From Spirochaetota bacterium (GTDB lineage Bacteria > Spirochaetota > UBA4802 > JAFGDQ01): a DNA stretch of 64,000 nucleotides. Numbering within the stretch: position 1 is the first letter of the stretch; each line of letters begins with the position of its first letter. Positions 1 through 64,000 of the stretch are shown here, piece after piece. The notes beneath the pieces are model-generated. The model was not told the DNA's origin. It did no database searches and saw only the letters and a list, made by a program, of their open reading frames with translations. Location of the stretch: NCBI GenBank assembly GCA_016932015.1, contig JAFGDQ010000066.1, positions 23,617-87,616 on the forward strand. Direction: 5' to 3'. The position numbers and the translations under genes are program-made.

Positions 1-146
1 ACAAAAGTCTTTGTTTAATATCTAATATAATTAATTCGTAACTATTCAGCTATATCGTAGCGGTTTTTACATAAAAATATCAAATAGCTGAGCAATTACA
101 TTAATTCAATGTTTCATAACCTTGTAAAATTCCGGAGAAATTATTA

Positions 147-602
147 ATGCCTGATAAGGAAATCACAATTGCAAGTAACAGGAAAGCGCGGTTCGAGTAT
201 GAGATCTCGGAAACAATCGAAGCAGGCATTGTTCTGGCCGGTACCGAGGTAAAAGCCTGCAGATCGAACAAGGTTAATATAGAAGAAGCCTATGCGAAAA
301 TTATTGACGGTGAAATATATGTCATAGGTATGAATATTTCCCTGTATGAAATGGGCAACCGCTTTAATCATGAAACCCACAGGCAAAGAAAACTTCTGCT
401 TCATAAGCAGGAGATAAAAAGATTAACAGGAAAACTTAAGGAGAGGGGATTCACGCTTGTCCCTCTTAAGATGTATTTCAAAAACGGAAAGGTTAAGATA
501 TTGATGGGTCTTGGTAAAGGTAAAGCCAAATATGATAAGAGAAAGGCGATTCAGAAGCGCGACCTGGACAGAGAAATGCAGAGAGAATGGAGAAACAGAT
601 AG
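147..602 (+). CDS. smpB: SsrA(tmRNA)-binding protein SmpB
   Basis: 151 aa, typical SmpB length. Basic C-terminal tail and conserved N-terminal core (GTEVKACRSNKVNIEEAYA). Confidence 0.88.
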   Translation: MPDKEITIASNRKARFEYEISETIEAGIVLAGTEVKACRSNKVNIEEAYAKIIDGEIYVIGMNISLYEMGNRFNHETHRQRKLLLHKQEIKRLTGKLKERGFTLVPLKMYFKNGKVKILMGLGKGKAKYDKRKAIQKRDLDREMQREWRNR

Positions 603-648
603 AATTCAGTTCCGGAATATGATCCGGACTTATATTCTATCTGAAGTC

Positions 649-1704
649 TTACATCTGCCGGTCATTAAAAAAATCCGGTACAGCGTTATTTAAAAATTCG
701 AGTTGGCTCAGAAATTTTAAGATATCCATAACATAGAAGATATTATTATATTCAAATACAGGGTTGTTATCACATTTCCCTTTCAGCTTATAGTTAAAAG
801 TAATTTTATGTTTGATGTTTCCTTCAAAGTCGCTGATACGGATTCCGTCTGCCTGTTCAAATACAATGCCGTTATTAAAAAAGACAATATCAGCTAGTTC
901 GTTAAATATGATTTCAGTTTTAGTTTTTCCTGAATTGATATCTGATCCGGTTAAATAATATTTACCTGCGTCTCCTGTTATATAGTATACTGCATTGTCT
1001 TTAATCGAAATATTTGCCGATGAGATTTTGATATTTCTGCTAATTACTGATTTTTTTTCCAGATCAGCTATATAAAGATTATACTTCCCCGCAAGCCCTA
1101 TTGTAATTGCCAGGATATTGCCGTTATTTTTAAACTCAACATTATATATATCGCTTGTGAACGGTTTATAAAATTTTTCGTCTGTGAAAATTATTTCATT
1201 ACCGGTTAACAGATTATATACATAAATTTTTTTATTTCTGAAATAATATATATTGCTATTGATAACGATGAACGCTTCTATTTTGTTTTCATTATCCTGT
1301 AACGGTTCTATGGTTTTTGTTAAATTGCCTTCAATACCAAATATTTTAAACTCGGTTCCGTTTGAAAGAATAACTTTTTCCGGATTTTTACTGTAATTAA
1401 GTAAATTGTAATCACCGCTGAGTTCAATATCAGCTTCAGCAGGCCATAGAATTTTATAAGTATTCTTATTCTTCGAATACAATAGGTTTCCGGAATATTT
1501 GAAGCTTCCTTTATTGATATTTTTTAAACTTGAAGTAATTATTGTCCAGTCTTCAATATAAGGGATCGCTTTTTCTTTTTCACCATTGTTAATTAATTCA
1601 ATACCTTTGTTCAGTTTTTTTTCTGTGTCAGGAGTGCATTCGAAAAAAAAGAGTGCAAGTAAAAAAGTAAAAAACAGGCTTTTGTATCTGAAGGAAATTA
1701 TCAT
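649..1704 (-). CDS. hypothetical secreted protein or lipoprotein, beta-rich
   Basis: 351-aa ORF with a hydrophobic N-terminal signal (LFFTFLLALFFFEC). No family recognised by eye. Asn/Tyr/Ile-rich, suggesting a beta-rich fold. Confidence 0.5.
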   Translation of the reverse strand: MIISFRYKSLFFTFLLALFFFECTPDTEKKLNKGIELINNGEKEKAIPYIEDWTIITSSLKNINKGSFKYSGNLLYSKNKNTYKILWPAEADIELSGDYNLLNYSKNPEKVILSNGTEFKIFGIEGNLTKTIEPLQDNENKIEAFIVINSNIYYFRNKKIYVYNLLTGNEIIFTDEKFYKPFTSDIYNVEFKNNGNILAITIGLAGKYNLYIADLEKKSVISRNIKISSANISIKDNAVYYITGDAGKYYLTGSDINSGKTKTEIIFNELADIVFFNNGIVFEQADGIRISDFEGNIKHKITFNYKLKGKCDNNPVFEYNNIFYVMDILKFLSQLEFLNNAVPDFFNDRQM

Positions 1705-1923
1705 AGCTGTCCCCGTATAAAAATAGTGCTATCAACTTTTTTATGTAATTTTAACACTTGTCAAGTGTTTCATGTATATTTTCAGTATTTATAATAATTT
1801 AACACAGCTTATACCGGACATTTGAAAAAATGATTGTACATAATTATCAATTTTATATTTTTGGAGTCTAATAATATCGTTGTTTATGAAAATTAAGATT
1901 ATTATAATATTACAGAGGTAGCT

Positions 1924-2454
1924 ATGCCTGAAATTGGTATTATAGTGGGAAGTGATTCGGATCTTCCGAAGATTGAAAACTGCTTTAATATTCTTGAAGA
2001 ATTTGGTGTTGATTTTGAAATAATAATTTCCTCGGCACACAGGACTCCTGAAAAAACAAAAGAATGGGTAAGCAGTGCTCAGGAGAAAGGAATTAAAGTT
2101 ATTATAGCTGCTGCTGGCGGGGCGGCTCATCTTCCCGGAGTGGCAGCTTCGCATACAACACTTCCTGTAATCGGTATTCCTGTTGAGACTAAAATTTCAG
2201 GGGGCCTTGACTCAATTTTATCAATACTGCAAATGCCTTCAGGCATACCTGTTGCCACAATGCCGGCCGGGAAGGCGGGCGGGGCAAATGCCGCTCTGCT
2301 GGCAATCAGTATTCTTTCCCTTGTAAATAATGATTACTCTGAAAAACTGAGCCGGTACAGAAAAAAAATGGCGGAAAAAATATTTGACAGGAACGCGGAA
2401 TTGTCAGCTTCCGGATATAAAAATTATATTAAGGCGCTTAAGGAAAATAAATGA
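1924..2454 (+). CDS. purE: N5-carboxyaminoimidazole ribonucleotide mutase PurE
   Basis: 176 aa. [12 protein letters not shown] and [14 protein letters not shown] motifs. Stop overlaps the guaA start (ATGA). Confidence 0.9.
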
Positions 2455-4013
2455 AGGACGCAATTGTCAGCCCGGAAGAAAAAGTCATTATTCTGGATTT
2501 CGGGTCTCAGTATACACAGCTTATTGCCAGGTCAATTCGTGAGCTCAAAGTCTATGCTGAAATAGTACCATATAATCAGTCTCTGGAAACTATCAGACGG
2601 GAATCTCCCGGAGGAATTATTCTTTCGGGCGGGCCGTCATCCATATATGAAAAAGATTCACCGCAAGTCTCTGGGGAGATATTTGATCTGGGTGTGCCTG
2701 TTCTGGGAATTTGTTACGGGCTTTATTCAATAACCGATATATTTAAAGGTAAGATGCAGGCCTCTCAGCAGAAAGAATACGGAAGGGCTGTGATAAATAT
2801 AAAATCAAGAACGGGTTTGTTCAAAGACCTTAAAAGCAAAGAGACCGTATGGATGAGTCATGGAGATAAAGTCGTTGTACCGCCGGAAGGTTTCAGGGTA
2901 ACGGCAAGCTCAAAAAATGCCGATATAGCTGCAATAGAGAACAGCAAAACGAAAATATACGGAGTCCAGTTCCATCCTGAGGTGTATCATACCGAAAACG
3001 GCAAGAAAATCCTCAAGAATTTTCTTTTCAATATTTGCGGATTTAAAGGCAAATGGTCAATGAAATCATTTGTTGCCCAGTCAATTGAAGCAATAAAGAA
3101 TGAAGTAGGCAGCGGGACTGTATTGCTGGGTCTGTCCGGAGGAGTAGATTCTTCCGTTGCCGCAGTACTTCTTCAAAGGGCTATAGGCGACAGGCTGTAT
3201 CCGGTTTTTGTCAACAACGGTGTCTTAAGAAAAAATGAAGCTGAAATAGTTATTCGAAGGTTTAAGGAAACGCTTAATCTGAATCTTGTTTATGTTGATG
3301 CCAGCGACAGGTTCCTTAAAAAGTTGAAAGGTGTTGAAGACCCGGAGACTAAAAGAAAGATCATAGGCAGAGAGTTTATAAAAGTCTTTATCAATGAATC
3401 TAAAAAAATAGGACGGTTTGATTTTCTTGCTCAGGGTACATTATACCCTGATGTTATTGAGTCTGTTTCCACCAAGGGGCCTTCGGATACAATAAAGAGC
3501 CATCATAACAGAGTGCCTGAGGTCCTTAAGCTGATTAAATCGGGAAAGGTTATCGAGCCTTTGAAGGAACTTTTCAAAGATGAGGTCAGGGCGCTGGGCA
3601 AAGAACTTGGAATGTCTGACGGGCTGATTCACAGGCATCCGTTTCCAGGGCCGGGCCTTGCCATCAGAATAATAGGCGAGGTGACAGGAGAAAGGCTGCA
3701 GATACTTCAGGAAGCGGACGACATCCTTGTAAGCGAAATTAAAAACGCCGGGCTCTACAATAAGCTGTGGCAGATTTTCGCGGTTTTCCTGCCGGTCAGG
3801 TCTGTTGGAGTTATGGGGGATAAAAGGACTTATGAAAATGTTATCGCAATAAGAGGAGTAACTTCTGTTGACGCTATGACTGCTGACTGGGCCTATCTGC
3901 CTGAAGCTGTTTTAAGGCACATTTCCGGAAGAATAATAAATGAAGTGAAAGGTGTTAACAGGGTTGTTTATGACATATCCTCGAAACCGCCGAGTACTAT
4001 TGAATGGGAGTAA
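2451..4013 (+). CDS. guaA: GMP synthase (glutamine-hydrolysing)
   Basis: 520 aa. N-terminal class I GATase (GICYG, HPE), ATP-PPase SGGVDSSV motif, conserved C-terminal dimerisation domain ending in the C-terminal IEWE motif. Confidence 0.95.
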
Positions 4014-4064
4014 CGAACTCCTTACTTAACTTATGAATTCATTGAGAAATGCGTATTTTTTATG

Positions 4065-4583
4065 TTAAAATTTATATATCATTCTGCCTATTAAAGCATT
4101 TTTTTTAACAGGCCCGATTTCCCTGCTGTCCATGCTATGATCCAGATTGTCTCCTAAGAGAAAGACTTCGTCTTTCTTTATGGTTGTTTCTTCCATATTG
4201 TCCCTTTTTGAAAAGTATCCCGGGAAAATACGCCTGTCTGTAATAATCGCGTAATCATTGTGTAATGAACTGTTAATAAATATTTTTTTATTTTTAACTT
4301 CTATTTTTTTTTCACCGGATGCTATTAGTCTTTTCAGTATAACTTTATCCTGCTCTACCGGGCTTTCCGCAAGAACAATGTCTCCTTGCTCCGGAGAACC
4401 GATTTTCAGTATCAGCAGGTAATCTCCTTTATGTAGTGTGGGTTCCATGGAATCGTCCTGAACAATAAACGGCATTAAAAAAAACAGTCTGGTTAATATC
4501 AATCCGGCAATTATCCCTGCTATAGAAATGAAAAATTTTATAAACTTCGGGACTCCGAATGTTTTTTCATCGGCAAATTGCAT
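4065..4583 (-). CDS. lepB: signal peptidase I
   Basis: N-terminal TM helix. S26 motifs SMEPTL, KRLIASGEKKI and GDNLDHSMDSR. Confidence 0.8.
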   Translation of the reverse strand: MQFADEKTFGVPKFIKFFISIAGIIAGLILTRLFFLMPFIVQDDSMEPTLHKGDYLLILKIGSPEQGDIVLAESPVEQDKVILKRLIASGEKKIEVKNKKIFINSSLHNDYAIITDRRIFPGYFSKRDNMEETTIKKDEVFLLGDNLDHSMDSREIGPVKKNALIGRMIYKF

Positions 4584-4733
4584 TAAGACTGCTCCTTAAA
4601 TTATACTTATGCTAAAGTGATCAGCAGTATCAATATTTATCAATAAAAAAACACCTGAACATGTAATTACAATCAAACTTGACAAAGATAAGTGCGAATA
4701 TAACGATTGCCTTAATTATTCGGGAGACAACTG

Positions 4734-5327
4734 ATGGATTTTAATTTTAATAGTGAAAATGATTATACAAAATTTAAGCAGACAATAAAACAGAGGCTTG
4801 CACACAGGGATAAAATCAAAGCGGAGAAAACCGGAACAAGGCCCGCGGCAGTAATGATGCTCCTGATGAATAAAAACGGTAAAGTAAATGTATTCCTGAC
4901 AAAACGTACCCATAATGTCAGAACTCATAAAGGCCAGGTGTCTTTTCCGGGCGGAGCATGGGAGGAGGATGACGGAAATATCCTTGAAACTGCGCTGCGC
5001 GAGACATATGAGGAAACCGGTATTAAGCCTGATGATATTGAGTTAATCGGTGAATTTGATGAATTTATTTCAATAAGTGACTTTCATGTCAGTACGTTTG
5101 TAGGCGCAATTCCGTATCCGTACGAATACCGGATGAATAAGTCGGAAATTGAAGCATGCATAGAAGCACCGGTTTCAATTTTTTATAATAAAGAATACAG
5201 CAATGTTGACTATTATTACTATAATAATAAAAAAATGGCTAATTACTGCTATGAGTATATGGATTTTACTATATGGGGACTTACCGCAAGGATTTTGACA
5301 TTATTTGCGGAAAATGTACTGTACTGA
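4734..5327 (+). CDS. NUDIX hydrolase, CoA-pyrophosphatase-like
   Basis: Nudix box GGAWEEDDGNILETALRETYEETGI. Organisation as in NudL-type CoA pyrophosphatases. Confidence 0.7.
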   Translation: MDFNFNSENDYTKFKQTIKQRLAHRDKIKAEKTGTRPAAVMMLLMNKNGKVNVFLTKRTHNVRTHKGQVSFPGGAWEEDDGNILETALRETYEETGIKPDDIELIGEFDEFISISDFHVSTFVGAIPYPYEYRMNKSEIEACIEAPVSIFYNKEYSNVDYYYYNNKKMANYCYEYMDFTIWGLTARILTLFAENVLY

Positions 5328-5485
5328 TATGGCCGCGTATGATTCACGGGCAAAATTCATTGACACGGCAGTCGGGATTGCTCAATATTAACTCCTGCTT
5401 GCGGGAAAGAAAATTATCCGGGAAAACAGGTTGAATGTTCCGGGTAATTTATTTTTAAAAAATAAATTCAAGAGATTATTAAATT

Positions 5486-5755
5486 ATGAAAAAAGTATTA
5501 TTAGTCGCACTGGCTCTTCTTGCTTTTATTCCGGGTTGTTCTCAAAAGAAAATAACTGAAAGGGAATTTTCAGTTATCTGGGAGGAATATATGCGCAGGG
5601 AATTTGAAGAAAGCTTTGATGAAAAACAGTCGCTGGCCCAGAAAGAAAAAGTCATGTCAGAGATTTTATCCAGAGTACGGATTCCTGTTGAAGACTTCAA
5701 GGAATACATGAAAAATAATCACAACGATAAATACAAAAAAGTATTCATTAAATAA
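5486..5755 (+). CDS. small lipoprotein, hypothetical
   Basis: 89 aa. Signal peptide plus lipobox (LLAFIPGCSQ). Confidence 0.4.
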   Translation: MKKVLLVALALLAFIPGCSQKKITEREFSVIWEEYMRREFEESFDEKQSLAQKEKVMSEILSRVRIPVEDFKEYMKNNHNDKYKKVFIK

Positions 5756-5821
5756 TAAACATCATACAATTTAAATTAAAAGTGATGAGTAATTATCAGG
5801 ATAAAAAATAAGCGAGGCTGT

Positions 5822-7207
5822 ATGTTAAAACGGATCAGAGAACTGAAACTGCATCTTGTGATCGTAACATTCTTAACAGGAACTTTTTTCGGCATAAATA
5901 TTTCAGGCTTGTCAAGGGCTGAAGAGCCGATCCACAAGTATCTTGATTATTTTCACCGGGTGTACCAGACTGTAAAACTCAATTTTGTTGATGTACCGGA
6001 TAATAAGGAGATTTTTTACGGTGCCATAAAAGGAATGATAGCTTCGCTTAATGACCCTTATTCAAGATTTCTTGATGAAGAGGCCTTTATTACTTTGAAG
6101 GAAGAAACAACGGGAAAATTTGTCGGTATAGGAATTGAAATAACAATAAAAGACGGAGAGATAGTTGTAATATCTCCCATTGAAGATACTCCGGCTATGA
6201 AAGAGGGTATACTTTCAGGGGATGTTATAATAAAGGTTGATGATGTTGTAACCAAGGATAAGAATTTATCTGAAATAATTAAACTGATAAAAGGGCTCCC
6301 GAATACGGACGTCAAGCTTACGATCAGAAGAACGGGTTATGATGAACCTATGGATTTTACAATAAAGCGCGTTCCTATAAAGATCAAGACTGTGGATTAC
6401 GGTATACTGAAAGAATATAATAATATCGGATATTTAAAAGTAAAGGTTTTTAGTGCTGAAACTGCAAAGGATATTGAGAATTCACTGAATTTTTTTAATA
6501 AAAATGCTATTAAAAAGGTAATCGTGGATCTCAGATGGAACCCGGGAGGCCTGCTTGACAAGGCGATCAGTATTACGGATTTTTTTCTTGCGAAAGACAA
6601 AATTATTGTTTCAACCAGAGGCAGGGAAGGAACCGGGGATGTCTCTGAGTTTAAAGCTTTGATGGCACCGCTTTATAACGGAGAGCTTGTTGTTCTTGTC
6701 AATAATGGAAGTGCTTCAGCGTCTGAAATTTTTTCGGGAGCAATAAAAGACAATAACAGGGGAAAACTGATCGGCACCAGGACATTCGGAAAGGGGTCAG
6801 TTCAGAAGTTCTTTAATGTGAATGAAAATATCGGTGTTACCCTTACTATTGCCAGGTATTATACACCTTCAGGAGTTTCCATTCACGGGAAAGGAATTGT
6901 GCCTGACTTTGTTGTAAAACAGCCGCAGATTTCTAAACAGGATTCTGAAAGGATCAGGCTGATAACTAAAAGGGATATTCTTGGAAGTTTCGTAAAGTCC
7001 AATAAAAAATATGACGAAGAAACAAGGGATAAATTTAAAGCTCTTCTAAGCAAAGAAGGCCTTGATCTTATGGATAGAACCGCTGATTATATTTTAAAAA
7101 AGGAGATATTCAGATATAAAAATAGCCCTCTTTATGATCTGGAATTTGACAATCAGCTTACGGAAGCCATAAAAATTATTAATTCCATGCCTTCAGTAAA
7201 AGGATAA
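5822..7207 (+). CDS. ctpA: carboxyl-terminal processing protease (S41 family)
   Basis: PDZ domain followed by S41 catalytic region (GSASASEIF, TFGKGSVQ). Confidence 0.85.
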   Translation: MLKRIRELKLHLVIVTFLTGTFFGINISGLSRAEEPIHKYLDYFHRVYQTVKLNFVDVPDNKEIFYGAIKGMIASLNDPYSRFLDEEAFITLKEETTGKFVGIGIEITIKDGEIVVISPIEDTPAMKEGILSGDVIIKVDDVVTKDKNLSEIIKLIKGLPNTDVKLTIRRTGYDEPMDFTIKRVPIKIKTVDYGILKEYNNIGYLKVKVFSAETAKDIENSLNFFNKNAIKKVIVDLRWNPGGLLDKAISITDFFLAKDKIIVSTRGREGTGDVSEFKALMAPLYNGELVVLVNNGSASASEIFSGAIKDNNRGKLIGTRTFGKGSVQKFFNVNENIGVTLTIARYYTPSGVSIHGKGIVPDFVVKQPQISKQDSERIRLITKRDILGSFVKSNKKYDEETRDKFKALLSKEGLDLMDRTADYILKKEIFRYKNSPLYDLEFDNQLTEAIKIINSMPSVKG

Positions 7208-7261
7208 GAGGTATACAGTTAGAAGGAAGATTTATTCTCCTTCCGGGAAAATTGCTATTTC

Positions 7262-8254
7262 ATGAAGAATACAATATTAGGTCTTGGACTGGAAAGCTCA
7301 TGTGACGAGACTTCTGCTTCAGTCGTTGAAAACGGCAGAAAAATTCTTTCGAATAGAATAAAAAGTCAGATAGATCTGCATAAGGATTTTTTCGGAGTCG
7401 TTCCTGAACTGGCTTCCAGAGCGCATCTTGAGACTATTAATGTTCTTGTAAAGAATGCCCTTGAAGAAGCAGGGATAGGTTTTAAAGATCTGGACTACGT
7501 TGCCGCTACGTCAAGACCCGGGCTTGTAGGTTCATTGCTTATCGCGCTTCAGTCTGCCAAAGCTATTTCATATATAATGAAAATTCCGCTGATAGCGGTT
7601 AATCATCTGGAGGCACACCTTTACGCTCCATTTCTCGAAGGAGCCAGTCCGGAATATCCGTGTATTGGCCTTTTGATTTCAGGAGGAAATTGCAATTTAT
7701 ATATTATAAACGGTACCGGCAATATGAAACTTCTCGGGAAGACGGCTGACGATGCTCCGGGAGAGGCTTTTGATAAGGTCGCCAGATATCTGGATCTCGG
7801 ATATCCGGGAGGGCCGCTGGTTGAAAAGCTTGCCCGTGAATCAGGACAAAAACCAAAACTGTTTCCTAAAATAATGGCAGATTCAAACGATTATCGTTTT
7901 TCATACAGCGGCATAAAAACGGCAGTAGTAAATTATGTTAAGGAAAATCCTGACGCCGATAAAAGTGATATTGTTTTCAGCTTTCAGGAAAGAGCGCTTG
8001 AACTTCTTGTCAGAAAAGTGTATTCTGCGGCAAGGGAATTCGGAATCAGGGAAATTCTTGTTGCAGGCGGTGTTGCCGCCAACGGCAGATTAAGGGAAAT
8101 GCTTCAAAAAGAAAAGAAGCCTGATGAGAAAATAATTATAGCTTCACCGATACTTTGCACTGACAATGCTGCCATGATTGCGGGAATCGGGTACCAGTAT
8201 TTTATCAAAGGAAAGAATGATCCATTATCAGTTGATGCGGAGCCAAGAGTATAG
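7262..8254 (+). CDS. tsaD: tRNA N6-adenosine threonylcarbamoyltransferase
   Basis: LGLESSCDETSASV N-terminal motif. Kae1/TsaD-family length and motifs (HLEAH, GGVAAN). Confidence 0.9.
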   Translation: MKNTILGLGLESSCDETSASVVENGRKILSNRIKSQIDLHKDFFGVVPELASRAHLETINVLVKNALEEAGIGFKDLDYVAATSRPGLVGSLLIALQSAKAISYIMKIPLIAVNHLEAHLYAPFLEGASPEYPCIGLLISGGNCNLYIINGTGNMKLLGKTADDAPGEAFDKVARYLDLGYPGGPLVEKLARESGQKPKLFPKIMADSNDYRFSYSGIKTAVVNYVKENPDADKSDIVFSFQERALELLVRKVYSAAREFGIREILVAGGVAANGRLREMLQKEKKPDEKIIIASPILCTDNAAMIAGIGYQYFIKGKNDPLSVDAEPRV

Positions 8255-8257
8255 AAA

Positions 8258-9352
8258 ATGAAATCATTTAAAACATATTTTTTTATAGTATTATTTCTTC
8301 TCGTTTCTGCAGATCTCCGATCCGGGACTATTTCAGGAGCCGGAATAAAATCAGTAAGTATGCATGTTGACCAGTACATAGACTGTGCTAATCTTGAATA
8401 TGATGATTCACCGTATGCGGGACGAACAAATCTGGGTCATCTTTTTATTCCGTATTTTAAGATAGATGCTGTGCCGGTGGAATTAAATCTCGGATGCTGG
8501 TACAAACATGTTTATGTGCAGTACGATGAAGATGAGTCTCCTGAAAAAGTATATCCGTATATGAACGCGGTTTTCCATCCTTCCGGTAAGGTAGATTTCA
8601 CTATTGGCAACTGGCTTAACCTTGCGGTATTTCCGAATACTATATATAATGAATTTATTTTTTTTGAAACGCGCCCTGTATGCTCTGGCCTGAAGCTTGA
8701 TGTAAATAATAAGACAATGAATCTGTCATTGTATATTGACTGGATAGAACTTGATACGGAAGATCATCCTGAGGAATTCATTACAGGCCTTCTATGGAAG
8801 CATCGGGTATTTGACCATTTCTATTATAAACTATTCAATCATTATCATCACAGGGGAGGGCAGCTTTACAAGGATACACATCCGGTACGAATTGAGCAGG
8901 ACATCGCGGCCTCTCCGGTTTTGGGCGCCGAACTTTACGGATTTTATGCTGAAGCGGGATATTATATCAATTCATTTTCTCAGAATTTTGAAGAGTCGGA
9001 ATACGGCCACGCAGGAAGCGGCACTATAGGATACCGCGGTGATTTTTTTAATATTTCATATCAGTGTTTTTACAATAAAAACTACTATCATCAGGATGCT
9101 CATATTTTCTACCTGAAACAGAATAATTTTCTTAACAGGCTCAGAGTTGATTATAATTTTTTTACTTATAAAGATCTTGCGGATGTTAACTTCACTGTCA
9201 ATCTTTACGGTTTGGATCCTCCGGGTATTGATTTCAGGCTTTTCGCGAAAATAAATCTTAATGTAATTCAGTACACTGCTGACACACCTGCGGATATTGA
9301 TGAAAACTCTGCACAGAATTCCGGAGGAATAAGACAGACACCGGAAATCTGA
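8258..9352 (+). CDS. hypothetical secreted protein, beta-rich
   Basis: Signal peptide. Tyr/Asn/Phe-rich. Start 4 bp after the tsaD stop. No family recognised. Confidence 0.45.
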   Translation: MKSFKTYFFIVLFLLVSADLRSGTISGAGIKSVSMHVDQYIDCANLEYDDSPYAGRTNLGHLFIPYFKIDAVPVELNLGCWYKHVYVQYDEDESPEKVYPYMNAVFHPSGKVDFTIGNWLNLAVFPNTIYNEFIFFETRPVCSGLKLDVNNKTMNLSLYIDWIELDTEDHPEEFITGLLWKHRVFDHFYYKLFNHYHHRGGQLYKDTHPVRIEQDIAASPVLGAELYGFYAEAGYYINSFSQNFEESEYGHAGSGTIGYRGDFFNISYQCFYNKNYYHQDAHIFYLKQNNFLNRLRVDYNFFTYKDLADVNFTVNLYGLDPPGIDFRLFAKINLNVIQYTADTPADIDENSAQNSGGIRQTPEI

Positions 9353-9353
9353 A

Positions 9354-10268
9354 ATGAAAAGGCTGTTTTCAGTTTTTCTTTTTCTCTGTTTAATACTATC
9401 TAATCTGTATGCTCAGGAAATATCATCTCCTGCAAATACGGATACACCTGCCTTAAAGAAAAGTTTGAATTTTGATTACTGGCTTTTCGGAAGTATACCT
9501 GCGATAATTGCAGTATGGGGGCTTTGCGCCTGGGGATGGGGTTCTGCTTCAGACTGGCATGTCGACAATGACGGCTGGGGGCTTGAACAGAACTCATATA
9601 CGGGCGGGGCTGACAAGCTTGGACACGCGTGGGGCGTTTACACTATTTCGAGAATCGGATCATTCGCTTTTGAAGCGGAAGGCGACAGCGTGCAGCGGGC
9701 TGCTTTCAAGGGATTTCTCTTCGGGCAGCTGACGGGCCTTGGAATTGAGGTAGGGGACGGCTTCGGAGATTCATACGGATTCGCCTGGGGGGATATGCTC
9801 TGGAATTTCGGGGGAGGATTGATGGCACTCGCTTTTGACCTGTATCCGCCGCTTGATGACCTGATAAGTTTTCAAATGGAATACCGGCCTTCTCAAGATC
9901 ACAGAAATCAGGAACCTGAAAAATGGATTGAAGTAACAAGCGATGTTTCTGGCCAGAAATTTATCGCGGCATTAAAATTTTCAGGCATTCCCCGGCTAAG
10001 GGATACTTTCTTTCAATACTTTCAGATTGATTTTGGTTATTATACAAGAGGATACTGGTTCTCCGACTCCGGTTACAGGCACAAAACCAGGCATACGTAT
10101 ATAGGTTTTGCTGTAAATTTAAGCAGGGTTTCTGACCAGGTACTGCCGCCGGGATGCTGGAGAAAGGCTTTTTCCTCCTTCTTTAAATATTACCATGCTC
10201 CGTTCGCTTATAACCCTGATCTGCTGGATAATACTCTGTCCGGCAGGACTGAAAACGAGTTAAATTAA
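9354..10268 (+). CDS. hypothetical secreted protein, Trp/Gly/Asp-rich
   Basis: Signal peptide (LCLILSNLYAQE). Start 2 bp after the previous stop, so translationally coupled. Unusual W/G/D-rich region. Confidence 0.45.
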   Translation: MKRLFSVFLFLCLILSNLYAQEISSPANTDTPALKKSLNFDYWLFGSIPAIIAVWGLCAWGWGSASDWHVDNDGWGLEQNSYTGGADKLGHAWGVYTISRIGSFAFEAEGDSVQRAAFKGFLFGQLTGLGIEVGDGFGDSYGFAWGDMLWNFGGGLMALAFDLYPPLDDLISFQMEYRPSQDHRNQEPEKWIEVTSDVSGQKFIAALKFSGIPRLRDTFFQYFQIDFGYYTRGYWFSDSGYRHKTRHTYIGFAVNLSRVSDQVLPPGCWRKAFSSFFKYYHAPFAYNPDLLDNTLSGRTENELN

Positions 10269-10314
10269 TATTATACATGCTGGATTATTTTTAACAAAAT
10301 ATACTGATTTCATG

Positions 10315-10803
10315 TTAGCGGGAGGATAAAGAATTTTTTTTATTAATTGTATTTTTTTTCTCAGCGAACCTGACTGCCTGCGTATGCACTTCCCTGACCA
10401 GTTCCGCAGGTGCATTAATAAAGCGAAAAACTTTTTTACTGCCGTCATTCAGTATGAATAATATTTTCCCGAAATTAAGGATTGATCCAAGGGAAGGCTG
10501 ATAAAAATCAAAAACTTTAATATCGGAAAGAGGTATGTAAAAAGATTTAACTGCAGGGAAGCCTATACTGATTATCAGTCTTGAATCTGTTAATAATATT
10601 ATTGATTTATGAAGGCTTATACAGGAAATAGCTCCCCAGATGATGCCGAAAGCAAGGACAATATATGCCTGGGTTGTTTTTGAATCAAGCATTAACCATC
10701 CAATGAGAAGGACAATAAGCGGCCCCAGAAGAATTGCCCAGTGCTGTTTGGCTTTTGAAATTATCTGTTCATCTTTATTAAGCAGATTATCAATTGATCT
10801 CAT
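10315..10803 (-). CDS. membrane protein with bacterial PH (bPH_2/YdbS-like) domain
   Basis: Two N-terminal TM helices then PH-like fold (LTDSRLIISIGFP...KVFDF). Confidence 0.55.
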   Translation of the reverse strand: MRSIDNLLNKDEQIISKAKQHWAILLGPLIVLLIGWLMLDSKTTQAYIVLAFGIIWGAISCISLHKSIILLTDSRLIISIGFPAVKSFYIPLSDIKVFDFYQPSLGSILNFGKILFILNDGSKKVFRFINAPAELVREVHTQAVRFAEKKNTINKKNSLSSR

Positions 10804-10906
10804 AATGTTTATGTTTTGATAAAAAAACAGCCTGTCAATTATTAAATTGTCAGGCTGTTTAAAAGTTCAGGGTTTTGATTAACAGATGTTACAAATTAAG
10901 ATTTTT

Positions 10907-12226
10907 TTAAACCCCCATCATTAAATTCGGCAGCCATAGTGCCAGCTGAGGGAATATGAATAGAATTACAAGCGCTACAACAAGCGCGATAAGGAAAGGC
11001 AGTACTCCTTTGTACACTGTGCCGAACGGAATTTTTGTCATGTTTGCCAGAATAAAAACATAGATCGCCATTGGAGGAATAAGCCCGCCTATCATAATCG
11101 TAACGCATATTATAATGGCAAAGAAAATCGGGTCATAACCTAGAGCTACCGCAGTCGGGAAGAATATAGGGGTAGCGAGTATCATGAAGGCCAGGTCATC
11201 CATAATTGATCCGCCGACAAGATAGATGATAATTATTGCTATCATGATAACTGAACCCGGCAGGTTAAGTCCGCCGACCCAGTCAGCTGCTATCATCGGA
11301 ATTTCCGTAATTGCCAGAAAATGGCCGAATATAGAAGAGCCTGCAATCAGCATAAGGGTCATGATAGATATCCTTAAAGACTCATCAAATGATTTGACCA
11401 TCATTTTGAGATTTACTTCTCTCTGAATCAGGGCAAGCAGGAAAATTGCTACTGTTCCGATTGTACCGGCTTCTGTCGGGCTGAAAAATCCGAACATCAT
11501 TCCGCCAATAACAACCGCAAATATAATGAAAACTACCAAAAAGTTAGGCAGTGACAGTATCTTTTCTTTCCATGTAGCTTTTATTTCCGCCCTTGGAGCG
11601 ATTTCCGGCCTGAGGGTTGCCCATGCCCAGATTACTACCATAAAAAGAATCGAAATGACTATTGACGGTAAAATTCCGGCCAGGAAAAGCCTGCCGATTG
11701 ACTGTTCTACAATAAGGCCGTATATGATAAGTACGCTGCTGGGGGGGAGTATCATTCCCAAAGTGCTTACTGAGGCTACTGTTCCGGTTGAGAGTTCCTT
11801 TTTATATCCGTACCTGTCCATTTCCGGTATAGCAAGACCTGTGAATGTTCCGATTGTTGCAAGCGATGACCCGCACATTGACTTAAATACCGCGGCGCCT
11901 ATTACGGTTGTCATAGCAAGCCCGCCCGGAATTCTTCCCGCCCATTTGTGAGCTGCCATGTAAAGCTTTTTCGCGATGTTTGCATTGGACGCGATCTGTC
12001 CCATAAGTATAAACAGCGGGATAACAGTAAAGGAATAAGTCGTAAAGGTGTCAAGAAAGTCCTTAACAACTAAATTGGAAGCTGCGGCAAATGACATCAG
12101 GAAAGTAAATCCCATAAATCCGACGAGTATCATGGAATAAGCCATTTCAAGGCCGCTTAAAAACAATATCAACATTACAATTATAGCATATACGCCTATT
12201 GCTACATCACTCATTTTCTCCTCCAT
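10907..12226 (-). CDS. dctM: TRAP transporter large permease subunit DctM
   Basis: 439 aa polytopic. DctM family features. Overlaps the dctQ stop. Confidence 0.88.
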   Translation of the reverse strand: MEEKMSDVAIGVYAIIVMLILFLSGLEMAYSMILVGFMGFTFLMSFAAASNLVVKDFLDTFTTYSFTVIPLFILMGQIASNANIAKKLYMAAHKWAGRIPGGLAMTTVIGAAVFKSMCGSSLATIGTFTGLAIPEMDRYGYKKELSTGTVASVSTLGMILPPSSVLIIYGLIVEQSIGRLFLAGILPSIVISILFMVVIWAWATLRPEIAPRAEIKATWKEKILSLPNFLVVFIIFAVVIGGMMFGFFSPTEAGTIGTVAIFLLALIQREVNLKMMVKSFDESLRISIMTLMLIAGSSIFGHFLAITEIPMIAADWVGGLNLPGSVIMIAIIIIYLVGGSIMDDLAFMILATPIFFPTAVALGYDPIFFAIIICVTIMIGGLIPPMAIYVFILANMTKIPFGTVYKGVLPFLIALVVALVILFIFPQLALWLPNLMMGV

Positions 12227-12713
12227 TGATCGTACGGATTAAGTCACAAAAAAGTGTAAGGCCCTGCATTAGAAAAGCGAATGAAATAATATAGGCAAAT
12301 GGACAAAGAGGAACTCTGAAATACGGAGTACATTCGCCTGTTTTTGAAATATCAATTCCGTAAATAAAACAGTTATAAGCTATAAAAAGAAATATTACAA
12401 TACCGGCTATTCTGGTAATAATATTTACTGTTTTTTTCTTTTCAGGTTTCAGTTTATTTACTATCAGGTCAACATATATCTGTACCTTCATCCATGTCGC
12501 GTAAGGCACTGAAAAACTGAATACTATACACCCGGCGTACTGCATTATTTCCATAGATCCGGTTATGGGGTGGCCAAAATTTCTCAGAATTACATCGCAG
12601 AGTGTTATTAAAACCATGCAGCATAACAGGAACCCTGCGATTATATAAATTAATATATCAATTTTGATAATGCCCGCTAAAAGCATCTTCATATTTTGCC
12701 TCCGGATTCGCAA
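12207..12713 (-). CDS. dctQ: TRAP transporter small permease subunit DctQ
   Basis: 168 aa with 4 TM helices. Lies between dctP and dctM, overlapping the dctM start. Confidence 0.75.
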   Translation of the reverse strand: MRIRRQNMKMLLAGIIKIDILIYIIAGFLLCCMVLITLCDVILRNFGHPITGSMEIMQYAGCIVFSFSVPYATWMKVQIYVDLIVNKLKPEKKKTVNIITRIAGIVIFLFIAYNCFIYGIDISKTGECTPYFRVPLCPFAYIISFAFLMQGLTLFCDLIRTINGGENE

Positions 12714-12879
12714 AAAAATGCGAAAGCTGATTTGTAAAAAAAACCATGTAATATATTAACGCCGATGCAAAAACAGATATTCACATATCATGCCTCTGCA
12801 CCGGCGAATTAAGTCTGATTATGAGGATAGAGGGTTGTATTTAAATACAGCTCTCTTTAACGCATTTTGATGCACTGCT

Positions 12880-13905
12880 CTATTTATTTCTCTTCAGATA
12901 ATCCTGGCAGAATTTTAATGCTTCTTTGCCGGGTAAGCCTTTGGATTCGGCCATTTTGACATACTGGTCAAATATAGGCTGCATTTTTTTAGCTGTATCT
13001 CTGATGTCTCTCTCGGGAATTTTTATAAATTTAACGCCTTTTGATTTCGCAAACTGTTCCGCTTTTTTATCCAGAGTTACCCAGGTTTTTCCGAATTTTT
13101 CAATATATTGTTTATTTATTTTTTCAATAGCTTTCTGATCTGCACTGGAGATGGAATTCCATTTGTCTTTATTCATGATAACATACATTGAAGTCATATA
13201 TGACATACCGTAATCTTCCAGTACGGTTTTAACAACTTCGCCTATTCTGAATCCCTGCAAAGCTTCAATCGGAAAAAGACATCCGTCAATCAGTCCTCTT
13301 GAAAGACCGTCATATGTTTCACCGACTGTCATGGTTACCGGCGAAGCTCCCAGCGCGGTAACTATGCCGACATTTTCCGCGTTTGCCTTTATTCTCAGTC
13401 CTTTTAAATCTGCTGTGCTTTTAATTCTGTCTTTAGTAAAAAAGAATCCCGGAGCAGCACCGTGCAGAAACATAACCTGGACATCATCAAACTCTTTCGG
13501 CTTGAATTTTTCGTAAAATGCGTTAGCCAGCTTTGTTGCCTGATAACCGTTTCTATATCCGAGCGGCTGCTGAAGAACTTCTGAAAGAGGAAGCCTTCCC
13601 GGAGAATACGCAAGCAGACATGTGCCTATATCGACAATACCTTTAACAGTGTTGTCGTATACCTGGGGCGGCGGGCTGAGGGTATTGGCAGGGAATGTCG
13701 TAATTTTTACTCTTCCGTTTGTAGCTTTCTCAATGTCTTCTCCGTACGCTTTCAGCATTTTGGCGTACGGATGTACTGCTGGCCATATTAATGAGAGGCG
13801 CAGTTTCATGGTTTTTGCTTCTGCTTTCACCGGATGAAGTGCGACAGTTAATAATGCGGCCATACACAGTAGAGCTGTAATTTTTAGAACCCTTTTCATA
13901 AACAA
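12880..13905 (-). CDS. dctP: TRAP transporter substrate-binding protein DctP
   Basis: Signal peptide. DctP-family periplasmic binding protein. Immediately upstream of dctQM. Confidence 0.85.
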   Translation of the reverse strand: MFMKRVLKITALLCMAALLTVALHPVKAEAKTMKLRLSLIWPAVHPYAKMLKAYGEDIEKATNGRVKITTFPANTLSPPPQVYDNTVKGIVDIGTCLLAYSPGRLPLSEVLQQPLGYRNGYQATKLANAFYEKFKPKEFDDVQVMFLHGAAPGFFFTKDRIKSTADLKGLRIKANAENVGIVTALGASPVTMTVGETYDGLSRGLIDGCLFPIEALQGFRIGEVVKTVLEDYGMSYMTSMYVIMNKDKWNSISSADQKAIEKINKQYIEKFGKTWVTLDKKAEQFAKSKGVKFIKIPERDIRDTAKKMQPIFDQYVKMAESKGLPGKEALKFCQDYLKRNK

Positions 13906-14081
13906 TCCTCCTTGATAATAATATTATTATTATTAAAAATAATCCTTTGAAAACCGGAATCGGTTTTATAAAATCTATATATTTAACATCTCAACTGTAT
14001 AAAATAAATTAACAAGTCAGTCAGGTTGAGTAAATAATATTTTTAGATTTTAATATTGAATAATTTAAAAATATTAATTTT

Positions 14082-15611
14082 TTATTTTTCACCTGTGTAT
14101 TGAGCCCTGATTTCCCTTTTAAGTATTGAGCCCTTGCCTGTTCTTGGAAAGTCTTCAACAAATTCATAGATTTTAGGGACCTTGTATGGAGCAAGTGATT
14201 TTTTCAGGAAAGTTTTCATTTCATCAGGGCTGACATTGCTTCCTTTTTTGAGTATAATGAATGCAGCAACTTCTTCACCCCATTCCCTGTCAGGTACGCC
14301 TATAACCGCACATTCCTGAACCTCGGGCTTTTTATAAATTGCTTCTTCCACTTCTGTTGAGTAAACATTTTCACCGCCCGTGATTATCATATCTTTCAAG
14401 CGGTCAACAATATAAAAATATCCTTTTTCGTCCATATAGCCTATATCACCGGTTCTGAACCATTGGTCTTCATGTCTTCTTTTTTCAGGATCAAGGTGCC
14501 AGAAAGTAGCATAGGTCGCGTCCGGATTATTCAGGTAGCCTTTCATAATATTATTGCCCCTTACGCATATCTCGCCCTTTTCTCCTGGAGGCAGAGCTTC
14601 ACCCGACAAAATATCCCTTATCTGAGTCTCTACTCCGGGAACTGTTGCTCCTATCGAGCCGATAACATGTTCATTAAAGTGATTATAGGTTACAGCTGAA
14701 GCTGTTTCAGTTAATCCGTATCCTTCAAATATCAGAAGTCCTGTCTTATCTTTCCACTCCCTCACAACTTCTGCCGGCATTGCAGCTCCTGCAGAAAAGC
14801 AATATCTGACCTTTGACAATAACTCCCTTATATTCGGAAGCGTGAGCAGTCGGGTATACACAGTCGGTACTGAAAAAAGTTTGGTTACTCTTCCGGAGTG
14901 TATCAGTTCTATTATTTTATCCATATCAAAAGAGGGGAGAATTTCAAGGCATCCGGCACTGATAACTGTTGCATTCATTACATGCATTTGTCCGAAGACA
15001 TGGTTAAAAGGAAGGAAACAGAGGGCTCTGTCATTTTCGCAGGAATGTTCACAGAATGCAACATTATGAGCCGAAGTATTTATATTCAGATGAGTGGTCA
15101 TAACCCCTTTCGGGATACCTGTTGTTCCTCCTGTGTATAGCACGGAAGCAGTATCGTTCCGGTCGCAGTATACAGCTTCAAAGTCGGTCGATCCTGTTTC
15201 AAGAAGCCTACTGAAAGAAATATCTCCTTCAGGGCAGATAACTTTTTGAATACCGTCGGCTCCCCTCAGGTCTTTAATATCATTAAGCCTTTTGTCTTCG
15301 GTGAACAGGATTTTCGGTTTTGAATGTTTGAGAAGCATTTTAAGCTCATCCGGACTCAATGTTGCTGCAAGTGTTATGGCAACTGCTCCGATTTTAAGTA
15401 TACCGAAATACAGAATAAGCCATTCAGGAGAATTAAAAGCGCAAAGGCCTATATGGTCCCCTGACTTGATTCCCAGTTTTAAAAGCGCGGTCGCTGCTCT
15501 GTTCGCTTCCATATTAAATTGTTTATAGGTTATTTCAGTATTATCCATGCTGATAGCAGGATTGTCAGGAAAAAAGCGTGCAGAAATCTGTAAGTTTGAT
15601 GCAGCATTCAT
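14082..15611 (-). CDS. AMP-dependent acyl-CoA synthetase/ligase
   Basis: AMP-binding signature YTGGTTGIPKGV. C-terminal GEEV...PRTGKGSILK motif. Confidence 0.85.
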   Translation of the reverse strand: MNAASNLQISARFFPDNPAISMDNTEITYKQFNMEANRAATALLKLGIKSGDHIGLCAFNSPEWLILYFGILKIGAVAITLAATLSPDELKMLLKHSKPKILFTEDKRLNDIKDLRGADGIQKVICPEGDISFSRLLETGSTDFEAVYCDRNDTASVLYTGGTTGIPKGVMTTHLNINTSAHNVAFCEHSCENDRALCFLPFNHVFGQMHVMNATVISAGCLEILPSFDMDKIIELIHSGRVTKLFSVPTVYTRLLTLPNIRELLSKVRYCFSAGAAMPAEVVREWKDKTGLLIFEGYGLTETASAVTYNHFNEHVIGSIGATVPGVETQIRDILSGEALPPGEKGEICVRGNNIMKGYLNNPDATYATFWHLDPEKRRHEDQWFRTGDIGYMDEKGYFYIVDRLKDMIITGGENVYSTEVEEAIYKKPEVQECAVIGVPDREWGEEVAAFIILKKGSNVSPDEMKTFLKKSLAPYKVPKIYEFVEDFPRTGKGSILKREIRAQYTGEK

Positions 15612-15725
15612 AATAATACCCTGTTTTTAGTAATATTATCAAACTGATGTACGTTAGCGAGTATTTCTTTAAGGTCGGTGAATTTTAAACTGATTATTAA
15701 ATGGAGAGGTCGGTAATATTTTTTA

Positions 15726-15759
15726 AATCAATTCGCTGAACCAATTCAGTGAATTGATT
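15726..15759. promoter_or_regulatory. candidate TetR operator: 15-bp inverted repeat AATCAATTCGCTGAA-N4-TTCAGTGAATTGATT
   Basis: Near-perfect palindrome with one mismatch. Lies 70 bp downstream of the tetR stop and 115 bp upstream of the acyl-CoA ligase start. Confidence 0.5.
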
Positions 15760-15828
15760 ATGCATAAATTTGCTTTTAAATTATGTCAATATATTTTTAA
15801 AATAAAATTTTATTAAAAAAATTTTTTT

Positions 15829-16422
15829 CTATTTTTTAATAACAGGAATAACTTTCCGGATATTCATGATCATTTTTTTCTGTAAATCAAAATTACCTTC
15901 ACTGATGCACCAGTGATATGCAGTTCCTCTTGCTACAGTAAAAAGAAAATCCGATACTTCATCCGGAGTCATTTTATCCGTTATTTCTCCATCTTTCTGC
16001 CCTTTGCTTATAATATCTGAGAGCATTATTAAGAGAAATCTTCCTTTGCTTAAAAAGAGCTTATTGTTTGAATGATAAAGTAATTTAAGCATATCAAGGC
16101 CTACATCAACATTATATTTTGCATAATACCGGAAGAAGGCCTCAATATTTTTTACTGAGGACTTGTCTTTTAATTTTTCGAATACTTTACTTTCAAAATG
16201 ATCGTCTATGCGTTTGAATATTTCTGTGAGTATATCGTACTTGGAGTCAAAATAGTGATAGAATGCACCTACTGAAACGCCGGCTTTTTTACTAATATCT
16301 TCTATTGTAATGCCGTCGAATCCGGATTTCTCCATCAGTTCTATTGCAGTTTCATAGATAGTCTTTTTGGTATTGAGCGCCTGGATTTTTCTTTTTGTTA
16401 AATTATCTGTTACTTTTTCCAT
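15829..16422 (-). CDS. TetR/AcrR family transcriptional regulator
   Basis: N-terminal HTH (TIEDISKKAGVSVGAFYHYFDSKYD), typical TetR length. Confidence 0.85.
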   Translation of the reverse strand: MEKVTDNLTKRKIQALNTKKTIYETAIELMEKSGFDGITIEDISKKAGVSVGAFYHYFDSKYDILTEIFKRIDDHFESKVFEKLKDKSSVKNIEAFFRYYAKYNVDVGLDMLKLLYHSNNKLFLSKGRFLLIMLSDIISKGQKDGEITDKMTPDEVSDFLFTVARGTAYHWCISEGNFDLQKKMIMNIRKVIPVIKK

Positions 16423-16591
16423 ATCAGGATAAATTACAGAACTAAAATTATTACACTATTGTATGTTTAAGGTTTAATAGTCACAGCATTAAAAAAAATG
16501 TCAAAGTTAAATTTAAATATTACAGTTTTTTTTCACTTTTTGCCGGATTTACGTTTATAGTATTTGCTGTTTTATGATAATATTCTGAAGG

Positions 16592-17452
16592 TTACTGCCC
16601 GCCTGCAGACTGAATTTCCCGTTTTAAAATTTTCATAACTTCAGGCAGTTTCCAGAAATCCTGTTTATCAGATTTTTCCCCGATATCCATGATGAATTTA
16701 ATTTTGTTTGTTCCGTTTATTCCGGCTGCTGTCTGCGCCTGTTTTCTGTAAATGGATTTTTCTTCACTCAGGAGCGTAATACTGCATTCAAGGTGAGGTA
16801 ATATCTTAACCGGCTGTTCCAGTTCCCATCCCCCTGCGGAACCGTACTCTTTAATGCGTATTTTATATTCCATGGAATCGGAAGGCAGAGAGTCGTATTC
16901 ATAGATACCTGATATACAGACTATGGAATACAGCTTTGTTACAAAAGGCGCAAATTTTATTGCAGCTTCCGATCCGGAATAAAAACCGGTAAAAGAAGCA
17001 GGTAAGGGCCCGTTAAGTTTGACAAGCTTTTCGTATATTCCATTGTAGACCATAATTTCCGATAATCCGTTATCCGGATTATATGCATACAGGCTTTCTC
17101 CGGAATCAACAATTACAATCAATGCATTATACCATGAAGAAAGTTCCTTCAGTTTCATTTCGTTTATAATTTTTTCAGGCGACAGGCTGTCTCCGTTTTC
17201 CGGTTTATGTTCACTGTAAAAAATCCACATCAGTAATTCAGGACTTTCAGGTAAAATAATATGCAGGTCTCTTGATACTGAAATTTTTCCTTTCCTGGCT
17301 GCAAATTTATAATTATCATTTACGGTTTTATACAGCTTTGCCGAGTCAAAATCACCCCATATTTTTTTTAAAGTGCTGAAGTCCGGTGCGTTTCCAGCAA
17401 AAGCCGGATATGTAATCAGAATCAGAAAAAAAGCAATTATTATTCTGAACAT
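16592..17452 (-). CDS. hypothetical secreted protein
   Basis: Signal peptide (ILITYPAFAGNAP). No recognised family. Confidence 0.45.
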   Translation of the reverse strand: MFRIIIAFFLILITYPAFAGNAPDFSTLKKIWGDFDSAKLYKTVNDNYKFAARKGKISVSRDLHIILPESPELLMWIFYSEHKPENGDSLSPEKIINEMKLKELSSWYNALIVIVDSGESLYAYNPDNGLSEIMVYNGIYEKLVKLNGPLPASFTGFYSGSEAAIKFAPFVTKLYSIVCISGIYEYDSLPSDSMEYKIRIKEYGSAGGWELEQPVKILPHLECSITLLSEEKSIYRKQAQTAAGINGTNKIKFIMDIGEKSDKQDFWKLPEVMKILKREIQSAGGQ

Positions 17453-17531
17453 TCAGGCAGCCTCCGTGTTTTGAGTTTTGTATTTATAATTTTGGATAAT
17501 ATTTTGAGTAAACTGTGATTAATTAAAAAAG

Positions 17532-18089
17532 CTATTGTATACGGTAAAGCACCATATGTTTTAAGGATATTTCTTCTATATCGTTGAACCCGGTTTTTTC
17601 AGCGGCTTTTATAATTTCTTCAGCTTTTAAACGATGAGACAGGGGCGGACCCTGTTTATCTTCACTGTACGGCCATTCCAGTATAATAACTCTGTGCCTT
17701 GTTACCCGTTTCGCTTCCTCTAAGGCCTTTTCAATGTCTGCTGTTTCATGGAGAATATGTCCCAGAAAAACAATGTCAAATTCATTATCGGGGAAGGGGA
17801 GAGATTCGGCTTTGCCGATTGAAAATATGCCCGAGGGAACATGTCTTTGTGCTTCGGAAAGCATATTTTGATTGATGTCAATTCCCGTTACAGCAAGGTT
17901 CCTTTCCGCGAACGCCTGGGCAAATACGGCGCTGCCGGTACCCACATCCAGCACTGATTTTACCTGAATATCCTGTATCGAAAGATCAACGACACGGCTG
18001 ATTTCAAGCATTTGAATCCGTTCATGTGAACGTAGTTTTTCTATTTTTCCCTTATACACACGGTTACTCATAAAGTTTCCTGAAAACAA
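17532..18089 (-). CDS. class I SAM-dependent methyltransferase
   Basis: Motif I VLDVGTGSAVFA and post-I acidic DID. Methyltransf_11-like. Confidence 0.8.
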   Translation of the reverse strand: MFSGNFMSNRVYKGKIEKLRSHERIQMLEISRVVDLSIQDIQVKSVLDVGTGSAVFAQAFAERNLAVTGIDINQNMLSEAQRHVPSGIFSIGKAESLPFPDNEFDIVFLGHILHETADIEKALEEAKRVTRHRVIILEWPYSEDKQGPPLSHRLKAEEIIKAAEKTGFNDIEEISLKHMVLYRIQ

Positions 18090-18204
18090 TTAAAGCCGGA
18101 GGCACTAAGTTAATCGGTGCCTGTTATATAGAAATAATCAATAATTAAATAAAGCCTGAATTTAATATACAAATAGTAGCTGATCAGCTGGATTATGTGG
18201 ATAA

Positions 18205-18459
18205 ATGTCTATGCTTATCATCCGTATGTCAAATAATATTAAGCCGGATTCTGAGGTATATTTATTTTTTCATGATATTGTTTTACTTGATATAGTAATG
18301 CAGGGAATACGGGGTGCTGAAGTGTATTACAGGCTTCGCGAGATCAATCCGGAGGTCAAAGTGCTTATAATTTCAGGATATGCACAAATAGAAAATATTC
18401 CTGACAGGGTAACGGGCTTTTTGAAAAAACCGTTCCATTCTGTTGATTTATTAATATGA
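18205..18459 (+). pseudogene. N-terminally truncated response-regulator receiver domain (remnant)
   Basis: Encodes only the C-terminal two-thirds of a REC domain (DIVLLDIVMQG...VKVLIISGY...KKPF). No upstream coding capacity for the Asp-pocket N-terminus. Confidence 0.4.
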
Positions 18460-18624
18460 TTAATAAATCAATATCTTGAAAAAAATAATTTTTTCTGAAT
18501 AGAGGGTGTCAGAATTTTTGTGCAAATGGTAAATATTTATAGAATCACCCTCTCTCCAAAATATATAGCAAATTGATTTATTGTTATAAAGTCATTAAAA
18601 GATTATTTCTGAAAGTTATAAAAC

Positions 18625-18664
18625 AATGGACTGTTTACTTTTAATCACCAGTCCATTATTTTAT
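18625..18664. terminator. bidirectional rho-independent terminator
   Basis: Perfect 9-bp inverted repeat AATGGACTG/CAGTCCATT with 15-nt loop, flanked by A/T runs. Immediately downstream of the vWA gene stop. Confidence 0.55.
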
Positions 18665-18687
18665 GTTATTAATAAATTATCGTCTGG

Positions 18688-20346
18688 TCATTTATTCAGT
18701 AAGTCAGCTGTTTTTATGAGCTCAATAAATTCATTTCTGTAGCCTTCAGTATCTTTTCCTTTCGAATTTTTTGCCAGTACAAGTATGTCTTTGTATTCAA
18801 GGTCATTTTTAAATTCAGAATCTCTGAGCAGCATTCCGAAACCTGCAACAGCAGCTGAAAATCTGAAATTGTCGGAACTTTCTTTCAGCTTTGTTCCTGA
18901 ATCATTTACTGAGTGCACGATGAGAGTGCTTGTATTTTCCTTCGGAGGTTTGTAGCGGAATTTTAGTGTCATGATTTCATTGCCTGCTGTTGCGTCTTTT
19001 TTTACAATTATTTTCTGATATTTCAGCTCATCAATTCCATCTATTCCCTGATTTGATCCGGCAGGAATGATCTCATAAAGAGCAGTAACCGTGTGGCCTG
19101 CGCCGAGTTCTCCTGCGTCTTTTTGATCGTTGTTAAAATCTTCGTTTGCAAGAACACGGTTTTCATACCCGATCAGCCTGTAGGCTTTGACCTTCGCAGG
19201 ATTGAATTCGATCTGTATTTTTACATCTTTTGCAATTGTAAACATGTTGGCTCTCATTTCCCTTACAAATACCTTCTCAGCTTCCTTTATGCTGTCTATG
19301 TAAAAATAATTACCGTTGCCCGCGTTGCTTATCTGCTCCATTCTGCCGTCTTTATAATTACCCATGCCGAAACCGCATATTGTGAGATAAATATCGTCTT
19401 TACGCTTTTCTTCTATGACGCGTACAAGGTCTCCTGTTGATGATACGCCTACGTTGAAATCTCCGTCAGTACAGAGAATGACGCGGTTGTTTCCGCCTTT
19501 TATCAGGTTCTGTTTGGCCGTTTTGTAGGCAAGCATAATGCCCTGTCCCCCTGCTGTTGACCCGCCTGCGTTAAGCCTGTCAAGAGCGTCGATTATCCTG
19601 TTCTTTTGCGCCGCAGGAGTGGAAGGCAGCACAAGTCCGGCAGCGCCTGCGTATGCGACTATGGAAATCCTGTCTTTTCCGCTTAATTCATTCAGCAGCA
19701 GTTTCAGCGATTTTTTCAGTAAAGGCAGTTTGTTCGGGTCACTCATTGACCCTGATGAGTCAATTAAAAACACTAGGTTGCAGGGCTTAAGATTGTCATA
19801 ATCAAGAGACTTTCCCTGAATACCTATATGGATCAGTTTGTTTTCTTTGTTCCATGGAGATTCCGATATTTCAGTATAAATCGAGAAAGGATGCTTTCCT
19901 TCCGGCTGAGGATAATCGTAAATAAAATAATTGATCATTTCCTCAATGCGTACTGCGTCTTTAGGCGGCATCCGGCTGCCTGTTAAAAAGCGGCGCAGGT
20001 TTGCGTATGAAGCTGTGTCAACATCAATAGAGAAAGTTGAAAGCGGATTGATTGCTGCAGCTTTAAACTCGTTTTCGTTTATGTGATCGTATTCTTCCGT
20101 GTCGTGCTGGATTGCTGCTGTATCATCATATGCTGCGTATGACACTACACCTGCACCGGCATGCTCCTTTTTTAAAGAACTGTGCTTCATTGCAGAAGGG
20201 GGGGCTTCTTCCGCGCACAGAATTTCATCACGATCCGGTTCAGCAGTATTTACTACCTGCTTGCCGCCGCAGCCGTAATACGCTGTAAGAACAATTGCGA
20301 AGAAGATGATTAAAAAGATTTTTTTAAAAGATATGAAATTTATCAT
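18688..20346 (-). CDS. von Willebrand factor type A domain lipoprotein (YfbK-like)
   Basis: Signal plus Cys (YYGCGG). vWA MIDAS motif DSSGSM. Conserved C-terminal region as in DUF3520-containing vWA proteins. Confidence 0.78.
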   Translation of the reverse strand: MINFISFKKIFLIIFFAIVLTAYYGCGGKQVVNTAEPDRDEILCAEEAPPSAMKHSSLKKEHAGAGVVSYAAYDDTAAIQHDTEEYDHINENEFKAAAINPLSTFSIDVDTASYANLRRFLTGSRMPPKDAVRIEEMINYFIYDYPQPEGKHPFSIYTEISESPWNKENKLIHIGIQGKSLDYDNLKPCNLVFLIDSSGSMSDPNKLPLLKKSLKLLLNELSGKDRISIVAYAGAAGLVLPSTPAAQKNRIIDALDRLNAGGSTAGGQGIMLAYKTAKQNLIKGGNNRVILCTDGDFNVGVSSTGDLVRVIEEKRKDDIYLTICGFGMGNYKDGRMEQISNAGNGNYFYIDSIKEAEKVFVREMRANMFTIAKDVKIQIEFNPAKVKAYRLIGYENRVLANEDFNNDQKDAGELGAGHTVTALYEIIPAGSNQGIDGIDELKYQKIIVKKDATAGNEIMTLKFRYKPPKENTSTLIVHSVNDSGTKLKESSDNFRFSAAVAGFGMLLRDSEFKNDLEYKDILVLAKNSKGKDTEGYRNEFIELIKTADLLNK

Positions 20347-20479
20347 AGTTTTTATCCTCTGAATATTTTTAGATTCTGTTCCTATGACAAATTTTGCGCG
20401 GAAAAGTTCCGATTTTTTTAAAATAAAGGTTAATTTTTATTTTAAAATTTATTATAAACGGGATTAAAGCGCTTATATT

Positions 20480-23400
20480 TCAGGACTCTGATTCCCCGAC
20501 GGCGTCCAGTACTTTGCGGACAGTGTCTGATAAATCCTGTATATTTAAGGGCTTCATCATAAGCTCGCTTATGCCTGAGGCTATGAGAGTATCAGGTGTA
20601 ATATCCTCGCTGAATCCTGTGCAAAGGATTACCGGAATATTTTCACGGATTTGCTTTATTTCAGATGCCAAAACCAGGCCGGTCATGCCCGGCATTGTCT
20701 GGTCTGTAATAACAAGTTTATAGAGGTCAGGACAGGATCTGAATGCATTCAATGCGTCCGTACTGTTTGTCTGTATATCTACCTCGTAACCCAGGTTGTT
20801 GAGCATTTCCTTCGCCAGCTCGGCAATAAGCGGTTCATCATCTACGTAGAGAATATGTTCATTACCTTTTGACAGACCCGGAACTTCAGAGACTGTTTCC
20901 TGTAATATTGCATTTTGAATTAACGGAAGATAAACAGAAAAAGCGGAGCCTTCATTTATCCGGCTTTCAATATGTATATCTCCTTCATGCTTTTTAATAA
21001 TACCGTAAGCAACTGACAGGCCGAGACCTGTTCCTTCTCCTTTTTCTTTTGTAGTAAAGAAAGGATCAAAGATCTTGTCAATAATTTCAGGTGAAATACC
21101 GTGCCCTGTGTCAGCGACCCTGAGTACCAGGTATTCACCCGGAGAAATCCCCAAATCAGGATTCAGGTTGTTTGCCTGAATACTTTTATTACTGAGTGTA
21201 ATTGAAAGTGTGCCTCCGTTTTTTTTCATGGCGTAGGCCGCGTTTGTACAGAGGTTCATAATGACCTGATGTATCTGGGTCTCATCCGCATTTACAATGT
21301 CATTATCAGCTTTGTTCGTCGTGATAATATCAATAGTTGAGGGTATTGAAGGACGAAGCAGCTTAAGTGATTCATTCACAAGATTCCCGATTGAGGATGG
21401 CTGCATTTCGATTTTATTTTTTCTGCTTAGTGTAAGGATCTGATGCACAAGGTCCGCAGCGCGTTTTCCCGCGGAAAGGATATGACTGAGGTATTCCTTT
21501 AATTTTTCGTCTTTCTGAATATGTCGAAGTGCAATTTCAGCATATCCGGTAATACCGGTCAGTATGTTGTTGAAGTCATGAGCTATTCCCCCTGCCAGTG
21601 TTCCGATAGCCTCTATCTTCTGGGAATTGCGGATATGTTCCTGATAACGGTCCCGTTCCTCTTCCGCTTTTTTGAGTTTTGTAATATCAGCTCCAAAGGC
21701 GCTAACTCCGGAAATCATGCCGTTGTCATCTGTAAAAGGGTAGGCAATTATATAATGATATCTGTTATTTTCGTATAATTCGGTTTCTTTCTTTTCACCG
21801 GACTGCATTACGAGTCTGTCATGGGACATGTAAATTTCAGCTCTTTCCCGATCGTATATATCTATGTCCGTTTTACCCAGTACTTCTTCACGTCTGAAAC
21901 CGCTTCCTTTTTCCCATTCCCGGTTAACCAGAAGATAGCGGCCTTCTTTATCCTTTACACAGAATCCTGCAGAACTGTGTTCGATAAGAGTTGACAAAAA
22001 CTGGCGGTTATTTTTTAATTCGTCCTCGATTTTTTTTCTTTCGGTAACATCATCAAAAAGGGCTATTGCCATTTCCCCTATAAAAGCTATTCTAATTTCC
22101 GCTTCAATGGTTTTCCCGTTTTTAGTGATTATCTGCTGAGGGATCCATTCCGTAATGGATTCCTCCGGAGTTTTGAAAGACGGCCCTTTCTGAAAATACT
22201 GAAGGATAATTTCTTTCCTGAATTTGTCTGCTTCAGGCAGACCTTTTGTCAGCATGTCTTCAAGTGCCGGCAGTTCTTCCCTGGTGTAGCCGAACAGCTT
22301 TACAAAGGGTTTATTAACATATTCCGTTGAAAATTTTCTGAAAAGGCTTACTGCAATCGGCATTTCATCAAGGATAAGTCTTAGCAGTTCTTCGTTTTTA
22401 TTAAGCTCATTATAGGAATAGGCAAGCTCTTCATTCTGTGCTTCGAATTCCTCGTTTGTCGCTTCTAACTCCTCCATGGTTGCCTGCAGTTCCTCATTCG
22501 TAGCTTCAAGCTCTTCCATAGTCGCGCGTAGTTCTTTGTTCGCAGCATTAAGTTCTGTATTTTTTTTTATGAGCTCGGATTCTGTTGTATCCAGGCTTTT
22601 CCTTATTCCGTGATACCGGTCAAACAGGCCGAAGGAAAAGAAGAATATCTGAAAACTGAAACCTGCCTGCCAGCTCCACTGGGTGAATAAAGTTATTGGC
22701 AGAATGTCGAAGTTTTTAAGAATAGAAATTATTGCGCCTGTAATTCCGCATAAAAATCCAATAGAAAGATAATAAGCCTGACGTGATTTTTTCAGAGCCA
22801 TTTGAAAAAGAATAGCTATAAAACAGATAAAAAGAAAAATGCTTACAATCTGAATCGCGATTTTATAGTACATCAGCCAGGTTCTGTTCAGAAACAAAGG
22901 GAGTACAGTGGTGGGAACCAAGGGAATGATTATAAGTTTTTTTATCACAAAGTCCTGTTTTGGAAATTTTTCCGCAGTGTCGAAAAAGAATTTCATAAAA
23001 AGAAAAATCAATACATATTGCAGGGAAAGTAAGGAATATGTACTATGTGTCTGCCACCAGGGCAGTTCAGGCCATATGTACCGGAAGGACAGTCCATTAA
23101 TATTCAGGAAAAGGAGAATGCAGCCGAGAATATAAAGCGCAAAGAACAGAAAAGCTTTTTCCCTTAGAGTAAAGAAAGCTGCTGTTGAATAAATAAAAAC
23201 AGTGAATAATAATCCGTAAAACATCCATAGAAAAGGCAGCTCCTCCAGCAACCGGGAATGGAAGCTTTCATCGGAGTGTATGGTGACGTTAAATTTCAGT
23301 GAGTCAGTAGCGTAAATTCTGAAATAACATGCCGCGGTTTCAATAGTGTCCTGTATATAAAATATAAAATTATTATGCTGTATATCCCGCGAAGAGAACG

Positions 23401-23782
23401 GGAAAGATGTCCCTGTGTGTATTTCGCTTAACGGTTTGCCAGGGATATCAAGGTAAAAAGATATTTCTTCAAAACGGTTGTTTCCTATTTCGAGATAAAC
23501 AGGATGTTCAGATCGTCCGGCATATCTGTAAGTAAAACGGAACCAGTACGGTTTTGTGCTGTACCCGAGGTCAATAGCATTGTTCGTGTTTTTTGACCAT
23601 TCCCTGTCATTTTTTATAATGTCGTCAATTCCGGATAGGCCCGGATCATCTTCGATGTATTCAATTGATTCGCCTATATCCAGAAGTGTGAGGTCATCAG
23701 GGATTATAAGGGTCGGTGCAGCTGCAAAGCAGGGTGCTATTGATAGAAAAATCAATGCTGTGAACGCTATAATATTTCTCAT
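20480..23782 (-). CDS. hybrid sensor histidine kinase, 7TMR-DISM-type
   Basis: Signal peptide plus extracellular domain, 7 TM helices, coiled-coil heptad run, PAS domains, HisKA, HATPase_c and C-terminal REC with the conserved DQTMPGMTG motif. Confidence 0.85.
22424..22540. repeat. in-frame tandem 21-nt heptad repeats in the kinase gene ([34 protein letters not shown])
   Basis: Five consecutive near-identical heptads at protein level, and near-identical 21-nt units at DNA level. Confidence 0.7.
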
Positions 23783-24114
23783 GCTTTACCTGTTCACATT
23801 AAAGCGGATATGAACTTTCTTTTTTAATGGTGATTTTGACTTTTTATGTTTTATGATATTTTTATGGCGTAACAACATATTGTATATAAGAAACAGCTGT
23901 CAGTCAAGACAATTAGTGCAGGAGAAAACATCTCAATCATAAGCTGAATCCGCCGCTTTACGGCTGCAAAACAATAAAAGAATTAACATGATACGGTCCT
24001 GTGATTCAGGAAGGCGACATGTTCCGGGACAGGACTGAAGATTGGATTGAAAGGCAGAAAAAACTTCCGGGTGCAGGACTGCTGAATAATTGATCTTCCT
24101 GAAACAAAAAAGGA

Positions 24115-24150
24115 CAGCATTTAGCTGTCCTTTTTTGTTAAATAAAAGAA
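24115..24150. terminator. bidirectional rho-independent terminator
   Basis: AAAAAAGGACAGC-ATTTA-GCTGTCCTTTTTT. Perfect 8-bp GC-containing stem flanked by A6 and T6. Directly downstream of the folD-like gene. Confidence 0.75.
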
Positions 24151-24161
24151 ATGTAATTTTC

Positions 24162-25520
24162 CTATTTCATAAGTGAAGGAAGTATCGCTTCAAGAGCATC
24201 AACTGCGTGACAGGGATGAGTGTCCGCGTTTATTGCCCTGTTGTAAAGAGCTTCAGCGTTAGCTGCCGCTTCGGGTTCGGCGCTTCCCGCGTATTCAGCC
24301 AGAAGCTTGCTGAAAGTTGAAAGAACAAGAGACTTGTTGTCTTCAAGAGCTTTTCTTACGCTCGCAACATTCTGATAAAGCATTCCTTTCCAGCCCTGGT
24401 AAACAAGCTTTGTTACTGTAGCAGGCCCTACTCCGCCTGTCTCAAGTGTGAACGCGCAGGCTTTTGAACGTGCGGAAGGCTCAATGTCTCCGTAAGGCTT
24501 TTTGCCGTCTTTTCTGAAAGAAGTGGAAGCGTCGATTATGAGAACGCCGTCTTTAAGCATATCCGCGTTGAAGAAATATTCCGTATCAGGATGAACATTG
24601 TAAGGATGGAAACCCATACAGCTAAAAACAATGTCAGCTCTTTGTGAAAGTTCGGTATAAACTCTGTGCTGTGTTTCTTTGTCGCTTTTGCCGCCTGAGC
24701 CGTTTCTTGTATGCAGAGGCCCGAGTACTGTAGCGTCAAAACATTTCAGCATATTGCATAGAGGCTCGCCTACGATAGCGCTCCTTCCCGCTATCAGGAC
24801 TTCGTATCCGCCGAAGCTTGCGATTCCGTCCGGCCTCATTTTTGCGCCTTTGTTACGCACAAGATAAACACTCGCGAGATCAAGCATCCCGCTTGGAGTA
24901 CAGCAGTCAAAATAACGGTCAGCAGCGAGAGACATTAAACCAAGTGTCACCTGGTTAAGGCCGTCACCGTCTTTTGAAATGTGTATGCGGTTGCAGAGTT
25001 CTGTTGTGTCAATATCCTCACCGGCTTTTCCGCCGAAAGGAAGCTGGAACATAAGAATGGAAATAGTGTTGTCCTTGTTCCATTTGTCGAGGTTTGCGTA
25101 CATTTCCTTTGCAGTAATTGTTGAAGGAAATTCTTCAACCATACTGGACAATCCTGAAAGTTTTGTTGTTGCCGCTTTCATTCCTACGTAACTTCTTGAT
25201 GCTGCAACTTTAGGATCGTCTTTGTCTCCTACCAGTACTGTCAGTACTTTAAAATCAGCAGGATTAATGTCTTTTAATGCCTTCAACTCTTTCAGGAAAT
25301 CTGAACGTTTCTTTAATTCAGGGATAATAACTTCCTGATATCCTTTGGGATATTTCTGTTCTTTATTTACTACGCCGGAACCGTTGATAACATTAGTGTA
25401 ATCCTCGTCTCTGAACGGACGTGAAATCAGATGATGAAATTCATCCTGTGCAAATAACCAGTGATTTAATCCCCCTATACGGGAACTGTACTCTCTGTAA
25501 GCCATGTCATTGACCTCCAA
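24162..25520 (-). CDS. FolD-family methylenetetrahydrofolate dehydrogenase/cyclohydrolase-like protein, extended
   Basis: Core resembles FolD (VLVGDKDDP..., Rossmann GRSAIVGEP, C-terminal ETGGVGPATV). At 452 aa it is much longer than canonical FolD, with an ~85-aa N-terminal extension and insertions. Confidence 0.55.
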   Translation of the reverse strand: MEVNDMAYREYSSRIGGLNHWLFAQDEFHHLISRPFRDEDYTNVINGSGVVNKEQKYPKGYQEVIIPELKKRSDFLKELKALKDINPADFKVLTVLVGDKDDPKVAASRSYVGMKAATTKLSGLSSMVEEFPSTITAKEMYANLDKWNKDNTISILMFQLPFGGKAGEDIDTTELCNRIHISKDGDGLNQVTLGLMSLAADRYFDCCTPSGMLDLASVYLVRNKGAKMRPDGIASFGGYEVLIAGRSAIVGEPLCNMLKCFDATVLGPLHTRNGSGGKSDKETQHRVYTELSQRADIVFSCMGFHPYNVHPDTEYFFNADMLKDGVLIIDASTSFRKDGKKPYGDIEPSARSKACAFTLETGGVGPATVTKLVYQGWKGMLYQNVASVRKALEDNKSLVLSTFSKLLAEYAGSAEPEAAANAEALYNRAINADTHPCHAVDALEAILPSLMK

Positions 25521-25904
25521 TTATTTAATAATATTTTTCATGGAAAAAGTTAATATACATAGATCATAAAAAAATCAGTACTTGTTTTAATTTATATTTA
25601 TTATTGCATTTTGCAATTATATATATATTTAACAGCTTATTAATGTGATTAAAAATGTCCTGTGCATGGTTGTCATTTCTTTTTTTAAAAATTTTGCAGG
25701 AAATCCGGTAATCCGGAAAATTTATACGATATTTCATTATTTTAATACCCTGTTATAAGGAAATTCAGATTATAATATTTGATTTGATGCCCTTCAGCTG
25801 GTTTCTCCAAATTGTCATTGACAAAATTATTTTACAAATTTTGACTGTTGTAAGTATTTATTAAATGTTTTTTTCAGGTAAATAATCCGGAATTTATTCC
25901 ATAT

Positions 25905-26210
25905 AAATACATAGTGTGCAGATGCTCCTGAAACAGGAGTAAAAAAGGGAAGCCCGTGAAAGCCGGGCACGGGCCCGCCGCTGTAACCGGGGACGAAAAC
26001 CGCAAAATACTTTTGATCCTTCAGGATCAAAAGTATTAAGGCACTGTCTGTCGATGAAGACCGATGGGAATGCGCGGTAATTAGATTGATCCGGAAGTCA
26101 GAAGACCTTTCTGTACAATAACACCCGGGTTCGGAGATAAAACCTGTGTGAGATGAATCGCGGATAAGAAAAGGGAATCCCGGGCACGAGCATGTTCGGG
26201 ATTTTTTTAT
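25905..26210 (+). promoter_or_regulatory. cobalamin (AdoCbl) riboswitch with intrinsic terminator
   Basis: Aptamer consensus AAAAAGGGAAGCCCGTGAAAGCCGGGCACGGGCCCGCCGCTGTAACCGGGG and B12-box GGCACTG. Terminator hairpin plus T7 at 26173-26210, about 135 bp before the cbiA start. Confidence 0.8.
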
Positions 26211-26344
26211 TAATACAGTTTGCGTATGCAGTAAATTGATTTTTGAATACAGACGATCCGGGAAACGGAGGACTGACTCATGCTAAAAAATTTAGCATAA
26301 GACAGCCCTACCGGGAAGCAGAGAAAGATACGTAAAGGCGGTAT

Positions 26345-27700
26345 ATGAAAGCAATTGTAATAGCCGGAATTCAGAGCGGTACCGGGAAAACAACAGTAAG
26401 CATGGCAGTGATGCGGTGTCTGAAAAACAGAGGCAGGAATGTTGCTCCGTTTAAAACCGGGCCGGATTATATAGATCCCAAGTTTCACAAATTTATCACA
26501 GGCAATTCTTCATATAATCTTGACTCCTGGATGCTCGATGAAAATACTCTGAAATACCTTTTCCGGAAAAACAGCATGAATAAAGACATTGCTGTAGCTG
26601 AAGGAGTGATGGGGCTTTTTGACGGCAGCGGCACGGATGGCACAGGCAGTACTGCTCATCTGGCAAAAATACTCGGTGTTCCGGTAGTGCTTGTAGTTAA
26701 TGCTTCAGGTATGTCGGAAAGCGCGGCAGCAATGGTAATGGGCTATCGGGATTATGACAGAGATGTTGATCTTCGCGGTGTTATTTTTAACCGTGTATCC
26801 GGAGAGAGCCATTACTCTTTTCTTAAAAAAGCGGTAGAAAGAGATACAGGAGTCAAATGCCTGGGATATCTTGCTAAGAATGAAGAGATTAAACTCAGGA
26901 GCCGGCATCTGGGTTTAATTCCTGTTGAAGAGCTTGATGAACTTGAAGAGCAGGCTGATGCTTTGTCTGTTTCAGCTGAAGAGACAATAGACATTGACGG
27001 TATTGAAGAAATAGCAGAGATAAATGATCCGGAGAATAACATAAACGGGATATGTTTTCCTGAAGACGCAGGTAAAGGCCTCAAAATAGGAATGGCAATG
27101 GATGAGGCATTTAACTTTTATTATATGGACAATCTGAATCTGATGAAGGAAAGCGGAATTGACGTGGTTGAGTTCAGTCCGCTGAATGATGAGAAGCTTC
27201 CTGAAAATATTGACGGGCTTTATATTGGAGGCGGATTTCCTGAAGTATTCACGGAAAAAATTGCAGCAAATGTATCTATGAGAGAGGAGATAAAACAGAA
27301 AGCTCTGGCCGGGATGCCGGTTTATGCTGAATGCGGCGGCCTTATGTATCTAAGTACAGGTATTATACCTGAAGACGGGAAGTTTTATCCTGCGGTTGAT
27401 TTCTTCAAATGCAAAACAAGGATGACAAAAAGACTTCAGCGTTTCGGATATATTGAAGTGGAATACAATGGAATAATTACAAAGGCGCATGAGTTTCATC
27501 ATACTGTGCTTGAAGATGCTGATGAGACTGATTTTAATTACGCGTATTCAGTGAGAAATATTAATCGCGGCAGAGAATGGAAATGCGGACTTGTTAAAAG
27601 GAATGTACTGGCAGGTTATCCGCATATTCATTTTTACTCCAACCCGGAATTTTACGGGGAAATAATATCTCTTTTCAGAAAAGGAAAAGCTGACAGATAA
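26345..27700 (+). CDS. cbiA: cobyrinate a,c-diamide synthase
   Basis: N-terminal P-loop ATPase (IAGIQSGTGKTT), C-terminal GATase-like domain (ECGGLMYL). Confidence 0.88.
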   Translation: MKAIVIAGIQSGTGKTTVSMAVMRCLKNRGRNVAPFKTGPDYIDPKFHKFITGNSSYNLDSWMLDENTLKYLFRKNSMNKDIAVAEGVMGLFDGSGTDGTGSTAHLAKILGVPVVLVVNASGMSESAAAMVMGYRDYDRDVDLRGVIFNRVSGESHYSFLKKAVERDTGVKCLGYLAKNEEIKLRSRHLGLIPVEELDELEEQADALSVSAEETIDIDGIEEIAEINDPENNINGICFPEDAGKGLKIGMAMDEAFNFYYMDNLNLMKESGIDVVEFSPLNDEKLPENIDGLYIGGGFPEVFTEKIAANVSMREEIKQKALAGMPVYAECGGLMYLSTGIIPEDGKFYPAVDFFKCKTRMTKRLQRFGYIEVEYNGIITKAHEFHHTVLEDADETDFNYAYSVRNINRGREWKCGLVKRNVLAGYPHIHFYSNPEFYGEIISLFRKGKADR

Positions 27701-27723
27701 TATTTAATCAGGTAAAATTAAAA

Positions 27724-28284
27724 ATGAGCATGATCAGGTTTATTACAGGCGGAGCAAGAAGCGGCAAGAGCAGGTTTGCTGAAGACTTCCTGAAGAATGA
27801 AGATAATGTTATTTATATAGCAACAGGTATTGCGTTTGACGATGAGATGAAGGACAGGATCGCGAAGCATCAGGAGTCGCGCAACAGCAAATGGATCACT
27901 TTAGAGGCTTATAAGGGATTTAAAGAGATATTAAAGGATAAGCTTGCTGACAGGGAATTTATGCTTCTTGATTGTGTTACAATAATGGTGACCAATCTCA
28001 TGATTCTTGAAAAGAATATTGACTGGGACAAAATTGATCCTGATGAAGTTAATAAAATCGAAAAAACCATACAGGATGAAGTGCTCGGTTTTATGGATGC
28101 CGCAAAGAATTTTTCCGGTCAGACAATTATTGTATCAAATGAACTGGGAATGGGAATTGTCCCGCCGACCCCTGTTGGCAGGCATTACAGAGATATAGCG
28201 GGCAGGATGAATCAGATCATTGCCGGTATAGCGGACGAAGTATATTTTGTTGTGTCCGGGATTCCGGTGAAAATAAAAGGTTAA
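27724..28284 (+). CDS. cobU: adenosylcobinamide kinase / adenosylcobinamide-phosphate guanylyltransferase
   Basis: 186 aa. P-loop GGARSGKS. CobU/CobP family. Confidence 0.85.
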   Translation: MSMIRFITGGARSGKSRFAEDFLKNEDNVIYIATGIAFDDEMKDRIAKHQESRNSKWITLEAYKGFKEILKDKLADREFMLLDCVTIMVTNLMILEKNIDWDKIDPDEVNKIEKTIQDEVLGFMDAAKNFSGQTIIVSNELGMGIVPPTPVGRHYRDIAGRMNQIIAGIADEVYFVVSGIPVKIKG

Positions 28285-28286
28285 TA

Positions 28287-28817
28287 ATGGAAAAAGGCCT
28301 TGTACAGATTTATACCGGGAACGGTAAAGGCAAAACTACAGCTGCCGTAGGACTGGCCTTAAGAGCTGCGGGAAGAAACCTTAAAGTAATTATTGTTCAG
28401 TTTCTGAAACATCCGGATACAGGTGAAGTTATGTGTCTTACTGATAAAATTCCGGAAATTGAAATACACAGGTTCAATTCACAGACTAAATTTATCCGTG
28501 TAATGAATGATGAGGAACTGGATAAGTTAAAAAAAGAAACAGAATCAGGCCTGGATTTAACCAGAAAAATAATTACTGAAAATAAATGTGATGTTCTTAT
28601 TCTGGATGAATGTATGGGAGTTGTCAATAACGGTTTTATATCTGTAAAGGATTTTATTGAATTGATTAAGTCGAGGCCGGAAACTATGGAAATAGTGCTT
28701 ACAGGCCGGGACGCTGATCCGGAACTGGTTGAAATCGCTGACCTGGTAACCGAGATGACAAAAATCAAGCATCCCTATGACCTGGGAATCGCTGCAAGGA
28801 CGGGAATTGAAAAATGA
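28287..28817 (+). CDS. cobO: cob(I)yrinic acid a,c-diamide adenosyltransferase
   Basis: 176 aa. GNGKGKTTAA P-loop, typical of the CobA/CobO/BtuR family. Confidence 0.85.
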   Translation: MEKGLVQIYTGNGKGKTTAAVGLALRAAGRNLKVIIVQFLKHPDTGEVMCLTDKIPEIEIHRFNSQTKFIRVMNDEELDKLKKETESGLDLTRKIITENKCDVLILDECMGVVNNGFISVKDFIELIKSRPETMEIVLTGRDADPELVEIADLVTEMTKIKHPYDLGIAARTGIEK

Positions 28818-29572
28818 TAAAAGGATTTTTACTTCAGCTGCAGTTTCTTACCCGTATTCCTGTCCCGTCAAAAATAAAATTTGAAGAAAGAGCCTTTGCA
28901 AGGGGAATTGTTTTTGCACCTGTTATCGGGTTGATAATCGGCCTTGTTATGGCAGGAATATATTATGCTGTATTTTATTTGACTTCAAAACAGCTGCCTG
29001 CCCTTATCCTGGCTGTTATCTTCGAAATTCTCATTACCGGCGGCCTTCATCTTGACGGCCTTGCAGACACATTTGACGCGATTTTCAGCAACCGTTCCAG
29101 GGAGCGGATCATTGAGATTATGAAAGACTCCCGCATAGGCACAACAGGCGCGCTTGCTTTGATCATGGTTATAATAAGCAAGCCTGGACTGCTTGTCTCT
29201 TTTGACAGTTCCAGTATACTGAAATGTTTACTGATTATGCCTGTTGTATCCAGAATGAATATTGTATGGGCTGCGGGTATAACATCGTATGCAAAAAAAG
29301 ACGGTCTGGGACTCGGTATTGTAAAGACTACCGGCATGAAAGAGGTCATAATCGCTAGTGTAATTGCTGTTGGCGTAAGTGTGTATTTTCTGAAATTCGC
29401 AGCACTGGCAGTATTCCCGGCTGCTGTTCTTTTCGTATTTTTATTTGTCAGCTATGTTAAGAAAAAGATAGGCGGAATTACAGGTGATATTATTGGCGCT
29501 GTTATTGAATTGACTGAAATTGTTGTTCTTTTTACTCTGTTATTTTTTGAAGCAGGGATAAAATTATTATAA
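28814..29572 (+). CDS. cobS: adenosylcobinamide-GDP ribazoletransferase (cobalamin synthase)
   Basis: 252 aa polytopic membrane protein. LQFLTRIPV N-terminal motif. Overlaps the cobO stop. Confidence 0.85.
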   Translation: MIKGFLLQLQFLTRIPVPSKIKFEERAFARGIVFAPVIGLIIGLVMAGIYYAVFYLTSKQLPALILAVIFEILITGGLHLDGLADTFDAIFSNRSRERIIEIMKDSRIGTTGALALIMVIISKPGLLVSFDSSSILKCLLIMPVVSRMNIVWAAGITSYAKKDGLGLGIVKTTGMKEVIIASVIAVGVSVYFLKFAALAVFPAAVLFVFLFVSYVKKKIGGITGDIIGAVIELTEIVVLFTLLFFEAGIKLL

Positions 29573-29636
29573 ATATTTTTCTGCGGGGGCGAATAATTAT
29601 TCGAACTTACGGGCAGAATTTTTACAGGATTAAAAT

Positions 29637-30239
29637 ATGGCTGAAATTTTGCTGATCAGACACGGGGAAACGGACTACAATAAAAACGGAAAGTTCGGCG
29701 GAAAGTCTGATATTGATTTAAATAAACAGGGCAGGGAACAGGCCCGTTTTCTGTCCGAATATTTGAAGGATGAAAAAATCGATCATTTCTATTCCAGCGA
29801 TTTAAAGAGATGCGTTAACACAGGTGATAGTATAATATGTTCCGGTGAAAAGATTTACTGCAAAGATTTCCGGGAAATGAGCTTCGGTAACTGGGAAGGA
29901 ATGACATATGATGAGATTAAAGAGAAGCATCCTTTTGAACTGGAGGAGTGGGAAAACGACTGGATTTACAAGATGGTTCCGGGCGGTGAAAGCTTTACTG
30001 ATATGAGCACCAGGGTGATAAGCCGGTTCGAGGAAATACTTGGTAAGCATATTGACAGTGCAGACAGGATTGCTCTCGTTACACACAGCGGGTGCATCAG
30101 GGCAATACTCGGGCATTACATTGCAGGCTCTTTGAAGAACTGCTGGAAATTCCACATTGATAATGCGTCTGTCTCAAGATTGAAATGTTCGGGTGACTAC
30201 GTTTATTTAAAGTCATTAAATGAAAAAAGATACAATTAG
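29637..30239 (+). CDS. cobC: alpha-ribazole phosphatase (histidine phosphatase family)
   Basis: RHGETDYN phosphohistidine motif. 200 aa. Position in cob operon. Confidence 0.78.
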   Translation: MAEILLIRHGETDYNKNGKFGGKSDIDLNKQGREQARFLSEYLKDEKIDHFYSSDLKRCVNTGDSIICSGEKIYCKDFREMSFGNWEGMTYDEIKEKHPFELEEWENDWIYKMVPGGESFTDMSTRVISRFEEILGKHIDSADRIALVTHSGCIRAILGHYIAGSLKNCWKFHIDNASVSRLKCSGDYVYLKSLNEKRYN

Positions 30240-30310
30240 GAATTTGTTTTTATTATACAACTTCCGGTTGATAAAACATATATTAGAGGATTCAGAGTCA
30301 GGGTTTAAAT

Positions 30311-31813
30311 ATGTCAAAAAATATAATGGTTCTGGGAACCGCATCATCAGTCGGGAAAAGCATAATCGCGGCAGCGCTTTGCAGAATTTTTGTTCAGGAC
30401 GGATTTAAAACCGCTCCTTTTAAATCACAGAATATGGCGTTAAATTCGTTTGTCACAAAGGACGGAGGTGAAATGGGAAGGGCGCAGGTTGTTCAGGCCG
30501 AAGCCTGCGGTATTGATCCGTCAGTATTGATGAATCCGGTTTTACTTAAACCGACTTCGGACAGAAAAGCACAGGTCATAATAAACGGCAAAGTTTTTCA
30601 AAATATGGATGCTGTTGAGTATCATGAATTCAAGCCTCAGGTTAAGGGCGTTATTACTGAAGCATATAATAAGCTGAGCAGTAATTTTGATGTAATAGTA
30701 CTTGAAGGAGCAGGCAGCCCCGCGGAAATCAACCTTCGTGAAAACGACGTGGTTAACATGGGCATGGCTGAAATGGTGGACGCGCCTGTTCTGCTTGTGG
30801 CTGATATAGATAAGGGAGGTGTGTTTGCTTCGATCTACGGTACTATAGCTCTGCTGAAACCTGAGGAGAAGGAGCGCGTAAAAGGCGTAATAATAAATAA
30901 ATTCAGGGGCGATGTCAAACTGCTTGAACCGGGAATAAAAACAATAGAGGAAATGACAGGTGTGCCTGTTCTGGGAGTTATTCCTTACGTCAGGGTGGAG
31001 CTTGAAGATGAGGACAGTGTTACGGAAAGGTTTAAAAGAAAAGAACACAGCGGAGAAATAAAGATTGATGTTATAAGACTGCCCCGTATTTCGAATTTTT
31101 CGGATTTTGATGCGTTCGGCATGCATGAAGATGTAAGTCTTAATTATGTGGAGACAGCTGATCAGATTGAAGATCCTGATATAATTATAATACCCGGAAG
31201 CAAGAACACGGTTTATGATATGTCATTCCTCAATGAATCAGGTATTGATAAAAAGATTCTGGATGCGCATAAAAACGGAACACTTCTTTTCGGGATATGC
31301 GCTGGATTTCAGATGCTGGGCGATGTTATTGAAGACCCTCATGGAATTGAAGGGCCTCAGAAATCCATAAAAGGTCTGGGTATCTTTAAGATCGGTACAT
31401 CTATTGCTGAAGAGAAAGTAACCAGGCAGGTAAAAGGGACTATAACCGCAAATACTGACATGCTTCAGGGACTGAAAGACGTGGACATACAGGGTTATGA
31501 AATTCACATGGGCCGGAGCTCTGGCCTGGATGATTATGAAATTCTGGCTGAAACGGATAACGGTGTAAACGGCATTACGGGAAACAATGCCGTAGGCACA
31601 TATCTGCACGGTATTTTTGACAGCGTGGATTTTACAAGAGGCCTGCTTAACAATGTAAGGGAAAGGAAAGGACTGAAGCCTCTTCAGTCAAAAGGTACTT
31701 TTTCAGAGAAGAAGGAAGGTGAATTCAATAAACTCGCGAAAACAGTTCGTGATAATATTGATATGAAAATGATCTATAAAATTCTGAATAACGGCGATGT
31801 TTCATCAAATTAA
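30311..31813 (+). CDS. cobQ: cobyric acid synthase
   Basis: 500 aa. N-terminal ATPase (GTASSVGKS), C-terminal GATase (GICAGFQMLG). Confidence 0.9.
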   Translation: MSKNIMVLGTASSVGKSIIAAALCRIFVQDGFKTAPFKSQNMALNSFVTKDGGEMGRAQVVQAEACGIDPSVLMNPVLLKPTSDRKAQVIINGKVFQNMDAVEYHEFKPQVKGVITEAYNKLSSNFDVIVLEGAGSPAEINLRENDVVNMGMAEMVDAPVLLVADIDKGGVFASIYGTIALLKPEEKERVKGVIINKFRGDVKLLEPGIKTIEEMTGVPVLGVIPYVRVELEDEDSVTERFKRKEHSGEIKIDVIRLPRISNFSDFDAFGMHEDVSLNYVETADQIEDPDIIIIPGSKNTVYDMSFLNESGIDKKILDAHKNGTLLFGICAGFQMLGDVIEDPHGIEGPQKSIKGLGIFKIGTSIAEEKVTRQVKGTITANTDMLQGLKDVDIQGYEIHMGRSSGLDDYEILAETDNGVNGITGNNAVGTYLHGIFDSVDFTRGLLNNVRERKGLKPLQSKGTFSEKKEGEFNKLAKTVRDNIDMKMIYKILNNGDVSSN

Positions 31814-32726
31814 TATTCTATTCGGATTCGTGCTGGATCTTATTTTCGGTGACCCGTATACTTTTCCTCACCCTGTTAGATTCATTGGAAAGTATATTGA
31901 GATTCTCGAAGAACCTCTGAGGAAAATATCAAGCCTTAAAATTGCAGGAATACTGCTGACAGTCATAGTTGTCATAACCGCCTATTTTGTGACTTTGTAT
32001 TTTTCGGCAATTTCCATAGTCCTTGAAATATTTATAATTTATACTATCTTTTCAACAAGAACGCTTTCCAATGAAGCAATGAATGTGTATTCATGCCTGA
32101 AGTCAGGTGATCTTAATTCCGCAAGAATACAGATAAGTTATCTTGTAAGCAGGGACACTGACTGTATGAAAGAAGAGGATATTATAAGAGCAACGGTGGA
32201 GACCATATCCGAAAATATTGTTGATGGAATAATATCGCCGCTATTCTATCTTTTTATCGGCGGCGCTCCGCTTGGAATGGCTTATAAAGCGGCAAGCACT
32301 CTTGATTCAATGGTCGGTTATAAAAATGAAACATATATAGATTTCGGCTGGGCAAGCGCGAGACTGGATGATGTGCTTAATTTTATTCCGGCAAGGATTA
32401 CAGCTGTCCTGATTCCGTTTGCCGCATTATTCTGCGGATACGATGCGAAGAATTCATTCCGTATTGCTTTGCGCGACAGGCATAAACACAGCAGCCCGAA
32501 TTCGGCATATTCAGAGGCTGCGGTAGCAGGGGCAATAGGGTGTCAGCTTGGCGGGCCTGCGAGTTATTTCGGGCAGAGAGTGATCAAGCCCTATATAGGG
32601 GACAGGATCAGGGAAGTTAACAGAGGGGATATCATAAGAACAATAAGGATTATGTATTTTACTTCTTTTCTCGGGCTCGTGCTCGGATGCTTTGTGCTTT
32701 ATATTGTTAAAATGTTTTTTACTTAA
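31797..32726 (+). CDS. cbiB: adenosylcobinamide-phosphate synthase
   Basis: 309 aa membrane protein of the CbiB/CobD family (HPVRFIG motif). Overlaps the cobQ stop. Confidence 0.85.
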   Translation: MFHQINILFGFVLDLIFGDPYTFPHPVRFIGKYIEILEEPLRKISSLKIAGILLTVIVVITAYFVTLYFSAISIVLEIFIIYTIFSTRTLSNEAMNVYSCLKSGDLNSARIQISYLVSRDTDCMKEEDIIRATVETISENIVDGIISPLFYLFIGGAPLGMAYKAASTLDSMVGYKNETYIDFGWASARLDDVLNFIPARITAVLIPFAALFCGYDAKNSFRIALRDRHKHSSPNSAYSEAAVAGAIGCQLGGPASYFGQRVIKPYIGDRIREVNRGDIIRTIRIMYFTSFLGLVLGCFVLYIVKMFFT

Positions 32727-32758
32727 GGACTTTATTTTAATAAGGAAATTTAAAAGGG

Positions 32759-33835
32759 ATGGATGCTCACGGCGGCAATATATATAAACTTGAGAAAGAA
32801 TTCAATATCAGTAAAGAGGATATAGTTGATTTCAGTTCCAACATAAATCCGCTTGGAATTTCTGAAAAGCTGAAAAATGAAATAATTAACAATATGGATA
32901 TTCTTCAGTATTATCCTGATCCTGAATATAATGATTTAAAGTCCGCTATTGCACGGTATATTGGTGATGATACTGATCACATCTTTGTCGGGAATGGAGC
33001 TGTTGAGCTTATATTCCTGTATGCAAGAATTCTTAAGCCTGAAACCGCATTGATTCTGTCTCCGGGTTTTATTGAATATTCTCTTGCGTTGAATCATGCG
33101 GGTACAAAAATAGCACATTACAGGTTAAACGAAAAAGATAATTTTTACCCTGATATTCAGGGATTGAAGAAAGAAATGGAAAAGGGTTATGAACTCATTG
33201 TTATATGCAATCCGAATAATCCTACCAGTATGTTCATTGAACCTGAAGCTGTTCTGGAAATAATTTCTTTTGCCGATAAGCGGAATCAGCGTGTTCTGCT
33301 TGATGAATCCTTTATAGAATTTGTAGATCCCGCATACGCCTCTTCAAATATATCATTGTTTAAAAAATACAGGAACGTTTTTCTTTTACGCTCGCTTACC
33401 AAGTTTTTCGCAATTCCCGGACTCAGGCTGGGGTATGCGGTCAGCCATGACAGCGGCTTCATGAAAAGCCTGAAAAAATACAGAGAGCCATGGACAGTGA
33501 ACCAGTTCGCAGACCTTGCAGGGAGGACACTGCTCAAAGATAAAGATTATATCAGTAACTCTGTTGAGCTGGTAAGTAAAGAGAAAGCGTTTCTGTACAG
33601 TGCGTTGTCTGCTGTTGAATGGCTGAAGCCGTTCGAGCCTTTTGCCAATTTTATGTTAGTAAAACTTCAGGCAGATTTAACTTCAGCAGACTTAAAGGGA
33701 ATACTTCAAAAACAGGGTATTCTTATAAGGGACGCGTCCAACTTTAAATTTCTCAATAACAAATTTGTCCGCTTTGCTGTTAAGAACAGAAAATGCAATG
33801 AGAAGCTTTTAAACGCTTTATCAAATATCGGATAA
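32759..33835 (+). CDS. cobD: L-threonine-O-3-phosphate decarboxylase (class I/II aminotransferase fold)
   Basis: 358 aa PLP-enzyme fold (NPNNPT, SLTKFFAIPGLRLGY). Operon context. Confidence 0.78.
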   Translation: MDAHGGNIYKLEKEFNISKEDIVDFSSNINPLGISEKLKNEIINNMDILQYYPDPEYNDLKSAIARYIGDDTDHIFVGNGAVELIFLYARILKPETALILSPGFIEYSLALNHAGTKIAHYRLNEKDNFYPDIQGLKKEMEKGYELIVICNPNNPTSMFIEPEAVLEIISFADKRNQRVLLDESFIEFVDPAYASSNISLFKKYRNVFLLRSLTKFFAIPGLRLGYAVSHDSGFMKSLKKYREPWTVNQFADLAGRTLLKDKDYISNSVELVSKEKAFLYSALSAVEWLKPFEPFANFMLVKLQADLTSADLKGILQKQGILIRDASNFKFLNNKFVRFAVKNRKCNEKLLNALSNIG

Positions 33836-34013
33836 TCCATAAACAGGTCCTTCCGGATTTTATCAATGCATTTTGATGAAATTCATGTGGAAATTTAAAC
33901 TCATCCAAATTAATTTTTTACCAAATTAAAAATAATTTGCCTTTATTTGTTTCCGGAGTTATACTTAATGATCCAGCCACTGATCCTGCATAGATAATTA
34001 TTTCCATATAAAC

Positions 34014-35678
34014 GTGAGCTATTTTTTCATGATTAAAAGAGGATTGATTATGAATAAGGCAGAATTTTCCAAAGGTAAATTATTGCTGAAGTTAACTAAA
34101 AAATGCGAAATGTTTTTTTATCCGTTTGTTCTTCCTCTTGGAGTATATTTTGTATATTTCACAGGCGGTTTCGAAGGGGAGACCCTGCTTCATCTTGTAA
34201 TTGGGACAGCTATAGCAGTATCGTTTGTCACTCCAGTAGGCTATGTATATTTATACAGAAAAGTTGCTGTGATTCTGGATGCTTTTAATGATGAAAATTA
34301 CGACGGCCGTTTGATAAAAATAAAAATACTTCATTTGCCATGGATTTTTTCCTTAGCTTCTTCTACGCGCTGGATTGTGGGAGGAAGCATTGCGGTTTTA
34401 TATTGCTCAATAGCAACCGGGCTCACACTGTTACAGGTAATACCTTTCTTATTAATAGTCCCTCTTCTGGCATTAATTCATTTCTCAATGGCATTTTTTA
34501 ATGTTGAAAGCGAGCTTAAGGATCTGCTTTCAATTGATAAAATAAGGGACACCCGGCTTAAAGAGAATGATTTCAGGGGGCTTTCATTTACCAAGCGTGT
34601 ACTTCTGACAGTGATTCCTGTGGCGGCAACTCCAATGATTGTACTTGGCTATCAGCTCATACTTATGAATTTACAGATAAATTTTGAGAAGAATATATCT
34701 CTTTATATTATGCTGATTTTGTTTCTGTCTGCTGCAACGATAGCTCTGCTCGCGTATTTTATGACATCCAATATTAAAGTTACTGTCAGAAATCTTCATG
34801 ACGCGCTTGATAAAATCAAGGACGGGAGACTGGATCTTTCAGGCGTCCCGATGATAACCTCAAGCGAAATAGGAATGATCAGTCAGAGCGCGAATTCCCT
34901 GATTATTAAATTACGTGATGTCATGTCCATGGTGCAGCGCTCAGCGGAAATTGTTTCGGAAATGAGCTCGAATATTCAGGAAGCATCAGGAGGGCTTTCG
35001 CAGGCTGCCAATGAGCAGGCTGCAAGTGTTGAGGAGATACTGGCTACGGTAAATGAACTGCTTTCAACAGTTAAGCAGAATGCCGAAAGTGCCGGAGAGG
35101 CCGAGAACCTTGCGGACAATTCATACAAGCTCGCTGAGAATGGAAACAAGGTTATGGATGAAGCTGTAAACACCTTTTCTGAAGTAAGTAAGTCGGCAGA
35201 AAAGATCAGCAGTATAATCGAAATAATAAACAGCATTACATTCCAGACAAATATCCTGTCATTGAACGCTGCTATTGAGGCCGCGCGCGCAGGCGAGCAC
35301 GGGCGGAGTTTTTCCGTTGTTGCGGGTGAAGTCCGTAATCTCGCGCAGCGTTCCGCAGAATCGTCCAAAGAGATTGCCAAATTGATTGAAATGTCGGTTA
35401 ATCAGATTAATGATGGAGCAAAACTTGCAAAGGAAAGCGGATCGTCCCTGAAGAAAATTTACGAGGCGGTATCTCTTGTTCATCAGATGACGTCAGAAAT
35501 AAATAATGTCAGCGGAGAGCAGAAGACCGGGCTGCAGCAGATAGCTGATTCAATATCGCAGACTTCATCCGTAACGCAGGAGAATGCGTCAGCTGCGGAG
35601 GAATTATCTGTTGCCGCGGATTCATTGCGCAGCAATGCGTCTGAGCTGAAGGATACTGCCAGGTATTTTACTATGTAG
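34014..35678 (+). CDS. methyl-accepting chemotaxis protein
   Basis: N-terminal multi-TM region, HAMP, conserved MA signalling domain ([41 protein letters not shown]). Confidence 0.88.
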
Positions 35679-35774
35679 CAGGAAAAGAGTTAAAGGTTCG
35701 TTCCCGGAAGGCCGGATAAATAAATTCGATTTGATTCAGGATGATATTTTTTTCAAATACGGAAAGTTTTAACG

Positions 35775-36668
35775 TTATTGAGTAAGGCAAATCCCGAGCC
35801 CGATTTTCCTTTGATATACATTATAGTCAATCAGACTTTCACCATAACCTTCCCAGTAATGGAAAATCCATTTCATACTGTTTGTTGCCATGGGAACAGT
35901 CAGATTTACTTCAAATGATCCTTTTTTCCAGCGCTGATGGTAGCGGAATGTTCCTGAAAGCCAGGTATTAAATAAAGAAGGAAATTTAGCGGTCAGATTC
36001 AGCTCTCCGTATCCGTAATATCGGATAATGTCGGGATTGTCATCCCTATCCTCGTCTGTAGAATCCTTCTTTTCTTTTTCCGGAAACCTGTACCATAGTT
36101 TCAGTGATGCGATTAAAAAATCATTTTCATAATACGGAGTAAAATATATCCTGTTCCAGCTTCGCGACTCAGGCAGCTCCTGACCGTTTGATTCGTGTTC
36201 AAGTCCCAAATCTGTACGTATTCCGTACCACATTTTTGTCCGAATGAAGAGCTCGGGATTGAAATTATTTTCACGGAAAGGGGACGAATTATCAATATCA
36301 TACGCCTGCCAGAATGATTTCTGCGAATAAGCGAAATAAAATGCCCATCCGTAAAATCTTAAGAGGCGCTGCTTTACACTTATCTGGAACTTGATTTCTT
36401 TATTCTTGCGGTCATTTGTATGATTACCTAGAGTAATAGGCAGAACATAATTCTGTTTATGCGTGGAAAAACCGTTCTCAACATTATTTGATTTATTGTA
36501 GTCAATGATTTCTTCAACAGACGGAAGCTCTAAATCTGCAGCAGAATCGCCTGTGGGCTGTTCTAGCTCTTTTTCCGCTCTTAGCGAAGATCTGAATACC
36601 ATAATTATCGCGAGCAGAAAATAAAAGATGCGATGCGTCTTATGCGTCTTGATTATTTTTGATATCAT
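35775..36668 (-). CDS. pldA: outer-membrane phospholipase A1
   Basis: Signal peptide. OMPLA-type motifs (YRFY...FAYSQKSFW, LGLEHESNG). Beta-barrel length. Confidence 0.7.
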   Translation of the reverse strand: MISKIIKTHKTHRIFYFLLAIIMVFRSSLRAEKELEQPTGDSAADLELPSVEEIIDYNKSNNVENGFSTHKQNYVLPITLGNHTNDRKNKEIKFQISVKQRLLRFYGWAFYFAYSQKSFWQAYDIDNSSPFRENNFNPELFIRTKMWYGIRTDLGLEHESNGQELPESRSWNRIYFTPYYENDFLIASLKLWYRFPEKEKKDSTDEDRDDNPDIIRYYGYGELNLTAKFPSLFNTWLSGTFRYHQRWKKGSFEVNLTVPMATNSMKWIFHYWEGYGESLIDYNVYQRKIGLGICLTQ

Positions 36669-37036
36669 TTTATATTTTTAAATCTCATAGATAATAGTTA
36701 TATATCCTGAAATTGTTTAGTCAATAAAATTTTAATTGGATCGCTAATAAAGGCGCAACGCTTATGATTTAAAATTGTTGCCGGATGAGGTAAAATCAGT
36801 ATAATGTATGCAATTAAGGAAAAACCATAAAACGCTATTATCTTTGTTCCGGTTTAACATAATAAAAATAGAATTGAGGAATATTTAATACAAGAATTTT
36901 CAGGTGAATAATTCCATTAAATTTTATGGACTTATATATGATTTTATGGTAAAATTCTTAATAAAGTAACGCAACCCGATTTGCTTATTATGATAGTTTT
37001 ACATAATGCGGGCTTGAAAGCATTTAAGGTCATAAT

Positions 37037-40000
37037 ATGAAAGGCTCTAATAAAAGCAAAGCTGAACTTATTGCTGAACTGAACGAGATGCGGGAACGTG
37101 TTTCCGAACTGGAAAAATCGGAGATCAAATGTAAACAGGTTGAGAATAAAATGCGTGAAGAGAATGTCCGGTTTCAATCCGCTTTCGACTCAATGCCGGA
37201 CGGCCTGTCAATACAGGACAAAGACTACAACATTCTTTTCCAGAACAAATTAACAAGCAGTATTTTTAAAAACACTTTAGGTGAAAAATGTTATAAAGTT
37301 TATGAAGGCCTTGATGCGGTTTGTGAAAATTGTGCGGTGGAAATGGCATTCAGGGACGGGAAACCGCATGTTTCCGTAAGAAAAAATCTGATGCTGTCCG
37401 GAGAAACTGTTTACTGGGAGAATTCCGCGAATCCTGTCAGAAATGAGAATGGTGAAATAGTCGCATGTCTTGAAATTAATAGAGACATTACTGAAAGCAA
37501 ACGGGCTGAGCAGAAAATTATGGATGATGAGTTCCGTTACAGAACCGTAGCTGATTTTACAAATGACTGGGAATACTGGCAGAATTCCGACGGGTCACTG
37601 AATTATGTTTCGCCTGCCTGTGAAAAAATATCCGGATATTCCGCGGAGCAGTTAATACGGAATCCGAAGCTTCTGGATGAGTCTGTGTGTGATGAGGACA
37701 GGCTCATCTGGGAAAACCATTCTCATGATCCGGATCAGCTCATTCAGAAGAAAAGAGAGATTGAGTTTCGAATAAAAAGAGCTGACGGTACTATAATCTG
37801 GATTGAGCATAACTGCCGCCGGATTAAAAATGAAAACGGCGTATTTATGGGTTACCGCTGCAGGAACAGGGATATTACATCTCTGAAAAATACGGAAGAG
37901 GAGTTGAGAAGCAGCCGCCAGTTCCTGTATGATCTTATTGACCACAGCAGTGCAATTATCTGCGTCAAAGACCGTGAAGGACGTTTTGAACTTGTCAACC
38001 GGAAATGGGAGGAGGATTCGGGAATAAATCGCGAATATGCTATAGGTAAAACGGATAAAGAATTGTTTCCGGGAATGGACGGCGCAGAATACCGGACTTT
38101 TGATCTTGAAGTGATGGAATCAGGGGCTGCTAAAGAGTTTGAGATGATTCTGCAAGGGGAAGAGGGGAATAGATATATTCTTAATGCCGTTTTTCCCGTA
38201 AGGAACAGTGACGGCAGTATAAGGGGTACGTGCGCAGTTGGAACAAATATCACCGATTATAAGGTGATTGAGGAGGAGCTGAGAAGCAGCAGACGTTTTC
38301 TTTCGGAAGTAATTGAGCACAGCGCATCCCAGATAGCAGTTAAAGATATTGAAGGCCGTTATACCCTGGTCAATCAGGAATGGGAAAAAGAAACGACTTT
38401 TAAACGCGAGTATGCTCTTGGTAAAACAGATGAAGAATTATACAGTAAAGAGGACGCGATCAGGTTTCGTTCTGATGATAAAAAGGTCATCGAATCCGGA
38501 AAGCCGAAAGTTTTCGAGCTTGCTTTGGATGGGGAACAGGGAAGAAAATATATTCTTAATACTATTTTTCCTGTAAAGGACAGCGACGGCAGAATTACCG
38601 GAACCTGTGCTATGGGGACAAATGTAACGGAATATAAGCTGATTGAGGAAGAGTTAAGAAACAGCCGTCAGTTTTTATCAATACTTATAGAGTTCAGTCC
38701 TGCCGGTTTTTGCGTTAAAGATAATGAGGGCAGATATTTACTGGTCAACAGAACATGGGAAAATGAGACAGGTCTTAACCGTGAAGATGTTATTGGAAGA
38801 ACAGATGAAGAAATTTATCCTTTAGAAAAGAATAAGGCTAATGAAATCATGAGTTATGATAAGGAGGTTATGGAATCCGGGGAAAGGAAAGATTTTGAAT
38901 TTACGGTGGGCACCACAAATCTCCTGAATAATGTTTACCCTTTAAAAGATGAAAAGGGCAGAACTACGGGTGTTTGCTCAATTTCAGTTGACATTACAAT
39001 GCAAAAACATCAGGAAGCGGAACTGCTCAGGCTGCGTAATTATCTGTCCAACATAATTGATTCCATGCCATCCGTACTGGTTGGAGTGGATGCCGATATA
39101 AAAATTACCCAGTGGAATAAAACAGCAGAACAGGTTACAGGTATAGCCCCTGATGATGCAATGAACAAATCCCTGTACGAAGTATTTCCCGGAATGGAAT
39201 TTATAAAAGAGGAAATAAAAACAAGCATCAGATCCAGGGAGATAAAAAAAGAACACAGGCTGACTCAGCATCCGGAAGGCGGTGCTACTTATGAAGACGT
39301 TACTATTTATCCTTTGATAGCCAGTGAAATTGAAGGCGCTGTTATTCGTATTGATGATATAACGGAAAAAATGCGCATTGAAGAGATGATGATACAGAAT
39401 GAAAAGATGCTTTCAGTTGGAGGGCTTGCAGCAGGGATGGCGCATGAGATAAATAATCCGCTGGCAGGCATGCTTCAGACCGCAGGTGTTATGGCTAACC
39501 GGCTGAGTGCTTCTTCAAATATTCCCGCAAATATGGAAGCTGCTGAACAGGCCGGTACCACAATGGAAGCAATTCAGCATTATATGGAAATACGCAGTAT
39601 CCCGCGCATGATCGATACAATAAATGAATCAGGCAAGCGTGTAGCGGATATCGTATATAATATGCTCACTTTCGCCAGAAAGAGTGAGGCAAGTATTCTC
39701 CCTGTAGATATTGAAGAGCTTATCAGCAAAACAGTTGAACTTGCTGCCACTGACTATGACCTTAAAAAACAGTACGATTTTAAACTGATTGAAATTATTA
39801 CTGACTATGAGAAAAACCTGCCTCCTGTACCCTGTGAACAGGCCAAGATTCAGCAGGTTCTTCTGAACATCCTGCGCAACGGTGCTCAGGCTATGCAGGG
39901 AGTGAATACAAAGAATCCCAGGATTATTCTCCGGACGTATTTTTTAGAGGAACGGAAAATGGCTGTAATTGAGATAGAGGATAACGGGCCCGGGATGAGT

Positions 40001-40192
40001 GAAGAAACACGCAAGCGAATATTTGAGCCGTTTTTTACAACTAAACCGGTGGGAGAGGGCACTGGACTGGGTTTAAGCGTATCGTATTTTATTATTACTG
40101 AAAACCATCATGGAACAATAAATGTTGAATCCTCCCTCGGGCATGGAACAAAATTTATTATTCATTTACCTGTTGAAAGGACTGTATCATGA
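37037..40192 (+). CDS. multi-PAS sensor histidine kinase
   Basis: Coiled coil, then at least 6 PAS/PAC modules, HisKA (MAHEINNPL), HATPase_c (DNGPGM...GTGLGLS). No TM segments. Confidence 0.9.
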   Translation: MKGSNKSKAELIAELNEMRERVSELEKSEIKCKQVENKMREENVRFQSAFDSMPDGLSIQDKDYNILFQNKLTSSIFKNTLGEKCYKVYEGLDAVCENCAVEMAFRDGKPHVSVRKNLMLSGETVYWENSANPVRNENGEIVACLEINRDITESKRAEQKIMDDEFRYRTVADFTNDWEYWQNSDGSLNYVSPACEKISGYSAEQLIRNPKLLDESVCDEDRLIWENHSHDPDQLIQKKREIEFRIKRADGTIIWIEHNCRRIKNENGVFMGYRCRNRDITSLKNTEEELRSSRQFLYDLIDHSSAIICVKDREGRFELVNRKWEEDSGINREYAIGKTDKELFPGMDGAEYRTFDLEVMESGAAKEFEMILQGEEGNRYILNAVFPVRNSDGSIRGTCAVGTNITDYKVIEEELRSSRRFLSEVIEHSASQIAVKDIEGRYTLVNQEWEKETTFKREYALGKTDEELYSKEDAIRFRSDDKKVIESGKPKVFELALDGEQGRKYILNTIFPVKDSDGRITGTCAMGTNVTEYKLIEEELRNSRQFLSILIEFSPAGFCVKDNEGRYLLVNRTWENETGLNREDVIGRTDEEIYPLEKNKANEIMSYDKEVMESGERKDFEFTVGTTNLLNNVYPLKDEKGRTTGVCSISVDITMQKHQEAELLRLRNYLSNIIDSMPSVLVGVDADIKITQWNKTAEQVTGIAPDDAMNKSLYEVFPGMEFIKEEIKTSIRSREIKKEHRLTQHPEGGATYEDVTIYPLIASEIEGAVIRIDDITEKMRIEEMMIQNEKMLSVGGLAAGMAHEINNPLAGMLQTAGVMANRLSASSNIPANMEAAEQAGTTMEAIQHYMEIRSIPRMIDTINESGKRVADIVYNMLTFARKSEASILPVDIEELISKTVELAATDYDLKKQYDFKLIEIITDYEKNLPPVPCEQAKIQQVLLNILRNGAQAMQGVNTKNPRIILRTYFLEERKMAVIEIEDNGPGMSEETRKRIFEPFFTTKPVGEGTGLGLSVSYFIITENHHGTINVESSLGHGTKFIIHLPVERTVS
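37894..39015 (+). repeat. three tandem ~375-nt PAS-module repeats within the kinase gene
   Basis: Units start with EEELRSSRQFL / EEELRSSRRFL / EEELRNSRQFL. Each is ~124 aa with a conserved internal string (VKD.EGR..LVN..WE...G..RE...GKTD.E). Confidence 0.8.
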
Positions 40193-40596
40193 GCGAACCT
40201 GTTAACACAGTTTTAATTATTGATGATGAGGATTTTATAAGGCAGAGCCTTGCAGACTTTTTTGAGGACAGGCAGTGGAATGTCCTGCAGGCTGAAAGCG
40301 GGGAGCAGGCGCTTGAACTGCTGAAAACGGAATCTCCTGACGTCGCGCTTGTTGACATTCGTCTGGGCGGGATGGACGGCAATGAATTTATTCTGAAAGC
40401 CGGTAAAATAAAACCGGACATGGCTGTCATCATCTGCACAGGATCTCCTGAATATAATATTCCGCCGGAAATACTCAATATACCTTCTGTACTGGATCAT
40501 TCTGTTAAAAAGCCGGTAACTGATATGGATCAGCTGGAAAGAGATCTCATGCGGCTTATTACTGATATACAAAATAAGAAGGTGTCAGATGAATGA
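40189..40596 (+). CDS. single-domain response regulator (CheY-like receiver)
   Basis: 135 aa. IDDED acidic pocket, phospho-acceptor D in ALVDIRLGGMDG. Start overlaps the kinase stop. Confidence 0.85.
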   Translation: MSEPVNTVLIIDDEDFIRQSLADFFEDRQWNVLQAESGEQALELLKTESPDVALVDIRLGGMDGNEFILKAGKIKPDMAVIICTGSPEYNIPPEILNIPSVLDHSVKKPVTDMDQLERDLMRLITDIQNKKVSDE

Positions 40597-41716
40597 TAAC
40601 AGCTCTGTAACAATTCTTATTATTGATGATGAAGCTGCCATCCGGCAGAGTTATACCTTTTGCCTGGAGGATATGGGTTATCGGATTCTGGAAGCGGAAA
40701 ACGGCCGTGTCGGGGTTGATATATTTGAAAGGGAACACGCGGATCTGGTTCTGGTTGATTTGCGGATGCCTGAAATGGACGGCCTGGAGGTGCTCTCATA
40801 CATTACGGAAAATTCTTCCGATACTCCTGTTATTATTGTATCCGGAACCGGTATGATGAGAGATGCTGTGGAAGCATTGCACAGGGGAGCCTGGGATTAT
40901 ATTTTAAAGCCTATTGAGGATATGCTTATTCTTACTCATGCTGTTACAAGCGCTCTTGAAAAAGCAAAGCTTATAAAAGATAACAGGGCATATCAGGAGC
41001 ATCTTGAAAACCTGGTTGCGGAGCGCACAAAGGAACTTGAAAAAAGGAACAGGCAGCTGGAGATTTCCAGGCGTCAGATCATAGGAATTCTGTCACAGGC
41101 TGCAGAGTACCGTGATTTTGAAACCGGCAATCATTTTCTGCGTGTTTCGGAATATTCAGCCTGCATTGCCGGCTGCCTTGGATGGGATGAGGAGCAGGTG
41201 AATAATATTCATCTCGCAGCCCCGATCCATGACATAGGAAAGATCGGCATTCCGGACAGCATTCTGCTGAAAAACGGTACTCTTACTGATGATGAATGGG
41301 ACCATATGAAAATGCATTGCCAGTACGGGAAAAATATTCTGGCAATAAATAAATTTGTTAAAAAATTTCTTAATATTGAGGAACTGGATGAGGAGGAGAT
41401 TCAGTCCGATTACAGCGATTCAATAATAGAAATGGCTGCGAATATCGCGTTAAACCATCATGAATACTGGAACGGTGAAGGTTATCCGCTGGGTCTCAAG
41501 GGAGAGGAAATTCCTATAGAGGCACGGATCACATCAGTGGCTGATGTTTTTGATTCGCTTGGGAGTCACCGCCCCTATAAGGAACCCTGGCCTGAAGAGG
41601 AATGCCTGAAATATATCGAGGAAAATTCAGGCATCAGGTTTGATCCTGATATTGTAGAAATATTTTTGCAGAATATTGATACGATCAGGGAGATAAAGGC
41701 GAAATATACGGATTAG
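40589..41716 (+). CDS. response regulator with HD-GYP phosphodiesterase output domain
   Basis: REC (IIDDEAA...DLVLVDLRMPEMDG), then HD domain with HD..K and HHEYWNGEGYP (HD-GYP) motifs. Confidence 0.85.
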   Translation: MNDNSSVTILIIDDEAAIRQSYTFCLEDMGYRILEAENGRVGVDIFEREHADLVLVDLRMPEMDGLEVLSYITENSSDTPVIIVSGTGMMRDAVEALHRGAWDYILKPIEDMLILTHAVTSALEKAKLIKDNRAYQEHLENLVAERTKELEKRNRQLEISRRQIIGILSQAAEYRDFETGNHFLRVSEYSACIAGCLGWDEEQVNNIHLAAPIHDIGKIGIPDSILLKNGTLTDDEWDHMKMHCQYGKNILAINKFVKKFLNIEELDEEEIQSDYSDSIIEMAANIALNHHEYWNGEGYPLGLKGEEIPIEARITSVADVFDSLGSHRPYKEPWPEEECLKYIEENSGIRFDPDIVEIFLQNIDTIREIKAKYTD

Positions 41717-41733
41717 ATTTTTATCGTGATTTT

Positions 41734-41769
41734 TAGTACAAATACAGCGGGTGCGAATCTGGATTCCAT
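41734..41769 (-). pseudogene. orphan fragment: last 12 codons (WNPDSHPLYLY*) of the asnA-like gene
   Basis: 31/34 nt identical to 43291-43324. All three differences are synonymous third positions. Bounded upstream by an in-frame stop. Confidence 0.7.
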
Positions 41770-41881
41770 TTAATGCTAAGTTTTTTTTATCTGAATAACC
41801 TCTGGTTTAAGAAAGAGATTATTCAGATAATTGCAGATTAGCCTTTTTTTAATATTTTTATAAAAAAGTATTTCCAGATAA

Positions 41882-43123
41882 TTAATCTATACCTACACAG
41901 TTAACAAAATATGAGCCGTAAGAATTTTGTGAATATGAATAACTTGCGCCTCCATCACCCCATTTCCAAAAATTAGTATAATCAACAGTTGTCTGCCAGT
42001 AGGTTGACGTTGATCTTGGCGTAAAGAATCCCATAAAGTAGTAAATTGATGAATCAGGTGGGAGGGGTACTGCTGTATATGTAGTATCAGTATTATTATA
42101 GTAAAATCTATTCCATGTGTAGCTTGATGAATTTTTAATCCATAGTGCAAAATGGTCTGATTCTAAATGAGGATCTTCTGTATGCGTCATTTCAGTTGCA
42201 GGAATATATGTATCACCCCAGGTTAAAGTTTCTCCCATTCCTGTATTATACGAACTCGCACTCCATGTAATTGATCCCGGTTTAGAAGCGTAAGTAACTT
42301 TGTGTACAGAATCAGGTTGATTCTGAGAGCTTGTGCTTGAGCTGATATGAGTTGATATTATACCTGCTGTCCCATTGACGACCCTGAACGTGTAAATAGT
42401 CGATGCGCTGTCAGCCCATCCTTCCTGCCCGTAATCATCCTTGTAGCTTTCAATTCCAGAATAGTCTACAGCAGATATTGTATAATAATAATGAATATCC
42501 GCTGTTACTGAAAGATCGTCATATGAATCGTCCACTGAAGAACCGACATAAGTAAAAGGTCCCCAAGCTGATTCTCCTCTATATATTTTAATATATGCTG
42601 CATCTCCATAATGGTTCCAGGATATATTTACATAATCTGGATACGTCCCTTGACTAGGCCAATTCAATCCTGGTGTATCAATGGTTGATCCCGAATTTGA
42701 TGACCATCCTTCATCTGCTGTACTTTTTGAACTAGTGGAATTGGCAATAGTAGAACTTGTTGCTGTTACTGCATACCAGTAATGAGTGTCCTGAGTCGCA
42801 GATGTGTCAGTCCAAGAAGTTATTGTTGCTGGATCAGCCGAGCCAACTTCCTCATTGATATCATCTGGTGAGGTACCGCGAAATATGGCATACCAATCAG
42901 CATTACTGACGGAATTCCAGCTAATGATAACATAGTTAGCATAGATACCGTCAGTTGCAGTGACTCCTGTCGGTACTGAAAGTCGGCTGTCATCGCTACT
43001 ACTACCACCGCCACAATAAAGAAAACCAGACATAAATAAACACGATAAAACCAAACATAATTTTTTCATAAAATGTCTCCAGATAAAATAGTATAAAGGT
43101 TTTAAAGGCGAAAGGGGCTTCAC
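41882..43123 (-). CDS. cell-surface lipoprotein with fibronectin-III-like repeat modules
   Basis: Signal plus Cys (FMSGFLYCGGGSS). Two modules with (Y.NYV.ISWN....A.Y.I.RG.S) signature. Ser/Thr-rich linkers. Trp-rich C-terminus. Confidence 0.6.
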   Translation of the reverse strand: MKPLSPLKPLYYFIWRHFMKKLCLVLSCLFMSGFLYCGGGSSSDDSRLSVPTGVTATDGIYANYVIISWNSVSNADWYAIFRGTSPDDINEEVGSADPATITSWTDTSATQDTHYWYAVTATSSTIANSTSSKSTADEGWSSNSGSTIDTPGLNWPSQGTYPDYVNISWNHYGDAAYIKIYRGESAWGPFTYVGSSVDDSYDDLSVTADIHYYYTISAVDYSGIESYKDDYGQEGWADSASTIYTFRVVNGTAGIISTHISSSTSSQNQPDSVHKVTYASKPGSITWSASSYNTGMGETLTWGDTYIPATEMTHTEDPHLESDHFALWIKNSSSYTWNRFYYNNTDTTYTAVPLPPDSSIYYFMGFFTPRSTSTYWQTTVDYTNFWKWGDGGASYSYSQNSYGSYFVNCVGID

Positions 43124-43290
43124 CTTATAGTTTTTTATATGAAGCAGGTAAATATAAATTATGACTTATTTATATTTAAATAAAAAACCAGAATAATTTA
43201 TGGTTTATAGTAGTCAAGCCGGTTACAAAAAAGAATTATATTTTTTTTATAATATAGAAATGTAATTTTTGTATTTTGCAGGGTCTTTTT

Positions 43291-44526
43291 TTAATACAAA
43301 TACAGCGGATGCGAATCCGGATTCTTCCCGAAGAAAGTAACATCGTCAATCTTCTGTATTTTCTCGCCTTTCAGAAGAGTGTACAGGGTACGCTCAATGC
43401 CTATGCCTCCGCCGAAAGTGTCAGGGAAAAGCGGGTTCCCGTTTTCGTGCTTCATGGCTACGAACTGAAGGAAGGGGCCGTAGCCGCCGAGTTCGTCAAT
43501 ATTTTCGATGTTTCCGTTCTTCAGAACAGGCCTTGAAGGAAGTATCTTGTTGTCTATGATTCTTTCGACAATCGGCTCATACAGCCATTCGCGAATGGCG
43601 CCTGAAAGGATTTCTCTTGCCTGAGAGTGTTTGCCTGTTTTCAGGTCAATGCTTTTTGCGAGTATATCATAGTTAAAAACATTGGTGGAGTTTACGTTTG
43701 AGAAATCAATCCTGGTTCCGTCCGGATAAAGATAAGGATAAATGAGGTCATAGTTTTCACGAAGCAGTCCCGTAATCCAGAAAAACTGCGCGTCAGTTGC
43801 TTCGCCTGCTTTCTCCTCAAAGTTTTTTGCACCGTATTTTTTAACGCAGTCGTCCTTGTGAAAACTCGGGAACGGAGTTTCGGGAACGCTCAAAACAATG
43901 CTGAGGTCTTTCAGGTTTTGCGAATTATTTTTGTTAATCTCTTCGCAGGCGAATACTATCATTCTTTCAAAAAAATCTTTTGCTTTGACCATGTCTTCGT
44001 TCAAAGCATCAAGTACCATCTGTTCCTTATTAAAGTAATCATCGAGAGTTATTTTTCTATCGCGTTTTATCTCAATGTCCATCTGTGAAAAATCTGCAAG
44101 GTATTTACCGCGCTGTGCTCCTGTTGGGCTTTCTATTTCAAGACGAATGTTGGGGGAGTCCACAAAGATACCTTTGATGCGCGGATTGGAGCATGCGAGA
44201 AATTTGCTGTAAATCATGCTGTGCGTGGTAAGATATGTATGGCCCTTGTATTCTATTGCAGGTGTATGTTCAATATCATGCGCGAGCGGATCTGTTATAA
44301 TGCTTAACATGATTTTTTCAAGGTTGAAAAGTCCTTCCTTTACAAGAAACTGGTTCATTGCGTTTACAAAGCTGGTGCGTATTGCAATGACATTATAAAG
44401 TTCGTCGGATATCCATTTGCCGGAGTAATTCGCTTTTATGTAATCCTCCATGGTTTCGCCGCCTTCATTAATTGCTGACTGGAACCTGAAAAGACTTTCG
44501 CCTATAACCTTGATTTTATCTTCCAT
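43291..44526 (-). CDS. asnA: AsnA-like aspartate-ammonia ligase (class II aaRS catalytic-core paralogue)
   Basis: 411 aa. Class II aaRS-like core with motif-3-like GGGIGIERTLYTLL. No anticodon-binding domain. Longer than E. coli AsnA, so the call is tentative. Confidence 0.6.
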   Translation of the reverse strand: MEDKIKVIGESLFRFQSAINEGGETMEDYIKANYSGKWISDELYNVIAIRTSFVNAMNQFLVKEGLFNLEKIMLSIITDPLAHDIEHTPAIEYKGHTYLTTHSMIYSKFLACSNPRIKGIFVDSPNIRLEIESPTGAQRGKYLADFSQMDIEIKRDRKITLDDYFNKEQMVLDALNEDMVKAKDFFERMIVFACEEINKNNSQNLKDLSIVLSVPETPFPSFHKDDCVKKYGAKNFEEKAGEATDAQFFWITGLLRENYDLIYPYLYPDGTRIDFSNVNSTNVFNYDILAKSIDLKTGKHSQAREILSGAIREWLYEPIVERIIDNKILPSRPVLKNGNIENIDELGGYGPFLQFVAMKHENGNPLFPDTFGGGIGIERTLYTLLKGEKIQKIDDVTFFGKNPDSHPLYLY

Positions 44527-44596
44527 ATTATTTTTTACCCCGATGATATCGATAATTTATGATAAATTTTCTATTTCAGCCGATAAATTACTTTTA

Positions 44597-44613
44597 TTGA
44601 CAAATAATGTCAA
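44597..44613. promoter_or_regulatory. perfect palindrome TTGACAAATAATGTCAA in divergent asnA / gatA-aspS promoter region
   Basis: 6-bp arms TTGACA/TGTCAA with a 5-bp AT spacer, centred in the 205-bp divergent intergenic region. Confidence 0.35.
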
Positions 44614-44731
44614 ATAGAAGATTTGGCAAAGTTAACATTATTGTAACAAAATTTTTTTTATTGCGTTGCGCCATGTTAAATATTATCATATTTGTCCTAT
44701 TTGACTAAAATAATGTTAAAATCCGGTATAT

Positions 44732-47620
44732 ATGAGCTTAATAAGTGAAAAAAACGCGAAAGAGATAGTTACTCTTGTAAATGAAAAATCACTGTCATGT
44801 GAGGAACTGCTGAATGACTGTTTCAGCCAGATTGAGAAATATGATCCTGTGCTTGAAAGCTTTATTTCTTTATATGATAAAGAGACACTTGTAAAAGAGG
44901 CAAGGGAGAGCGACAGCAGGCGGTCAAAAAACGCACAATTGAGCGCTATTGACGGGATTCCTCTTGCTGTTAAAGATAATATCCATTCACAAGGCATACC
45001 TACAACATGCGCTTCCAGAATACTTGAAAATTATAATCCTCCTTATGATGCTACTGCCGTAAGTCTCATTAAAAACAGCGGCGGTATTATACTCGGTAAG
45101 ACCAATATGGATGAATTTGCCATGGGGTCAACATGCGAGCATTCAAGCATGTGCCATACACGGAATCCGTGGGACATTCACCGTGTACCGGGCGGCTCAT
45201 CTGGCGGGTCTGCGGTTGCTGTTTCGGCTGGCATGACTCCGTTTGCTCTCGGAAGCGATACAGGCGGGTCTATTCGTCAGCCTGCGGCTTTCTGCGGAGT
45301 AACAGGTTTAAAACCGACATACGGGCTTGTCTCACGCTACGGGCTTGTAGCATATGCTTCATCGCTTGACCAGATAGGACCAATGTCACGTGACGTTTAC
45401 GGAAACGCGCTGCTGCTGAATATAATAAGCGGTTATGATGTGAATGACTCCACATCGCTTAACCATGAAAAGACAGATTATACTGCAAAACTCGGACAGG
45501 ACATAAAAGGAAAGCGCATAGCTGTTTTCAGGGAGCTTTTAAAAGAGGGAATTTCTCCACAGGTAATGAGAGAATTTGAGAAATCTCTTAAAGTATTAAA
45601 AGAGCAGGGCGCATTAATAGAGGAAGTTTCTTTTGAAGCAGTCAGGTATGTGATCGCAGCGTATTATTTTATTGCATGCGCGGAAGCATGCTCAAATCTT
45701 TCCAGATACGACGGCGTGAAATACGGATTCAGAAGCGGAAAACAGACAGATTATCAGGAAATGCTTTTCACAACGCGTTCCTACGGATTCGGCAAGGAAG
45801 TAAAGAAAAGAATTCTTCTTGGAAACTTTGTCCTTTCCTCAGGTTATTATGATGAGTATTACAGAAAAGCGCAGAAAGTCAGAACACTGATAAGAGATGA
45901 ACTTAAAAAGATTTTTGAAACTGCTGATGTAATTGCCATGCCGACAACTCCTGATATTGCTTTTAAGCATGGAGAGAGCAGCCTTGATCCTATGAGGATG
46001 TATCTTTCTGATATTACAACTGTTATACCGAATCTTTCCGGCCTGCCTGCCATCAGCATTCCGTGCGGCATGGCTGACGGTATGCCTGTAGGGCTTCAGT
46101 TCATAGGCAAACCGCTCGATGAGCAGATGCTGCTGCAGGCGGCATCAATTTACGAAAGCAGCAGAAAAGAAAAATATATTCCTGAGCTTGATCATATTCT
46201 GGATGAGAATGTACCGGGTAAACCGCATTCGGATTCACAGAAGAAAGATGTTTCAGTAAAAGCCTCTGTTTACACTATGAAGGATGTTAAGAAGATTTCC
46301 GAAACCTACTCGGAAAGAACATCTAAAAAGAGCAGAGTATACTGCAGGGACCTTGATTCAAAAGAAGGAAAGAAAGTAACTCTGGGCGGCTGGATTCACA
46401 GCAAAAGAAATCTCGGCGGAATTGATTTTTATATACTCAGGGATAAAACAGGATTTACACAGCTTGTACTTGAAGGCGAAAAGCCGATAGAAAAGCTGAA
46501 CCTTGAAACTGTAGTTGAGGTTTACGGCCGCGTTACAAAAGAAAAACGCAGCCCGTATAGAAATATAGAAATTAAAGTTGAAAAGCTGGATATACTCGGC
46601 CATGCGGAAAGCAGTCTGCCGTTAAATATCAACAGCAGTCTTGAAAATATTAATTTACCGACAATACTCGACAACAGAACCGTATCGGTAAGAAATCCTG
46701 AAATACAGTCAGTTTTCAGGCTGCAGTCAAAAATAGTTAAGCATTTTTCGGATTATCTGAGAGACAATGATTTTACCGAGATAAAGACTCCGAAGATAGT
46801 TTCAAGCGGTGCAGAGGGCGGCACTAATATTTTCGAGCTTAAGTACTTTGACCGCTCAGCTTATCTTGCGCAGTCCCCGCAGTTTTACAAGCAGATCATG
46901 GTGGGCAGCGGCATGGAAAGAGTATTTGAGGTCGGGCCTGTGTTCAGGGCTGAACATCATGATACTGTGCGTCATTTAAATGAATACACCAGCATGGATT
47001 TTGAAATGGGATTCATTGAGAATGAGCAGGATGTCATAGACATGCAGGAAGCTCTGATAAAATATATTTTTAAAAATCTAAAGAATGATTTTAAAGGGGA
47101 CGCAGGGTATAAGAACATGTCATTTGATGTTCCCAAAAAATTCCCGCGCATACATTTTCTTGAAGCTATGGAGATTCTGTCATCGCTCGGCGTAAGGGAT
47201 ATGGAGGAAGGAGATATTTCCCCGGCAGGTGAAAAAGCGTTATGTGACTATTTCGAGGAGAAGGAAAATTCTTCCTTTGTTTATGTCGTAGGCTACCCTG
47301 TAAAGAAAAGGCCTATGTATACAATGCCTGATGAAAGGCTGCCCGGTTATACCAGAAGCTTTGACCTTTTATATAAGGGAATTGAAATAACAACAGGCGG
47401 GCAGCGCATTCACGATTATCATCAGCTCAGGGATAACATTGTGGATTTCGGTTTTAATCCGAGAGAGTTTAAAGATTATCTTGATATATTTAAGTACGGA
47501 ATGACCCCGCACGGCGGTCTTGGAATGGGGCTTGAAAGGCTTACAATGAAAATAATGAATCTTAAAAACATCAGGGAAGCAGCACTGTTCCCTAGAGATA
47601 TAAACAGGCTTACGCCTTAA
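44732..47620 (+). CDS. gatA-aspS: fusion protein: Glu/Asp-tRNA amidotransferase subunit A (GatA) + archaeal-type aspartyl-tRNA synthetase
   Basis: Residues ~1-485 carry the amidase signature GGSSGGSAVAVSAG...GSDTGGSIRQPAAFCGVTGLKPTYG. After a ~45-aa linker come an OB-fold (VTLGGWIHSKRNLGGIDFYILRD) and class II motifs FRAEHHDTVRHLNEY and GGLGMGLERLTMKIM...FPRDINRLTP. Single uninterrupted 962-codon ORF. Confidence 0.85.
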   Translation: MSLISEKNAKEIVTLVNEKSLSCEELLNDCFSQIEKYDPVLESFISLYDKETLVKEARESDSRRSKNAQLSAIDGIPLAVKDNIHSQGIPTTCASRILENYNPPYDATAVSLIKNSGGIILGKTNMDEFAMGSTCEHSSMCHTRNPWDIHRVPGGSSGGSAVAVSAGMTPFALGSDTGGSIRQPAAFCGVTGLKPTYGLVSRYGLVAYASSLDQIGPMSRDVYGNALLLNIISGYDVNDSTSLNHEKTDYTAKLGQDIKGKRIAVFRELLKEGISPQVMREFEKSLKVLKEQGALIEEVSFEAVRYVIAAYYFIACAEACSNLSRYDGVKYGFRSGKQTDYQEMLFTTRSYGFGKEVKKRILLGNFVLSSGYYDEYYRKAQKVRTLIRDELKKIFETADVIAMPTTPDIAFKHGESSLDPMRMYLSDITTVIPNLSGLPAISIPCGMADGMPVGLQFIGKPLDEQMLLQAASIYESSRKEKYIPELDHILDENVPGKPHSDSQKKDVSVKASVYTMKDVKKISETYSERTSKKSRVYCRDLDSKEGKKVTLGGWIHSKRNLGGIDFYILRDKTGFTQLVLEGEKPIEKLNLETVVEVYGRVTKEKRSPYRNIEIKVEKLDILGHAESSLPLNINSSLENINLPTILDNRTVSVRNPEIQSVFRLQSKIVKHFSDYLRDNDFTEIKTPKIVSSGAEGGTNIFELKYFDRSAYLAQSPQFYKQIMVGSGMERVFEVGPVFRAEHHDTVRHLNEYTSMDFEMGFIENEQDVIDMQEALIKYIFKNLKNDFKGDAGYKNMSFDVPKKFPRIHFLEAMEILSSLGVRDMEEGDISPAGEKALCDYFEEKENSSFVYVVGYPVKKRPMYTMPDERLPGYTRSFDLLYKGIEITTGGQRIHDYHQLRDNIVDFGFNPREFKDYLDIFKYGMTPHGGLGMGLERLTMKIMNLKNIREAALFPRDINRLTP

Positions 47621-47641
47621 CAGTACAATCCGGCGGCATAG

Positions 47642-49414
47642 ATGAAACATAAATCAAAAATAAATATTGAAAATCTGATTGAGCTTGCGTCGTTTGAAGT
47701 AAGTGAAGAGGAAAAGAAACAGTTGGAGAATGAACTGGATGAATTTCTCGCGTATGCTCATGTAATAGACAATGCTCCGTGCGGAGACATGACACCCTCA
47801 AGCCATGCGGTCGAAAAAGAAGCATATATGCGTGAGGATGAAATCAGCGCGTGGGACAAAGTTGAAAAGATAATGGGAAACAGCCCTGTAACGGAAGGGC
47901 AGAGCTATCTTGTTCCTCCCCAGAAAACAACAGCAGTTATGCTGGATGATGAAAACGAGGAAAGCGAAAAGCCGTATGACGGAGAACTGGAGCCTGTAAT
48001 AGGCCTTGAGGTTCATGCGAGGCTGAAAACAAAGAGCAAGCTGTTCTGCAGCTGCTCAACACAATTCGGCGATGAAGCTAACAGCAATGCGTGCCCTGTG
48101 TGTTCAGGCCAGCCCGGCGTTCTTCCTGTATTAAACCGGGAAGCAGTCAACATGGCTATCATTGCAGGGCTTGCTGTCGGATGCACTGTTAATAAGCACT
48201 CCGTATTCGCGCGAAAAAATTATTTTTATCCCGACCTTCCAAAAGGATACCAGATCTCGCAGTTTGAAGAACCTGTATGCTCCGGCGGCGGTGTTGACAT
48301 TGAAATAGACGGAAAAGTAAAAACAGTAAGGCTTAACAGAATTCACATGGAAGAGGACGCGGGTAAGATGGTTCATGTGGGAGCTCCCGGAATATGGGGC
48401 GCAAAAGCAAGTGCTGTCGACTTTAACAGATGCAGCGTTCCTCTTATTGAGATAGTAACGGAACCGGATCTTTCGTCTCCCGAAGAAGCAAGGGAATACG
48501 TTACCATGCTCAGGGCAGTGCTTGTTTCTCTTGGAATCTGTGATGGAAATATGGAAGAGGGCAGCCTTAAATGTGATGCGAACGTTTCCGTAAGGCCTGT
48601 CGGCTCAAAGAAACTCGGCGTTAAAGTGGAAATCAAGAACATGAACTCATTCAAGGCTATTGAAAGAGCTCTTGATTTCGAAATCGTCCGCCTGAAAAAG
48701 ATGAAGCAGAAAGGCATACGCATAAAACAGGAAACCAGGGGATGGGACGAAAGCGGACAGAAAACATACTCAATGAGGGGCAAAGAGGAGTCCCAGGATT
48801 ACAGGTATTTTCCTGATCCTGACCTTCTTCCTGTAGTGCTTACTGATGAATGGATAAACAGCCTTAAAGACCGCGTTACGGAATCTCCTTTGAATGGGAA
48901 GAAGAAGTGCATTGATAATTATTCTTTTTCTGAAAATGAAGCCCGCCTGTTTATGGTTAATCCTTCCTACAGCGAGTATTTTGAAAAGGTGCTGCAGTAT
49001 TATGATAATCCCAGGGCACTTGCCAACTGGTTTTTCAGCGAGATATTGTCCCAGACAGGCGGAGACATGGGAAGTATACATATTACACCTGACGATCTGG
49101 CAGAATTCCTCAAGAGAATAGATAAGGGAGAAATAAGCGGAAAGATTGGCAAGGATGTCCTGAAAAAAGCGTTCACTGAAAAGAAAGGCCTTGTTGAAAT
49201 AATTGAAAACGAGAACCTGAAGCAGGAGACTGATACAGGAGTTATTGAGAAGATAATAGATGAAATTATTGAAAAAAATCCTTCTCAGGTAGCTGAATAT
49301 AAAAGCGGTAAAACTAAACTTCTCGGATTCTTTGTGGGAGAGACAATGAAAGCTTCTCAGGGCAAGGCTAATCCGAAAATTGTTAATGAGATTTTAAGAG
49401 AGAAGCTTAAGTAA
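47642..49414 (+). CDS. gatC-gatB: fusion protein: GatC + GatB amidotransferase subunits
   Basis: N-terminal ~95 aa resemble GatC (NIENLIELASFEVSEEEKKQL...MREDE). An acidic linker follows. GatB starts at EPVIGLEVHARLKTKSKLFCSC...CPVCSGQPGVLPVLN and includes the C-terminal YqeY-like tail. 590 aa against ~480 for GatB alone. Confidence 0.85.
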   Translation: MKHKSKINIENLIELASFEVSEEEKKQLENELDEFLAYAHVIDNAPCGDMTPSSHAVEKEAYMREDEISAWDKVEKIMGNSPVTEGQSYLVPPQKTTAVMLDDENEESEKPYDGELEPVIGLEVHARLKTKSKLFCSCSTQFGDEANSNACPVCSGQPGVLPVLNREAVNMAIIAGLAVGCTVNKHSVFARKNYFYPDLPKGYQISQFEEPVCSGGGVDIEIDGKVKTVRLNRIHMEEDAGKMVHVGAPGIWGAKASAVDFNRCSVPLIEIVTEPDLSSPEEAREYVTMLRAVLVSLGICDGNMEEGSLKCDANVSVRPVGSKKLGVKVEIKNMNSFKAIERALDFEIVRLKKMKQKGIRIKQETRGWDESGQKTYSMRGKEESQDYRYFPDPDLLPVVLTDEWINSLKDRVTESPLNGKKKCIDNYSFSENEARLFMVNPSYSEYFEKVLQYYDNPRALANWFFSEILSQTGGDMGSIHITPDDLAEFLKRIDKGEISGKIGKDVLKKAFTEKKGLVEIIENENLKQETDTGVIEKIIDEIIEKNPSQVAEYKSGKTKLLGFFVGETMKASQGKANPKIVNEILREKLK

Positions 49415-49443
49415 TAAAAAACTTTTTTTTTATTATACGATTG

Positions 49444-50046
49444 TTAGTATGTTTCAAATTTCAGTTTTGTGCTTTTCAGGTCCTCGACATAGTTGATATT
49501 CGTAAATACATCTCTGGGATCAGCAAATTTCCGGATTTCCTCTTCCGTGATTTCCCTGATATTGAATTTTTGAAACAGCTTTATTATCTGGTAATCATTG
49601 GCTTCTATACTGGCCTTTATCGTATCAATACATGTTTTCGAATAAATCGCGTGCATTGCTTCCCAGTATTTCTTTACAATCGGAACTGTTATCTCATATC
49701 CTTTTGATACGGAAATCATGTATTCAATTAGCTCTGTATTAAGATAAGGCAGATCACTCGCAAAGCAGAAGTTCAGATCAGTTTCCGAATAAACAAGCCC
49801 TGAATAAAGCCCTCCAATCGGCCCTTTTTCCGGTATAATATCCGGCATTACAGGAACATCAAGAAATCCGAATTTTTCTTTATCATCTGCAATAATTATT
49901 ATATGATTAAATATCGGTCTTATAATATTGAATACACGTTCTATCAGAGTAATATCGTTATATTTATATAGCAGCTTATCGCGTCCGAACCTGGTACTTT
50001 TGCCGCCGGCTATAACGAATGCTGTAATATTTTTTTTCTGAGTCAT
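49444..50046 (-). CDS. mobA: MobA-like nucleotidyltransferase (molybdenum cofactor guanylyltransferase family)
   Basis: ITAFVIAGGKSTRFGRDKLL N-terminal NTP-transferase motif. ~200 aa. Confidence 0.65.
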   Translation of the reverse strand: MTQKKNITAFVIAGGKSTRFGRDKLLYKYNDITLIERVFNIIRPIFNHIIIIADDKEKFGFLDVPVMPDIIPEKGPIGGLYSGLVYSETDLNFCFASDLPYLNTELIEYMISVSKGYEITVPIVKKYWEAMHAIYSKTCIDTIKASIEANDYQIIKLFQKFNIREITEEEIRKFADPRDVFTNINYVEDLKSTKLKFETY

Positions 50047-50261
50047 AGTAAAATATCAGGTATTAATTGTTGATAGTAAATGCCGCACAGTTAATACATT
50101 ATTAAGAATTGTGTTTGCTTTTGGCATTTACAGGATTGAATACAATATTTCTGAAGGTTTTGTGTCAACTTTTTTCGGTATTAATCGATGAGATAATTTT
50201 CCTGCCTGCATAAAGCAAAAGACTTTTTTGTTAATGCAGTTATGAAAAGGGCACAGTTTTT

Positions 50262-50699
50262 TTATATTCTGTTGAGATAATCTTTCAGGTTATTCTTTTT
50301 GATCTCAAATAAATATATGTCTCTGTCTTTATTTGATTTTTCTTTCCTGAGTTCGCCGTTCCGCTCTATCAGGTTCAGCAGAGCAGCGTTCATGTTTCTG
50401 TCAATTTTTCCCTTCCTTGACTGAACATGTTTCCGCAGGGAAATCAATGCGCGTTTTTTCGCGTATTTTTCAGATATGGCAGTATCATAACTGCTGTCTT
50501 TTGGCTTAACGATTATTATTCTGAAAAGGTTATCCGTAATGAATCCTTCATCCCTGAATTCAGGAGCCGGCTTGTCCTGTAGTTTGTCTTCTCTAACCTG
50601 CTCGTCTGAGCATGCCATAATCGTAAGAATAAAAATGAGAATAAGTAAACCGGTTTTCCTTGCTGCTGCCAGGCTAAAAGTTTTTTCCAATAACGTCAT
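50262..50699 (-). CDS. small lipoprotein, paralogue of the upstream gene
   Basis: Lipobox LTIMACSD. Shares the motif GF(L/I)(T/D)D...(I/V)I(I/V).K with the 50696-51220 product. Confidence 0.5.
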   Translation of the reverse strand: MTLLEKTFSLAAARKTGLLILIFILTIMACSDEQVREDKLQDKPAPEFRDEGFITDNLFRIIIVKPKDSSYDTAISEKYAKKRALISLRKHVQSRKGKIDRNMNAALLNLIERNGELRKEKSNKDRDIYLFEIKKNNLKDYLNRI

Positions 50700-51220
50700 T
50701 TGCCTGTCTCTTTGTTTTTTTCATCTTCCCTGACTTTAATATCCGGTTCAATGGATTCAATTTTTTTTACAAGATTATCCCTGAAAATCCGATATACGAT
50801 TATTGCCGAATTATCGGGATTATAATATTCGAAAGCTGTATAACCCGAATTGTAAAACGGCAGCATTTTGTTTTGAAGTTCCTGCTTAACTGACTGTATA
50901 TTCTGAATGACCTTTTCGTCTTTAATATTTAATTTAGCTATATGGTATTGATAATTATAATCAGTAAGACTTTTCAGTACTTTATCTTTAAGCCGGCTTT
51001 TCGCGTCGATTAATGCGCTTTCCCTTGATGCAACCAGGCCCTTTGCTTCATTAACTGGCTTCCCTTTTACAATTACCTGATAATGGTCAGTATCAAGAAA
51101 GCCTTCTGTCGTATAATCATTTAACAGCCTGCTTGTATTATAATATTTGACTGTGCAGCTGAGGGTTGAAAATATAATTACAAATACAGCTGCAGTCAGA
51201 ATACACAGCAATGATCTCAT
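50696..51220 (-). CDS. small lipoprotein, paralogue of the downstream gene
   Basis: Signal plus Cys (IFSTLSCT). 4-bp overlap with the next gene. Confidence 0.5.
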   Translation of the reverse strand: MRSLLCILTAAVFVIIFSTLSCTVKYYNTSRLLNDYTTEGFLDTDHYQVIVKGKPVNEAKGLVASRESALIDAKSRLKDKVLKSLTDYNYQYHIAKLNIKDEKVIQNIQSVKQELQNKMLPFYNSGYTAFEYYNPDNSAIIVYRIFRDNLVKKIESIEPDIKVREDEKNKETGK

Positions 51221-51345
51221 AATATTTCTTCCATAGTCTCTAATTATTGCATTTTACGAAATAATTAGCACAAATCCATGCGCAATGAAATTTTTTTTAA
51301 AAATGAATATATGTACTATTTCAATCGTAAAACGCTACAGTCAGA

Positions 51346-53766
51346 TTATTTTGATTTAAGCAGATTGATAATATCCTGTATTTTGTCCCTGTCCGGATGA
51401 TCAGGTTTCATTGACAGCAGTTTCTCATAATGATAAACTGCTTTGTCGTTATCCTTAAGATTTCTGTGATATATTATTCCAAGTTCTTCATGTGCTTCGT
51501 AGAGCCCTGAGTCTATTTTTAAAGCTCTTTCGAATGAATCCGCCGCCTTTCCGTACATCTTGCTGTCTCTGTAGGTAATCCCTAAAAAGAAATGCGCTTT
51601 TGAATTTACAGGGTTTATGTTTAATGCTGTATTGTATTCCTCGATAGCTTCATTGTACATTCCGGATTCTCTGTAGGCTTTTGCAAGATTAAAATGCGCG
51701 TCAAATGATTTTGGATTATTTTCAGTAGCATTTTTGTACTGTTCAATTGCCTTGTCATTAAGATTATTGTTCAGATAAATATTTCCGAGGTTTATATATG
51801 CTTTAGTATAATTCGGATTTGAAGCAATTGCTTTCTGATAATACGCAATGGCGTCATTCTGATTCCCGGAACCTTCATTTGCTTTACCTAATTCATACAG
51901 GGTCGGCGCATCGTCTTTTTTTATCTCCAGGGCTCTTTTAAAAAGAGCAATCGATTCAGTATATTTTTTCTGCTGCGACATCAGAAGTCCCATGTTGAAA
52001 TATGCCTGGGTGTATTCCGGGTCAAGTTCAACTGTTTTCTGATAGAACTGAATCGCATTATTATATGATTTCATTTCATGGTAAGTCTCTGCCACTTTGA
52101 AATTCGTATCAGGATTATTCGGCCTCAGCTTTTTGTCTTCAGTGAAGTTGTTCAGGGCTTCGTTAAAATTTTTACTTTTCAGATAAATATCCCCCAGGTT
52201 AAAATACGCTCTGTCGAGTTTCGGGTCCTGGCGTACCGATTTTTTCAGATCTTTTATAGCCTGCCTGCTGTCATTCAGCTTAAGATAGGCAAGCCCTCTT
52301 GAGTAGTACGCTTTGGGAAACATCGGCTCTTCCTTAATTGCCCTGTTAAATGATTTTACTGCAGCATCATATTTCCCTTCTATATAATAAAGCAGTCCCA
52401 GACGGTAATGTGAATCAGCCCGTTTCGGGTTTGCTATAATAGCGTTTTTATACGATTTTTGCGCCTCATCAAGAATGTCGCCATGGTCATAAATTCTTCC
52501 TCTCCAGTAATGTGAATGATCGTCATTGTTGTCAATTTCAACAGCTTTACCGTATGCATTTAACGCTGCATCATATTTCTTCTCATCTCTCAGCTTGTCT
52601 CCAAGTTCTCTCCATTTTGTCGCTTCAGCGTTTTTATTGTCAGGCTTTTTAATTTCCGGTTTCTTTACAGGTTCCGGAACATCTTTTGTCAGGTCATCCT
52701 TATCTGTTATTACCGGTTTTTTTACAGGAGCCGGCTTTGGAGTTTCCATGACCGGATCGTTTTTAGCGATTTCACGATGCTTCGATTCCTCCCTGACTGC
52801 AATTCTGTCAGAATCTTTTTTCCTGATATTTCTTAAAGCTTTCGCGTATTTGCCTCTGAGGTCCTTGTCTCTGCTGTTGTAGCCAAGGGCTTTCCTGTAA
52901 TAATCTGCTGCTTTTTCCCAGTCTCCTAATCTGGCGTAAATATCTCCAAGCCTTTCCCAGGCTGCCGCGTCTTTCGGGTCAACTTTTACCGCTTTCTCAA
53001 GAGACGCAATCGCATCGTCCATCCTGTTAAGCCTAATATTTGCATCCGCCTGTCCTCTGTAATATCTTGAGCGGTTGGGATTAAGGGAGATCGCCTTGTC
53101 AAAATTATTTTTTGCGTCACTGTATTCATTCAATGCCATGTGAACTCGGCCGAGATTATAGTATCCTTCCGGATCGTTCGGATTTGCTTTTATTCCCTGT
53201 TTTACAATCGCAATAGCACCTTTGCCGTCACCTGCGCGCAGTCTCTGCTTTGCTATGTTCCAGTAGCTTTCCTGGTCTTTGGGCGCGACTTTTCTGGCCA
53301 TATCATATTCGGCCAGTGCTTTTTTTAGCTTTTCCTGATCGTCAAAAACATTTCCTAGTCTGTTATATGCTTTGGGATATTTCGGGAAATATTTTTTCGC
53401 GAGCTCGAGCATCCTGATCGCATTGTCGTAATCCCCCTTCAGGGCATAAGCATGCCCCAGTTCATTAAGAGCTTCATAATTCTTCGGATCAATTTCCAGA
53501 GCTTTTTTGTAATATTCAATTGCAGTGTCAATATCCCCGATATCCTTATACAGGGATCCTATTTTTACAAGTATGCCTGTATTATTCGGATCTGTTTCAA
53601 GTATCTGCTTATACAGTTCTATCTGCTGCATACGTAGGTCTTTTATGTCACCTGAGGAATCATCATTGCGCAGCATGAAATATGCTCCGCCAATCAGCAG
53701 CGCGAGTATTAAAACCGCAGCTCCGCCTATTTTTACATTTCTGTACCTGTCGTAACTTGACATCAA
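51346..53766 (-). CDS. TPR-repeat protein, membrane-anchored, with Pro/Lys-rich linker
   Basis: N-terminal TM helix. More than 15 TPR units (A..YY.KALE..P....A..NLG). Low-complexity PKPAPVKKPVITDKDD segment. Confidence 0.8.
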   Translation of the reverse strand: MMSSYDRYRNVKIGGAAVLILALLIGGAYFMLRNDDSSGDIKDLRMQQIELYKQILETDPNNTGILVKIGSLYKDIGDIDTAIEYYKKALEIDPKNYEALNELGHAYALKGDYDNAIRMLELAKKYFPKYPKAYNRLGNVFDDQEKLKKALAEYDMARKVAPKDQESYWNIAKQRLRAGDGKGAIAIVKQGIKANPNDPEGYYNLGRVHMALNEYSDAKNNFDKAISLNPNRSRYYRGQADANIRLNRMDDAIASLEKAVKVDPKDAAAWERLGDIYARLGDWEKAADYYRKALGYNSRDKDLRGKYAKALRNIRKKDSDRIAVREESKHREIAKNDPVMETPKPAPVKKPVITDKDDLTKDVPEPVKKPEIKKPDNKNAEATKWRELGDKLRDEKKYDAALNAYGKAVEIDNNDDHSHYWRGRIYDHGDILDEAQKSYKNAIIANPKRADSHYRLGLLYYIEGKYDAAVKSFNRAIKEEPMFPKAYYSRGLAYLKLNDSRQAIKDLKKSVRQDPKLDRAYFNLGDIYLKSKNFNEALNNFTEDKKLRPNNPDTNFKVAETYHEMKSYNNAIQFYQKTVELDPEYTQAYFNMGLLMSQQKKYTESIALFKRALEIKKDDAPTLYELGKANEGSGNQNDAIAYYQKAIASNPNYTKAYINLGNIYLNNNLNDKAIEQYKNATENNPKSFDAHFNLAKAYRESGMYNEAIEEYNTALNINPVNSKAHFFLGITYRDSKMYGKAADSFERALKIDSGLYEAHEELGIIYHRNLKDNDKAVYHYEKLLSMKPDHPDRDKIQDIINLLKSK

Positions 53767-53852
53767 ATCCTCCGGATATTATTTAAATAGTTGTTATATT
53801 TTGGATTATAAAAATACAAGGTTGTCATAACTAAGGTTATAGCGTATGAATT

Positions 53853-54572
53853 TTACAGGTCGTCATCCCTGTAAATTCCTTCCATTTTTGATTTGGTCTT
53901 TTTATCCTCATGGCCTGCTTTTTTTTCTTTTGCTTTTCTGTCAGCGGCGCTCATGAGAGAGCCTCCAAGATGAAGTGCTTCTTCTATGGAAATGTCGCTC
54001 CCCGGAGGCGGCAGTACAAAGTTCGGGTCTTTTAAAAGTTCGATCGCTCTTCTGATTTTTTCATACTGGGTATCTTCAGGGGCAATACTGAGAAATTTTT
54101 CCCAGTTTTGTATGGTTCCGTCTTTATCGCGTTTAAGCATCAAATAGGAAAGTCCTATATGATAATAGGCAAATGTGAGCCTGGGGTCTTGTTTGTATGA
54201 CTTTACAAAGTTTCCTATTGCAAGTTCCGGGTTTTTTTTATAATAGTAAATCTGTCCGATCCTGAAATAATTTTCTGCATTGTCCGGGTTTATATCCAGA
54301 GCTTTCCGGTAGAGATTCAACGCTCCGTCGAAACGTTTTTTAGAGAGAAAAATATCTCCAAGATATGAATAGGCAAGCGCGTTTTCAGGATTTTTCTTCA
54401 GCTCTTCCTGAAACAGAATTTCAGCCATTTCGAGTTTTTTCTGATAGAAATACTTTACAGCCTTGTCAAAGGTTTCTTCCTTCTTTTCCTTCTTGGAATA
54501 AGCATTGCCTGATGCTGCAAATATTAAACAAATAATAATTAAAAATATATTCAGTTTTTTAATAGAATTCAT
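53853..54572 (-). CDS. TPR-repeat lipoprotein
   Basis: Signal peptide, 4-5 TPR units, C-terminal Lys/Glu-rich tail. Confidence 0.72.
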   Translation of the reverse strand: MNSIKKLNIFLIIICLIFAASGNAYSKKEKKEETFDKAVKYFYQKKLEMAEILFQEELKKNPENALAYSYLGDIFLSKKRFDGALNLYRKALDINPDNAENYFRIGQIYYYKKNPELAIGNFVKSYKQDPRLTFAYYHIGLSYLMLKRDKDGTIQNWEKFLSIAPEDTQYEKIRRAIELLKDPNFVLPPPGSDISIEEALHLGGSLMSAADRKAKEKKAGHEDKKTKSKMEGIYRDDDL

Positions 54573-54843
54573 ATTTTATCCCTTATAATAATATCGTCAC
54601 TGGAGTATATCTAATTAATGATATAATTTTTACGGGCAAAGGCAAGTTTATTATTATAAAAGCGGCATGAAATTATCAAACCTGGATGACTTTATTGTAA
54701 TCTTGTACATATTTTAGCAGGATAAACAATTGAAACATTCTCGCAAAGACGCGAAAGCGCAAAGAACCAAAAAGTAAATAAAAGATAATTAAAAGCATCT
54801 CTAAACTTTGCGTCCTGGTGTCTTGGCGAGAAATTATTTCTTA

Positions 54844-55488
54844 CTATAGCGAAGCGAATCTTACACCCATATCATATGCTTTTTTCAGGTCTTTCGGAAA
54901 TATCTGTTCACGCCTTGTTATTCTTACAGATGGATCAAACAGTTCAAATACTACTTTGGAATAGTCCTCAAACTGAAGCGTTTCATAACTGCATAATGTT
55001 TCCGAAGACCCGAACAGCATTTTCGTCATCATTTCATTTGATTCTAAGTATTTGTCATATCCGACATCCTTCATTACTGCTTCAGGGGCATTCATGGTGT
55101 AAATAAGCCCGATATTTATTTTTTTTTTGAAAAGAGAACGCGGCGGGCCTGAATATACAAGATACGGAAACATGAATCTTTCCATAAATGATCTCATTTC
55201 GCCTGTCGTGTTCCCGAAATATATCGGGGAACCCAGAATAACGGCATCAGCTTCAGCAGCATTTTCAAGAACAGGCTTTAGATCGTCATTTACTGAACAT
55301 TTACCGTAGCTTTTTCCGTCTTTTATTTTGCACGCAAAGCAGCTTGTGCACCCGGTATACTTAAGGTCATACAGGTGAATCATTTCCGTTTCAGCGCCTT
55401 TTGATGCTGCTCCTTCAAGCGTTTTTTCAAGCATCATGGCTGTATTCCATTTTTTCCGCGGACTGCCGTTTACTGCCAGAACTTTCAT
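54844..55488 (-). CDS. NADPH-dependent FMN reductase-like iron-sulfur flavoprotein
   Basis: MKVLAVNGSPRK flavodoxin-like start. Cys cluster CTSCFACK. Confidence 0.72.
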   Translation of the reverse strand: MKVLAVNGSPRKKWNTAMMLEKTLEGAASKGAETEMIHLYDLKYTGCTSCFACKIKDGKSYGKCSVNDDLKPVLENAAEADAVILGSPIYFGNTTGEMRSFMERFMFPYLVYSGPPRSLFKKKINIGLIYTMNAPEAVMKDVGYDKYLESNEMMTKMLFGSSETLCSYETLQFEDYSKVVFELFDPSVRITRREQIFPKDLKKAYDMGVRFASL

Positions 55489-55523
55489 ATTTTTCCTCCC
55501 GTTTAACTATGTTTGTTTATAAT

Positions 55524-56327
55524 CTATTGAAAATATTTTGCAGAGTATTTTTCTATGCCTGCCAGAATTTTATTTCTGAGTTCAACGATACGGTTGTTAT
55601 CAACTGTTAAATAATCATAGTTAAAATATTTGTCATTAAGATAAAGCGAACTGGATACGGAAAGCCTGAGCATCGGTATCTTTAATTTGCCGTATTGTTC
55701 CATAATATATCCTGAAAACGCGGGCTTGTTTAATGAAAATTTTTCAGAAACCGTAAATTCTTCATTATTAAAGTATTTTTTAAAAGAAGAAAGTAAAAAA
55801 TCGGCAAGTTCGTCAGAACATGTTTTTTGTTTCCCTGAACCGTTTTTATTTATGTTTTCAATATTGATAAGAGGCCTGGGCCTGCCTGAGTCAGAAGCAA
55901 AGCGCGGCCCTACAGGCATCATAGTGTGGCATTCAAGAATGAGCTTTATCTGTTCGTCACTAATAATTTTTTCTATCCTCTGATGAAAGGAGTGATAGTA
56001 TCTGTTTAGAATATTTTTGATTGCTATTTCGTCAGGGAAGATTGTGTCTTTGAATATTTTTCTGCCGCTGATGGACTGCTGTTTGATTACTCCGTCTTCA
56101 GGATAGGGGGAAGTCATGACAGGAGGTCGGTCGCAGTCTATAAAGAGTCTGGATATGAAGCTGTTTACAATAAAGACAGCAGTGTCAAAATTGAAAAGTT
56201 CATTTGCGTAAACGTCTGATTCAATGAATATACCGAATTCATCAATTTGTTCGTATCCGGACAGTTCATCCGGTATCTGCCTGCCGCCGTGAGGAATAAT
56301 AACAAGAATCGGAAGTTTATGTCTCAT
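55524..56327 (-). CDS. N-formylglutamate amidohydrolase family protein
   Basis: IIPHGG N-terminal motif, CHTM and downstream region compatible with the FGase family (PF05013-like). Tentative. Confidence 0.5.
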   Translation of the reverse strand: MRHKLPILVIIPHGGRQIPDELSGYEQIDEFGIFIESDVYANELFNFDTAVFIVNSFISRLFIDCDRPPVMTSPYPEDGVIKQQSISGRKIFKDTIFPDEIAIKNILNRYYHSFHQRIEKIISDEQIKLILECHTMMPVGPRFASDSGRPRPLINIENINKNGSGKQKTCSDELADFLLSSFKKYFNNEEFTVSEKFSLNKPAFSGYIMEQYGKLKIPMLRLSVSSSLYLNDKYFNYDYLTVDNNRIVELRNKILAGIEKYSAKYFQ

Positions 56328-56485
56328 TTCCCGGTATATTATTCAGCCTGATTATTCAGTTATTGCTGACTTTTACAATATATGTTAAGGAGGTGTATGT
56401 TTCCTGTTCCTTATAAGCGCGTTTTATTTACGGCTTTGCTATCAGTTCAGAAGCTGCTCTAATCCTGATCTGATAATAAAAAAAC

Positions 56486-57982
56486 CTACAGATACTTCGG
56501 TTTGGTATAAGCATACATATCATGCACTCCGCCTTCCATCTGCGCTGACATTGATCTTAATTCGAACTTCAGGTCTCCTGAATACAGCAGTTCATGCAGA
56601 CTGTATATATCCTTCGCACCTATATCCTGAAAAGAGTGCTTCAGGCCCTGGATTAAATAAAGAACATATTCTAACAGGGAGCCTTTATCCATTACTGATC
56701 CTGATACGCCCTGGGCAACCTTTATTGCAGCGTCTTCAGCGAAATATCTTTTCTCGCCGCCTTCCTTCATTGCTTCAAGCGATGCCATGCCTCTGTATTT
56801 CTTCAGCCTTATGCCGTTTTCATAAAAATATTCGCCCGGTGCTTCTTCCGTTCCGGCGAACATGGAGCCCATCATAACTGTTGACGCTCCGATTGAGAGC
56901 GCTTTGGTAATGTGGCCTATGTTTGCTATACCTCCATCGGCTATTACAGGGACATTATTTTTTCTGGAGAATCTGGCGCATTTGAAAATAGCGTTTGCCT
57001 GTGCTCTGCCTACTGCCATGGTTGTCTGAGTTGTGCATATGGAGCCCGGGCCCATGCCTATTCTGAGAGCATCTGCTCCGGCTTTTATCAGATTACTGCA
57101 CTGGTCTTCGGTAACTACATTGCCGCCTACAACATCTATTTCCGGATATTTGTTTTTAACGTATTTTATCATATCTATCTGGAATCTGGAATTGCCCTGT
57201 GCGGAATCAATAACAACAACGTTTACTCCGGCTTCTACAAGCGCATCGAGCCTTTCCTTTGATTCGTCCTTTGTTGAAATAGCGGCTCCTACCATGAGCT
57301 GTTTTCTGTCGTCCTTTGAGGCGAAAGGGAACTCCCTGTTGGTCACAAGGTCATTCCTGCTCATCAGTGCTACAAGATTGCCTTTTTCATCCACGATGGG
57401 CAGTTTGCCCTTTTTGGATTTTTTAAGAATGTCATTGGCTTCTTTGAGGGATATTCCTTTTTTCGCGGTAACAAGATCAGTGGTCATTACTTCGCGTAAT
57501 TTTTTCCCTCTGTTGTTTTCAAAATCAGTATCCCGGTTTGTTACTATACCTATCAGTTTTGAATTTAATTCTCCGCTTTCCGTTATTGGGATACCTGAAA
57601 ATCCGTATTTTTCTTTGATGGCATATATATCCGCTATTGTATGATCAGCTGATAAAACTACCGGATTATTTATAAAACCGTTTTCATATCTTTTTACTTT
57701 ACGGACTTCCTCATACTGTTCCTGAATTGTATTATTATAATGAATAAACCCTATTCCTCCGAGTAATGCGAGACCAATTGCCATTCTGCATTCGGTTACT
57801 GTGTCCATCGGGCTTGAAGTAAGCGGTTTTTTAATTTTCAGATTTCTTGTAAGGTTGGTTTCCAGGGATACGTCTTCAACATTGAAGTCAATGTATCCGG
57901 GAAGAATTATGAAATCATCGTATGCTATGCCTTTATTGGTATCGAACAGCCCGCTGGCGGAACTGCCGTCATTATTTGTCAT
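56486..57982 (-). CDS. guaB: IMP dehydrogenase
   Basis: Tandem CBS pair inserted in the TIM barrel. Catalytic loop [12 protein letters not shown]. 498 aa. Confidence 0.92.
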
Positions 57983-58477
57983 AAATATTACTCCTGAGAA
58001 ATTTTTATGTTGTATATATTTAATATTAAATTATACCTGAATAATAAAAATTCAAGTAAAAATGTTTAAAACAGCTTAATTCCAGAAATTTTATATGTAA
58101 CTCATTATTGTGAATAACCTGTTTTATATTTGGACTAATTTGGGGAAATATCTTTTTATTGTCAATTTATTATAGAAAATTTTCTGTTATTAGTGTTTTT
58201 ATAATATTTGTTCCTGATTTATTGATTTTTCCTGCCTCATTCCTGCTGCAGAATACTATCCATTGCCCGGTCTTTTCGTATAAATAGATTACGTTTTATT
58301 ATGTTGACATATTTATAAAAAATTAAAAATTATATGTCTATTAATACTCTTAAGAAACTGAATTTAAAAGGACATTTTTTATGCTTTTTGCAGTTTTTTC
58401 TGAATTTGTCCCCGCCCTTCGGGCAGGGTGGATTGTTAATAAAATAGTGAAATATAAATAAACACTGGGAGCAATTA

Positions 58478-61400
58478 ATGCCGAAAAGAACAGACATTGA
58501 AAAAATTATGATTATTGGTTCAGGGCCTATCGTGATTGGACAGGCTTGTGAATTTGATTATTCCGGCACTCAGGCCTGCAAGGCTTTAAAAAAACTGGGA
58601 TATAAAATCATTCTCGTTAATTCCAACCCGGCTACTATTATGACTGATCCGGGTATGGCTGATATTACCTATATTGAACCTTTTAATCTTGAAACAATGA
58701 TTAAAATAATCAAAAAGGAAAGACCCGATGCCTTATTGCCTAATCTTGGGGGACAGACAGCGCTTAATCTTTCATCTGAGCTTTATAAAAAAGGAATTCT
58801 AAATGAATATAATGTAAAAATAATCGGTGTGCAGGCAGATGCTATTGAAAGGGGTGAAGACAGAATAGCATTTAAAGAAACAATGAAAAAACTCGGTATT
58901 GATATGCCCGTAAGTGCTCCGGCGCACAGTATTGAAGAAGCGGAAAAGATCGCTGATGAAACAGGGTATCCTCTTGTAATCCGCCCCGCGTATACGATGG
59001 GAGGAACAGGAAGCGGGCATGTTTACAACAGCGAGGAACTTAAGGAAGTCGTAAGCCGCGGAATAACATCAAGTATGATAGGGCAGGTTCTTGTTGAGGA
59101 ATCTGTTATAGGCTGGGAGGAGCTGGAGCTGGAAGTTGTGCGTGATGCTAAAAATAATAAAATCACGGTTTGTTTTATAGAGAATGTCGACGCAATGGGC
59201 GTTCATACGGGTGATTCATTCTGTACTGCTCCAATGCTGACCATCAGTCAGGAGCTGCAGAACAGACTTCAGAAATATTCATATGATATAGTTGATGCGA
59301 TTGAGGTTATTGGAGGCACAAACGTTCAGTTCGCGCATAATCCGGAAACCGGGCGTGTTGTTGTAATAGAAATAAATCCCAGAACGTCGCGTTCGTCGGC
59401 GCTTGCTTCAAAGGCAACCGGTTTTCCGATCGCGCTGGTTTCGTCAATGCTTGCGGGCGGGCTCACCCTTGACGAAATTCCCTACTGGCGCGGCGGAACT
59501 CTGGATAAATATACTCCTTACGGAGACTATGTGGTAGTCAAATTTCCGAGATGGGGATTTGAGAAGTTTAAAGGCGTTAAGGATGAACTGGGTACGCAGA
59601 TGAGAGCTGTAGGAGAGGCAATGAGCATAGGCAAATCATATAAGGAGGCTTTTCAGAAAGCTATCCGGTCTATGGAAAACGGAAGATTCGGCCTCGGTTT
59701 TGCCAGAAACTTCAATAAAATGCCTCTTGATGATTTAATGAAGCTTTTGAATACCCCCACAAGCGAGCGGCAGTTTATCATGTACGAGGCACTGAGAAAG
59801 GGGGCAGATGTTGAAGAGCTGTATCAGAAGACATATATCAAGCCCTGGTTCATAAATCAGATGAAAGAGCTTGTGGATTTTGAAGAGGAGATTCTGAAGT
59901 ATAAAGGAAAAACCCTGCCTGATGAACTGCTGATTAAGGCAAAGAAGGACGGTTTTTCGGACAAGTATCTTGCTAAAATTACAGAGAACAGTGAAATCGC
60001 GATGCGGGATAAAAGGGTTTCTCTCGGAATTAAAGAAGCGTGGGAACCTGTTCCTGTAAGCGGTGTGGAAAATGCCGCGTACTACTATTCCACATACAAT
60101 GCGGATGATAAAGCGGAGATTTCTCCGGGCAGAAAGGTAATGGTTCTCGGCGGCGGCCCGAACCGCATCGGCCAGGGTATAGAGTTCGATTACTGCTGTG
60201 TGCATGCCGCATTTGCGCTTAAGGAAATGGAATACGATTCCATAATGGTCAACTGCAATCCGGAAACAGTTTCCACTGATTATGATACTTCAAATAAACT
60301 TTATTTTGAGCCTTTGACGGTTGAAGATGTACTCAGTATATACGAGAAGGAAAAACCGGATGGCGTAGTAGTGCAGTTCGGCGGGCAGACTCCCCTGAAT
60401 ATTGCACGTGAATTGATGGATGCCGGAGTTAATATTCTGGGTACATCACCTGATTCAATTGACCTGGCGGAGGACAGAGACAGATTCAGGTCAATGATGG
60501 AAAAAACCGGAATACCGTATCCAGAATCAGGCATGGCTGACAATCTTGACCAGGCGCTGAAAATTGCCGCAGATATAGGTTATCCTCTGATAGTAAGGCC
60601 TTCCTATGTTCTCGGCGGAAGGGCAATGGAGATTGTTTACGATGAGGACATGCTGAGGCAGTATTTAGCGGCTGCAGTCGACGTATCCCCTGAACGTCCT
60701 ATTCTTATTGACAAGTTTCTTACAAACGCAATGGAAGTTGAGGCTGACGCGATTTCCGACGGCACTGATGTTTTTGTTCCCGCAGTTATGGAGCATATAG
60801 AATATGCCGGAGTCCATTCCGGAGATTCGGCGTGCGTGGTTCCTTCCGTTAGCATTTCCCGAAAACATCTGGATACGATTGTTGATTATACTAAAAGAAT
60901 TGCCATTGCACTTAATGTCGTGGGACTTATGAATATTCAGTACGCTATTGCCGATGATACCGTGTATATTCTTGAGGCAAATCCAAGGGCGTCAAGAACA
61001 GTTCCTCTTGTTTCAAAAGTCTGCGGTATACAGATGGCGAATATCGCATTGAAAGTAATGCTTGGAGAAAAGATATCCTCTCTTAATCTGAAACACAAAC
61101 CGATTAAACATTTCGGAGTCAAAGAGTCGGTGTTTCCTTTTAACATGTTTCCTGAAGTGGATCCTCTTCTGGGGCCGGAAATGAGGTCAACAGGAGAAGT
61201 ACTCGGCCTTTCCGATTCATTCGGGCTCGCGTTTTCAAAGGCGCAGGAGGCTACAAAACAGAAACTGCCGGTTGAAGGCAATGTTTTACTCACTATAAAC
61301 AGAAATGACAGGGATACTGCTCTTGAGATCGCAAAAAACCTGATTTCACTCGGTTTTAATGTGATGACTACTGAAGGTGTTAACGGTTATCTGGAAGATA

Positions 61401-61675
61401 ATGGTGTTGCAACTGAGATGGTGCTGAAACTCAATCAGGGAAGGCCTAATATTGTTGACCGCATTAAAAGCCGGGAAATACAATTGATCATAAATACTCC
61501 AAGCGGCAAACAGAGCGAATTTGACGATTCATATATACGGAAATCCGCAATTAAATACGGAATTCCGTATATTACAACTATGGCAGCCGCGCGTGCGAGT
61601 GTAAAAGGCATTACTGAGTTAAAAAAAGGCGAAAAAGATGTAAAGTCTCTGCAGGAATATCACGGTCTGGTTTAA
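58478..61675 (+). CDS. carB: carbamoyl-phosphate synthase large subunit
   Basis: 1065 aa. Duplicated ATP-grasp halves and C-terminal MGS-like domain. Start MPKRTDIEKIMIIGSGPIVIGQACEFDYSG. Confidence 0.95.
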   Translation: MPKRTDIEKIMIIGSGPIVIGQACEFDYSGTQACKALKKLGYKIILVNSNPATIMTDPGMADITYIEPFNLETMIKIIKKERPDALLPNLGGQTALNLSSELYKKGILNEYNVKIIGVQADAIERGEDRIAFKETMKKLGIDMPVSAPAHSIEEAEKIADETGYPLVIRPAYTMGGTGSGHVYNSEELKEVVSRGITSSMIGQVLVEESVIGWEELELEVVRDAKNNKITVCFIENVDAMGVHTGDSFCTAPMLTISQELQNRLQKYSYDIVDAIEVIGGTNVQFAHNPETGRVVVIEINPRTSRSSALASKATGFPIALVSSMLAGGLTLDEIPYWRGGTLDKYTPYGDYVVVKFPRWGFEKFKGVKDELGTQMRAVGEAMSIGKSYKEAFQKAIRSMENGRFGLGFARNFNKMPLDDLMKLLNTPTSERQFIMYEALRKGADVEELYQKTYIKPWFINQMKELVDFEEEILKYKGKTLPDELLIKAKKDGFSDKYLAKITENSEIAMRDKRVSLGIKEAWEPVPVSGVENAAYYYSTYNADDKAEISPGRKVMVLGGGPNRIGQGIEFDYCCVHAAFALKEMEYDSIMVNCNPETVSTDYDTSNKLYFEPLTVEDVLSIYEKEKPDGVVVQFGGQTPLNIARELMDAGVNILGTSPDSIDLAEDRDRFRSMMEKTGIPYPESGMADNLDQALKIAADIGYPLIVRPSYVLGGRAMEIVYDEDMLRQYLAAAVDVSPERPILIDKFLTNAMEVEADAISDGTDVFVPAVMEHIEYAGVHSGDSACVVPSVSISRKHLDTIVDYTKRIAIALNVVGLMNIQYAIADDTVYILEANPRASRTVPLVSKVCGIQMANIALKVMLGEKISSLNLKHKPIKHFGVKESVFPFNMFPEVDPLLGPEMRSTGEVLGLSDSFGLAFSKAQEATKQKLPVEGNVLLTINRNDRDTALEIAKNLISLGFNVMTTEGVNGYLEDNGVATEMVLKLNQGRPNIVDRIKSREIQLIINTPSGKQSEFDDSYIRKSAIKYGIPYITTMAAARASVKGITELKKGEKDVKSLQEYHGLV

Positions 61676-61694
61676 TGTCCTGATCTGATATTCA

Positions 61695-62129
61695 TTGCGG
61701 GAATGGCGGATTCTGCTGTATTTGATTTTTTTATTTCAGGTTTATTCAGGTTGTACAGGATCTTTTATGGGACATTGTAAGCGGAGAGGCTACTGCTGCC
61801 GGGATGTAAGACTCGCAGAGTCTCCGGATATGCTTGAAAAGGCCTATAATTTCTGGAAAAAGTCAAAGGGTATTGATCCTGATTTTTCAGAGATATATCT
61901 GATTTATCCGATGCTTGACTTTAAATTCGAGAATCAGGATGAGGATCTGCCTTATCATTATCGTTGCAAGCACTTTGTTCATGATGAGAACGGGGTTCCG
62001 GCATGCTCAATTTATGAGATAAGGCCTCGTATGTGCAGGGATTTTCCTTATTATGAGGATGTCAAATCCCTTGACAGGGATGAACCTCTGAGCCCATACG
62101 AGGGATGCGGGTATAATGATCCTGATTAA
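61695..62129 (+). CDS. YkgJ-family (UPF0153) Cys-rich putative Fe-S/Zn-binding protein
   Basis: CxxRGYCCRD and CRDFPYYE motifs. 144 aa. Confidence 0.55.
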   Translation: MREWRILLYLIFLFQVYSGCTGSFMGHCKRRGYCCRDVRLAESPDMLEKAYNFWKKSKGIDPDFSEIYLIYPMLDFKFENQDEDLPYHYRCKHFVHDENGVPACSIYEIRPRMCRDFPYYEDVKSLDRDEPLSPYEGCGYNDPD

Positions 62130-62187
62130 CCGGTTTCCTGATTGAATTGAATTTCCATACTCCTTAAATTATGCGGTAAATAATTAT

Positions 62188-62973
62188 TTATTTGCCTGCA
62201 TGCGTTTGCGCTATCAGCGCTGCCCCGAGAGCTCCTATTATCTGAGGCTCATCAGGGACAAGAAATTCTGTTTTGAATTCATTCTCAAGAAATTTTTTCA
62301 TACCTGTGTTTTTTGCGACACCGCCTGTAAAAACTGCATCAGGTTCGCATTTAAGGCCTGAAGCCATCGCGAATACTCTTGACGCGGCTGCTTTGTGAAC
62401 TCCTGCGATCAGGTCTTTTCTTTCTTTCCCTTCGGCTCTGAGCACAACTACTTCTGTTTCCGCGAAAACTGTGCAGGTACTGCTTATGCGGCACGGGTCA
62501 TTGCTTTCAAGTGCGATCGGGCCCATGTCAGTCATACTTTCCACCTGAAGAATGTGAGCCATTACTTCCATAAACCTTCCGGTTCCTGCCGCGCATTTGT
62601 CATTCATTGTAAAATTGATTACATTGCCCTCAGAATCAACTTCTATTGCTTTTGAGTCCTGTCCGCCCATGTCAATTATGAAGCGGGTTGTAGGTATCAT
62701 GAAGTGCGCACCTTTCGCATGGCATATAATTTCCGTTGCGGTTTTTTGAGCGAATCCGATTGATTCCCTTGCGTATCCTGTTGAAACAATAAAGTCAAGA
62801 TCATCCATTGAAATTGAAAGGTTCGCATCTTGGAGCGCTTCTCTGCTTACTTCATTTGCAGCTATTTTTACATCATAACCTACAGGCCTGACTGCATGGC
62901 CTATAATCCGGCTGTCTTTTAGTATGACGGCTTTTGCTGTTGCTGCTCCTATATCTATTCCTGCTACCAACAT
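62188..62973 (-). CDS. CoA-substrate-specific enzyme activase (BadF/BadG/BcrA/BcrD/HgdC ATPase family)
   Basis: LVAGIDIGAATAKAVI actin-like fold start. 261 aa. Precedes a dehydratase subunit. Confidence 0.8.
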   Translation of the reverse strand: MLVAGIDIGAATAKAVILKDSRIIGHAVRPVGYDVKIAANEVSREALQDANLSISMDDLDFIVSTGYARESIGFAQKTATEIICHAKGAHFMIPTTRFIIDMGGQDSKAIEVDSEGNVINFTMNDKCAAGTGRFMEVMAHILQVESMTDMGPIALESNDPCRISSTCTVFAETEVVVLRAEGKERKDLIAGVHKAAASRVFAMASGLKCEPDAVFTGGVAKNTGMKKFLENEFKTEFLVPDEPQIIGALGAALIAQTHAGK

Positions 62974-63002
62974 GTTATTTATTTCCCTTATGGACTGTGA
63001 AT

Positions 63003-64000
63003 TTACTTGTGCTTTTTTGCTTTAAGCATTTCAGCGAATGTTTCTACTTTTGTTCTTAGTGAATCAGCACTGTGTGTTCTGCTGTCAAAATTATCGATCT
63101 CAAGTGAGAGGACAGGGAGCCCTGTCTTCTCTTCAAGGTATTTTTTCTGGGCATGGGATATGGTAGCTACAGGCCTGCAGTTATACAGATATTGCGCTAC
63201 AAATCCGTCCAGTCTCATGATTCCGGCTGCTTTTTCGTAGAACTGGATCTGAGCTTCAGTGCCGTGATAATATCCGCCTGTCATTTCGTAATTGGCTATA
63301 ATTTCGCCTGGTGTATTATATGTTCCTTTTGGTTCCACCCTGACTCCGCCAAAACTTCCAAGTATAAATGTAAGAGGAACTGCGAGGCCGCAGTCTTCAA
63401 GCAGGCGCGTTACTCTCGGATCCGATGTGTGGCCGAGCCTGACCATTACTCTTGGCGCGCCTTTTTCAGTCACACCTATTCCTGCTTTGACTCTTTCTTC
63501 AAGCTCTTTCACGAGAATCTCCATTGCCTTGATTCCTTCGCGTATACCCCTTCCTGCTGAGGATCCTGACAATGCTTCCAGCAGCTCGAGTTCAACTACA
63601 CTTAACGGTACCGGGTCGGCTTTCATAAGCTCAACAAGTCTGACAAGATAGCCTCTGAACTGCTTGCTGTTTTCCTGCGATTTTTCCCAGGCATCAGGCG
63701 CTATTTTTATTCCAAGGACATCTTCCGCTTTTTTTAGTGCCTGATTTATCTGCCCTCCAAGGTACTCGACCCTCTCAGGCAGAAAGTCCGGAAAATCCCC
63801 CCAATGTGAATCCATAATGCCGTCAATATATGCCATAGGTGTTCCGTAAAACGCGGTAACAAGGTCATCTGCTTTTGATCCCATATCGCAGTAATAGCTC
63901 GAAGCCAGGGCAAAATCCGGTACAGGAATCATGCCTTTTACAACGCCTCCGATTTTCGCCTGCCAGAGCGAACACATTGCATGCCCGGGCGGCAGTCCGT
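63003..64000 (-). CDS. 2-hydroxyacyl-CoA dehydratase subunit (HgdB/HadC-like), 5' end beyond window
   Basis: Reading frame is open upstream of the listed Met at 63977 to the window edge. Dehydratase D-component-like sequence. Adjacent to the activase. Confidence 0.65.
   Translation of the reverse strand, partial: GLPPGHAMCSLWQAKIGGVVKGMIPVPDFALASSYYCDMGSKADDLVTAFYGTPMAYIDGIMDSHWGDFPDFLPERVEYLGGQINQALKKAEDVLGIKIAPDAWEKSQENSKQFRGYLVRLVELMKADPVPLSVVELELLEALSGSSAGRGIREGIKAMEILVKELEERVKAGIGVTEKGAPRVMVRLGHTSDPRVTRLLEDCGLAVPLTFILGSFGGVRVEPKGTYNTPGEIIANYEMTGGYYHGTEAQIQFYEKAAGIMRLDGFVAQYLYNCRPVATISHAQKKYLEEKTGLPVLSLEIDNFDSRTHSADSLRTKVETFAEMLKAKKHK

Follow-up and report, generated by a model that had tools for sequence, protein, structure and literature searches.

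A stretch of 1,521 bp (41767-43287) that lies directly downstream of an asnA-like gene and holds one gene was very probably acquired as a genuine cassette insertion. It was found in a 64,000-nt piece of DNA from a Spirochaetota genome, hereafter the window, and was bracketed by two direct copies of the last codons of the asnA-like gene (Table 1). A duplicated gene tail flanking foreign DNA is a classic scar of integration, and alone it would mark an ordinary decayed islet. Recurrence sets this case apart: the only other member of the lipoprotein family carried here was found in a different organism, with the same scar at a different gene. This points to a minimal cassette, small and rare, that delivers one surface protein and is moved by machinery not in view. 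We infer the mobility of the cassette, the origin of its repeats at integration and the kind of enzyme involved from this anatomy.

Table 1. Positions of the repeat copies, genes and arms in the window.
Feature	Coordinates	Strand	Description
Repeat copy A	43288..43324	(-)	Last base of K codon, NPDSHPLYLY (10 codons), TAA and AAA; joined to asnA-like body
Repeat copy B (orphan asnA tail)	41730..41766	(-)	Non-ORF; 16 nt from stop of convergent HD-GYP gene
asnA-like gene	43291..44526	(-)	Intact target; class II aminoacyl-tRNA-synthetase catalytic-domain paralogue, related to archaeal asparagine synthetase A
HD-GYP response regulator	40589..41716	(+)	Convergent neighbour of asnA-like gene once cassette is removed
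Variable region, cob operon to asnA	33836..43290	.	MCP, phospholipase A1, PAS histidine kinase, two response regulators, cassette
Left arm	43070..43287	(-)	218 nt, AT-rich; holds lipoprotein ribosome-binding site
Right arm	41767..41881	(-)	115 nt; 74-nt imperfect palindrome 41772-41845, followed by a T-run on the + strand, 41846-41860
Right arm end adjoining repeat			...CATTAAATG
Cargo lipoprotein gene	41882..43069	(-)	395 aa; two FN3 domains (~residues 30-220) and a ~175-aa C-terminal domain of unrecognised fold

Alignment of the two copies within the window gave a direct repeat of 37 nt with 34 of 37 positions identical. When up to three mismatches were allowed, the 34-nt asnA tail matched two sites in the 64-kb window, and 0.00 were expected from 100 shuffles. 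Similarity ran 3 nt beyond the stop codon (TAAAAA) and stopped one base inside the K/W codon. The orphan copy read WNPDSHPLYLY and a stop, had no start codon and followed an in-frame stop 7 codons upstream. Copies A and B differed at three codons (CCG/CCA, CAT/CAC and TAT/TAC), all by synonymous third-position transitions. The repeat, the orphan's nature as a pure fragment and the synonymous third-base character of the differences had been proposed in a preliminary description of this DNA, and all of them held. The orphan had been placed there at 41734-41769, one base off; its stop codon occupies 41733-41735, and the tail accordingly spans 41733-41768. An independent Logan assembly of SRR13394437 (L007) was 100% identical to the window from 30589 to 44233, and the repeat-bracketed structure is therefore no chimera of binning or assembly. 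As a control, the two flanks of each of 99 genes in the window and five further loci were compared with each other. Scores were at most 13 for 97 genes, and the lipoprotein gene scored 28. No third, decayed copy of the asnA tail was present at the other junctions of the variable region, where scores stayed at shuffle level.

It is exceedingly unlikely that the pair is a coincidental likeness, a generic element (repeat or terminator) or the template and variable copies of a diversity-generating retroelement. Copy A does contain a weak hairpin of 5 bp with a T-rich tract behind it, which was flagged as terminator-like; however, the tail folded no better than shuffled sequence, and an Rfam search of 41500-43500 gave no match above noise. 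The palindromes GAATCCGGATTC and CGGATTCGCATCCG in copy A were likewise discarded, being unconserved in orthologues and folding no better than shuffles. A generic element, the alternative named in the preliminary description, does not fit a sequence that occurs only twice in the window and that in every orthologue encodes the conserved C terminus of asnA. With regard to a retroelement, a single difference of the three puts an A in the orphan, but the other two lie away from adenines and no reverse transcriptase domain was found in the window.

The target ORF encodes 411 aa and ends in ...FFGKNPDSHPLYLY* with copy A attached. The protein matched PF00152 (3e-08), and 1011 homologues were found. 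Its match to NF005054 ('asparagine synthetase A', NCBIfam) reached 129.5 bits against a cutoff of 309 and covered residues 36-261 only; the best PDB relatives, the archaeal AsnA-type chains 1nnh and 3p8t, aligned over residues 39-157 only. Strict identity as asparagine synthetase A was rejected on these two grounds, the score under the cutoff and the partial similarity, and the safe name is 'asnA-like aaRS paralogue'. Its tail, ...GKNPDSHP, did not vary in 20 aligned asnA-like sequences.

The lipoprotein gene was absent downstream of asnA in nine relatives with about 80% amino acid identity. Each of these carried a single asnA tail and neither a lipoprotein gene nor an orphan copy, and no orphan tail was found in loci L001-L006. 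An empty site, with asnA convergent on the HD-GYP gene, was not found when genome and metagenome contigs were scanned with the asnA protein, the best relative being 82% identical in amino acids. The contigs bearing the closest HD-GYP homologue (68% identity) end 61 nt past the gene and hold no asnA tail. The window and loci L001, L003 and L006 all have asnA with gatA-aspS and gatCB on one side and cobD/cbiB/cobQ on the other, and the content in between varies, with a different downstream neighbour of asnA in nearly every relative. In L001 cobD stands directly next to asnA, the whole 9.4 kb found between them in the window being missing. Citrate synthase and then nitrogen-metabolism genes occupy the interval in L003, L006 and the contexts of P0023, P0029 and P0031; L005 has a methyltransferase followed by cob genes, and L002 a HAD hydrolase. 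The asnA-cob interval of this spirochaete clade is thus a hotspot of gene exchange.

The cargo gene most likely starts at the ATG at 43069, which is preceded by GGAGA 7 nt upstream and opens a signal, MKKLCLVLSCLFMSGFLYC. The preliminary description was right that a single FN3-like gene lies between the copies, but the GTG start at 43123 that it had assumed is disfavoured. No Pfam or NCBIfam model matched the lipoprotein sequence. In the AlphaFold model, pLDDT was 75-96 at residues 30-220, fell to 58 in the inter-domain linker at 130-140 and was below 50 over most of the C-terminal part. Foldseek with this model returned tandem FN3 structures (E = 1e-10). The C-terminal domain, residues 216-395, was found in one other protein, P0276 (residues 219-399), among 1.84 billion representatives; searches of viral contigs with the lipoprotein, and of phage and plasmid records with the C-terminal domain, gave no match. 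The GC3 of the gene, 0.275, was the lowest among the 48 ORFs of the window (z = -2.5). The insertion proposed in the preliminary description is thus supported by the absence of the gene in all nine relatives, the lowest GC3, the lack of a recombinase and the non-generic nature of the repeat.

The left end of the insert begins with AAGACCCTGCAAAA (43274-43287). The shorter motif AAKACSCTGCAAAA had three more matches in the window at one mismatch, all within coding sequence. One of them fell in the FGase tail; an FMN-reductase gene lies immediately downstream and is absent there in relatives. The FMN-reductase gene was rejected as a second case, its apparent 27-nt flanking repeat being at chance level. 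In the right arm, the palindrome folded on the minus strand at -34.3 kcal/mol (z = -5.3); together with its T-run it looks, from the sequence, like the terminator of the convergent HD-GYP operon.

P0276, the only full-length homologue of the lipoprotein among the 1.84 billion representatives (44% identity), is encoded on L010, a 1.7-kb contig from SRR27370448, by a gene with a GC3 of 0.273. This gene also lay between two copies of a direct repeat, at 28-76 and 1521-1569, which were 78% identical over 49 nt and matched at 30 of 35 positions in a core of 35 nt; the repeat scored 20, the highest score among shuffles being 13 (z = 9.7). An upstream ORF of the same orientation held the first copy in its tail, and a TGA directly followed the orphan copy; the upstream ORF fragment had no Pfam match and no counterpart in the window or the other loci. 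The distance from repeat to start codon was 212 nt in L010 and 218 nt in the window. The repeat boundaries set the register of the comparison independently. In that register the two inserts, which open with AAGACCCTGCAAAA in the window and AATACGCTGCAAAA in L010, agreed at 12 of their first 14 nt and at 15 of their first 20. At the right ends 3 of 14 positions agreed, and the right arms measured 115 nt and 32-45 nt. Unconstrained alignment of the non-coding arms of the two loci gave noise only, and at both loci the left end matched the reverse-complemented right end no better than shuffles, so terminal inverted repeats were not detected. The L010 repeat was wholly unlike the asnA-tail repeat in sequence, which indicates that the repeats derive from the target and are not a core carried by the cassette family. 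The fact that the same anatomy and a matching insert start recur at L010 indicates, moreover, that the left end of the cassette is defined.

These observations suggest a non-autonomous, one-gene cassette composed of a sequence-defined left end, an AT-rich leader of about 200 nt, the gene for a secreted FN3 lipoprotein and, on the right, a short arm. Its point of entry would be 3 nt past the stop codon of the asnA-like gene, and its orientation that of asnA. Both 37-nt repeats would be copies of the target, the asnA tail, and the asnA-like gene would therefore have stayed intact while the second copy was stranded beside the former neighbour, the HD-GYP regulator. As to mechanism, att-type integration by a recombinase supplied in trans is our tentative choice, and we hold it with less than even confidence. 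Conservative recombination at a gene 3' end by an enzyme encoded elsewhere would leave an attL/attR-type footprint comparable to the integrase-less remnants of integrative elements. By now the cassette would have become stranded, perhaps held there in part by the mismatches between its repeats. Among the ORFs of at least 150 aa in the 64-kb window, none showed an integrase, transposase or other recombinase domain, in agreement with the preliminary description. Nor was an integrase-bearing element found at the asnA tail in the nine relatives (at most 82% identical), and none of the viral contigs scanned with a degenerate asnA-tail pattern and an asnA alignment carried the tail. Further features count against att-type integration. 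Because the repeats of the two cassettes are unrelated, the model needs two recombinase specificities, yet the insert end adjoining the repeat is conserved. Both cassettes are down to the same single gene, an improbable outcome if two larger elements had decayed independently. The unconserved right ends, the unequal right arms and a family of two known members also speak against it.

A different origin of the repeats would be a very long target-site duplication. An integrase or transposase acting in trans would have made a stagger of about 36 bp near the stop codon, gap repair would have doubled the segment, and the orphan would have drifted later. In its favour, the conserved insert terminus directly abuts the repeat; the repeats are unrelated but alike in core length (37 nt in the window, 35 nt in L010), and at either locus a stop codon is found no more than 3 nt from the insertion point. 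The argument from equal length is weakened if the L010 repeat reaches 49 nt. We know of no prokaryotic transposon with target duplications this long; the longest ruler-like cases are the 14-15 bp duplications of casposons and the duplication of the CRISPR repeat by Cas1-Cas2. Terminal inverted repeats are lacking, the right end is unconserved, and with two known members only the cassette family gives no sign of a proliferating element. On balance we consider a long duplication unlikely. Also unlikely, in our estimate, is the further possibility that the cassette is an undescribed non-autonomous mobile unit, with a single defined end and neither inverted repeats nor its own recombinase, which is inserted at the stop codons of co-oriented genes by a staggered cut of about 36 bp. 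Its surface-protein gene would then be delivered by ruler-like chemistry of the Cas1 type.

The three differences between the copies bear on the same question. All seven sequenced orthologue tails carried CCG/CAT/TAT, as does the copy attached to asnA, so the CCA/CAC/TAC variants of the orphan are unique. This is the pattern expected of a duplication in which all three changes fell in the unconstrained orphan, and the L010 copies, which mix synonymous and non-synonymous differences, also suit free drift. Against it, three synonymous changes out of three under neutral decay have a probability of 0.005-0.037. The preliminary description had concluded from the synonymous-only differences that the tail came from a related but distinct lineage. 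That low probability favours its reading, but the uniqueness of the variants does not: the changes hit three of the only four codons whose third base is fixed among orthologues, a pattern with a probability of about 0.024 for a functional foreign tail, as calculated from the orthologue tails. On sequence grounds, then, the evidence for a foreign copy cuts both ways.

A tail that was once coding in a donor would also suit a one-off event of illegitimate or homology-facilitated recombination during horizontal transfer into the intergenic hotspot. A fragment of a related genome (asnA tail, spacer and lipoprotein gene) would have found its anchor in asnA by homology, with an illegitimate joint immediately before the resident tail and no dedicated mobility, and the likeness of L010 would be coincidental. 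The asnA-cob content, which differs in nearly every relative, and the pattern of variable cargo between conserved flanks known from minimal mobile elements agree with this scenario. It does not account for an anatomy that recurs at an unrelated target with the same leader length and 12 of the first 14 nt shared, nor for the lack of such a flanking repeat at 97 of 99 control genes, and we regard it as improbable.

The polarity of the event could also be reversed. The lipoprotein gene would then be the older neighbour of asnA, and the block from the MCP gene to the HD-GYP gene (34014-41716) would have come later from a genome where it abutted asnA, bringing a 37-nt scrap of foreign asnA tail. 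Between the orphan and the HD-GYP stop there are 16 nt, as is natural for convergent genes (the corresponding gap is 1 nt in L005), the three variants of the orphan match no orthologue, and the entire 9.4-kb stretch is missing in L001. However, the GC3 of the block is typical (0.40-0.44) and it is the lipoprotein gene that is the outlier, as the composition check proposed in the preliminary description also brought out. Neither the far end of the block nor the junctions inside it hold a remnant of the asnA tail, and the repeats bracketing the homologue in L010 are left unexplained. A later arrival of the block is thus very unlikely.

Several element classes were rejected. A DDE or other transposon is at odds with the lack of terminal inverted repeats and with a single conserved end (12/14 left vs 3/14 right). 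Transposons with short target duplications (2-15 bp) do not match repeats of 37 and 35-49 nt that are 92% and 78-86% identical. An integron gene cassette was dismissed since the 74-nt palindrome ends without the GTTRRRY or RYYYAAC of attC and no integrase is present; integron insertion, besides, does not duplicate the tail of a neighbour. A diversity-generating retroelement was excluded on the grounds given above.

Should the repeats prove to be target duplications of about 36 bp, they would be the longest known in prokaryotes and would reveal a way of integration not seen before in bacteria. If they are att sites, the cassettes would be compact recombinase-less elements that parasitise integrases in uncultured Spirochaetota.

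Partial likenesses exist to several known systems. In Neisseria, minimal mobile elements hold variable cargo that lies between conserved flanking genes and is exchanged by transformation and homologous recombination. The locus studied here resembles them in its conserved asnA/gat and cob operon flanks, in cargo that differs per relative and in the absence of mobility genes. The Neisseria elements, however, do not duplicate the end of a flanking gene, and their cargo has no defined terminus. Duplication of a target segment by staggered, ruler-like integration is known from the CRISPR repeat duplicated by Cas1-Cas2 and from the 14-15-bp duplications of casposons, to our knowledge the only prokaryotic precedent for duplications near the length of the cassette repeats. 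Here the outcome alone is alike, as the cassette has no Cas1, CRISPR array or terminal inverted repeats. Integrase-driven islands have attachment sites of about 40 nt; one copy from the host and one from the element border the insert, and older, partial copies are displaced into variable islands (bioRxiv 10.1101/2020.12.28.424599). The tycheposon-shaped islands of Prochlorococcus are similar to our locus in these sites of about 40 nt and in a hypervariable island beside a conserved gene (bioRxiv 10.1101/2020.12.28.424599). Tycheposons nevertheless target tRNA or tmRNA genes and carry tyrosine or serine integrases and replication genes, whereas the cassette has a protein-coding tail as its target and none of these hallmark genes.

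The closest parallels are elements at the 3' ends of protein-coding genes. SCC elements of staphylococci insert at the 3' end of rlmH (orfX), and pseudo-SCC elements, which have no recombinase, depend on its supply in trans. The cassette shares with them insertion at the very end of a housekeeping gene and flanking direct repeats that contain that end. SCC repeats consist of one conserved sequence of 15-18 bp recognised at a single target by Ccr serine recombinases, in contrast to cassette repeats of 35-37 nt that are unlike between members. Among CIMEs (cis-mobilizable elements), one example in Streptococcus thermophilus occupies the 3' end of fda, beside ICESt1/ICESt3. CIMEs have lost their integrase and retain attL and attR (PMC5704250). 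Like CIMEs and pseudo-SCC elements, the cassette lies between direct repeats holding the 3' end of an intact target gene (37 nt, 34/37), with the lipoprotein gene alone and no integrase, excisionase or transfer genes between them, and like CIMEs it sits at the edge of a variable region. It differs from them in that no integrase-bearing partner was found for the asnA tail and that the repeats of its two members are unrelated. CIMEs, furthermore, are decay products of varied content, whereas these two distant cassettes share a single gene and its leader.

Two copies of the 3' end of the asnA-like gene bracket a single lipoprotein gene. Each copy is 37 nt long (last codons, stop codon and AAA) and 34 positions are identical; each of the three differences is a synonymous third-position transition. 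Translated, the orphan copy gives WNPDSHPLYLY*; it lacks a start codon, and a stop lies in frame ahead of it. A search allowing up to 3 mismatches found the tail at only 2 sites in the 64 kb, whereas 100 shuffles gave none, and chance or a generic repeat was rejected. The preliminary description had thus rendered the repeat and its synonymous third-base changes correctly, with the orphan coordinates shifted by one base. A binning or assembly chimera was excluded by a Logan assembly of run SRR13394437, which is 100% identical to the window over 30589-44233. A DGR was rejected for the repeat pair, as was an integron cassette for the insert.

Features of the asnA end, of the parallel locus L010 and of the corresponding asnA-cobD intervals
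Feature	Sequence	Coordinates	Strand	Remarks
asnA-like gene	window	43291-44526	minus	ends ...FFGKNPDSHPLYLY-TAA
AT-rich spacer	window		minus	218 nt, between asnA-like gene and lipoprotein gene
Lipoprotein gene	window	41882-43069	minus	395 aa
Stretch 3' of lipoprotein gene	window		minus	115 nt, holds strong 74-nt palindrome
Imperfect palindrome, right arm	window	41772-41845		74 nt, z = -5.3; T-run follows on plus strand (41772-41860 overall)
asnA tail, orphan copy	window	41730-41766	minus	second copy
HD-GYP response-regulator gene	window	40589-41716		convergent; stop codon 16 nt from orphan tail
GatA-AspRS ORF	window	44732-47620	plus	962 aa, AspRS of non-discriminating type
GatC-GatB ORF	window	47642-49414	plus	590 aa
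FMN-reductase gene	window	54844-55488	minus	between FGase and TPR genes
Tandem repeats in 1051-aa histidine kinase	window	37895-38817	plus	three of 375 nt, 67-74% identity; duplicated PAS domains
P0276 gene	L010	289-1488		
Direct repeat	L010	28-76 and 1521-1569		49 nt at 78% identity; 35-nt core 30/35
gatCB gene	L004	4682-6451		41-nt REP-like repeat on both sides
asnA-cobD content	window	33836-43290		MCP, phospholipase A1, PAS kinase, two response regulators, cassette
asnA-cobD content	L001			nothing
asnA-cobD content	L002			HAD hydrolase
asnA-cobD content	L005			methyltransferase, then cob genes
asnA-cobD content	five relatives			citrate synthase, then nitrogen genes (combinations of ammonium transporter, P-II, glutamine synthetase, sigma-54 activator or nif genes)

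In the closest genomes found for comparison the asnA protein was 80-82% identical. The contexts of nine relatives each contained one asnA tail, and neither the lipoprotein gene nor an orphan tail was present in them; an empty site was not seen among them. The upstream side of asnA is kept in relatives (gatA-aspS fusion, gatCB fusion, TPR proteins, FGase, IMPDH), and the cob operon at the far side is likewise conserved. Since the asnA-cobD content is different in nearly every relative, the hypervariable interval is bounded on one side by the asnA 3' end. In the window it is occupied by genes for chemotaxis and c-di-GMP signalling; citrate synthase and nitrogen genes are its commonest content elsewhere. 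No integrase, transposase or reverse-transcriptase domain was detected in window ORFs of at least 150 aa, no tRNA gene was found in the window, and the other junctions of its variable region held no further asnA-tail remnant. The absence of the lipoprotein gene downstream of asnA in relatives and the lack of an integrase agree with what had been proposed from the sequence, as does composition: GC3 of the lipoprotein gene (0.275) is the lowest of 48 window ORFs (mean 0.388, z = -2.5), with typical values in its neighbours. We conclude that the locus shows a genuine footprint, not one due to chance, of the insertion of a single gene where the asnA-like gene ends, in a hypervariable interval. That it arose by one-off illegitimate recombination in a hotspot is an unlikely reading.

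Some contigs break in this neighbourhood. L004, from a relative, ends 90 nt after asnA, and L008 and L009, two independent assemblies, both stop at the same base, 61 nt past the HD-GYP homologue. Repeats that break an assembly, or differences between strains, are possible causes.

Homologues of the cargo were sought exhaustively with HMMER among 1.84 billion representative proteins. Thousands of FN3 proteins matched, one of them at full length: P0276, of 399 aa, with an overall identity of 44%, rising to 53% for the C-terminal domain. Its gene was found on one contig only (L010, 1,747 nt, Logan SRR27370448), where the anatomy is the same as in the window. The first copy of a direct repeat falls within the 3' portion of a co-oriented ORF running off the contig, and TGA comes straight after the second copy, an orphan. 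The repeat scored 20, whereas 300 shuffles reached 13 at most (z = 9.7). As an empirical control, 300-nt upstream and downstream flanks were compared for 99 genes from the window and five loci, and the score was at most 13 for 97 of them. The exceptions were the lipoprotein gene (28) and the gatCB gene of L004, which is flanked by a REP-like element with a GC hairpin (CCAAACCTTCCAA..GTGCCCCCTTTGGGGG.TAGGGGG), an example of a generic repeat, unlike the asnA tail.

In sequence, the L010 repeat shows no relation to the asnA tail, and F/L and R/S replacements are among the differences between its copies. The distance from repeat to start codon is 212 nt in L010 and 218 nt in the window, and GC3 is 0.27 in both genes. 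When the inserts are aligned from the repeat boundaries, which fix the register independently, their first 14 nt are identical at 12 positions (AAGACCCTGCAAAA / AATACGCTGCAAAA) and their first 20 nt at 15, for which we estimate a chance probability of ~1e-4; the right ends agree at 3/14. The left end of the cassette is defined, and the repeats are target-derived; they are not a core that the cassette family brings with it. This second, independent instance around the sole homologue raises the interest of the insertion at the asnA end. The palindrome of the right arm has no counterpart in L010, and no Rfam family was found in the region; the palindrome would act as a terminator-like element for the HD-GYP operon, though it lies inside the inserted segment.

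The cargo carries a spirochaete-type lipoprotein signal (MKKLCLVLSCLFMSGFLYC). Two FN3 domains were confidently modelled (block-mean pLDDT 75-96 over residues 30-220, falling to 58 at the linker that joins them) and matched tandem FN3 structures with Foldseek E of about 1e-10. The C-terminal part of ~175 residues was poorly modelled, and a search for a family match to it found none. The GenBank protein (MBN2040603.1, JW864_11195) has only 217 aa because an internal Met was taken as its start; 395 aa are encoded by the ORF that has a ribosome-binding site and the lipoprotein signal, in agreement with the Logan gene call.

The asnA-like protein matches PF00152 and is a paralogue of the class II aaRS catalytic domain. 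Its scores do not reach the NCBIfam cut-off for asparagine synthetase A models, and archaeal AsnA-type structures match it at residues 39-157 only. It is strongly conserved (1011 homologues), with K401-P407 invariant in 20 diverse sequences. The name 'asnA' is a fair nickname for this aaRS paralogue, its assignment not being established. The GatA-AspRS and GatC-GatB fusions, divergently adjacent to it, would together make a 'fused transamidosome'. The former is kept in several relatives (959-961 aa; L004 and the contexts of P0031 and P0023) and split in L003 (837 and 101 aa), while in L005 the gene call at this place is just a 442-aa AspRS and an amidase gene is absent. Further upstream, FGase and TPR genes are adjacent in L003, L004 and L006; the FMN-reductase gene between them in the window was considered as a second cassette, but its flanking 27-nt repeat (70% identity) is at chance level and it is a plain indel.

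The synonymous differences had been taken to suggest that the incoming copy came from a related but distinct lineage. Under neutral decay of the orphan, three of three synonymous changes have P = 0.005-0.037, varying with transition bias, which favours that claim. The attached tail, however, has CCG, CAT and TAT, as do all seven orthologue tails, and the CCA, CAC and TAC of the orphan are unique among them. In the orthologues four codons have an invariant third base, and these variants hit three of them (probability ~0.024 if synonymous changes fall uniformly on a functional tail). The two probabilities cancel, and the tail sequences therefore do not decide the origin of the copies. That the HD-GYP block arrived later and brought a scrap of foreign asnA tail is quite improbable.

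In both cases the insertion point is no more than 3 nt from a stop codon that ends a co-oriented gene: in the window it follows TAA by 3 nt, and in L010 it directly precedes TGA. Att-type recombination is the usual cause of such repeat scars, and the cassette may, as the favoured though tentative reading, have been inserted in this way by a recombinase supplied in trans. Against it, two unrelated repeats would require two specificities, the same single gene is left in both cassettes, and no integrase-bearing partner at asnA was seen in relatives or viral contigs. A true target duplication of ~36 bp would account for unrelated repeats with similar core length and for an attached tail in the state of all seven orthologues; but inverted repeats are absent, the L010 repeat may be 49 nt, and we know of no precedent of such length among bacterial transposons, and we consider it doubtful. 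For the att-type reading, known systems offer a comparison. Integrase-driven islands have attachment sites of ~40 nt, one copy from the host and one incoming (bioRxiv 10.1101/2020.12.28.424599), and CIMEs without integrase have been defined (PMC5704250). The insertion is best filed with recombinase-less, repeat-flanked islets, as a variant with two known members.

Follow-up and report, generated by a model that had tools for sequence, protein, structure and literature searches.

The window, by which is meant the whole 64-kb stretch of DNA that was analysed, contains a gene for a 411-aa paralogue of the class II aminoacyl-tRNA synthetase (aaRS) catalytic core, here termed X411, on the minus strand (43291..44526; the ORF ends in GGGIGIERTLYTLL). 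An intergenic region of 24% GC (44527..44731) separates X411 from a divergent gatA-aspS fusion on the plus strand (44732..47620), and a gatC-gatB fusion (47642..49414, plus strand) begins 21 nt 3′ of the latter. This arrangement of ORFs and domains is as described in the initial annotation, including the length of the divergent intergenic region, which is exactly 205 bp. Pfam recognizes tRNA-synt_2 alone in X411 (33.5 bits) and no anticodon-binding domain, which bears out the earlier description of the minus-strand product as an AspRS-core paralogue devoid of such a domain. No tRNA genes were found in the window, neither asnB nor asnS was found among ten of its large ORFs, and a tblastn search of the window with AsnRS returned the AspRS domain only, with no asnS remnant.

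The fused transamidosome genes

The gatA-aspS fusion encodes a 962-aa protein in which an Amidase domain (GatA) is followed by an OB anticodon domain and tRNA-synt_2. The GatA part (residues ~1-490, 44732-46201) scores 606 bits on TIGR00132 gatA (cutoff 481), and a Lys/Ser-rich linker (residues ~490-530), with a conservation of only 0.19-0.28, joins it to an archaeal-type AspRS part (residues ~530-962, 46307-47617) that scores 559 bits on NF003483, aspartate--tRNA(Asn) ligase (cutoff 353). The 590-aa gatC-gatB product contains Pfam GatC, GatB_N, and GatB_Yqey. Its GatB reaches 640 bits on NF004014 (cutoff 414); its GatC, at 43.5 bits, falls just short of the TIGR00135 cutoff of 47.1 but passes that of Pfam GatC (33.7 vs. 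23). All components of an Asn-transamidosome, namely GatA, archaeal-type AspRS, GatC, and GatB, are encoded at 44732-49414. The locus had been read as asparagine-centred, and the neighbouring fusion agrees with this, since its AspRS is archaeal-type with aspartate--tRNA(Asn) ligase as best models. The accompanying statement of an AspRS fold in all three proteins holds only for X411 and, within the gatA-aspS fusion, for the C-terminal half; GatA carries the amidase signature, and GatB and GatC are members of other families.

The same four components occur in the T. thermophilus Asn-transamidosome (ND-AspRS2, GatCAB, and tRNAAsn; 3KFU). Compared with that complex and with annotated AspRS-GatC bifunctional proteins (NF009460), the window carries them as two polypeptides, GatA-AspRS and GatC-GatB. 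The AspRS domain of the fusion resembles T. thermophilus ND-AspRS2 (348 bits) and T. kodakarensis AspRS to the same degree. Its His556 and Pro608 align with W26 and K85 of the T. kodakarensis enzyme and equal the T. thermophilus ND-AspRS2 residues, and both are present in 58 of 66 GatA-AspRS fusions. We take these sites to be the ones at which T. kodakarensis AspRS can be made non-discriminating. The substitutions W26H and K85P are said, in work by Feng et al. from 2003, to relax the discrimination of this enzyme. Judging from its sequence, the AspRS domain of the fusion is probably non-discriminating. Databases label the fusion plain "GatA," and a literature search found no paper on a natural GatA-AspRS fusion.

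Relation of X411 to archaeal asparagine synthetase A

The best NCBIfam match of X411 is NF005054, "asparagine synthetase A," at 129.5 bits vs. a curated cutoff of 309, in an alignment that spans only residues 36-261. On this model, the relatives P0122 and P0126 reach 102 and 147 bits, and ~310-aa outgroup proteins score 300-398 bits, with five of six above the cutoff. Homology to archaeal asparagine synthetase A (AS-AR) extends well beyond this segment: comparison by hhalign of X411 with a profile of 21 true AS-AR sequences gives a probability of 100 and an E-value of 2e-48 over 299 columns at 32% identity, covering positions 16-314 of 315 on the AS-AR side, i.e., the whole length. The archaeal AsnA chains 1nnh and 3p8t are the only clear matches in a PDB sequence search. 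The AF2 model of X411 (pTM 0.83) resembles the catalytic domains of AS-AR, AspRS, and AsnRS, and Foldseek ranks the archaeal AsnA structures 3rl6, 3rex, 3p8t, and 1nnh at the top, with target-normalised TM-scores (TMt) of 0.67-0.69. These comparisons place X411 in a bacterial sister family of AS-AR, previously unnamed. Though AS-AR-like, the X411 family is distinct and lies far under the AS-AR curated cutoff. It comprises more than 1000 clusters at 90% identity, nearly all of 411 aa and 57-82% identical, which at 50% identity collapse into only about 6 full-length clusters, after which, separated by a gap, come the ~310-aa sequences of true AS-AR.

Other assignments were considered and rejected. 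PF03590 (E. coli-type AsnA) gives no Pfam match to X411 at E ≤ 0.01, which excludes an AsnA of that type. A truncated true AspRS or AsnRS is contradicted by the presence of the tRNA-synt_2 core only and by scores of merely 20-24 bits on AspRS models, vs. cutoffs of 353-368 for the canonical AspRS and AsnRS equivalogs. An EpmA-like enzyme was dismissed since EpmA/GenX or similar models of aaRS-like modifying enzymes do not match at E ≤ 0.01. The initial annotation had named X411 AsnA-like while allowing that it might cluster with another AspRS-like paralogue family; no EpmA/GenX-type match appeared and archaeal AsnA is nearest, so that the identity stands as an asparagine-synthetase-like aaRS paralogue, of the archaeal AS-AR and not the E. 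coli type. E. coli-type AsnA (e.g., T. brucei 4LNS) has the predicted reaction and the general class II fold in common with X411, but 4LNS is merely rank 32 in the X411 fold search. Because of this rank and the missing PF03590 match, comparing its length with that of E. coli AsnA is not meaningful, and the reported extra N-terminal ~80 aa relative to that enzyme is mistaken; the excess is ~100 residues and is relative to archaeal AsnA.

Like X411, AS-AR or "AsnRS2" (P. abyssi 3P8T/3REX/3RL6; P. furiosus 1NNH; NF005054, PRK06462) is a free-standing class IIb core. The two have in common the motifs TDPL, (T/H)SMI..K, SPNIRLE, (E/D)F(T/S)Q.D.E, RE(F/N)YD, SG..RE, and GGG.G.ER. The (near-)invariant AS-AR residues present in X411 are TDPL, S103/I105/K108, SPNIRLE (R128, E130), F146/Q148/D150/E152, R256/Y259, D287, E305, S308/G309/R312, and G372/G374/G376/R379. 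Those without an identical counterpart are E120 (Asp in X411), P200, P230, and the motif-1 proline; the rest are identical. R128/E130 (motif 2), G372-G374-G376-R379 (motif 3), K108, D150, and R312 are invariant in X411, and across 40 diverse members no variation was seen in the class II ATP- and Mg-binding residues (motif 2 R/E, motif 3 GxGxGxxR, and E305) or the amino-acid-binding residues. The roles assigned to X411 positions are presumed ones. With AsnRS and archaeal-type AspRS (class IIb), X411 shares the catalytic fold, motifs 2 and 3, and the Asp-type K108 and R312. It differs from them in lacking the OB-fold anticodon-binding domain and, as does AS-AR, the EGG/flipping-loop segment, which in AspRS and AsnRS serves near the acceptor end. 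Two further traits, SMI where those enzymes have SGQ/SPQ, and the RE(F/N)YD motif, are common to X411 and AS-AR and absent from AsnRS and AspRS.

X411 departs from AS-AR foremost in length (411 vs. ~295-320 aa), the extra ~100 residues consisting of an N-terminal extension of ~36 aa and four internal insertions (about 156-176, 262-275, 291-300, and 330-346). In motif 1, X411 has NLEKIMLS where AS-AR has EIPPVILS, with loss of the proline, and GAIRE stands in the place of GGERE. Highly conserved residues specific to the family include W38, Y263/P264, N342, G348-Y349-G350-P351-F352, and N402-P403-D404-S405-H406. Unlike AS-AR, X411 is bacterial, has members in at least seven phyla, and occurs in asnS or glnA/gltB operon contexts.

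Gene neighbourhoods and predicted function of X411

The genomes of at least 321 species, belonging to about seven phyla (Spirochaetota, Cloacimonadota, Planctomycetota, Desulfobacterota, Fibrobacterota, Ignavibacteria-type Bacteroidota, and Marinimicrobia), encode X411. In general, the gene is either followed directly by asnS or flanked by glnA on its 5′ side and gltB on its 3′ side. In 33 Spirochaetota loci, asnS lies 3′ of X411 on the same strand at a median gap of 24 nt (31 of 33 within 300 nt); against the AsnRS model, the neighbour in locus L001 reaches 679 bits. In other phyla, X411 is found in amt-glnB-glnA-X411-gltBD operons. GS-I is 5′ of X411 in 12 loci and GS-III in 7, the distance being within 300 nt in 11 and 7 of them, respectively; GltB is 3′ in 10 of 10 loci at a median gap of 28.5 nt, and amt and P-II lie upstream. 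Neighbours such as glnA and gltB indicate amide or nitrogen metabolism in general, not Asn in particular.

Ammonia-dependent asparagine synthesis (aspartate-ammonia ligase) is the most likely function of X411, a prediction to which both the asnS pairing and the amt-glnB-glnA-X411-gltBD operons point. X411 would bind aspartate and ATP to make aspartyl-adenylate, which ammonia would attack to yield free asparagine and AMP independently of tRNA; the free Asn may then be consumed by AsnRS. Such a mechanism would explain why X411 is usually the first gene of the X411-asnS pair in Spirochaetota, and also why, within the ammonium-assimilation operons of other phyla, it has the glutamine synthetase gene on one side and that of glutamate synthase on the other. 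Every prokaryote with ammonia-dependent AsnA also has AsnRS (PMC2330236, PMC4206432), a rule of co-occurrence that the X411-asnS gene pair fits and mirrors.

Two further roles compete with asparagine synthesis. X411 may adenylate aspartate or a related acid and then hand the adenylate not to ammonia but, for instance, to a small-molecule amine or to a protein, whether a carrier protein or not, comparable to free-standing aaRS cores such as EpmA/GenX and amino-acid:carrier-protein ligases, with the four insertions and an N-terminal helix bundle making the acceptor site. Another acceptor, or an added function, is possible because the motif-1 proline is lost and GAIRE replaces GGERE. The score well under the AS-AR curated cutoff, the high conservation of the ~100 family-specific residues themselves, and the unusually high cross-phylum identity of 57-82% are also consistent with this role. 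However, the recurring neighbours are asnS, glnA, gltB, amt, and glnB, and the loci compared show no repeated association with a carrier protein, a transferase, or a biosynthetic cluster; similarity to EpmA or SerRS-like ligases is lacking, and the Asp-binding K, D, and R are present as in AS-AR, which together make a non-ammonia acceptor unlikely. X411 could instead be an inactive paralogue with a regulatory or sensor role, as HisZ has for HisG, and would tune AsnRS, glutamine synthetase, or amidotransferase according to the Asp, Asn, or ATP that it senses. Its close linkage to enzymes open to such regulation suits this role, as does the motif-1 proline loss, which suggests an altered dimer interface and might permit heteromeric pairing. 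The invariance of ATP-, Mg-, and amino-acid-binding residues among the 40 members is nevertheless the pattern of an active enzyme, and a sensor is extremely improbable.

If X411 is an asparagine synthetase, it would constitute an unrecognised route to free asparagine in many anaerobic bacteria. Members are currently annotated as "hypothetical," "amino acid--tRNA ligase-related," or "aspartyl/asparaginyl-tRNA synthetase," and pathway reconstructions would therefore score Asn auxotrophy, tRNA-dependent Asn formation, or a spurious extra synthetase. A literature search found no paper on the family. The location between glnA and gltB suggests Asn formation within the ammonium-assimilation regulon of the phyla with such operons. 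For aaRS evolution, a paralogue of the "synthetase that invents its own amino acid" kind would be extended from archaea to a deep bacterial branch, separately elaborated and physically coupled to asnS.

The divergent arrangement and its upstream elements

The divergent placement of X411 and gatA-aspS recurs in about 7 close relatives, counting the window itself (L004, L005, L007, L011, L084, and the P0010 contig), with intergenic lengths from 205 to 865 bp. In one 4.8-Mb relative, X411-asnS and the GatA-AspRS fusion are 1.6 Mb apart. The adjacency is a lineage-specific rearrangement of one shallow clade and not a conserved functional unit. In this clade, the tRNA-dependent module of GatA-AspRS and GatC-GatB has come to sit divergently upstream of X411, with asnS displaced from its usual site after X411. 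By eye, the L011 spacer seems to contain another ORF.

The initial annotation reported a perfect palindrome in the 205-bp region, at 44597..44613. The sequence found there, TTGACAAATAATGTCAA, is unique in the window and consists of TTGACA and TGTCAA separated by AATAA. Since the reverse complement of this 17-mer, TTGACATTATTTGTCAA, differs, the 5-nt spacer being non-symmetric, the element is a 6-nt inverted repeat and not a perfect palindrome. It is also within chance expectation: the region has 4 inverted repeats (arms of at least 6, spacer 0-10) vs. 2.0 ± 1.9 in shuffles, 77% of which contain at least one. Conservation in relatives, likewise examined, is limited to one half, TTTGACATTATT (minus strand), in L004 and L007. 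A different, operator-like inverted repeat, TTACA-N4-TGTAA, lies at 44633..44646 (window copy TAACATTATTGTAA, plus strand, one mismatch), 33 nt upstream, relative to X411, of the TTGACA arm. It forms an invariant footprint in an alignment of 7 related upstream regions and is perfect in L004, L005, L006, L007, and L084. The 1.46 Mb of loci compared hold 8 perfect copies, 6 of them within 300 nt upstream of X411. The element also occurs in L006 and L015, both without divergent gatA-aspS; because the upstream gene there is co-directional, the conserved elements belong to X411's own upstream region rather than to one that is demonstrably shared. A dimeric regulator could bind TTACA-N4-TGTAA upstream of X411.

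These results bear on the earlier proposal of a single co-regulated Asn unit, made up of X411 together with the fused transamidosome genes and controlled through inverted repeats in the 205-bp region. The back-to-back position of the two Asn routes is real at this locus and is repeated in the clade, and a conserved symmetric TTACA-N4-TGTAA between the genes could work both ways. Against co-regulation, the layout is confined to about 7 closely related loci and is undone by the 1.6-Mb separation in the 4.8-Mb relative, the spacer varies in length and has an apparent extra ORF in L011, and the conserved repeat persists where the upstream gene is co-directional. The palindrome is at chance level and unconserved; a palindromic control region common to the two Asn routes is not borne out. 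A co-regulated unit is thus doubtful, and it is fairly likely that X411 is an Asn synthetase sister to AS-AR with its own upstream signals, brought next to gatA-aspS by lineage-specific rearrangement. Should AsnRS truly be missing from genomes of the window's clade, X411 would be the first enzyme of the AsnA type to be kept where Asn-tRNA is formed by transamidation only, breaking the rule that AsnA implies AsnRS and taking on a new role, which is very unlikely. Some GatCABs take Asn as well as Gln (PMC2330236), and Asn from X411 might then serve as amide donor for the fused GatA; alternatively, X411 might dock onto AsnRS, or onto the AspRS domain, via an altered class II dimer interface and channel substrate.

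The TTGACA arm (44608..44613, minus strand) precedes the ATG of X411 by 87 nt and is a candidate -35 box, with TAATTT (44585-44590, minus strand) as a weak candidate -10 located 17 nt downstream. The -35 assignment is tentative because a consensus sigma-70 scan of the spacer does not call the pair and -10 matches are weak, only 7 of 35 loci with TTGACA reaching 4/6 matches. No sigma-54 type -24/-12 promoter was seen in the spacer by eye, and no Rfam family matches the 205-bp region at E ≤ 1. The 35 loci with TTGACA, at -49 to -131 upstream of X411, are drawn from ~83 non-duplicate loci and include 6 from Cloacimonadota in which the box falls at -70 to -73.

Identity of the 411-residue protein

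The minus-strand gene at 43291-44526, referred to here as X411, encodes a class-II aminoacyl-tRNA synthetase (aaRS) core of 411 aa that is identical to the database entry hypothetical protein JW864_11200. Pfam detects tRNA-synt_2 alone and weakly (33.5 bits), in agreement with the initial annotation of a core without an anticodon-binding domain. That annotation also called the protein AsnA-like, a description that holds for its kinship with asparagine synthetase A and fails for the E. coli type, which is ruled out by the lack of a PF03590 match in Pfam. The best curated-family match is NF005054, asparagine synthetase A of the archaeal, AsnRS-paralogue type (AS-AR), for which it scores 129.5 bits while the cutoff is 309, and a PDB sequence search gives clear matches to 1NNH and 3P8T only, both archaeal AsnA chains, across residues 39-157. 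Among 1.84 billion cluster representatives scanned, approximately six full-length clusters at 50% identity are of the X411 type; these are followed by a gap and then by proteins of ~310 aa, with five of six tested passing the NF005054 cutoff. Profile-profile comparison of 40 X411 with 21 AS-AR sequences gives a probability of 100, an E-value of 2e-48, and 32% identity, spanning AS-AR positions 16-314 of 315. With an AlphaFold model (pLDDT 77, pTM 0.83) as the query, Foldseek ranks the AsnA proteins of P. abyssi and P. furiosus first (target-normalised TM-score 0.67-0.69), followed by archaeal AspRS and AsnRS, with E. coli-type AsnA (4LNS) in 32nd place.

In a multi-family alignment, X411 and AS-AR share features absent from true synthetases: a TDPL motif, SMI instead of SGQ/SPQ, SPNIRLE as motif 2, RE(F/N)YD, and the loss of an EGG-containing segment. 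X411 differs from AS-AR in an N-terminal helical extension of ~36 aa, four insertions at about 156-176, 262-275, 291-300, and 330-346, a missing motif-1 proline, and GAIRE in place of GGERE. The class-II ATP-binding residues, R128 and E130 of motif 2, E305, and G372, G374, G376, and R379 of motif 3, are retained and invariant in 40 diverse members, as are the Asp-type Lys, Asp, and Arg (K108, D150, and R312). X411 is predicted to work like archaeal AsnA, yet it scores below the curated family threshold and differs in architecture, and its subfamily appears to be a new bacterial branch alongside archaeal AS-AR. A different AspRS-like paralogue family, raised in the initial annotation as the competing assignment, is not where X411 belongs, since a family-model search returned no match to EpmA/GenX or another modifying-enzyme paralogue.

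At 90% identity the family falls into more than 1000 clusters, and nearly all members listed are 411 aa long, under database names such as "hypothetical", "amino acid--tRNA ligase-related", and "aspartyl/asparaginyl-tRNA synthetase". X411 is encoded in at least 321 genomes in data holding one genome per species; the best 80 of these belong to Spirochaetota, Cloacimonadota, Planctomycetota, Desulfobacterota, Fibrobacterota, Ignavibacteria, and Marinimicrobia, at 57-82% identity. The assignment would correct the annotation of many uncultured anaerobes and the pathways inferred for them, and would add a bacterial branch to the textbook account of aaRS paralogues.

Gene neighborhoods and predicted function

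ORFs were called in 84 X411 loci and searched with the window proteins and one AsnRS, all neighbors were clustered, and recurrent clusters were named by Pfam. In 33 Spirochaetota loci, asnS lies downstream of X411 on the same strand with a median gap of 24 nt (within 300 nt in 31 of the 33), and one such neighbor (locus L001) matches the AsnRS equivalog model at 679 bits. At L039, asnS lies within an uninterrupted reading frame of 1193 aa (3942-7523) matching AsnRS at residues 8-453 only, which is either an AsnRS with a C-terminal fusion of ~740 aa or an assembly or frameshift artefact. In the window, the place of asnS is occupied by a minus-strand gene (41882-43123) whose 413-aa product is rich in Ser, Thr, and Tyr, contains internal repeats, and carries a lipoprotein-like signal sequence.

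Another context is that of ammonia assimilation. Glutamine synthetase lies directly upstream of X411 as type I (GS-I) in 12 loci of non-spirochaete phyla (median gap 29.5 nt) and as type III (GSIII) in seven (63 nt), while the large subunit of glutamate synthase lies directly downstream in ten (28.5 nt), with gltD next; amt and glnB, encoding P-II, are located further upstream in these ammonium-assimilation operons. Two spirochaete loci (L008 and L042) have amt-glnB-GSIII-X411, and the nearest relatives of the window carry GSIII, amt, P-II, sigma-54 activator, or nif genes a few kb away. Among L049-L082 (e.g., L049, L052, L054, and L070), from Planctomycetota, Desulfobacterota, and other phyla, the order is amt-glnB-glnA (type I or III)-X411-gltB-gltD with gaps of 8-105 nt between X411 and glnA or gltB, which looks like a nitrogen-assimilation operon with an unannotated aaRS-like gene. 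A further aspartate-related neighbor, an adenylosuccinate-lyase-family gene (Lyase_1 and ADSL_C), is found upstream on the same strand in 11 spirochaete loci (L001, L013, L014, L017, L019-L021, L023-L025, and L030); at L001, a CoA-ligase-like gene intervenes.

The AsnRS and ammonia-assimilation contexts are independent and converge on an ammonia-dependent asparagine synthetase, and they match the published rule that every prokaryote having AsnA also has AsnRS (PMC2330236; PMC4206432). X411 is thus probably an asparagine synthetase that uses ammonia and needs no tRNA, belongs to a new bacterial AS-AR-like subfamily, supplies AsnRS with Asn, and is linked to nitrogen assimilation. Homology, residue conservation, gene contexts, and motif conservation are observed, and the substrates, product, promoter, and regulator are inferred. 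The predicted adenylate might instead be passed to an acceptor other than ammonia, which we regard as quite improbable. Loss of activity, leaving a regulatory paralogue, sits poorly with the invariant catalytic residues and is highly improbable. An ammonia-dependent synthetase remains our preferred reading.

The fused transamidosome genes

Pfam and NCBIfam confirm that gatA-aspS is one fused plus-strand gene (44732-47620, 962 aa), followed by a gatC-gatB fusion (47642-49414, plus strand, 590 aa), with the components of an Asn-transamidosome carried by two polypeptides. TIGR00132 matches the GatA part at 606 bits (cutoff 481), and NF003483, the model for aspartate--tRNA(Asn) ligase, matches the AspRS part, archaeal-type with its OB-fold anticodon domain present, at 559 bits (cutoff 353); the linker at ~490-530 is poorly conserved. 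His556 and Pro608 of the AspRS domain align with W26 and K85 of T. kodakarensis AspRS, are shared by the non-discriminating AspRS2 of T. thermophilus, and are both kept in 58 of 66 fusions. Either W26H or K85P reportedly turns the T. kodakarensis enzyme non-discriminating, a result ascribed to Feng and colleagues in 2003. The fused genes would provide the indirect, tRNA-dependent Asn route, adjoining X411 in this clade only.

GatA-AspRS fusions form about 68 clusters of ~960 aa, mostly from Spirochaetota MAGs, with others in Ca. Uabimicrobium amorphum and one Chrysiogenales MAG; databases annotate all of them only as "GatA", and a literature search turned up no description of it. X411 has the divergent gatA-aspS/gatC-gatB module as its upstream neighbor in just the window, L004, L005, L007, L011, L084, and the P0010 contig, a set of X411 relatives with 72-82% identity. 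L011 has both arrangements, with the divergent module upstream and asnS downstream; its spacer of 865 bp seems by eye to hold another ORF. One 4.80-Mb contig carries the fusion with its gatCB partner 1.6 Mb away from X411-asnS. The fusion is common in this spirochaete lineage, which thus typically combines X411 and AsnRS with the fused tRNA-dependent route, and genera with AsnA, AsnRS, and GatCAB are already present in published surveys (PMC4206432). What places X411 beside the fused genes in the window is a local rearrangement. Neither asnB nor asnS is among ten large ORFs from the window, and the AspRS domain is the only AsnRS-like sequence in its 64 kb.

Conserved elements upstream of X411

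The divergent spacer (44527-44731, 24% GC) is 205 bp long, as first described, and was proposed to hold a perfect palindrome and perhaps to act as a single control region for both Asn routes. The 17-mer TTGACAAATAATGTCAA at 44597-44613 is in fact a 6-nt inverted repeat, TTGACA and TGTCAA, around a 5-nt AATAA spacer. Four inverted repeats are observed versus 2.0 ± 1.9 in shuffles, and 77% of shuffled spacers contain at least one, as expected by chance at this composition. In relatives (L004 and L007), the minus-strand half TTTGACATTATT alone recurs, without the other arm. This half includes TTGACA, which precedes the X411 start by 87 nt. The hexamer is present between -49 and -131 in 35 of ~83 non-duplicate loci, six of them from Cloacimonadota with the box at -70 to -73; by our estimate, chance would yield about 0.03 occurrences per locus. 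It is most simply read as a candidate -35 box. This assignment is tentative because -10 matches 16-18 nt downstream are weak (at least 4/6 in 7 of 35; TAATTT in the window) and a consensus promoter scan of the window does not call the TTGACA/TAATTT pair. About 21 nt downstream of TTGACA, many loci share (C)AATTTGC(T/A), which lies about -60 nt from the start in L013, L017, L023, L024, L030, and L001; CCTTTGC is found at about this distance in some Cloacimonadota loci, and L058 and L066 are also listed for this element. It is neither TATAAT-like, as for a -10 box, nor GG-N10-GC, as for a sigma-54 site.

A second element, TTACA-N4-TGTAA, sits 25-43 nt upstream of the TTGACA box and stays unchanged as a block when seven upstream regions that have otherwise diverged are aligned; the window copy (44633-44646) has one mismatch. 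Perfect copies number eight in 1.46 Mb of fetched loci, six of them being the element upstream of X411. L006 and L015 retain it with a co-directional upstream gene and no gatA-aspS, so the element belongs to X411, and it looks like a putative binding site of a dimeric regulator. The proposed single control region is therefore not supported, given a 17-mer at chance level and a conserved element that is also present without gatA-aspS. That both routes are truly co-regulated from the spacer they share would be compatible with X411 as an asparagine synthetase and with the divergent arrangement, and we consider it unlikely.

A second perfect copy in L006 (17677-17690) lies about 350 nt upstream of a minus-strand GAF/sigma-54-activator gene (15795-17327) near amt and glnB, hinting that the element could be the signature of a small regulon related to nitrogen. 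The 205-bp spacer matches no Rfam family; elsewhere in the window, a plus-strand cobalamin riboswitch (RF00174, 79 bits) at 25903-26128 precedes genes for CobQ/CobB-like amidotransferases (26345-27700 and 30311-31813).

What the first reader, a model, noticed from the sequence alone, without database searches (positions are those of the whole stretch)
47642..49414. GatC fused to GatB, and inverted subunit order (A before C-B)
The ORF is 590 aa, about 110 aa longer than a normal GatB. Its first ~95 residues align with GatC (IENLIELASFEVSEEEKKQL...AHVID...MREDE). An acidic linker (DDENEESEKPYDGELE) follows and runs straight into the GatB start (PVIGLEVHARLKTKSKLFCSC...CPVCSGQPGVLPVLN). GatC normally wraps around the GatA/GatB interface as a separate small peptide. 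Here it is covalently attached to GatB. The gene order is gatA(-aspS) then gatC-gatB, not the usual gatC-gatA-gatB. Together with the upstream fusion, the four-component machine is encoded as two polypeptides.
Basis: partly seen in the sequence, partly recalled or inferred. Interest (0 to 1): 0.65.

Follow-up and report, generated by a model that had tools for sequence, protein, structure and literature searches.

The report
Natural GatC–GatB fusion, hard-wired transamidosome
In one group of uncultured spirochaetes (and two Uabimicrobium species), the small GatC subunit of the enzyme that makes Asn-tRNA and Gln-tRNA is permanently joined to GatB, and GatA is usually joined to the aspartyl-tRNA synthetase, so a normally four-protein machine is encoded as two chains; the fusion is real and conserved, I found no paper describing it, and it is a variant of a well-known enzyme.

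Summary
ORF 47642..49414(+) encodes 590 aa: a full-length GatC module (aa ~6-94), a 22-residue hydrophilic linker (95-116), and a complete GatB (117-590). The GatC assignment is supported by Pfam and NCBIfam profiles, by a family profile that hits only GatC chains in the PDB, and by an AlphaFold model that matches GatC chains. It is not a sequencing artefact. About 100 protein clusters and 37 species-representative genomes carry the same continuous ORF: 35 Spirochaetota MAGs plus two closed Candidatus Uabimicrobium chromosomes. The apparent unfused relatives that I checked were miscalled starts or a scaffold gap. On a tree of the GatB part, fused proteins split cleanly from the nearest unfused GatBs, which points to a single origin. 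The upstream ORF is GatA fused to an archaeal-type non-discriminating AspRS. This pair sits directly upstream in 27 of the 37 genomes, but the GatC-GatB fusion also occurs without it. The most likely function is a covalently stabilised GatCAB, usually a two-polypeptide Asn-transamidosome with fixed stoichiometry. Other covalent links in this system are on record (an NCBIfam AspRS-GatC family, an engineered GatC-GluRS chain, a mutant GatC-GatA), and I found no paper on this one. Verdict: a new variant of a known kind, of moderate interest.

The parts
47642..47923 (+). GatC module (aa 1-94) of the fused protein. It has predicted N-terminal helices 9-16 and 22-43, the R-E-D-E motif at 63-67, and the C-terminal strand S-Y-L-V-P-P at 88-93.
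   Evidence: Pfam PF02686 matches 20-91 (33.7 bits). TIGR00135 scores 47.4 bits. The family profile A2 hits only GatC chains in the PDB: 3h0l_C at 1.5e-8, plus 2df4_C, 4wj3_C and 3al0_C. Foldseek matches GatC chains with probability 0.82-1.0.
47924..47989 (+). Flexible hydrophilic tether (aa 95-116: KTTAVMLDDENEESEKPYDGEL) joining the C-terminus of GatC to the N-terminus of GatB.
   Evidence: pLDDT is below 50 for residues 97-105, and the 10-residue blocks 91-110 average 52-53. The sequence is variable, but the length from PP to VIGLEVH is 22-27 aa in 91 of 92 family members. The composition is rich in E, G, A, K, T and S.
47990..48859 (+). GatB catalytic cradle domain (aa 117-406), including a four-Cys cluster (C136, C138, C151, C154).
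   Evidence: Pfam GatB_N matches 119-406 at 1.1e-118. Invariant columns across 99 sequences are listed.
48860..49414 (+). GatB helical and YqeY-like tail domains (aa 407-590), followed by the stop codon.
   Evidence: Pfam GatB_Yqey matches 445-589 at 4.8e-46. The AF2 model is helical here with high pLDDT.
47621..47641 (+). 21-nt intergenic spacer between gatA-aspS and gatC-gatB. The two ORFs share a reading frame but are separated by TAA and a second in-frame TAG.
   Evidence: Sequence read directly.
44732..46189 (+). GatA glutaminase domain (aa 1-486) of the upstream fusion protein.
   Evidence: TIGR00132 scores 606 bits. 2df4_A matches at 2.5e-157. AF2 is confident over residues 1-490.
46190..46333 (+). 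Tether of about 48 aa between GatA and AspRS (aa 487-534).
   Evidence: pLDDT is below 50 for 496-513, followed by a short helix at 516-525. This region is variable in alignment A5.
46334..47620 (+). Archaeal-type non-discriminating AspRS domain (aa 535-962: OB anticodon-binding domain plus class II core), followed by the stop codon.
   Evidence: NF003483 aspartate--tRNA(Asn) ligase scores 559 bits and TIGR00458 aspS_nondisc scores 443 bits. 1n9w_A (T. thermophilus AspRS2) matches at 1e-102. The domain has His at the position of T. kodakarensis W26 and Pro at the position of K85.
43291..44526 (-). Divergently transcribed class II synthetase-core paralogue (411 aa), related to archaeal asparagine synthetase A. 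It is a possible functional neighbour and is not part of the fusion.
   Evidence: NF005054 scores 129 bits, below its cut-off of 309. PDB hits are 1nnh_A at 4.5e-13 and 3p8t_A. It belongs to a conserved 411-aa family in the same Spirochaetota. The neighbourhood is kept in L018.

Best explanation
This is a genuine, single-origin gene fusion that produces a GatC-GatB ('GatCB') subunit of the tRNA-dependent amidotransferase.

Shown:
- The N-terminal ~94 residues are a complete GatC.
- Residues 117-590 are a complete GatB, and the positions conserved in the solved GatBs it aligns to are retained.
- The two are joined by a low-confidence (presumably disordered), length-conserved tether of 22-27 residues.
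- The architecture is conserved in one clade of Spirochaetota and in Ca. Uabimicrobium.

Inferred:
- The tethered GatC does its normal job in cis. Its N-terminal helices clamp GatA, and its C-terminal strand (SYLVPP) pairs with the GatB cradle domain. The tether only has to bring the chain back to the N-terminus of GatB.
- Because GatC's C-terminal end already sits on GatB in solved GatCAB structures, fusing it there should disturb the enzyme little. This contrasts with the mutant GatC-GatA fusion.
- The gain is fixed 1:1 GatC:GatB stoichiometry and a more stable holoenzyme.
- In this window and most relatives, the partner is GatA fused through a ~50-residue tether to an archaeal-type non-discriminating AspRS. 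AspRS dimerisation would then give a (GatA-AspRS)2(GatC-GatB)2 particle. That particle would be a covalently hard-wired Asn-transamidosome: it charges tRNAAsn with Asp and amidates it to Asn-tRNAAsn without releasing the mischarged intermediate.
- The downstream position of gatC-gatB, with GatC emerging first from the ribosome, would favour assembly onto GatA made from the same mRNA.
For: - Domain identities.
- AF2 model: mean pLDDT 85. The GatC helices score 71-86, residues 61-70 score 90, a strand is predicted at 88-91, and the linker is below 50-53.
- Conservation of one continuous ORF: about 100 clusters at 48-86% identity, and 37 species genomes including closed chromosomes AP019860.1 and CP165719.1.
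- The unfused-looking relatives that were checked are artefacts: a miscalled start in L002 and a run of N in L001.
- Single origin: one cluster at 50% identity, and a clean split of 82 fused from 17 unfused proteins on a neighbour-joining tree of the GatB part only.
- Tether length is constrained to 22-27 aa in 91 of 92 proteins, and the PP-to-HVG spacing is 148-153 aa.
- The partner GatA-AspRS is conserved (about 70 clusters) and lies directly upstream in 27 of 37 species loci.
- The non-discriminating signature is supported by the NCBIfam equivalogs and the His/Pro residues.
- In solved GatCAB, the C-terminal hairpin of GatC forms a sheet with GatB, and a GatC-GatA fusion raises mistranslation (PMC7541841).
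- GatC is described as a stabilising scaffold, and stabilising GatCAB or the transamidosome improves fidelity (PMC8406222).
Against: - There is no direct evidence of assembly, activity or stoichiometry.
- The GatC module is only 27-52% identical across the family. Its TIGR00135 score passes the cut-off only marginally, and only when the N-terminus is scored alone (47.4 vs 47.1; it scores 43.5 within the full protein).
- The monomer model gives the loop at residues 44-60 low confidence.
- I could not check whether these genomes also carry a separate gatC, a second AspRS, AsnRS or GlnRS. It is therefore open whether the particle serves Asn only or also Gln-tRNAGln.
- The AspRS fusion is absent from some genomes that have GatC-GatB, so the two-polypeptide transamidosome is not the reason the GatC-GatB fusion exists.
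Confidence: 0.8

Rival explanations
1. The long ORF is an artefact: a sequencing or assembly error, or a lost stop codon in one MAG, has joined a separate upstream gatC to gatB.
For: The window comes from a metagenome-assembled genome. Several relatives are annotated as 471-482-aa GatB proteins.
Against: The same continuous ORF occurs in about 100 independent clusters and in 37 species genomes, including two closed chromosomes. The short annotations that were checked are miscalled starts (L002's true ORF is 590 aa; L009 versus the identical L006 locus) or a scaffold gap of N (L001). Linker length is conserved.
Confidence: 0.01
2. The N-terminal extension is a decayed GatC remnant, or an unrelated leader, with no GatC function. 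A separate gatC elsewhere in the genome supplies the real subunit.
For: The module is much less conserved than GatB (27-52% vs 58-76% identity). The whole genomes could not be searched for a second gatC.
Against: Stand-alone GatC is generally poorly conserved as well, to judge from weak scores among the PDB GatCs. The GatC profile is covered end to end. Positions L12, F35, L36, D66, P82, P92 and P93 are invariant across the clade. AF2 gives structured helices and a confident 61-70 segment with a strand at 88-91. Foldseek recovers GatC chains. The module has been retained since a single ancient fusion.
Confidence: 0.08
3. The fusion is a polyprotein-like precursor. The linker is cleaved after translation, which releases normal GatC and GatB in equal amounts.
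For: The linker is exposed and predicted with low confidence, so it would be accessible to proteases.
Against: The linker has no conserved cleavage motif. Its sequence varies while its length is tightly conserved, which fits a tether better than a processing site. To my knowledge no bacterial GatCAB is made this way.
Confidence: 0.05
4. The fused enzyme is real, but it is dedicated to asparagine biosynthesis on tRNAAsn alone, as in Thermus and Deinococcus. It would not be the cell's general Asp/Glu amidotransferase, and decoding of Asn would rely on AsnRS as well.
For: In one sub-group, an AsnRS gene lies directly upstream in the same orientation: asnS, then gatA-aspS, then gatC-gatB. The fused AspRS is the archaeal-type non-discriminating enzyme, like T. 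thermophilus AspRS2.
Against: In the window itself the neighbour is an AsnA-like paralogue, not AsnRS. The presence or absence of GlnRS, AsnRS, AsnA and AsnB in these genomes is unknown. GatB keeps the full YqeY tail found in the solved GatB chains it aligns to.
Confidence: 0.35

Closest known systems
Canonical heterotrimeric GatCAB (S. aureus 2DF4/2F2A/3IP4; A. aeolicus 3H0L)
   Same: All three modules are present. GatA matches 2df4_A at 2.5e-157. GatB matches 3h0l_B at 1.1e-140. GatC aligns end to end with 2df4_C and 3h0l_C. The GatA amidase motifs (GGSSGG, GSDTGGS) can be read directly in the sequence.
   Different: GatC is not a free ~95-aa peptide. It is covalently joined to the N-terminus of GatB through a 22-aa tether. 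The gene order is A then C-B, not C-A-B. GatA carries an AspRS.
Thermus thermophilus Asn-transamidosome (3KFU: archaeal-type ND-AspRS2 + GatCAB + tRNAAsn)
   Same: It has the same four protein components, and the AspRS is of the same type (1n9w_A/3kfu at 1e-102, with His and Pro at the two anticodon-loop positions).
   Different: In Thermus the complex is non-covalent and depends on tRNA (established knowledge). Here GatA-AspRS and GatC-GatB are each a single chain, so the AspRS:GatA and GatC:GatB ratios are each fixed at 1:1.
Engineered GatC-linker-GluRS chain of the Thermotoga maritima Gln-transamidosome crystal (3AL0 chain C)
   Same: An amidotransferase subunit is covalently tethered to another component of the pathway to hold the complex together. 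Chain C is deposited as 'GatC, Linker, GluRS 2'.
   Different: That link is man-made, joins GatC to the synthetase, and serves the glutamine branch. The present fusions are natural and join GatC to GatB and GatA to AspRS.
Spontaneous GatC-GatA fusion in Mycobacterium smegmatis (PMC7541841), and natural GatC-GatA proteins in metagenomes (P0204, P0215, P0226)
   Same: Loss of the gatC stop codon gives a viable fused amidotransferase subunit. Natural proteins of 583-589 aa with GatC followed by an Amidase domain exist.
   Different: There GatC is fused to GatA. According to the authors' modelling, this pulls the GatC C-terminal hairpin away from GatB, and mistranslation rises. Here the C-terminus of GatC is tied to GatB, the subunit it already contacts.
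NCBIfam NF009460 (PRK12820), bifunctional aspartyl-tRNA synthetase / amidotransferase subunit C
   Same: It is a curated family of natural fusions between AspRS and a GatCAB subunit, that is, covalent transamidosome coupling (seen).
   Different: The architecture differs: AspRS followed by GatC in a 723-position profile. That model is not among the 11 families matched by the window's GatC-GatB protein.
GatDE (archaeal two-subunit amidotransferase) and yeast mitochondrial GatFAB (4N0H)
   Same: Both are variants of the same enzyme with a different subunit plan. GatE and the GatB of GatFAB are recovered by profile and fold searches.
   Different: GatDE lacks both GatC and GatA. GatF is a separate, longer replacement for GatC. 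Neither has GatC fused to GatB.

Membership tests
GatC (Pfam PF02686 / TIGR00135) | Profile match above the curated threshold, covering the whole profile | tested here: met
   PF02686 scores 33.7 bits against a cut-off of 23, covering profile positions 1-66 of 66. TIGR00135 scores 47.4 against 47.1 on the N-terminal 118 aa alone, covering 3-89 of 93; within the full protein it scores 43.5, just below the cut-off.
GatC (Pfam PF02686 / TIGR00135) | Specific similarity to GatC chains of solved GatCAB structures, in both sequence and fold | tested here: met
   The family profile A2 hits only four PDB sequences, all GatC, from 1.5e-8 to 1.5e-6. The AF2 model matches 2f2a_C, 2df4_C, 9a62_B and 4wj3_C with probability 0.82-1.0.
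GatC (Pfam PF02686 / TIGR00135) | A free-standing polypeptide of about 95-100 aa encoded by its own gene | tested here: not met
   There is no stop codon between the GatC module and GatB in the window or in 37 species genomes. It is a GatC domain, not a GatC subunit.
GatC (Pfam PF02686 / TIGR00135) | Binds at the GatA/GatB interface and stabilises GatA | not testable with these tools
Testing this needs AF-Multimer, AF3 or biochemistry.
GatB (TIGR00133 / NF004014) | Full-length equivalog match above the cut-off, with both the catalytic domain and the YqeY tail | tested here: met
   NF004014 scores 640.5 against 414, and TIGR00133 scores 554 against 314.8. Pfam finds GatB_N and GatB_Yqey. Foldseek gives 3ip4_B at 1.1e-48.
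GatB (TIGR00133 / NF004014) | Conserved cradle-domain residues retained | tested here: met
   Columns E123, H125, R191, K192, Y194, E237, E238, D239, E270, E274, N314 and S316 are invariant in 99 sequences. The aligned positions are identical in A. aeolicus, T. maritima and S. aureus GatB. Their catalytic roles are taken from established knowledge and were not tested.
Asn-transamidosome (ND-AspRS + GatCAB + tRNAAsn) | A non-discriminating AspRS is present | tested here: met
   The NF003483 and TIGR00458 equivalogs score above their cut-offs. His and Pro occupy the positions of T. kodakarensis W26 and K85, as in T. thermophilus AspRS2. The rule linking these residues to specificity is recalled from the Söll and Kern laboratories' work; it is not a measurement of tRNA specificity.
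Asn-transamidosome (ND-AspRS + GatCAB + tRNAAsn) | Physical complex of synthetase and amidotransferase that channels Asp-tRNAAsn | not testable with these tools
   The covalent GatA-AspRS link makes association obligatory at the sequence level. Channelling and tRNAAsn use were not measured, and no tRNA gene lies in the window.
NCBIfam NF009460 bifunctional AspRS/GatC | Architecture of AspRS followed by a C-terminal GatC, scoring above 1379 bits | tested here: not met
   The model is not among the 11 families listed for the window's GatC-GatB protein. The architecture here is GatC-GatB and GatA-AspRS.

The most novel reading that the evidence does not exclude
This clade has a naturally hard-wired, two-polypeptide Asn-transamidosome, (GatA-ND-AspRS)2(GatC-GatB)2, that has not been described in the literature. 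The fusions enforce obligate channelling of Asp-tRNAAsn. The cassette arose once and moved between Spirochaetota and the planctomycete Ca. Uabimicrobium. It would be a natural 'Rosetta stone' proof of the transamidosome, and a ready-made stable particle for structural work and fidelity studies.
Probability: 0.55. Interest if true: 0.6.

Novelty: new variant of a known kind. Interest (0 to 1): 0.5.

Why it matters
GatCAB and the transamidosome are the textbook case of synthesising an amino acid on its tRNA. A long-running question is how cells keep mischarged Asp-tRNAAsn and Glu-tRNAGln away from the ribosome. Known transamidosomes are non-covalent and often transient, and for structural work one had to be held together with an engineered linker (3AL0). 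A lineage in which evolution has tied GatC to GatB and GatA to the non-discriminating AspRS offers three things:

- **Independent genomic evidence.** It shows that these four proteins work as one unit.
- **A natural experiment on fusion topology.** GatC-GatB is conserved here, whereas GatC-GatA causes mistranslation in mycobacteria.
- **A particle with fixed stoichiometry.** It can be used to test channelling and fidelity. One host, Ca. Uabimicrobium amorphum, has a named strain and a closed genome.

It also exposes systematic mis-annotation. These proteins are named plain GatB and GatA, and some gene calls cut off the GatC module.

Tried and rejected
2. **The search for related loci with the GatC-region alignment A2.** This failed because no stretch was conserved enough. 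I replaced it with a hand-built degenerate DNA pattern spanning P-x6-[YF]-x-x-P-P, a 445-460-nt gap, and H-[VI]-G-x2-G-x-W-G. It was validated on the window and on known loci and then run on genome contigs. The pattern is specific to this clade, so it cannot detect independent GatC-GatB fusions elsewhere.
3. **Other N-terminally extended GatBs** in the representative search (P0260, P0375, P0384, P0315, P0257). None has a detectable GatC domain, so I found no second origin of the fusion.
4. **Stop-codon read-through joining both ORFs.** The two ORFs share a frame, but two stops (TAA and TAG) lie between them, and the frame relation is not kept in Uabimicrobium. Rejected.
5. **A clade-specific GatB insertion at the hairpin that binds GatC.** The 7-residue insertion PGIWGAK (relative to S. 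aureus and A. aeolicus) is real, but T. maritima GatB has a 6-residue insertion at the same place. I could not map it onto the hairpin named in PMC7541841, so I make no claim.
6. **Literature searches** for GatC-GatB, GatCB, GatA-AspRS, fused transamidosome, and Uabimicrobium amidotransferase found no description. The library lacks most subscription journals, so absence there is not proof of novelty.
7. **Promoter and terminator scan**. It was uninformative: it reported no terminator-like site on the + strand in or near the 21-nt spacer between the two genes, but the consensus hits are close to chance level.
Full report
**The observation**

Pfam finds three domains in order:
- GatC at residues 20-91. 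This covers the whole 66-position profile and scores 33.7 bits against a gathering cut-off of 23.
- GatB_N at 119-406 (1.1e-118).
- GatB_Yqey at 445-589 (4.8e-46).

NCBIfam's GatB equivalogs match from residue 115-117 to the end; NF004014 scores 640.5 bits against a cut-off of 414. The first 118 residues on their own reach the GatC equivalog TIGR00135 at 47.4 bits, just above the cut-off of 47.1, covering profile positions 3-89 of 93.

The N-terminal peptide aligns end to end with S. aureus GatC (2df4_C, 7.6e-6), including the R-E-D-E motif and the terminal F/Y-x-V-P strand. A profile built from 19 family members (A2) hits exactly four distinct PDB sequences, and all four are GatC: 3h0l_C at 1.5e-8, 2df4_C, 4wj3_C and 3al0_C.

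Residues 94-116 (QKTTAVMLDDENEESEKPYDGEL) link the GatC strand SYLVPP to EPVIGLEVH, the normal start of GatB.

**The upstream gene and the gene order**

ORF 44732..47620 (+), 962 aa, consists of GatA (TIGR00132, 606 bits, aa 15-476) followed by aspartate--tRNA(Asn) ligase (NF003483, 559 bits; TIGR00458 aspS_nondisc, 443 bits; aa 533-962).

The closest solved AspRS relatives are the archaeal type: T. kodakarensis 3nel/1b8a, and T. thermophilus AspRS2 1n9w, which is the synthetase in the 3KFU transamidosome. In those alignments the window protein has His where T. kodakarensis has W26 and Pro where it has K85, the same as T. thermophilus AspRS2. From my memory of published mutagenesis on archaeal-type AspRS, these two positions decide whether tRNAAsn is accepted. 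This is a lead that agrees with the equivalog call; it is not a measurement.

The two genes are 21 nt apart. They share a reading frame, but TAA and a second in-frame TAG lie between them, so read-through is not an issue. The order is therefore gatA-aspS then gatC-gatB.

**It is not an artefact**

- The protein is 100% identical to an NCBI MAG protein named only 'GatB' (Spirochaetes bacterium). About 100 clusters at 90% identity, 585-600 aa long, cover 99-100% of the query at 48-86% identity.
- The few apparently unfused relatives (471-482 aa) that I checked are errors. In L002 the true ORF is 590 aa with the GatC module. In L001 a run of N replaces the region. L009 carries a 482-aa gene call on DNA where the sibling locus L006 is called at 589 aa.
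- A degenerate DNA pattern that spans the GatC strand and a GatB motif was validated on the window and on known loci. It found 37 species-representative genomes: 35 Spirochaetota MAGs, plus the chromosomes of Candidatus Uabimicrobium amorphum (record titled 'complete genome') and Ca. Uabimicrobium sp. HlEnr_7 (gene context).

**Origin and distribution**

- In the library clustered at 50% identity, the whole fused group collapses into one cluster (P0041). The next hits are ordinary GatBs that match only query residues ~115-590.
- A neighbour-joining tree built from the GatB part alone separates 82 fused proteins from the 17 nearest unfused GatBs by a single branch. The Uabimicrobium proteins have spirochaete fused proteins as their nearest non-Uabimicrobium neighbours.
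- This pattern fits a single fusion event followed by transfer between phyla.
- A tblastn survey of the 37 species loci shows gatA-aspS directly upstream in 27. In about 8 loci gatC-gatB has no gatA or aspS in the upstream DNA available (as little as 0.8 kb in the shortest). In Ca. U. sp. HlEnr_7 a plain 489-aa gatA lies 6 nt upstream of gatC-gatB.
- The GatC-GatB fusion is therefore the more general trait, and it does not depend on the GatA-AspRS fusion.
- The GatA-AspRS fusion is itself well conserved: about 70 clusters of 941-983 aa.

**Anatomy and structure**

With a 99-sequence alignment, AlphaFold2 gives the fused protein a mean pLDDT of 85 and a pTM of 0.78:
- The GatC part has helices at 9-16 and 22-43 (pLDDT 71-86).
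- The loop at 44-60 is less certain.
- The segment at 61-70 is confident (pLDDT 90).
- A strand is predicted at 88-91.
- The linker is poorly predicted: residues 97-105 are below 50, and the blocks 91-110 average 52-53.
- GatB is confident from residue 116 onward.

Foldseek matches the model to GatB chains (3ip4_B at 1.1e-48). Separately, its N-terminus matches GatC chains 2f2a_C, 2df4_C, human 9a62_B and 4wj3_C with probability 0.82-1.0.

Across 92 family members, the segment between P-P and V-I-G-L-E-V-H is 22-27 residues long in 91. It is variable in sequence, rich in E, G, A, K, T and S, and carries a mean net charge of about -2. This is the profile of a flexible tether whose length matters.

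The GatB positions that are invariant in the family are identical in the aligned A. aeolicus, T. maritima and S. aureus enzymes. The GatA part keeps the amidase-signature motifs. Nothing suggests a dead enzyme.

The GatA-AspRS model has a confident GatA (residues 1-490), a poorly predicted stretch at 496-513, a short helix at 516-525, and then the OB domain. It gives no confident orientation between the domains (pTM 0.56).

**How it most likely works**

Published structures and modelling state that the C-terminal hairpin of GatC forms a sheet with GatB, and that GatC is a scaffold stabilising the complex (PMC7541841; PMC8406222). Tying the C-terminus of GatC to the N-terminus of GatB by a ~22-residue flexible tether should therefore leave the normal GatC path intact.

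The mutant GatC-GatA fusion in M. smegmatis behaves differently. It raises mistranslation, and its authors modelled it as disturbing the GatB hairpin.

I infer that the fused module acts as GatC in cis, fixes the GatC:GatB ratio, and stabilises the holoenzyme. With GatA-AspRS as partner and AspRS dimerisation (class II AspRS is a dimer; PMC8406222), the expected particle is (GatA-AspRS)2(GatC-GatB)2. This would be a covalently wired Asn-transamidosome. Stabilising the non-covalent mycobacterial transamidosome improves fidelity (PMC8406222), which gives a plausible selective advantage.

None of the assembly, channelling or specificity steps is shown here.

**What is already known**

Covalent links in this system already exist:
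- NCBIfam has a curated family of bifunctional AspRS/GatC proteins, NF009460.
- The T. maritima Gln-transamidosome crystal used an engineered GatC-linker-GluRS chain, 3al0_C.
- Metagenomic proteins include GatB-AspRS of both the archaeal and the bacterial type (P0273, P0278), GatB-asparaginase (P0272) and GatB-tRNA_bind (P0259).
- Natural GatC-GatA fusions also occur (P0204, P0215, P0226).

The general theme is therefore not new. Seven full-text searches found no paper describing a natural GatC-GatB or GatA-AspRS fusion. The public records name the proteins simply GatB and GatA.

**Verdict**

The thing itself is a new variant of a well-known enzyme complex, not a new kind of system. Interest is moderate (0.5). 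A specialist would find a conserved natural two-chain transamidosome useful and somewhat surprising, but it does not overturn anything.

Two main uncertainties remain. One is whether a separate gatC also exists in these genomes. The other is whether the particle serves only Asn-tRNAAsn or also Gln-tRNAGln.

Noticed in passing
window 43291..44526 (-): A 411-aa class II synthetase-core paralogue with no anticodon-binding domain is transcribed divergently from gatA-aspS. It is weakly related to archaeal asparagine synthetase A (1nnh_A at 4.5e-13; NF005054 at 129 bits, below its cut-off). It belongs to a tightly conserved family in the same Spirochaetota, nearly always 411 aa long and 65-82% identical among the listed hits, annotated as 'hypothetical' or 'amino acid--tRNA ligase-related'. 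The neighbourhood is kept in the closest relatives (L018; shared contigs). It may be an Asn-related function linked to the transamidosome genes.
   Followed up: partly
L006/L007/L008/L009/L010 3499..4911 (+); L011 3..1208: In one sub-group of the clade, a bona fide AsnRS (NF003037, 669.6 bits) lies directly upstream in the same orientation, giving asnS, then gatA-aspS, then gatC-gatB. Direct and indirect routes to Asn-tRNAAsn sit side by side. This is reminiscent of Thermus and Deinococcus, where the indirect route serves Asn biosynthesis.
   Followed up: partly
L038 4030..7260 (-) (Ca. Uabimicrobium sp. HlEnr_7, NZ_CP165719.1): The sister species of U. amorphum has a plain 489-aa GatA only 6 nt upstream of the 584-aa GatC-GatB, with no AspRS domain. 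U. amorphum has the 954-aa GatA-AspRS. The AspRS domain was therefore gained or lost cleanly within this genus.
   Followed up: partly
L002 5674..7446; L009 8250..9698; L001 5841..6001: Public gene calls truncate the fused protein to 476-482 aa by choosing an internal start (L002, L009), or because a scaffold gap of N hides the GatC region (L001). All the records name the protein plain 'GatB', so the fusion is invisible in the annotation.
   Followed up: yes
proteins P0273, P0278, P0272, P0259; P0204, P0215, P0226: Other natural fusions of amidotransferase subunits occur in metagenomes: GatB-AspRS (archaeal type, 955 aa), GatB-AspRS (bacterial type with a GAD domain, 1090 aa), GatB-asparaginase (817 aa, reminiscent of GatD+GatE), GatB-tRNA_bind (701 aa), and GatC-GatA (583-589 aa). 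The last group is notable because a non-systematic survey in PMC7541841 found no natural GatC-GatA fusion.
   Followed up: partly
window 48374..48400 (GatB aa 245-253, HVGAPGIWG): GatB of the fused clade carries a 7-residue insertion (PGIWGAK) relative to S. aureus and A. aeolicus GatB, in the loop after the EEDAGK motif. The motif H[VI]G..G.WG is present in nearly all fused proteins and absent from the nearest unfused GatBs, P0102-P0120. T. maritima GatB has a 6-residue insertion at the same place. Its relation to the fusion is unknown.
   Followed up: partly
window 48047..48103 (GatB C136, C138, C151, C154): A four-cysteine cluster (CSC...CPVC) is invariant in the family. A. aeolicus GatB has the same four cysteines and T. 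maritima GatB at least three of them, while S. aureus GatB has none at these positions. It is presumably a zinc site.
   Followed up: no
window 41882..43123 (-), 50262..51220 (-): Three predicted proteins (413, 145 and 174 aa) have no Pfam match; two of them (413 and 145 aa) carry lipoprotein-like N-termini. The surrounding genes are ordinary chromosomal functions: a PAS histidine kinase, a response regulator with an HD domain, a MobA-like transferase, TPR proteins and IMP dehydrogenase. There is no sign of a mobile element around the gat genes.
   Followed up: no
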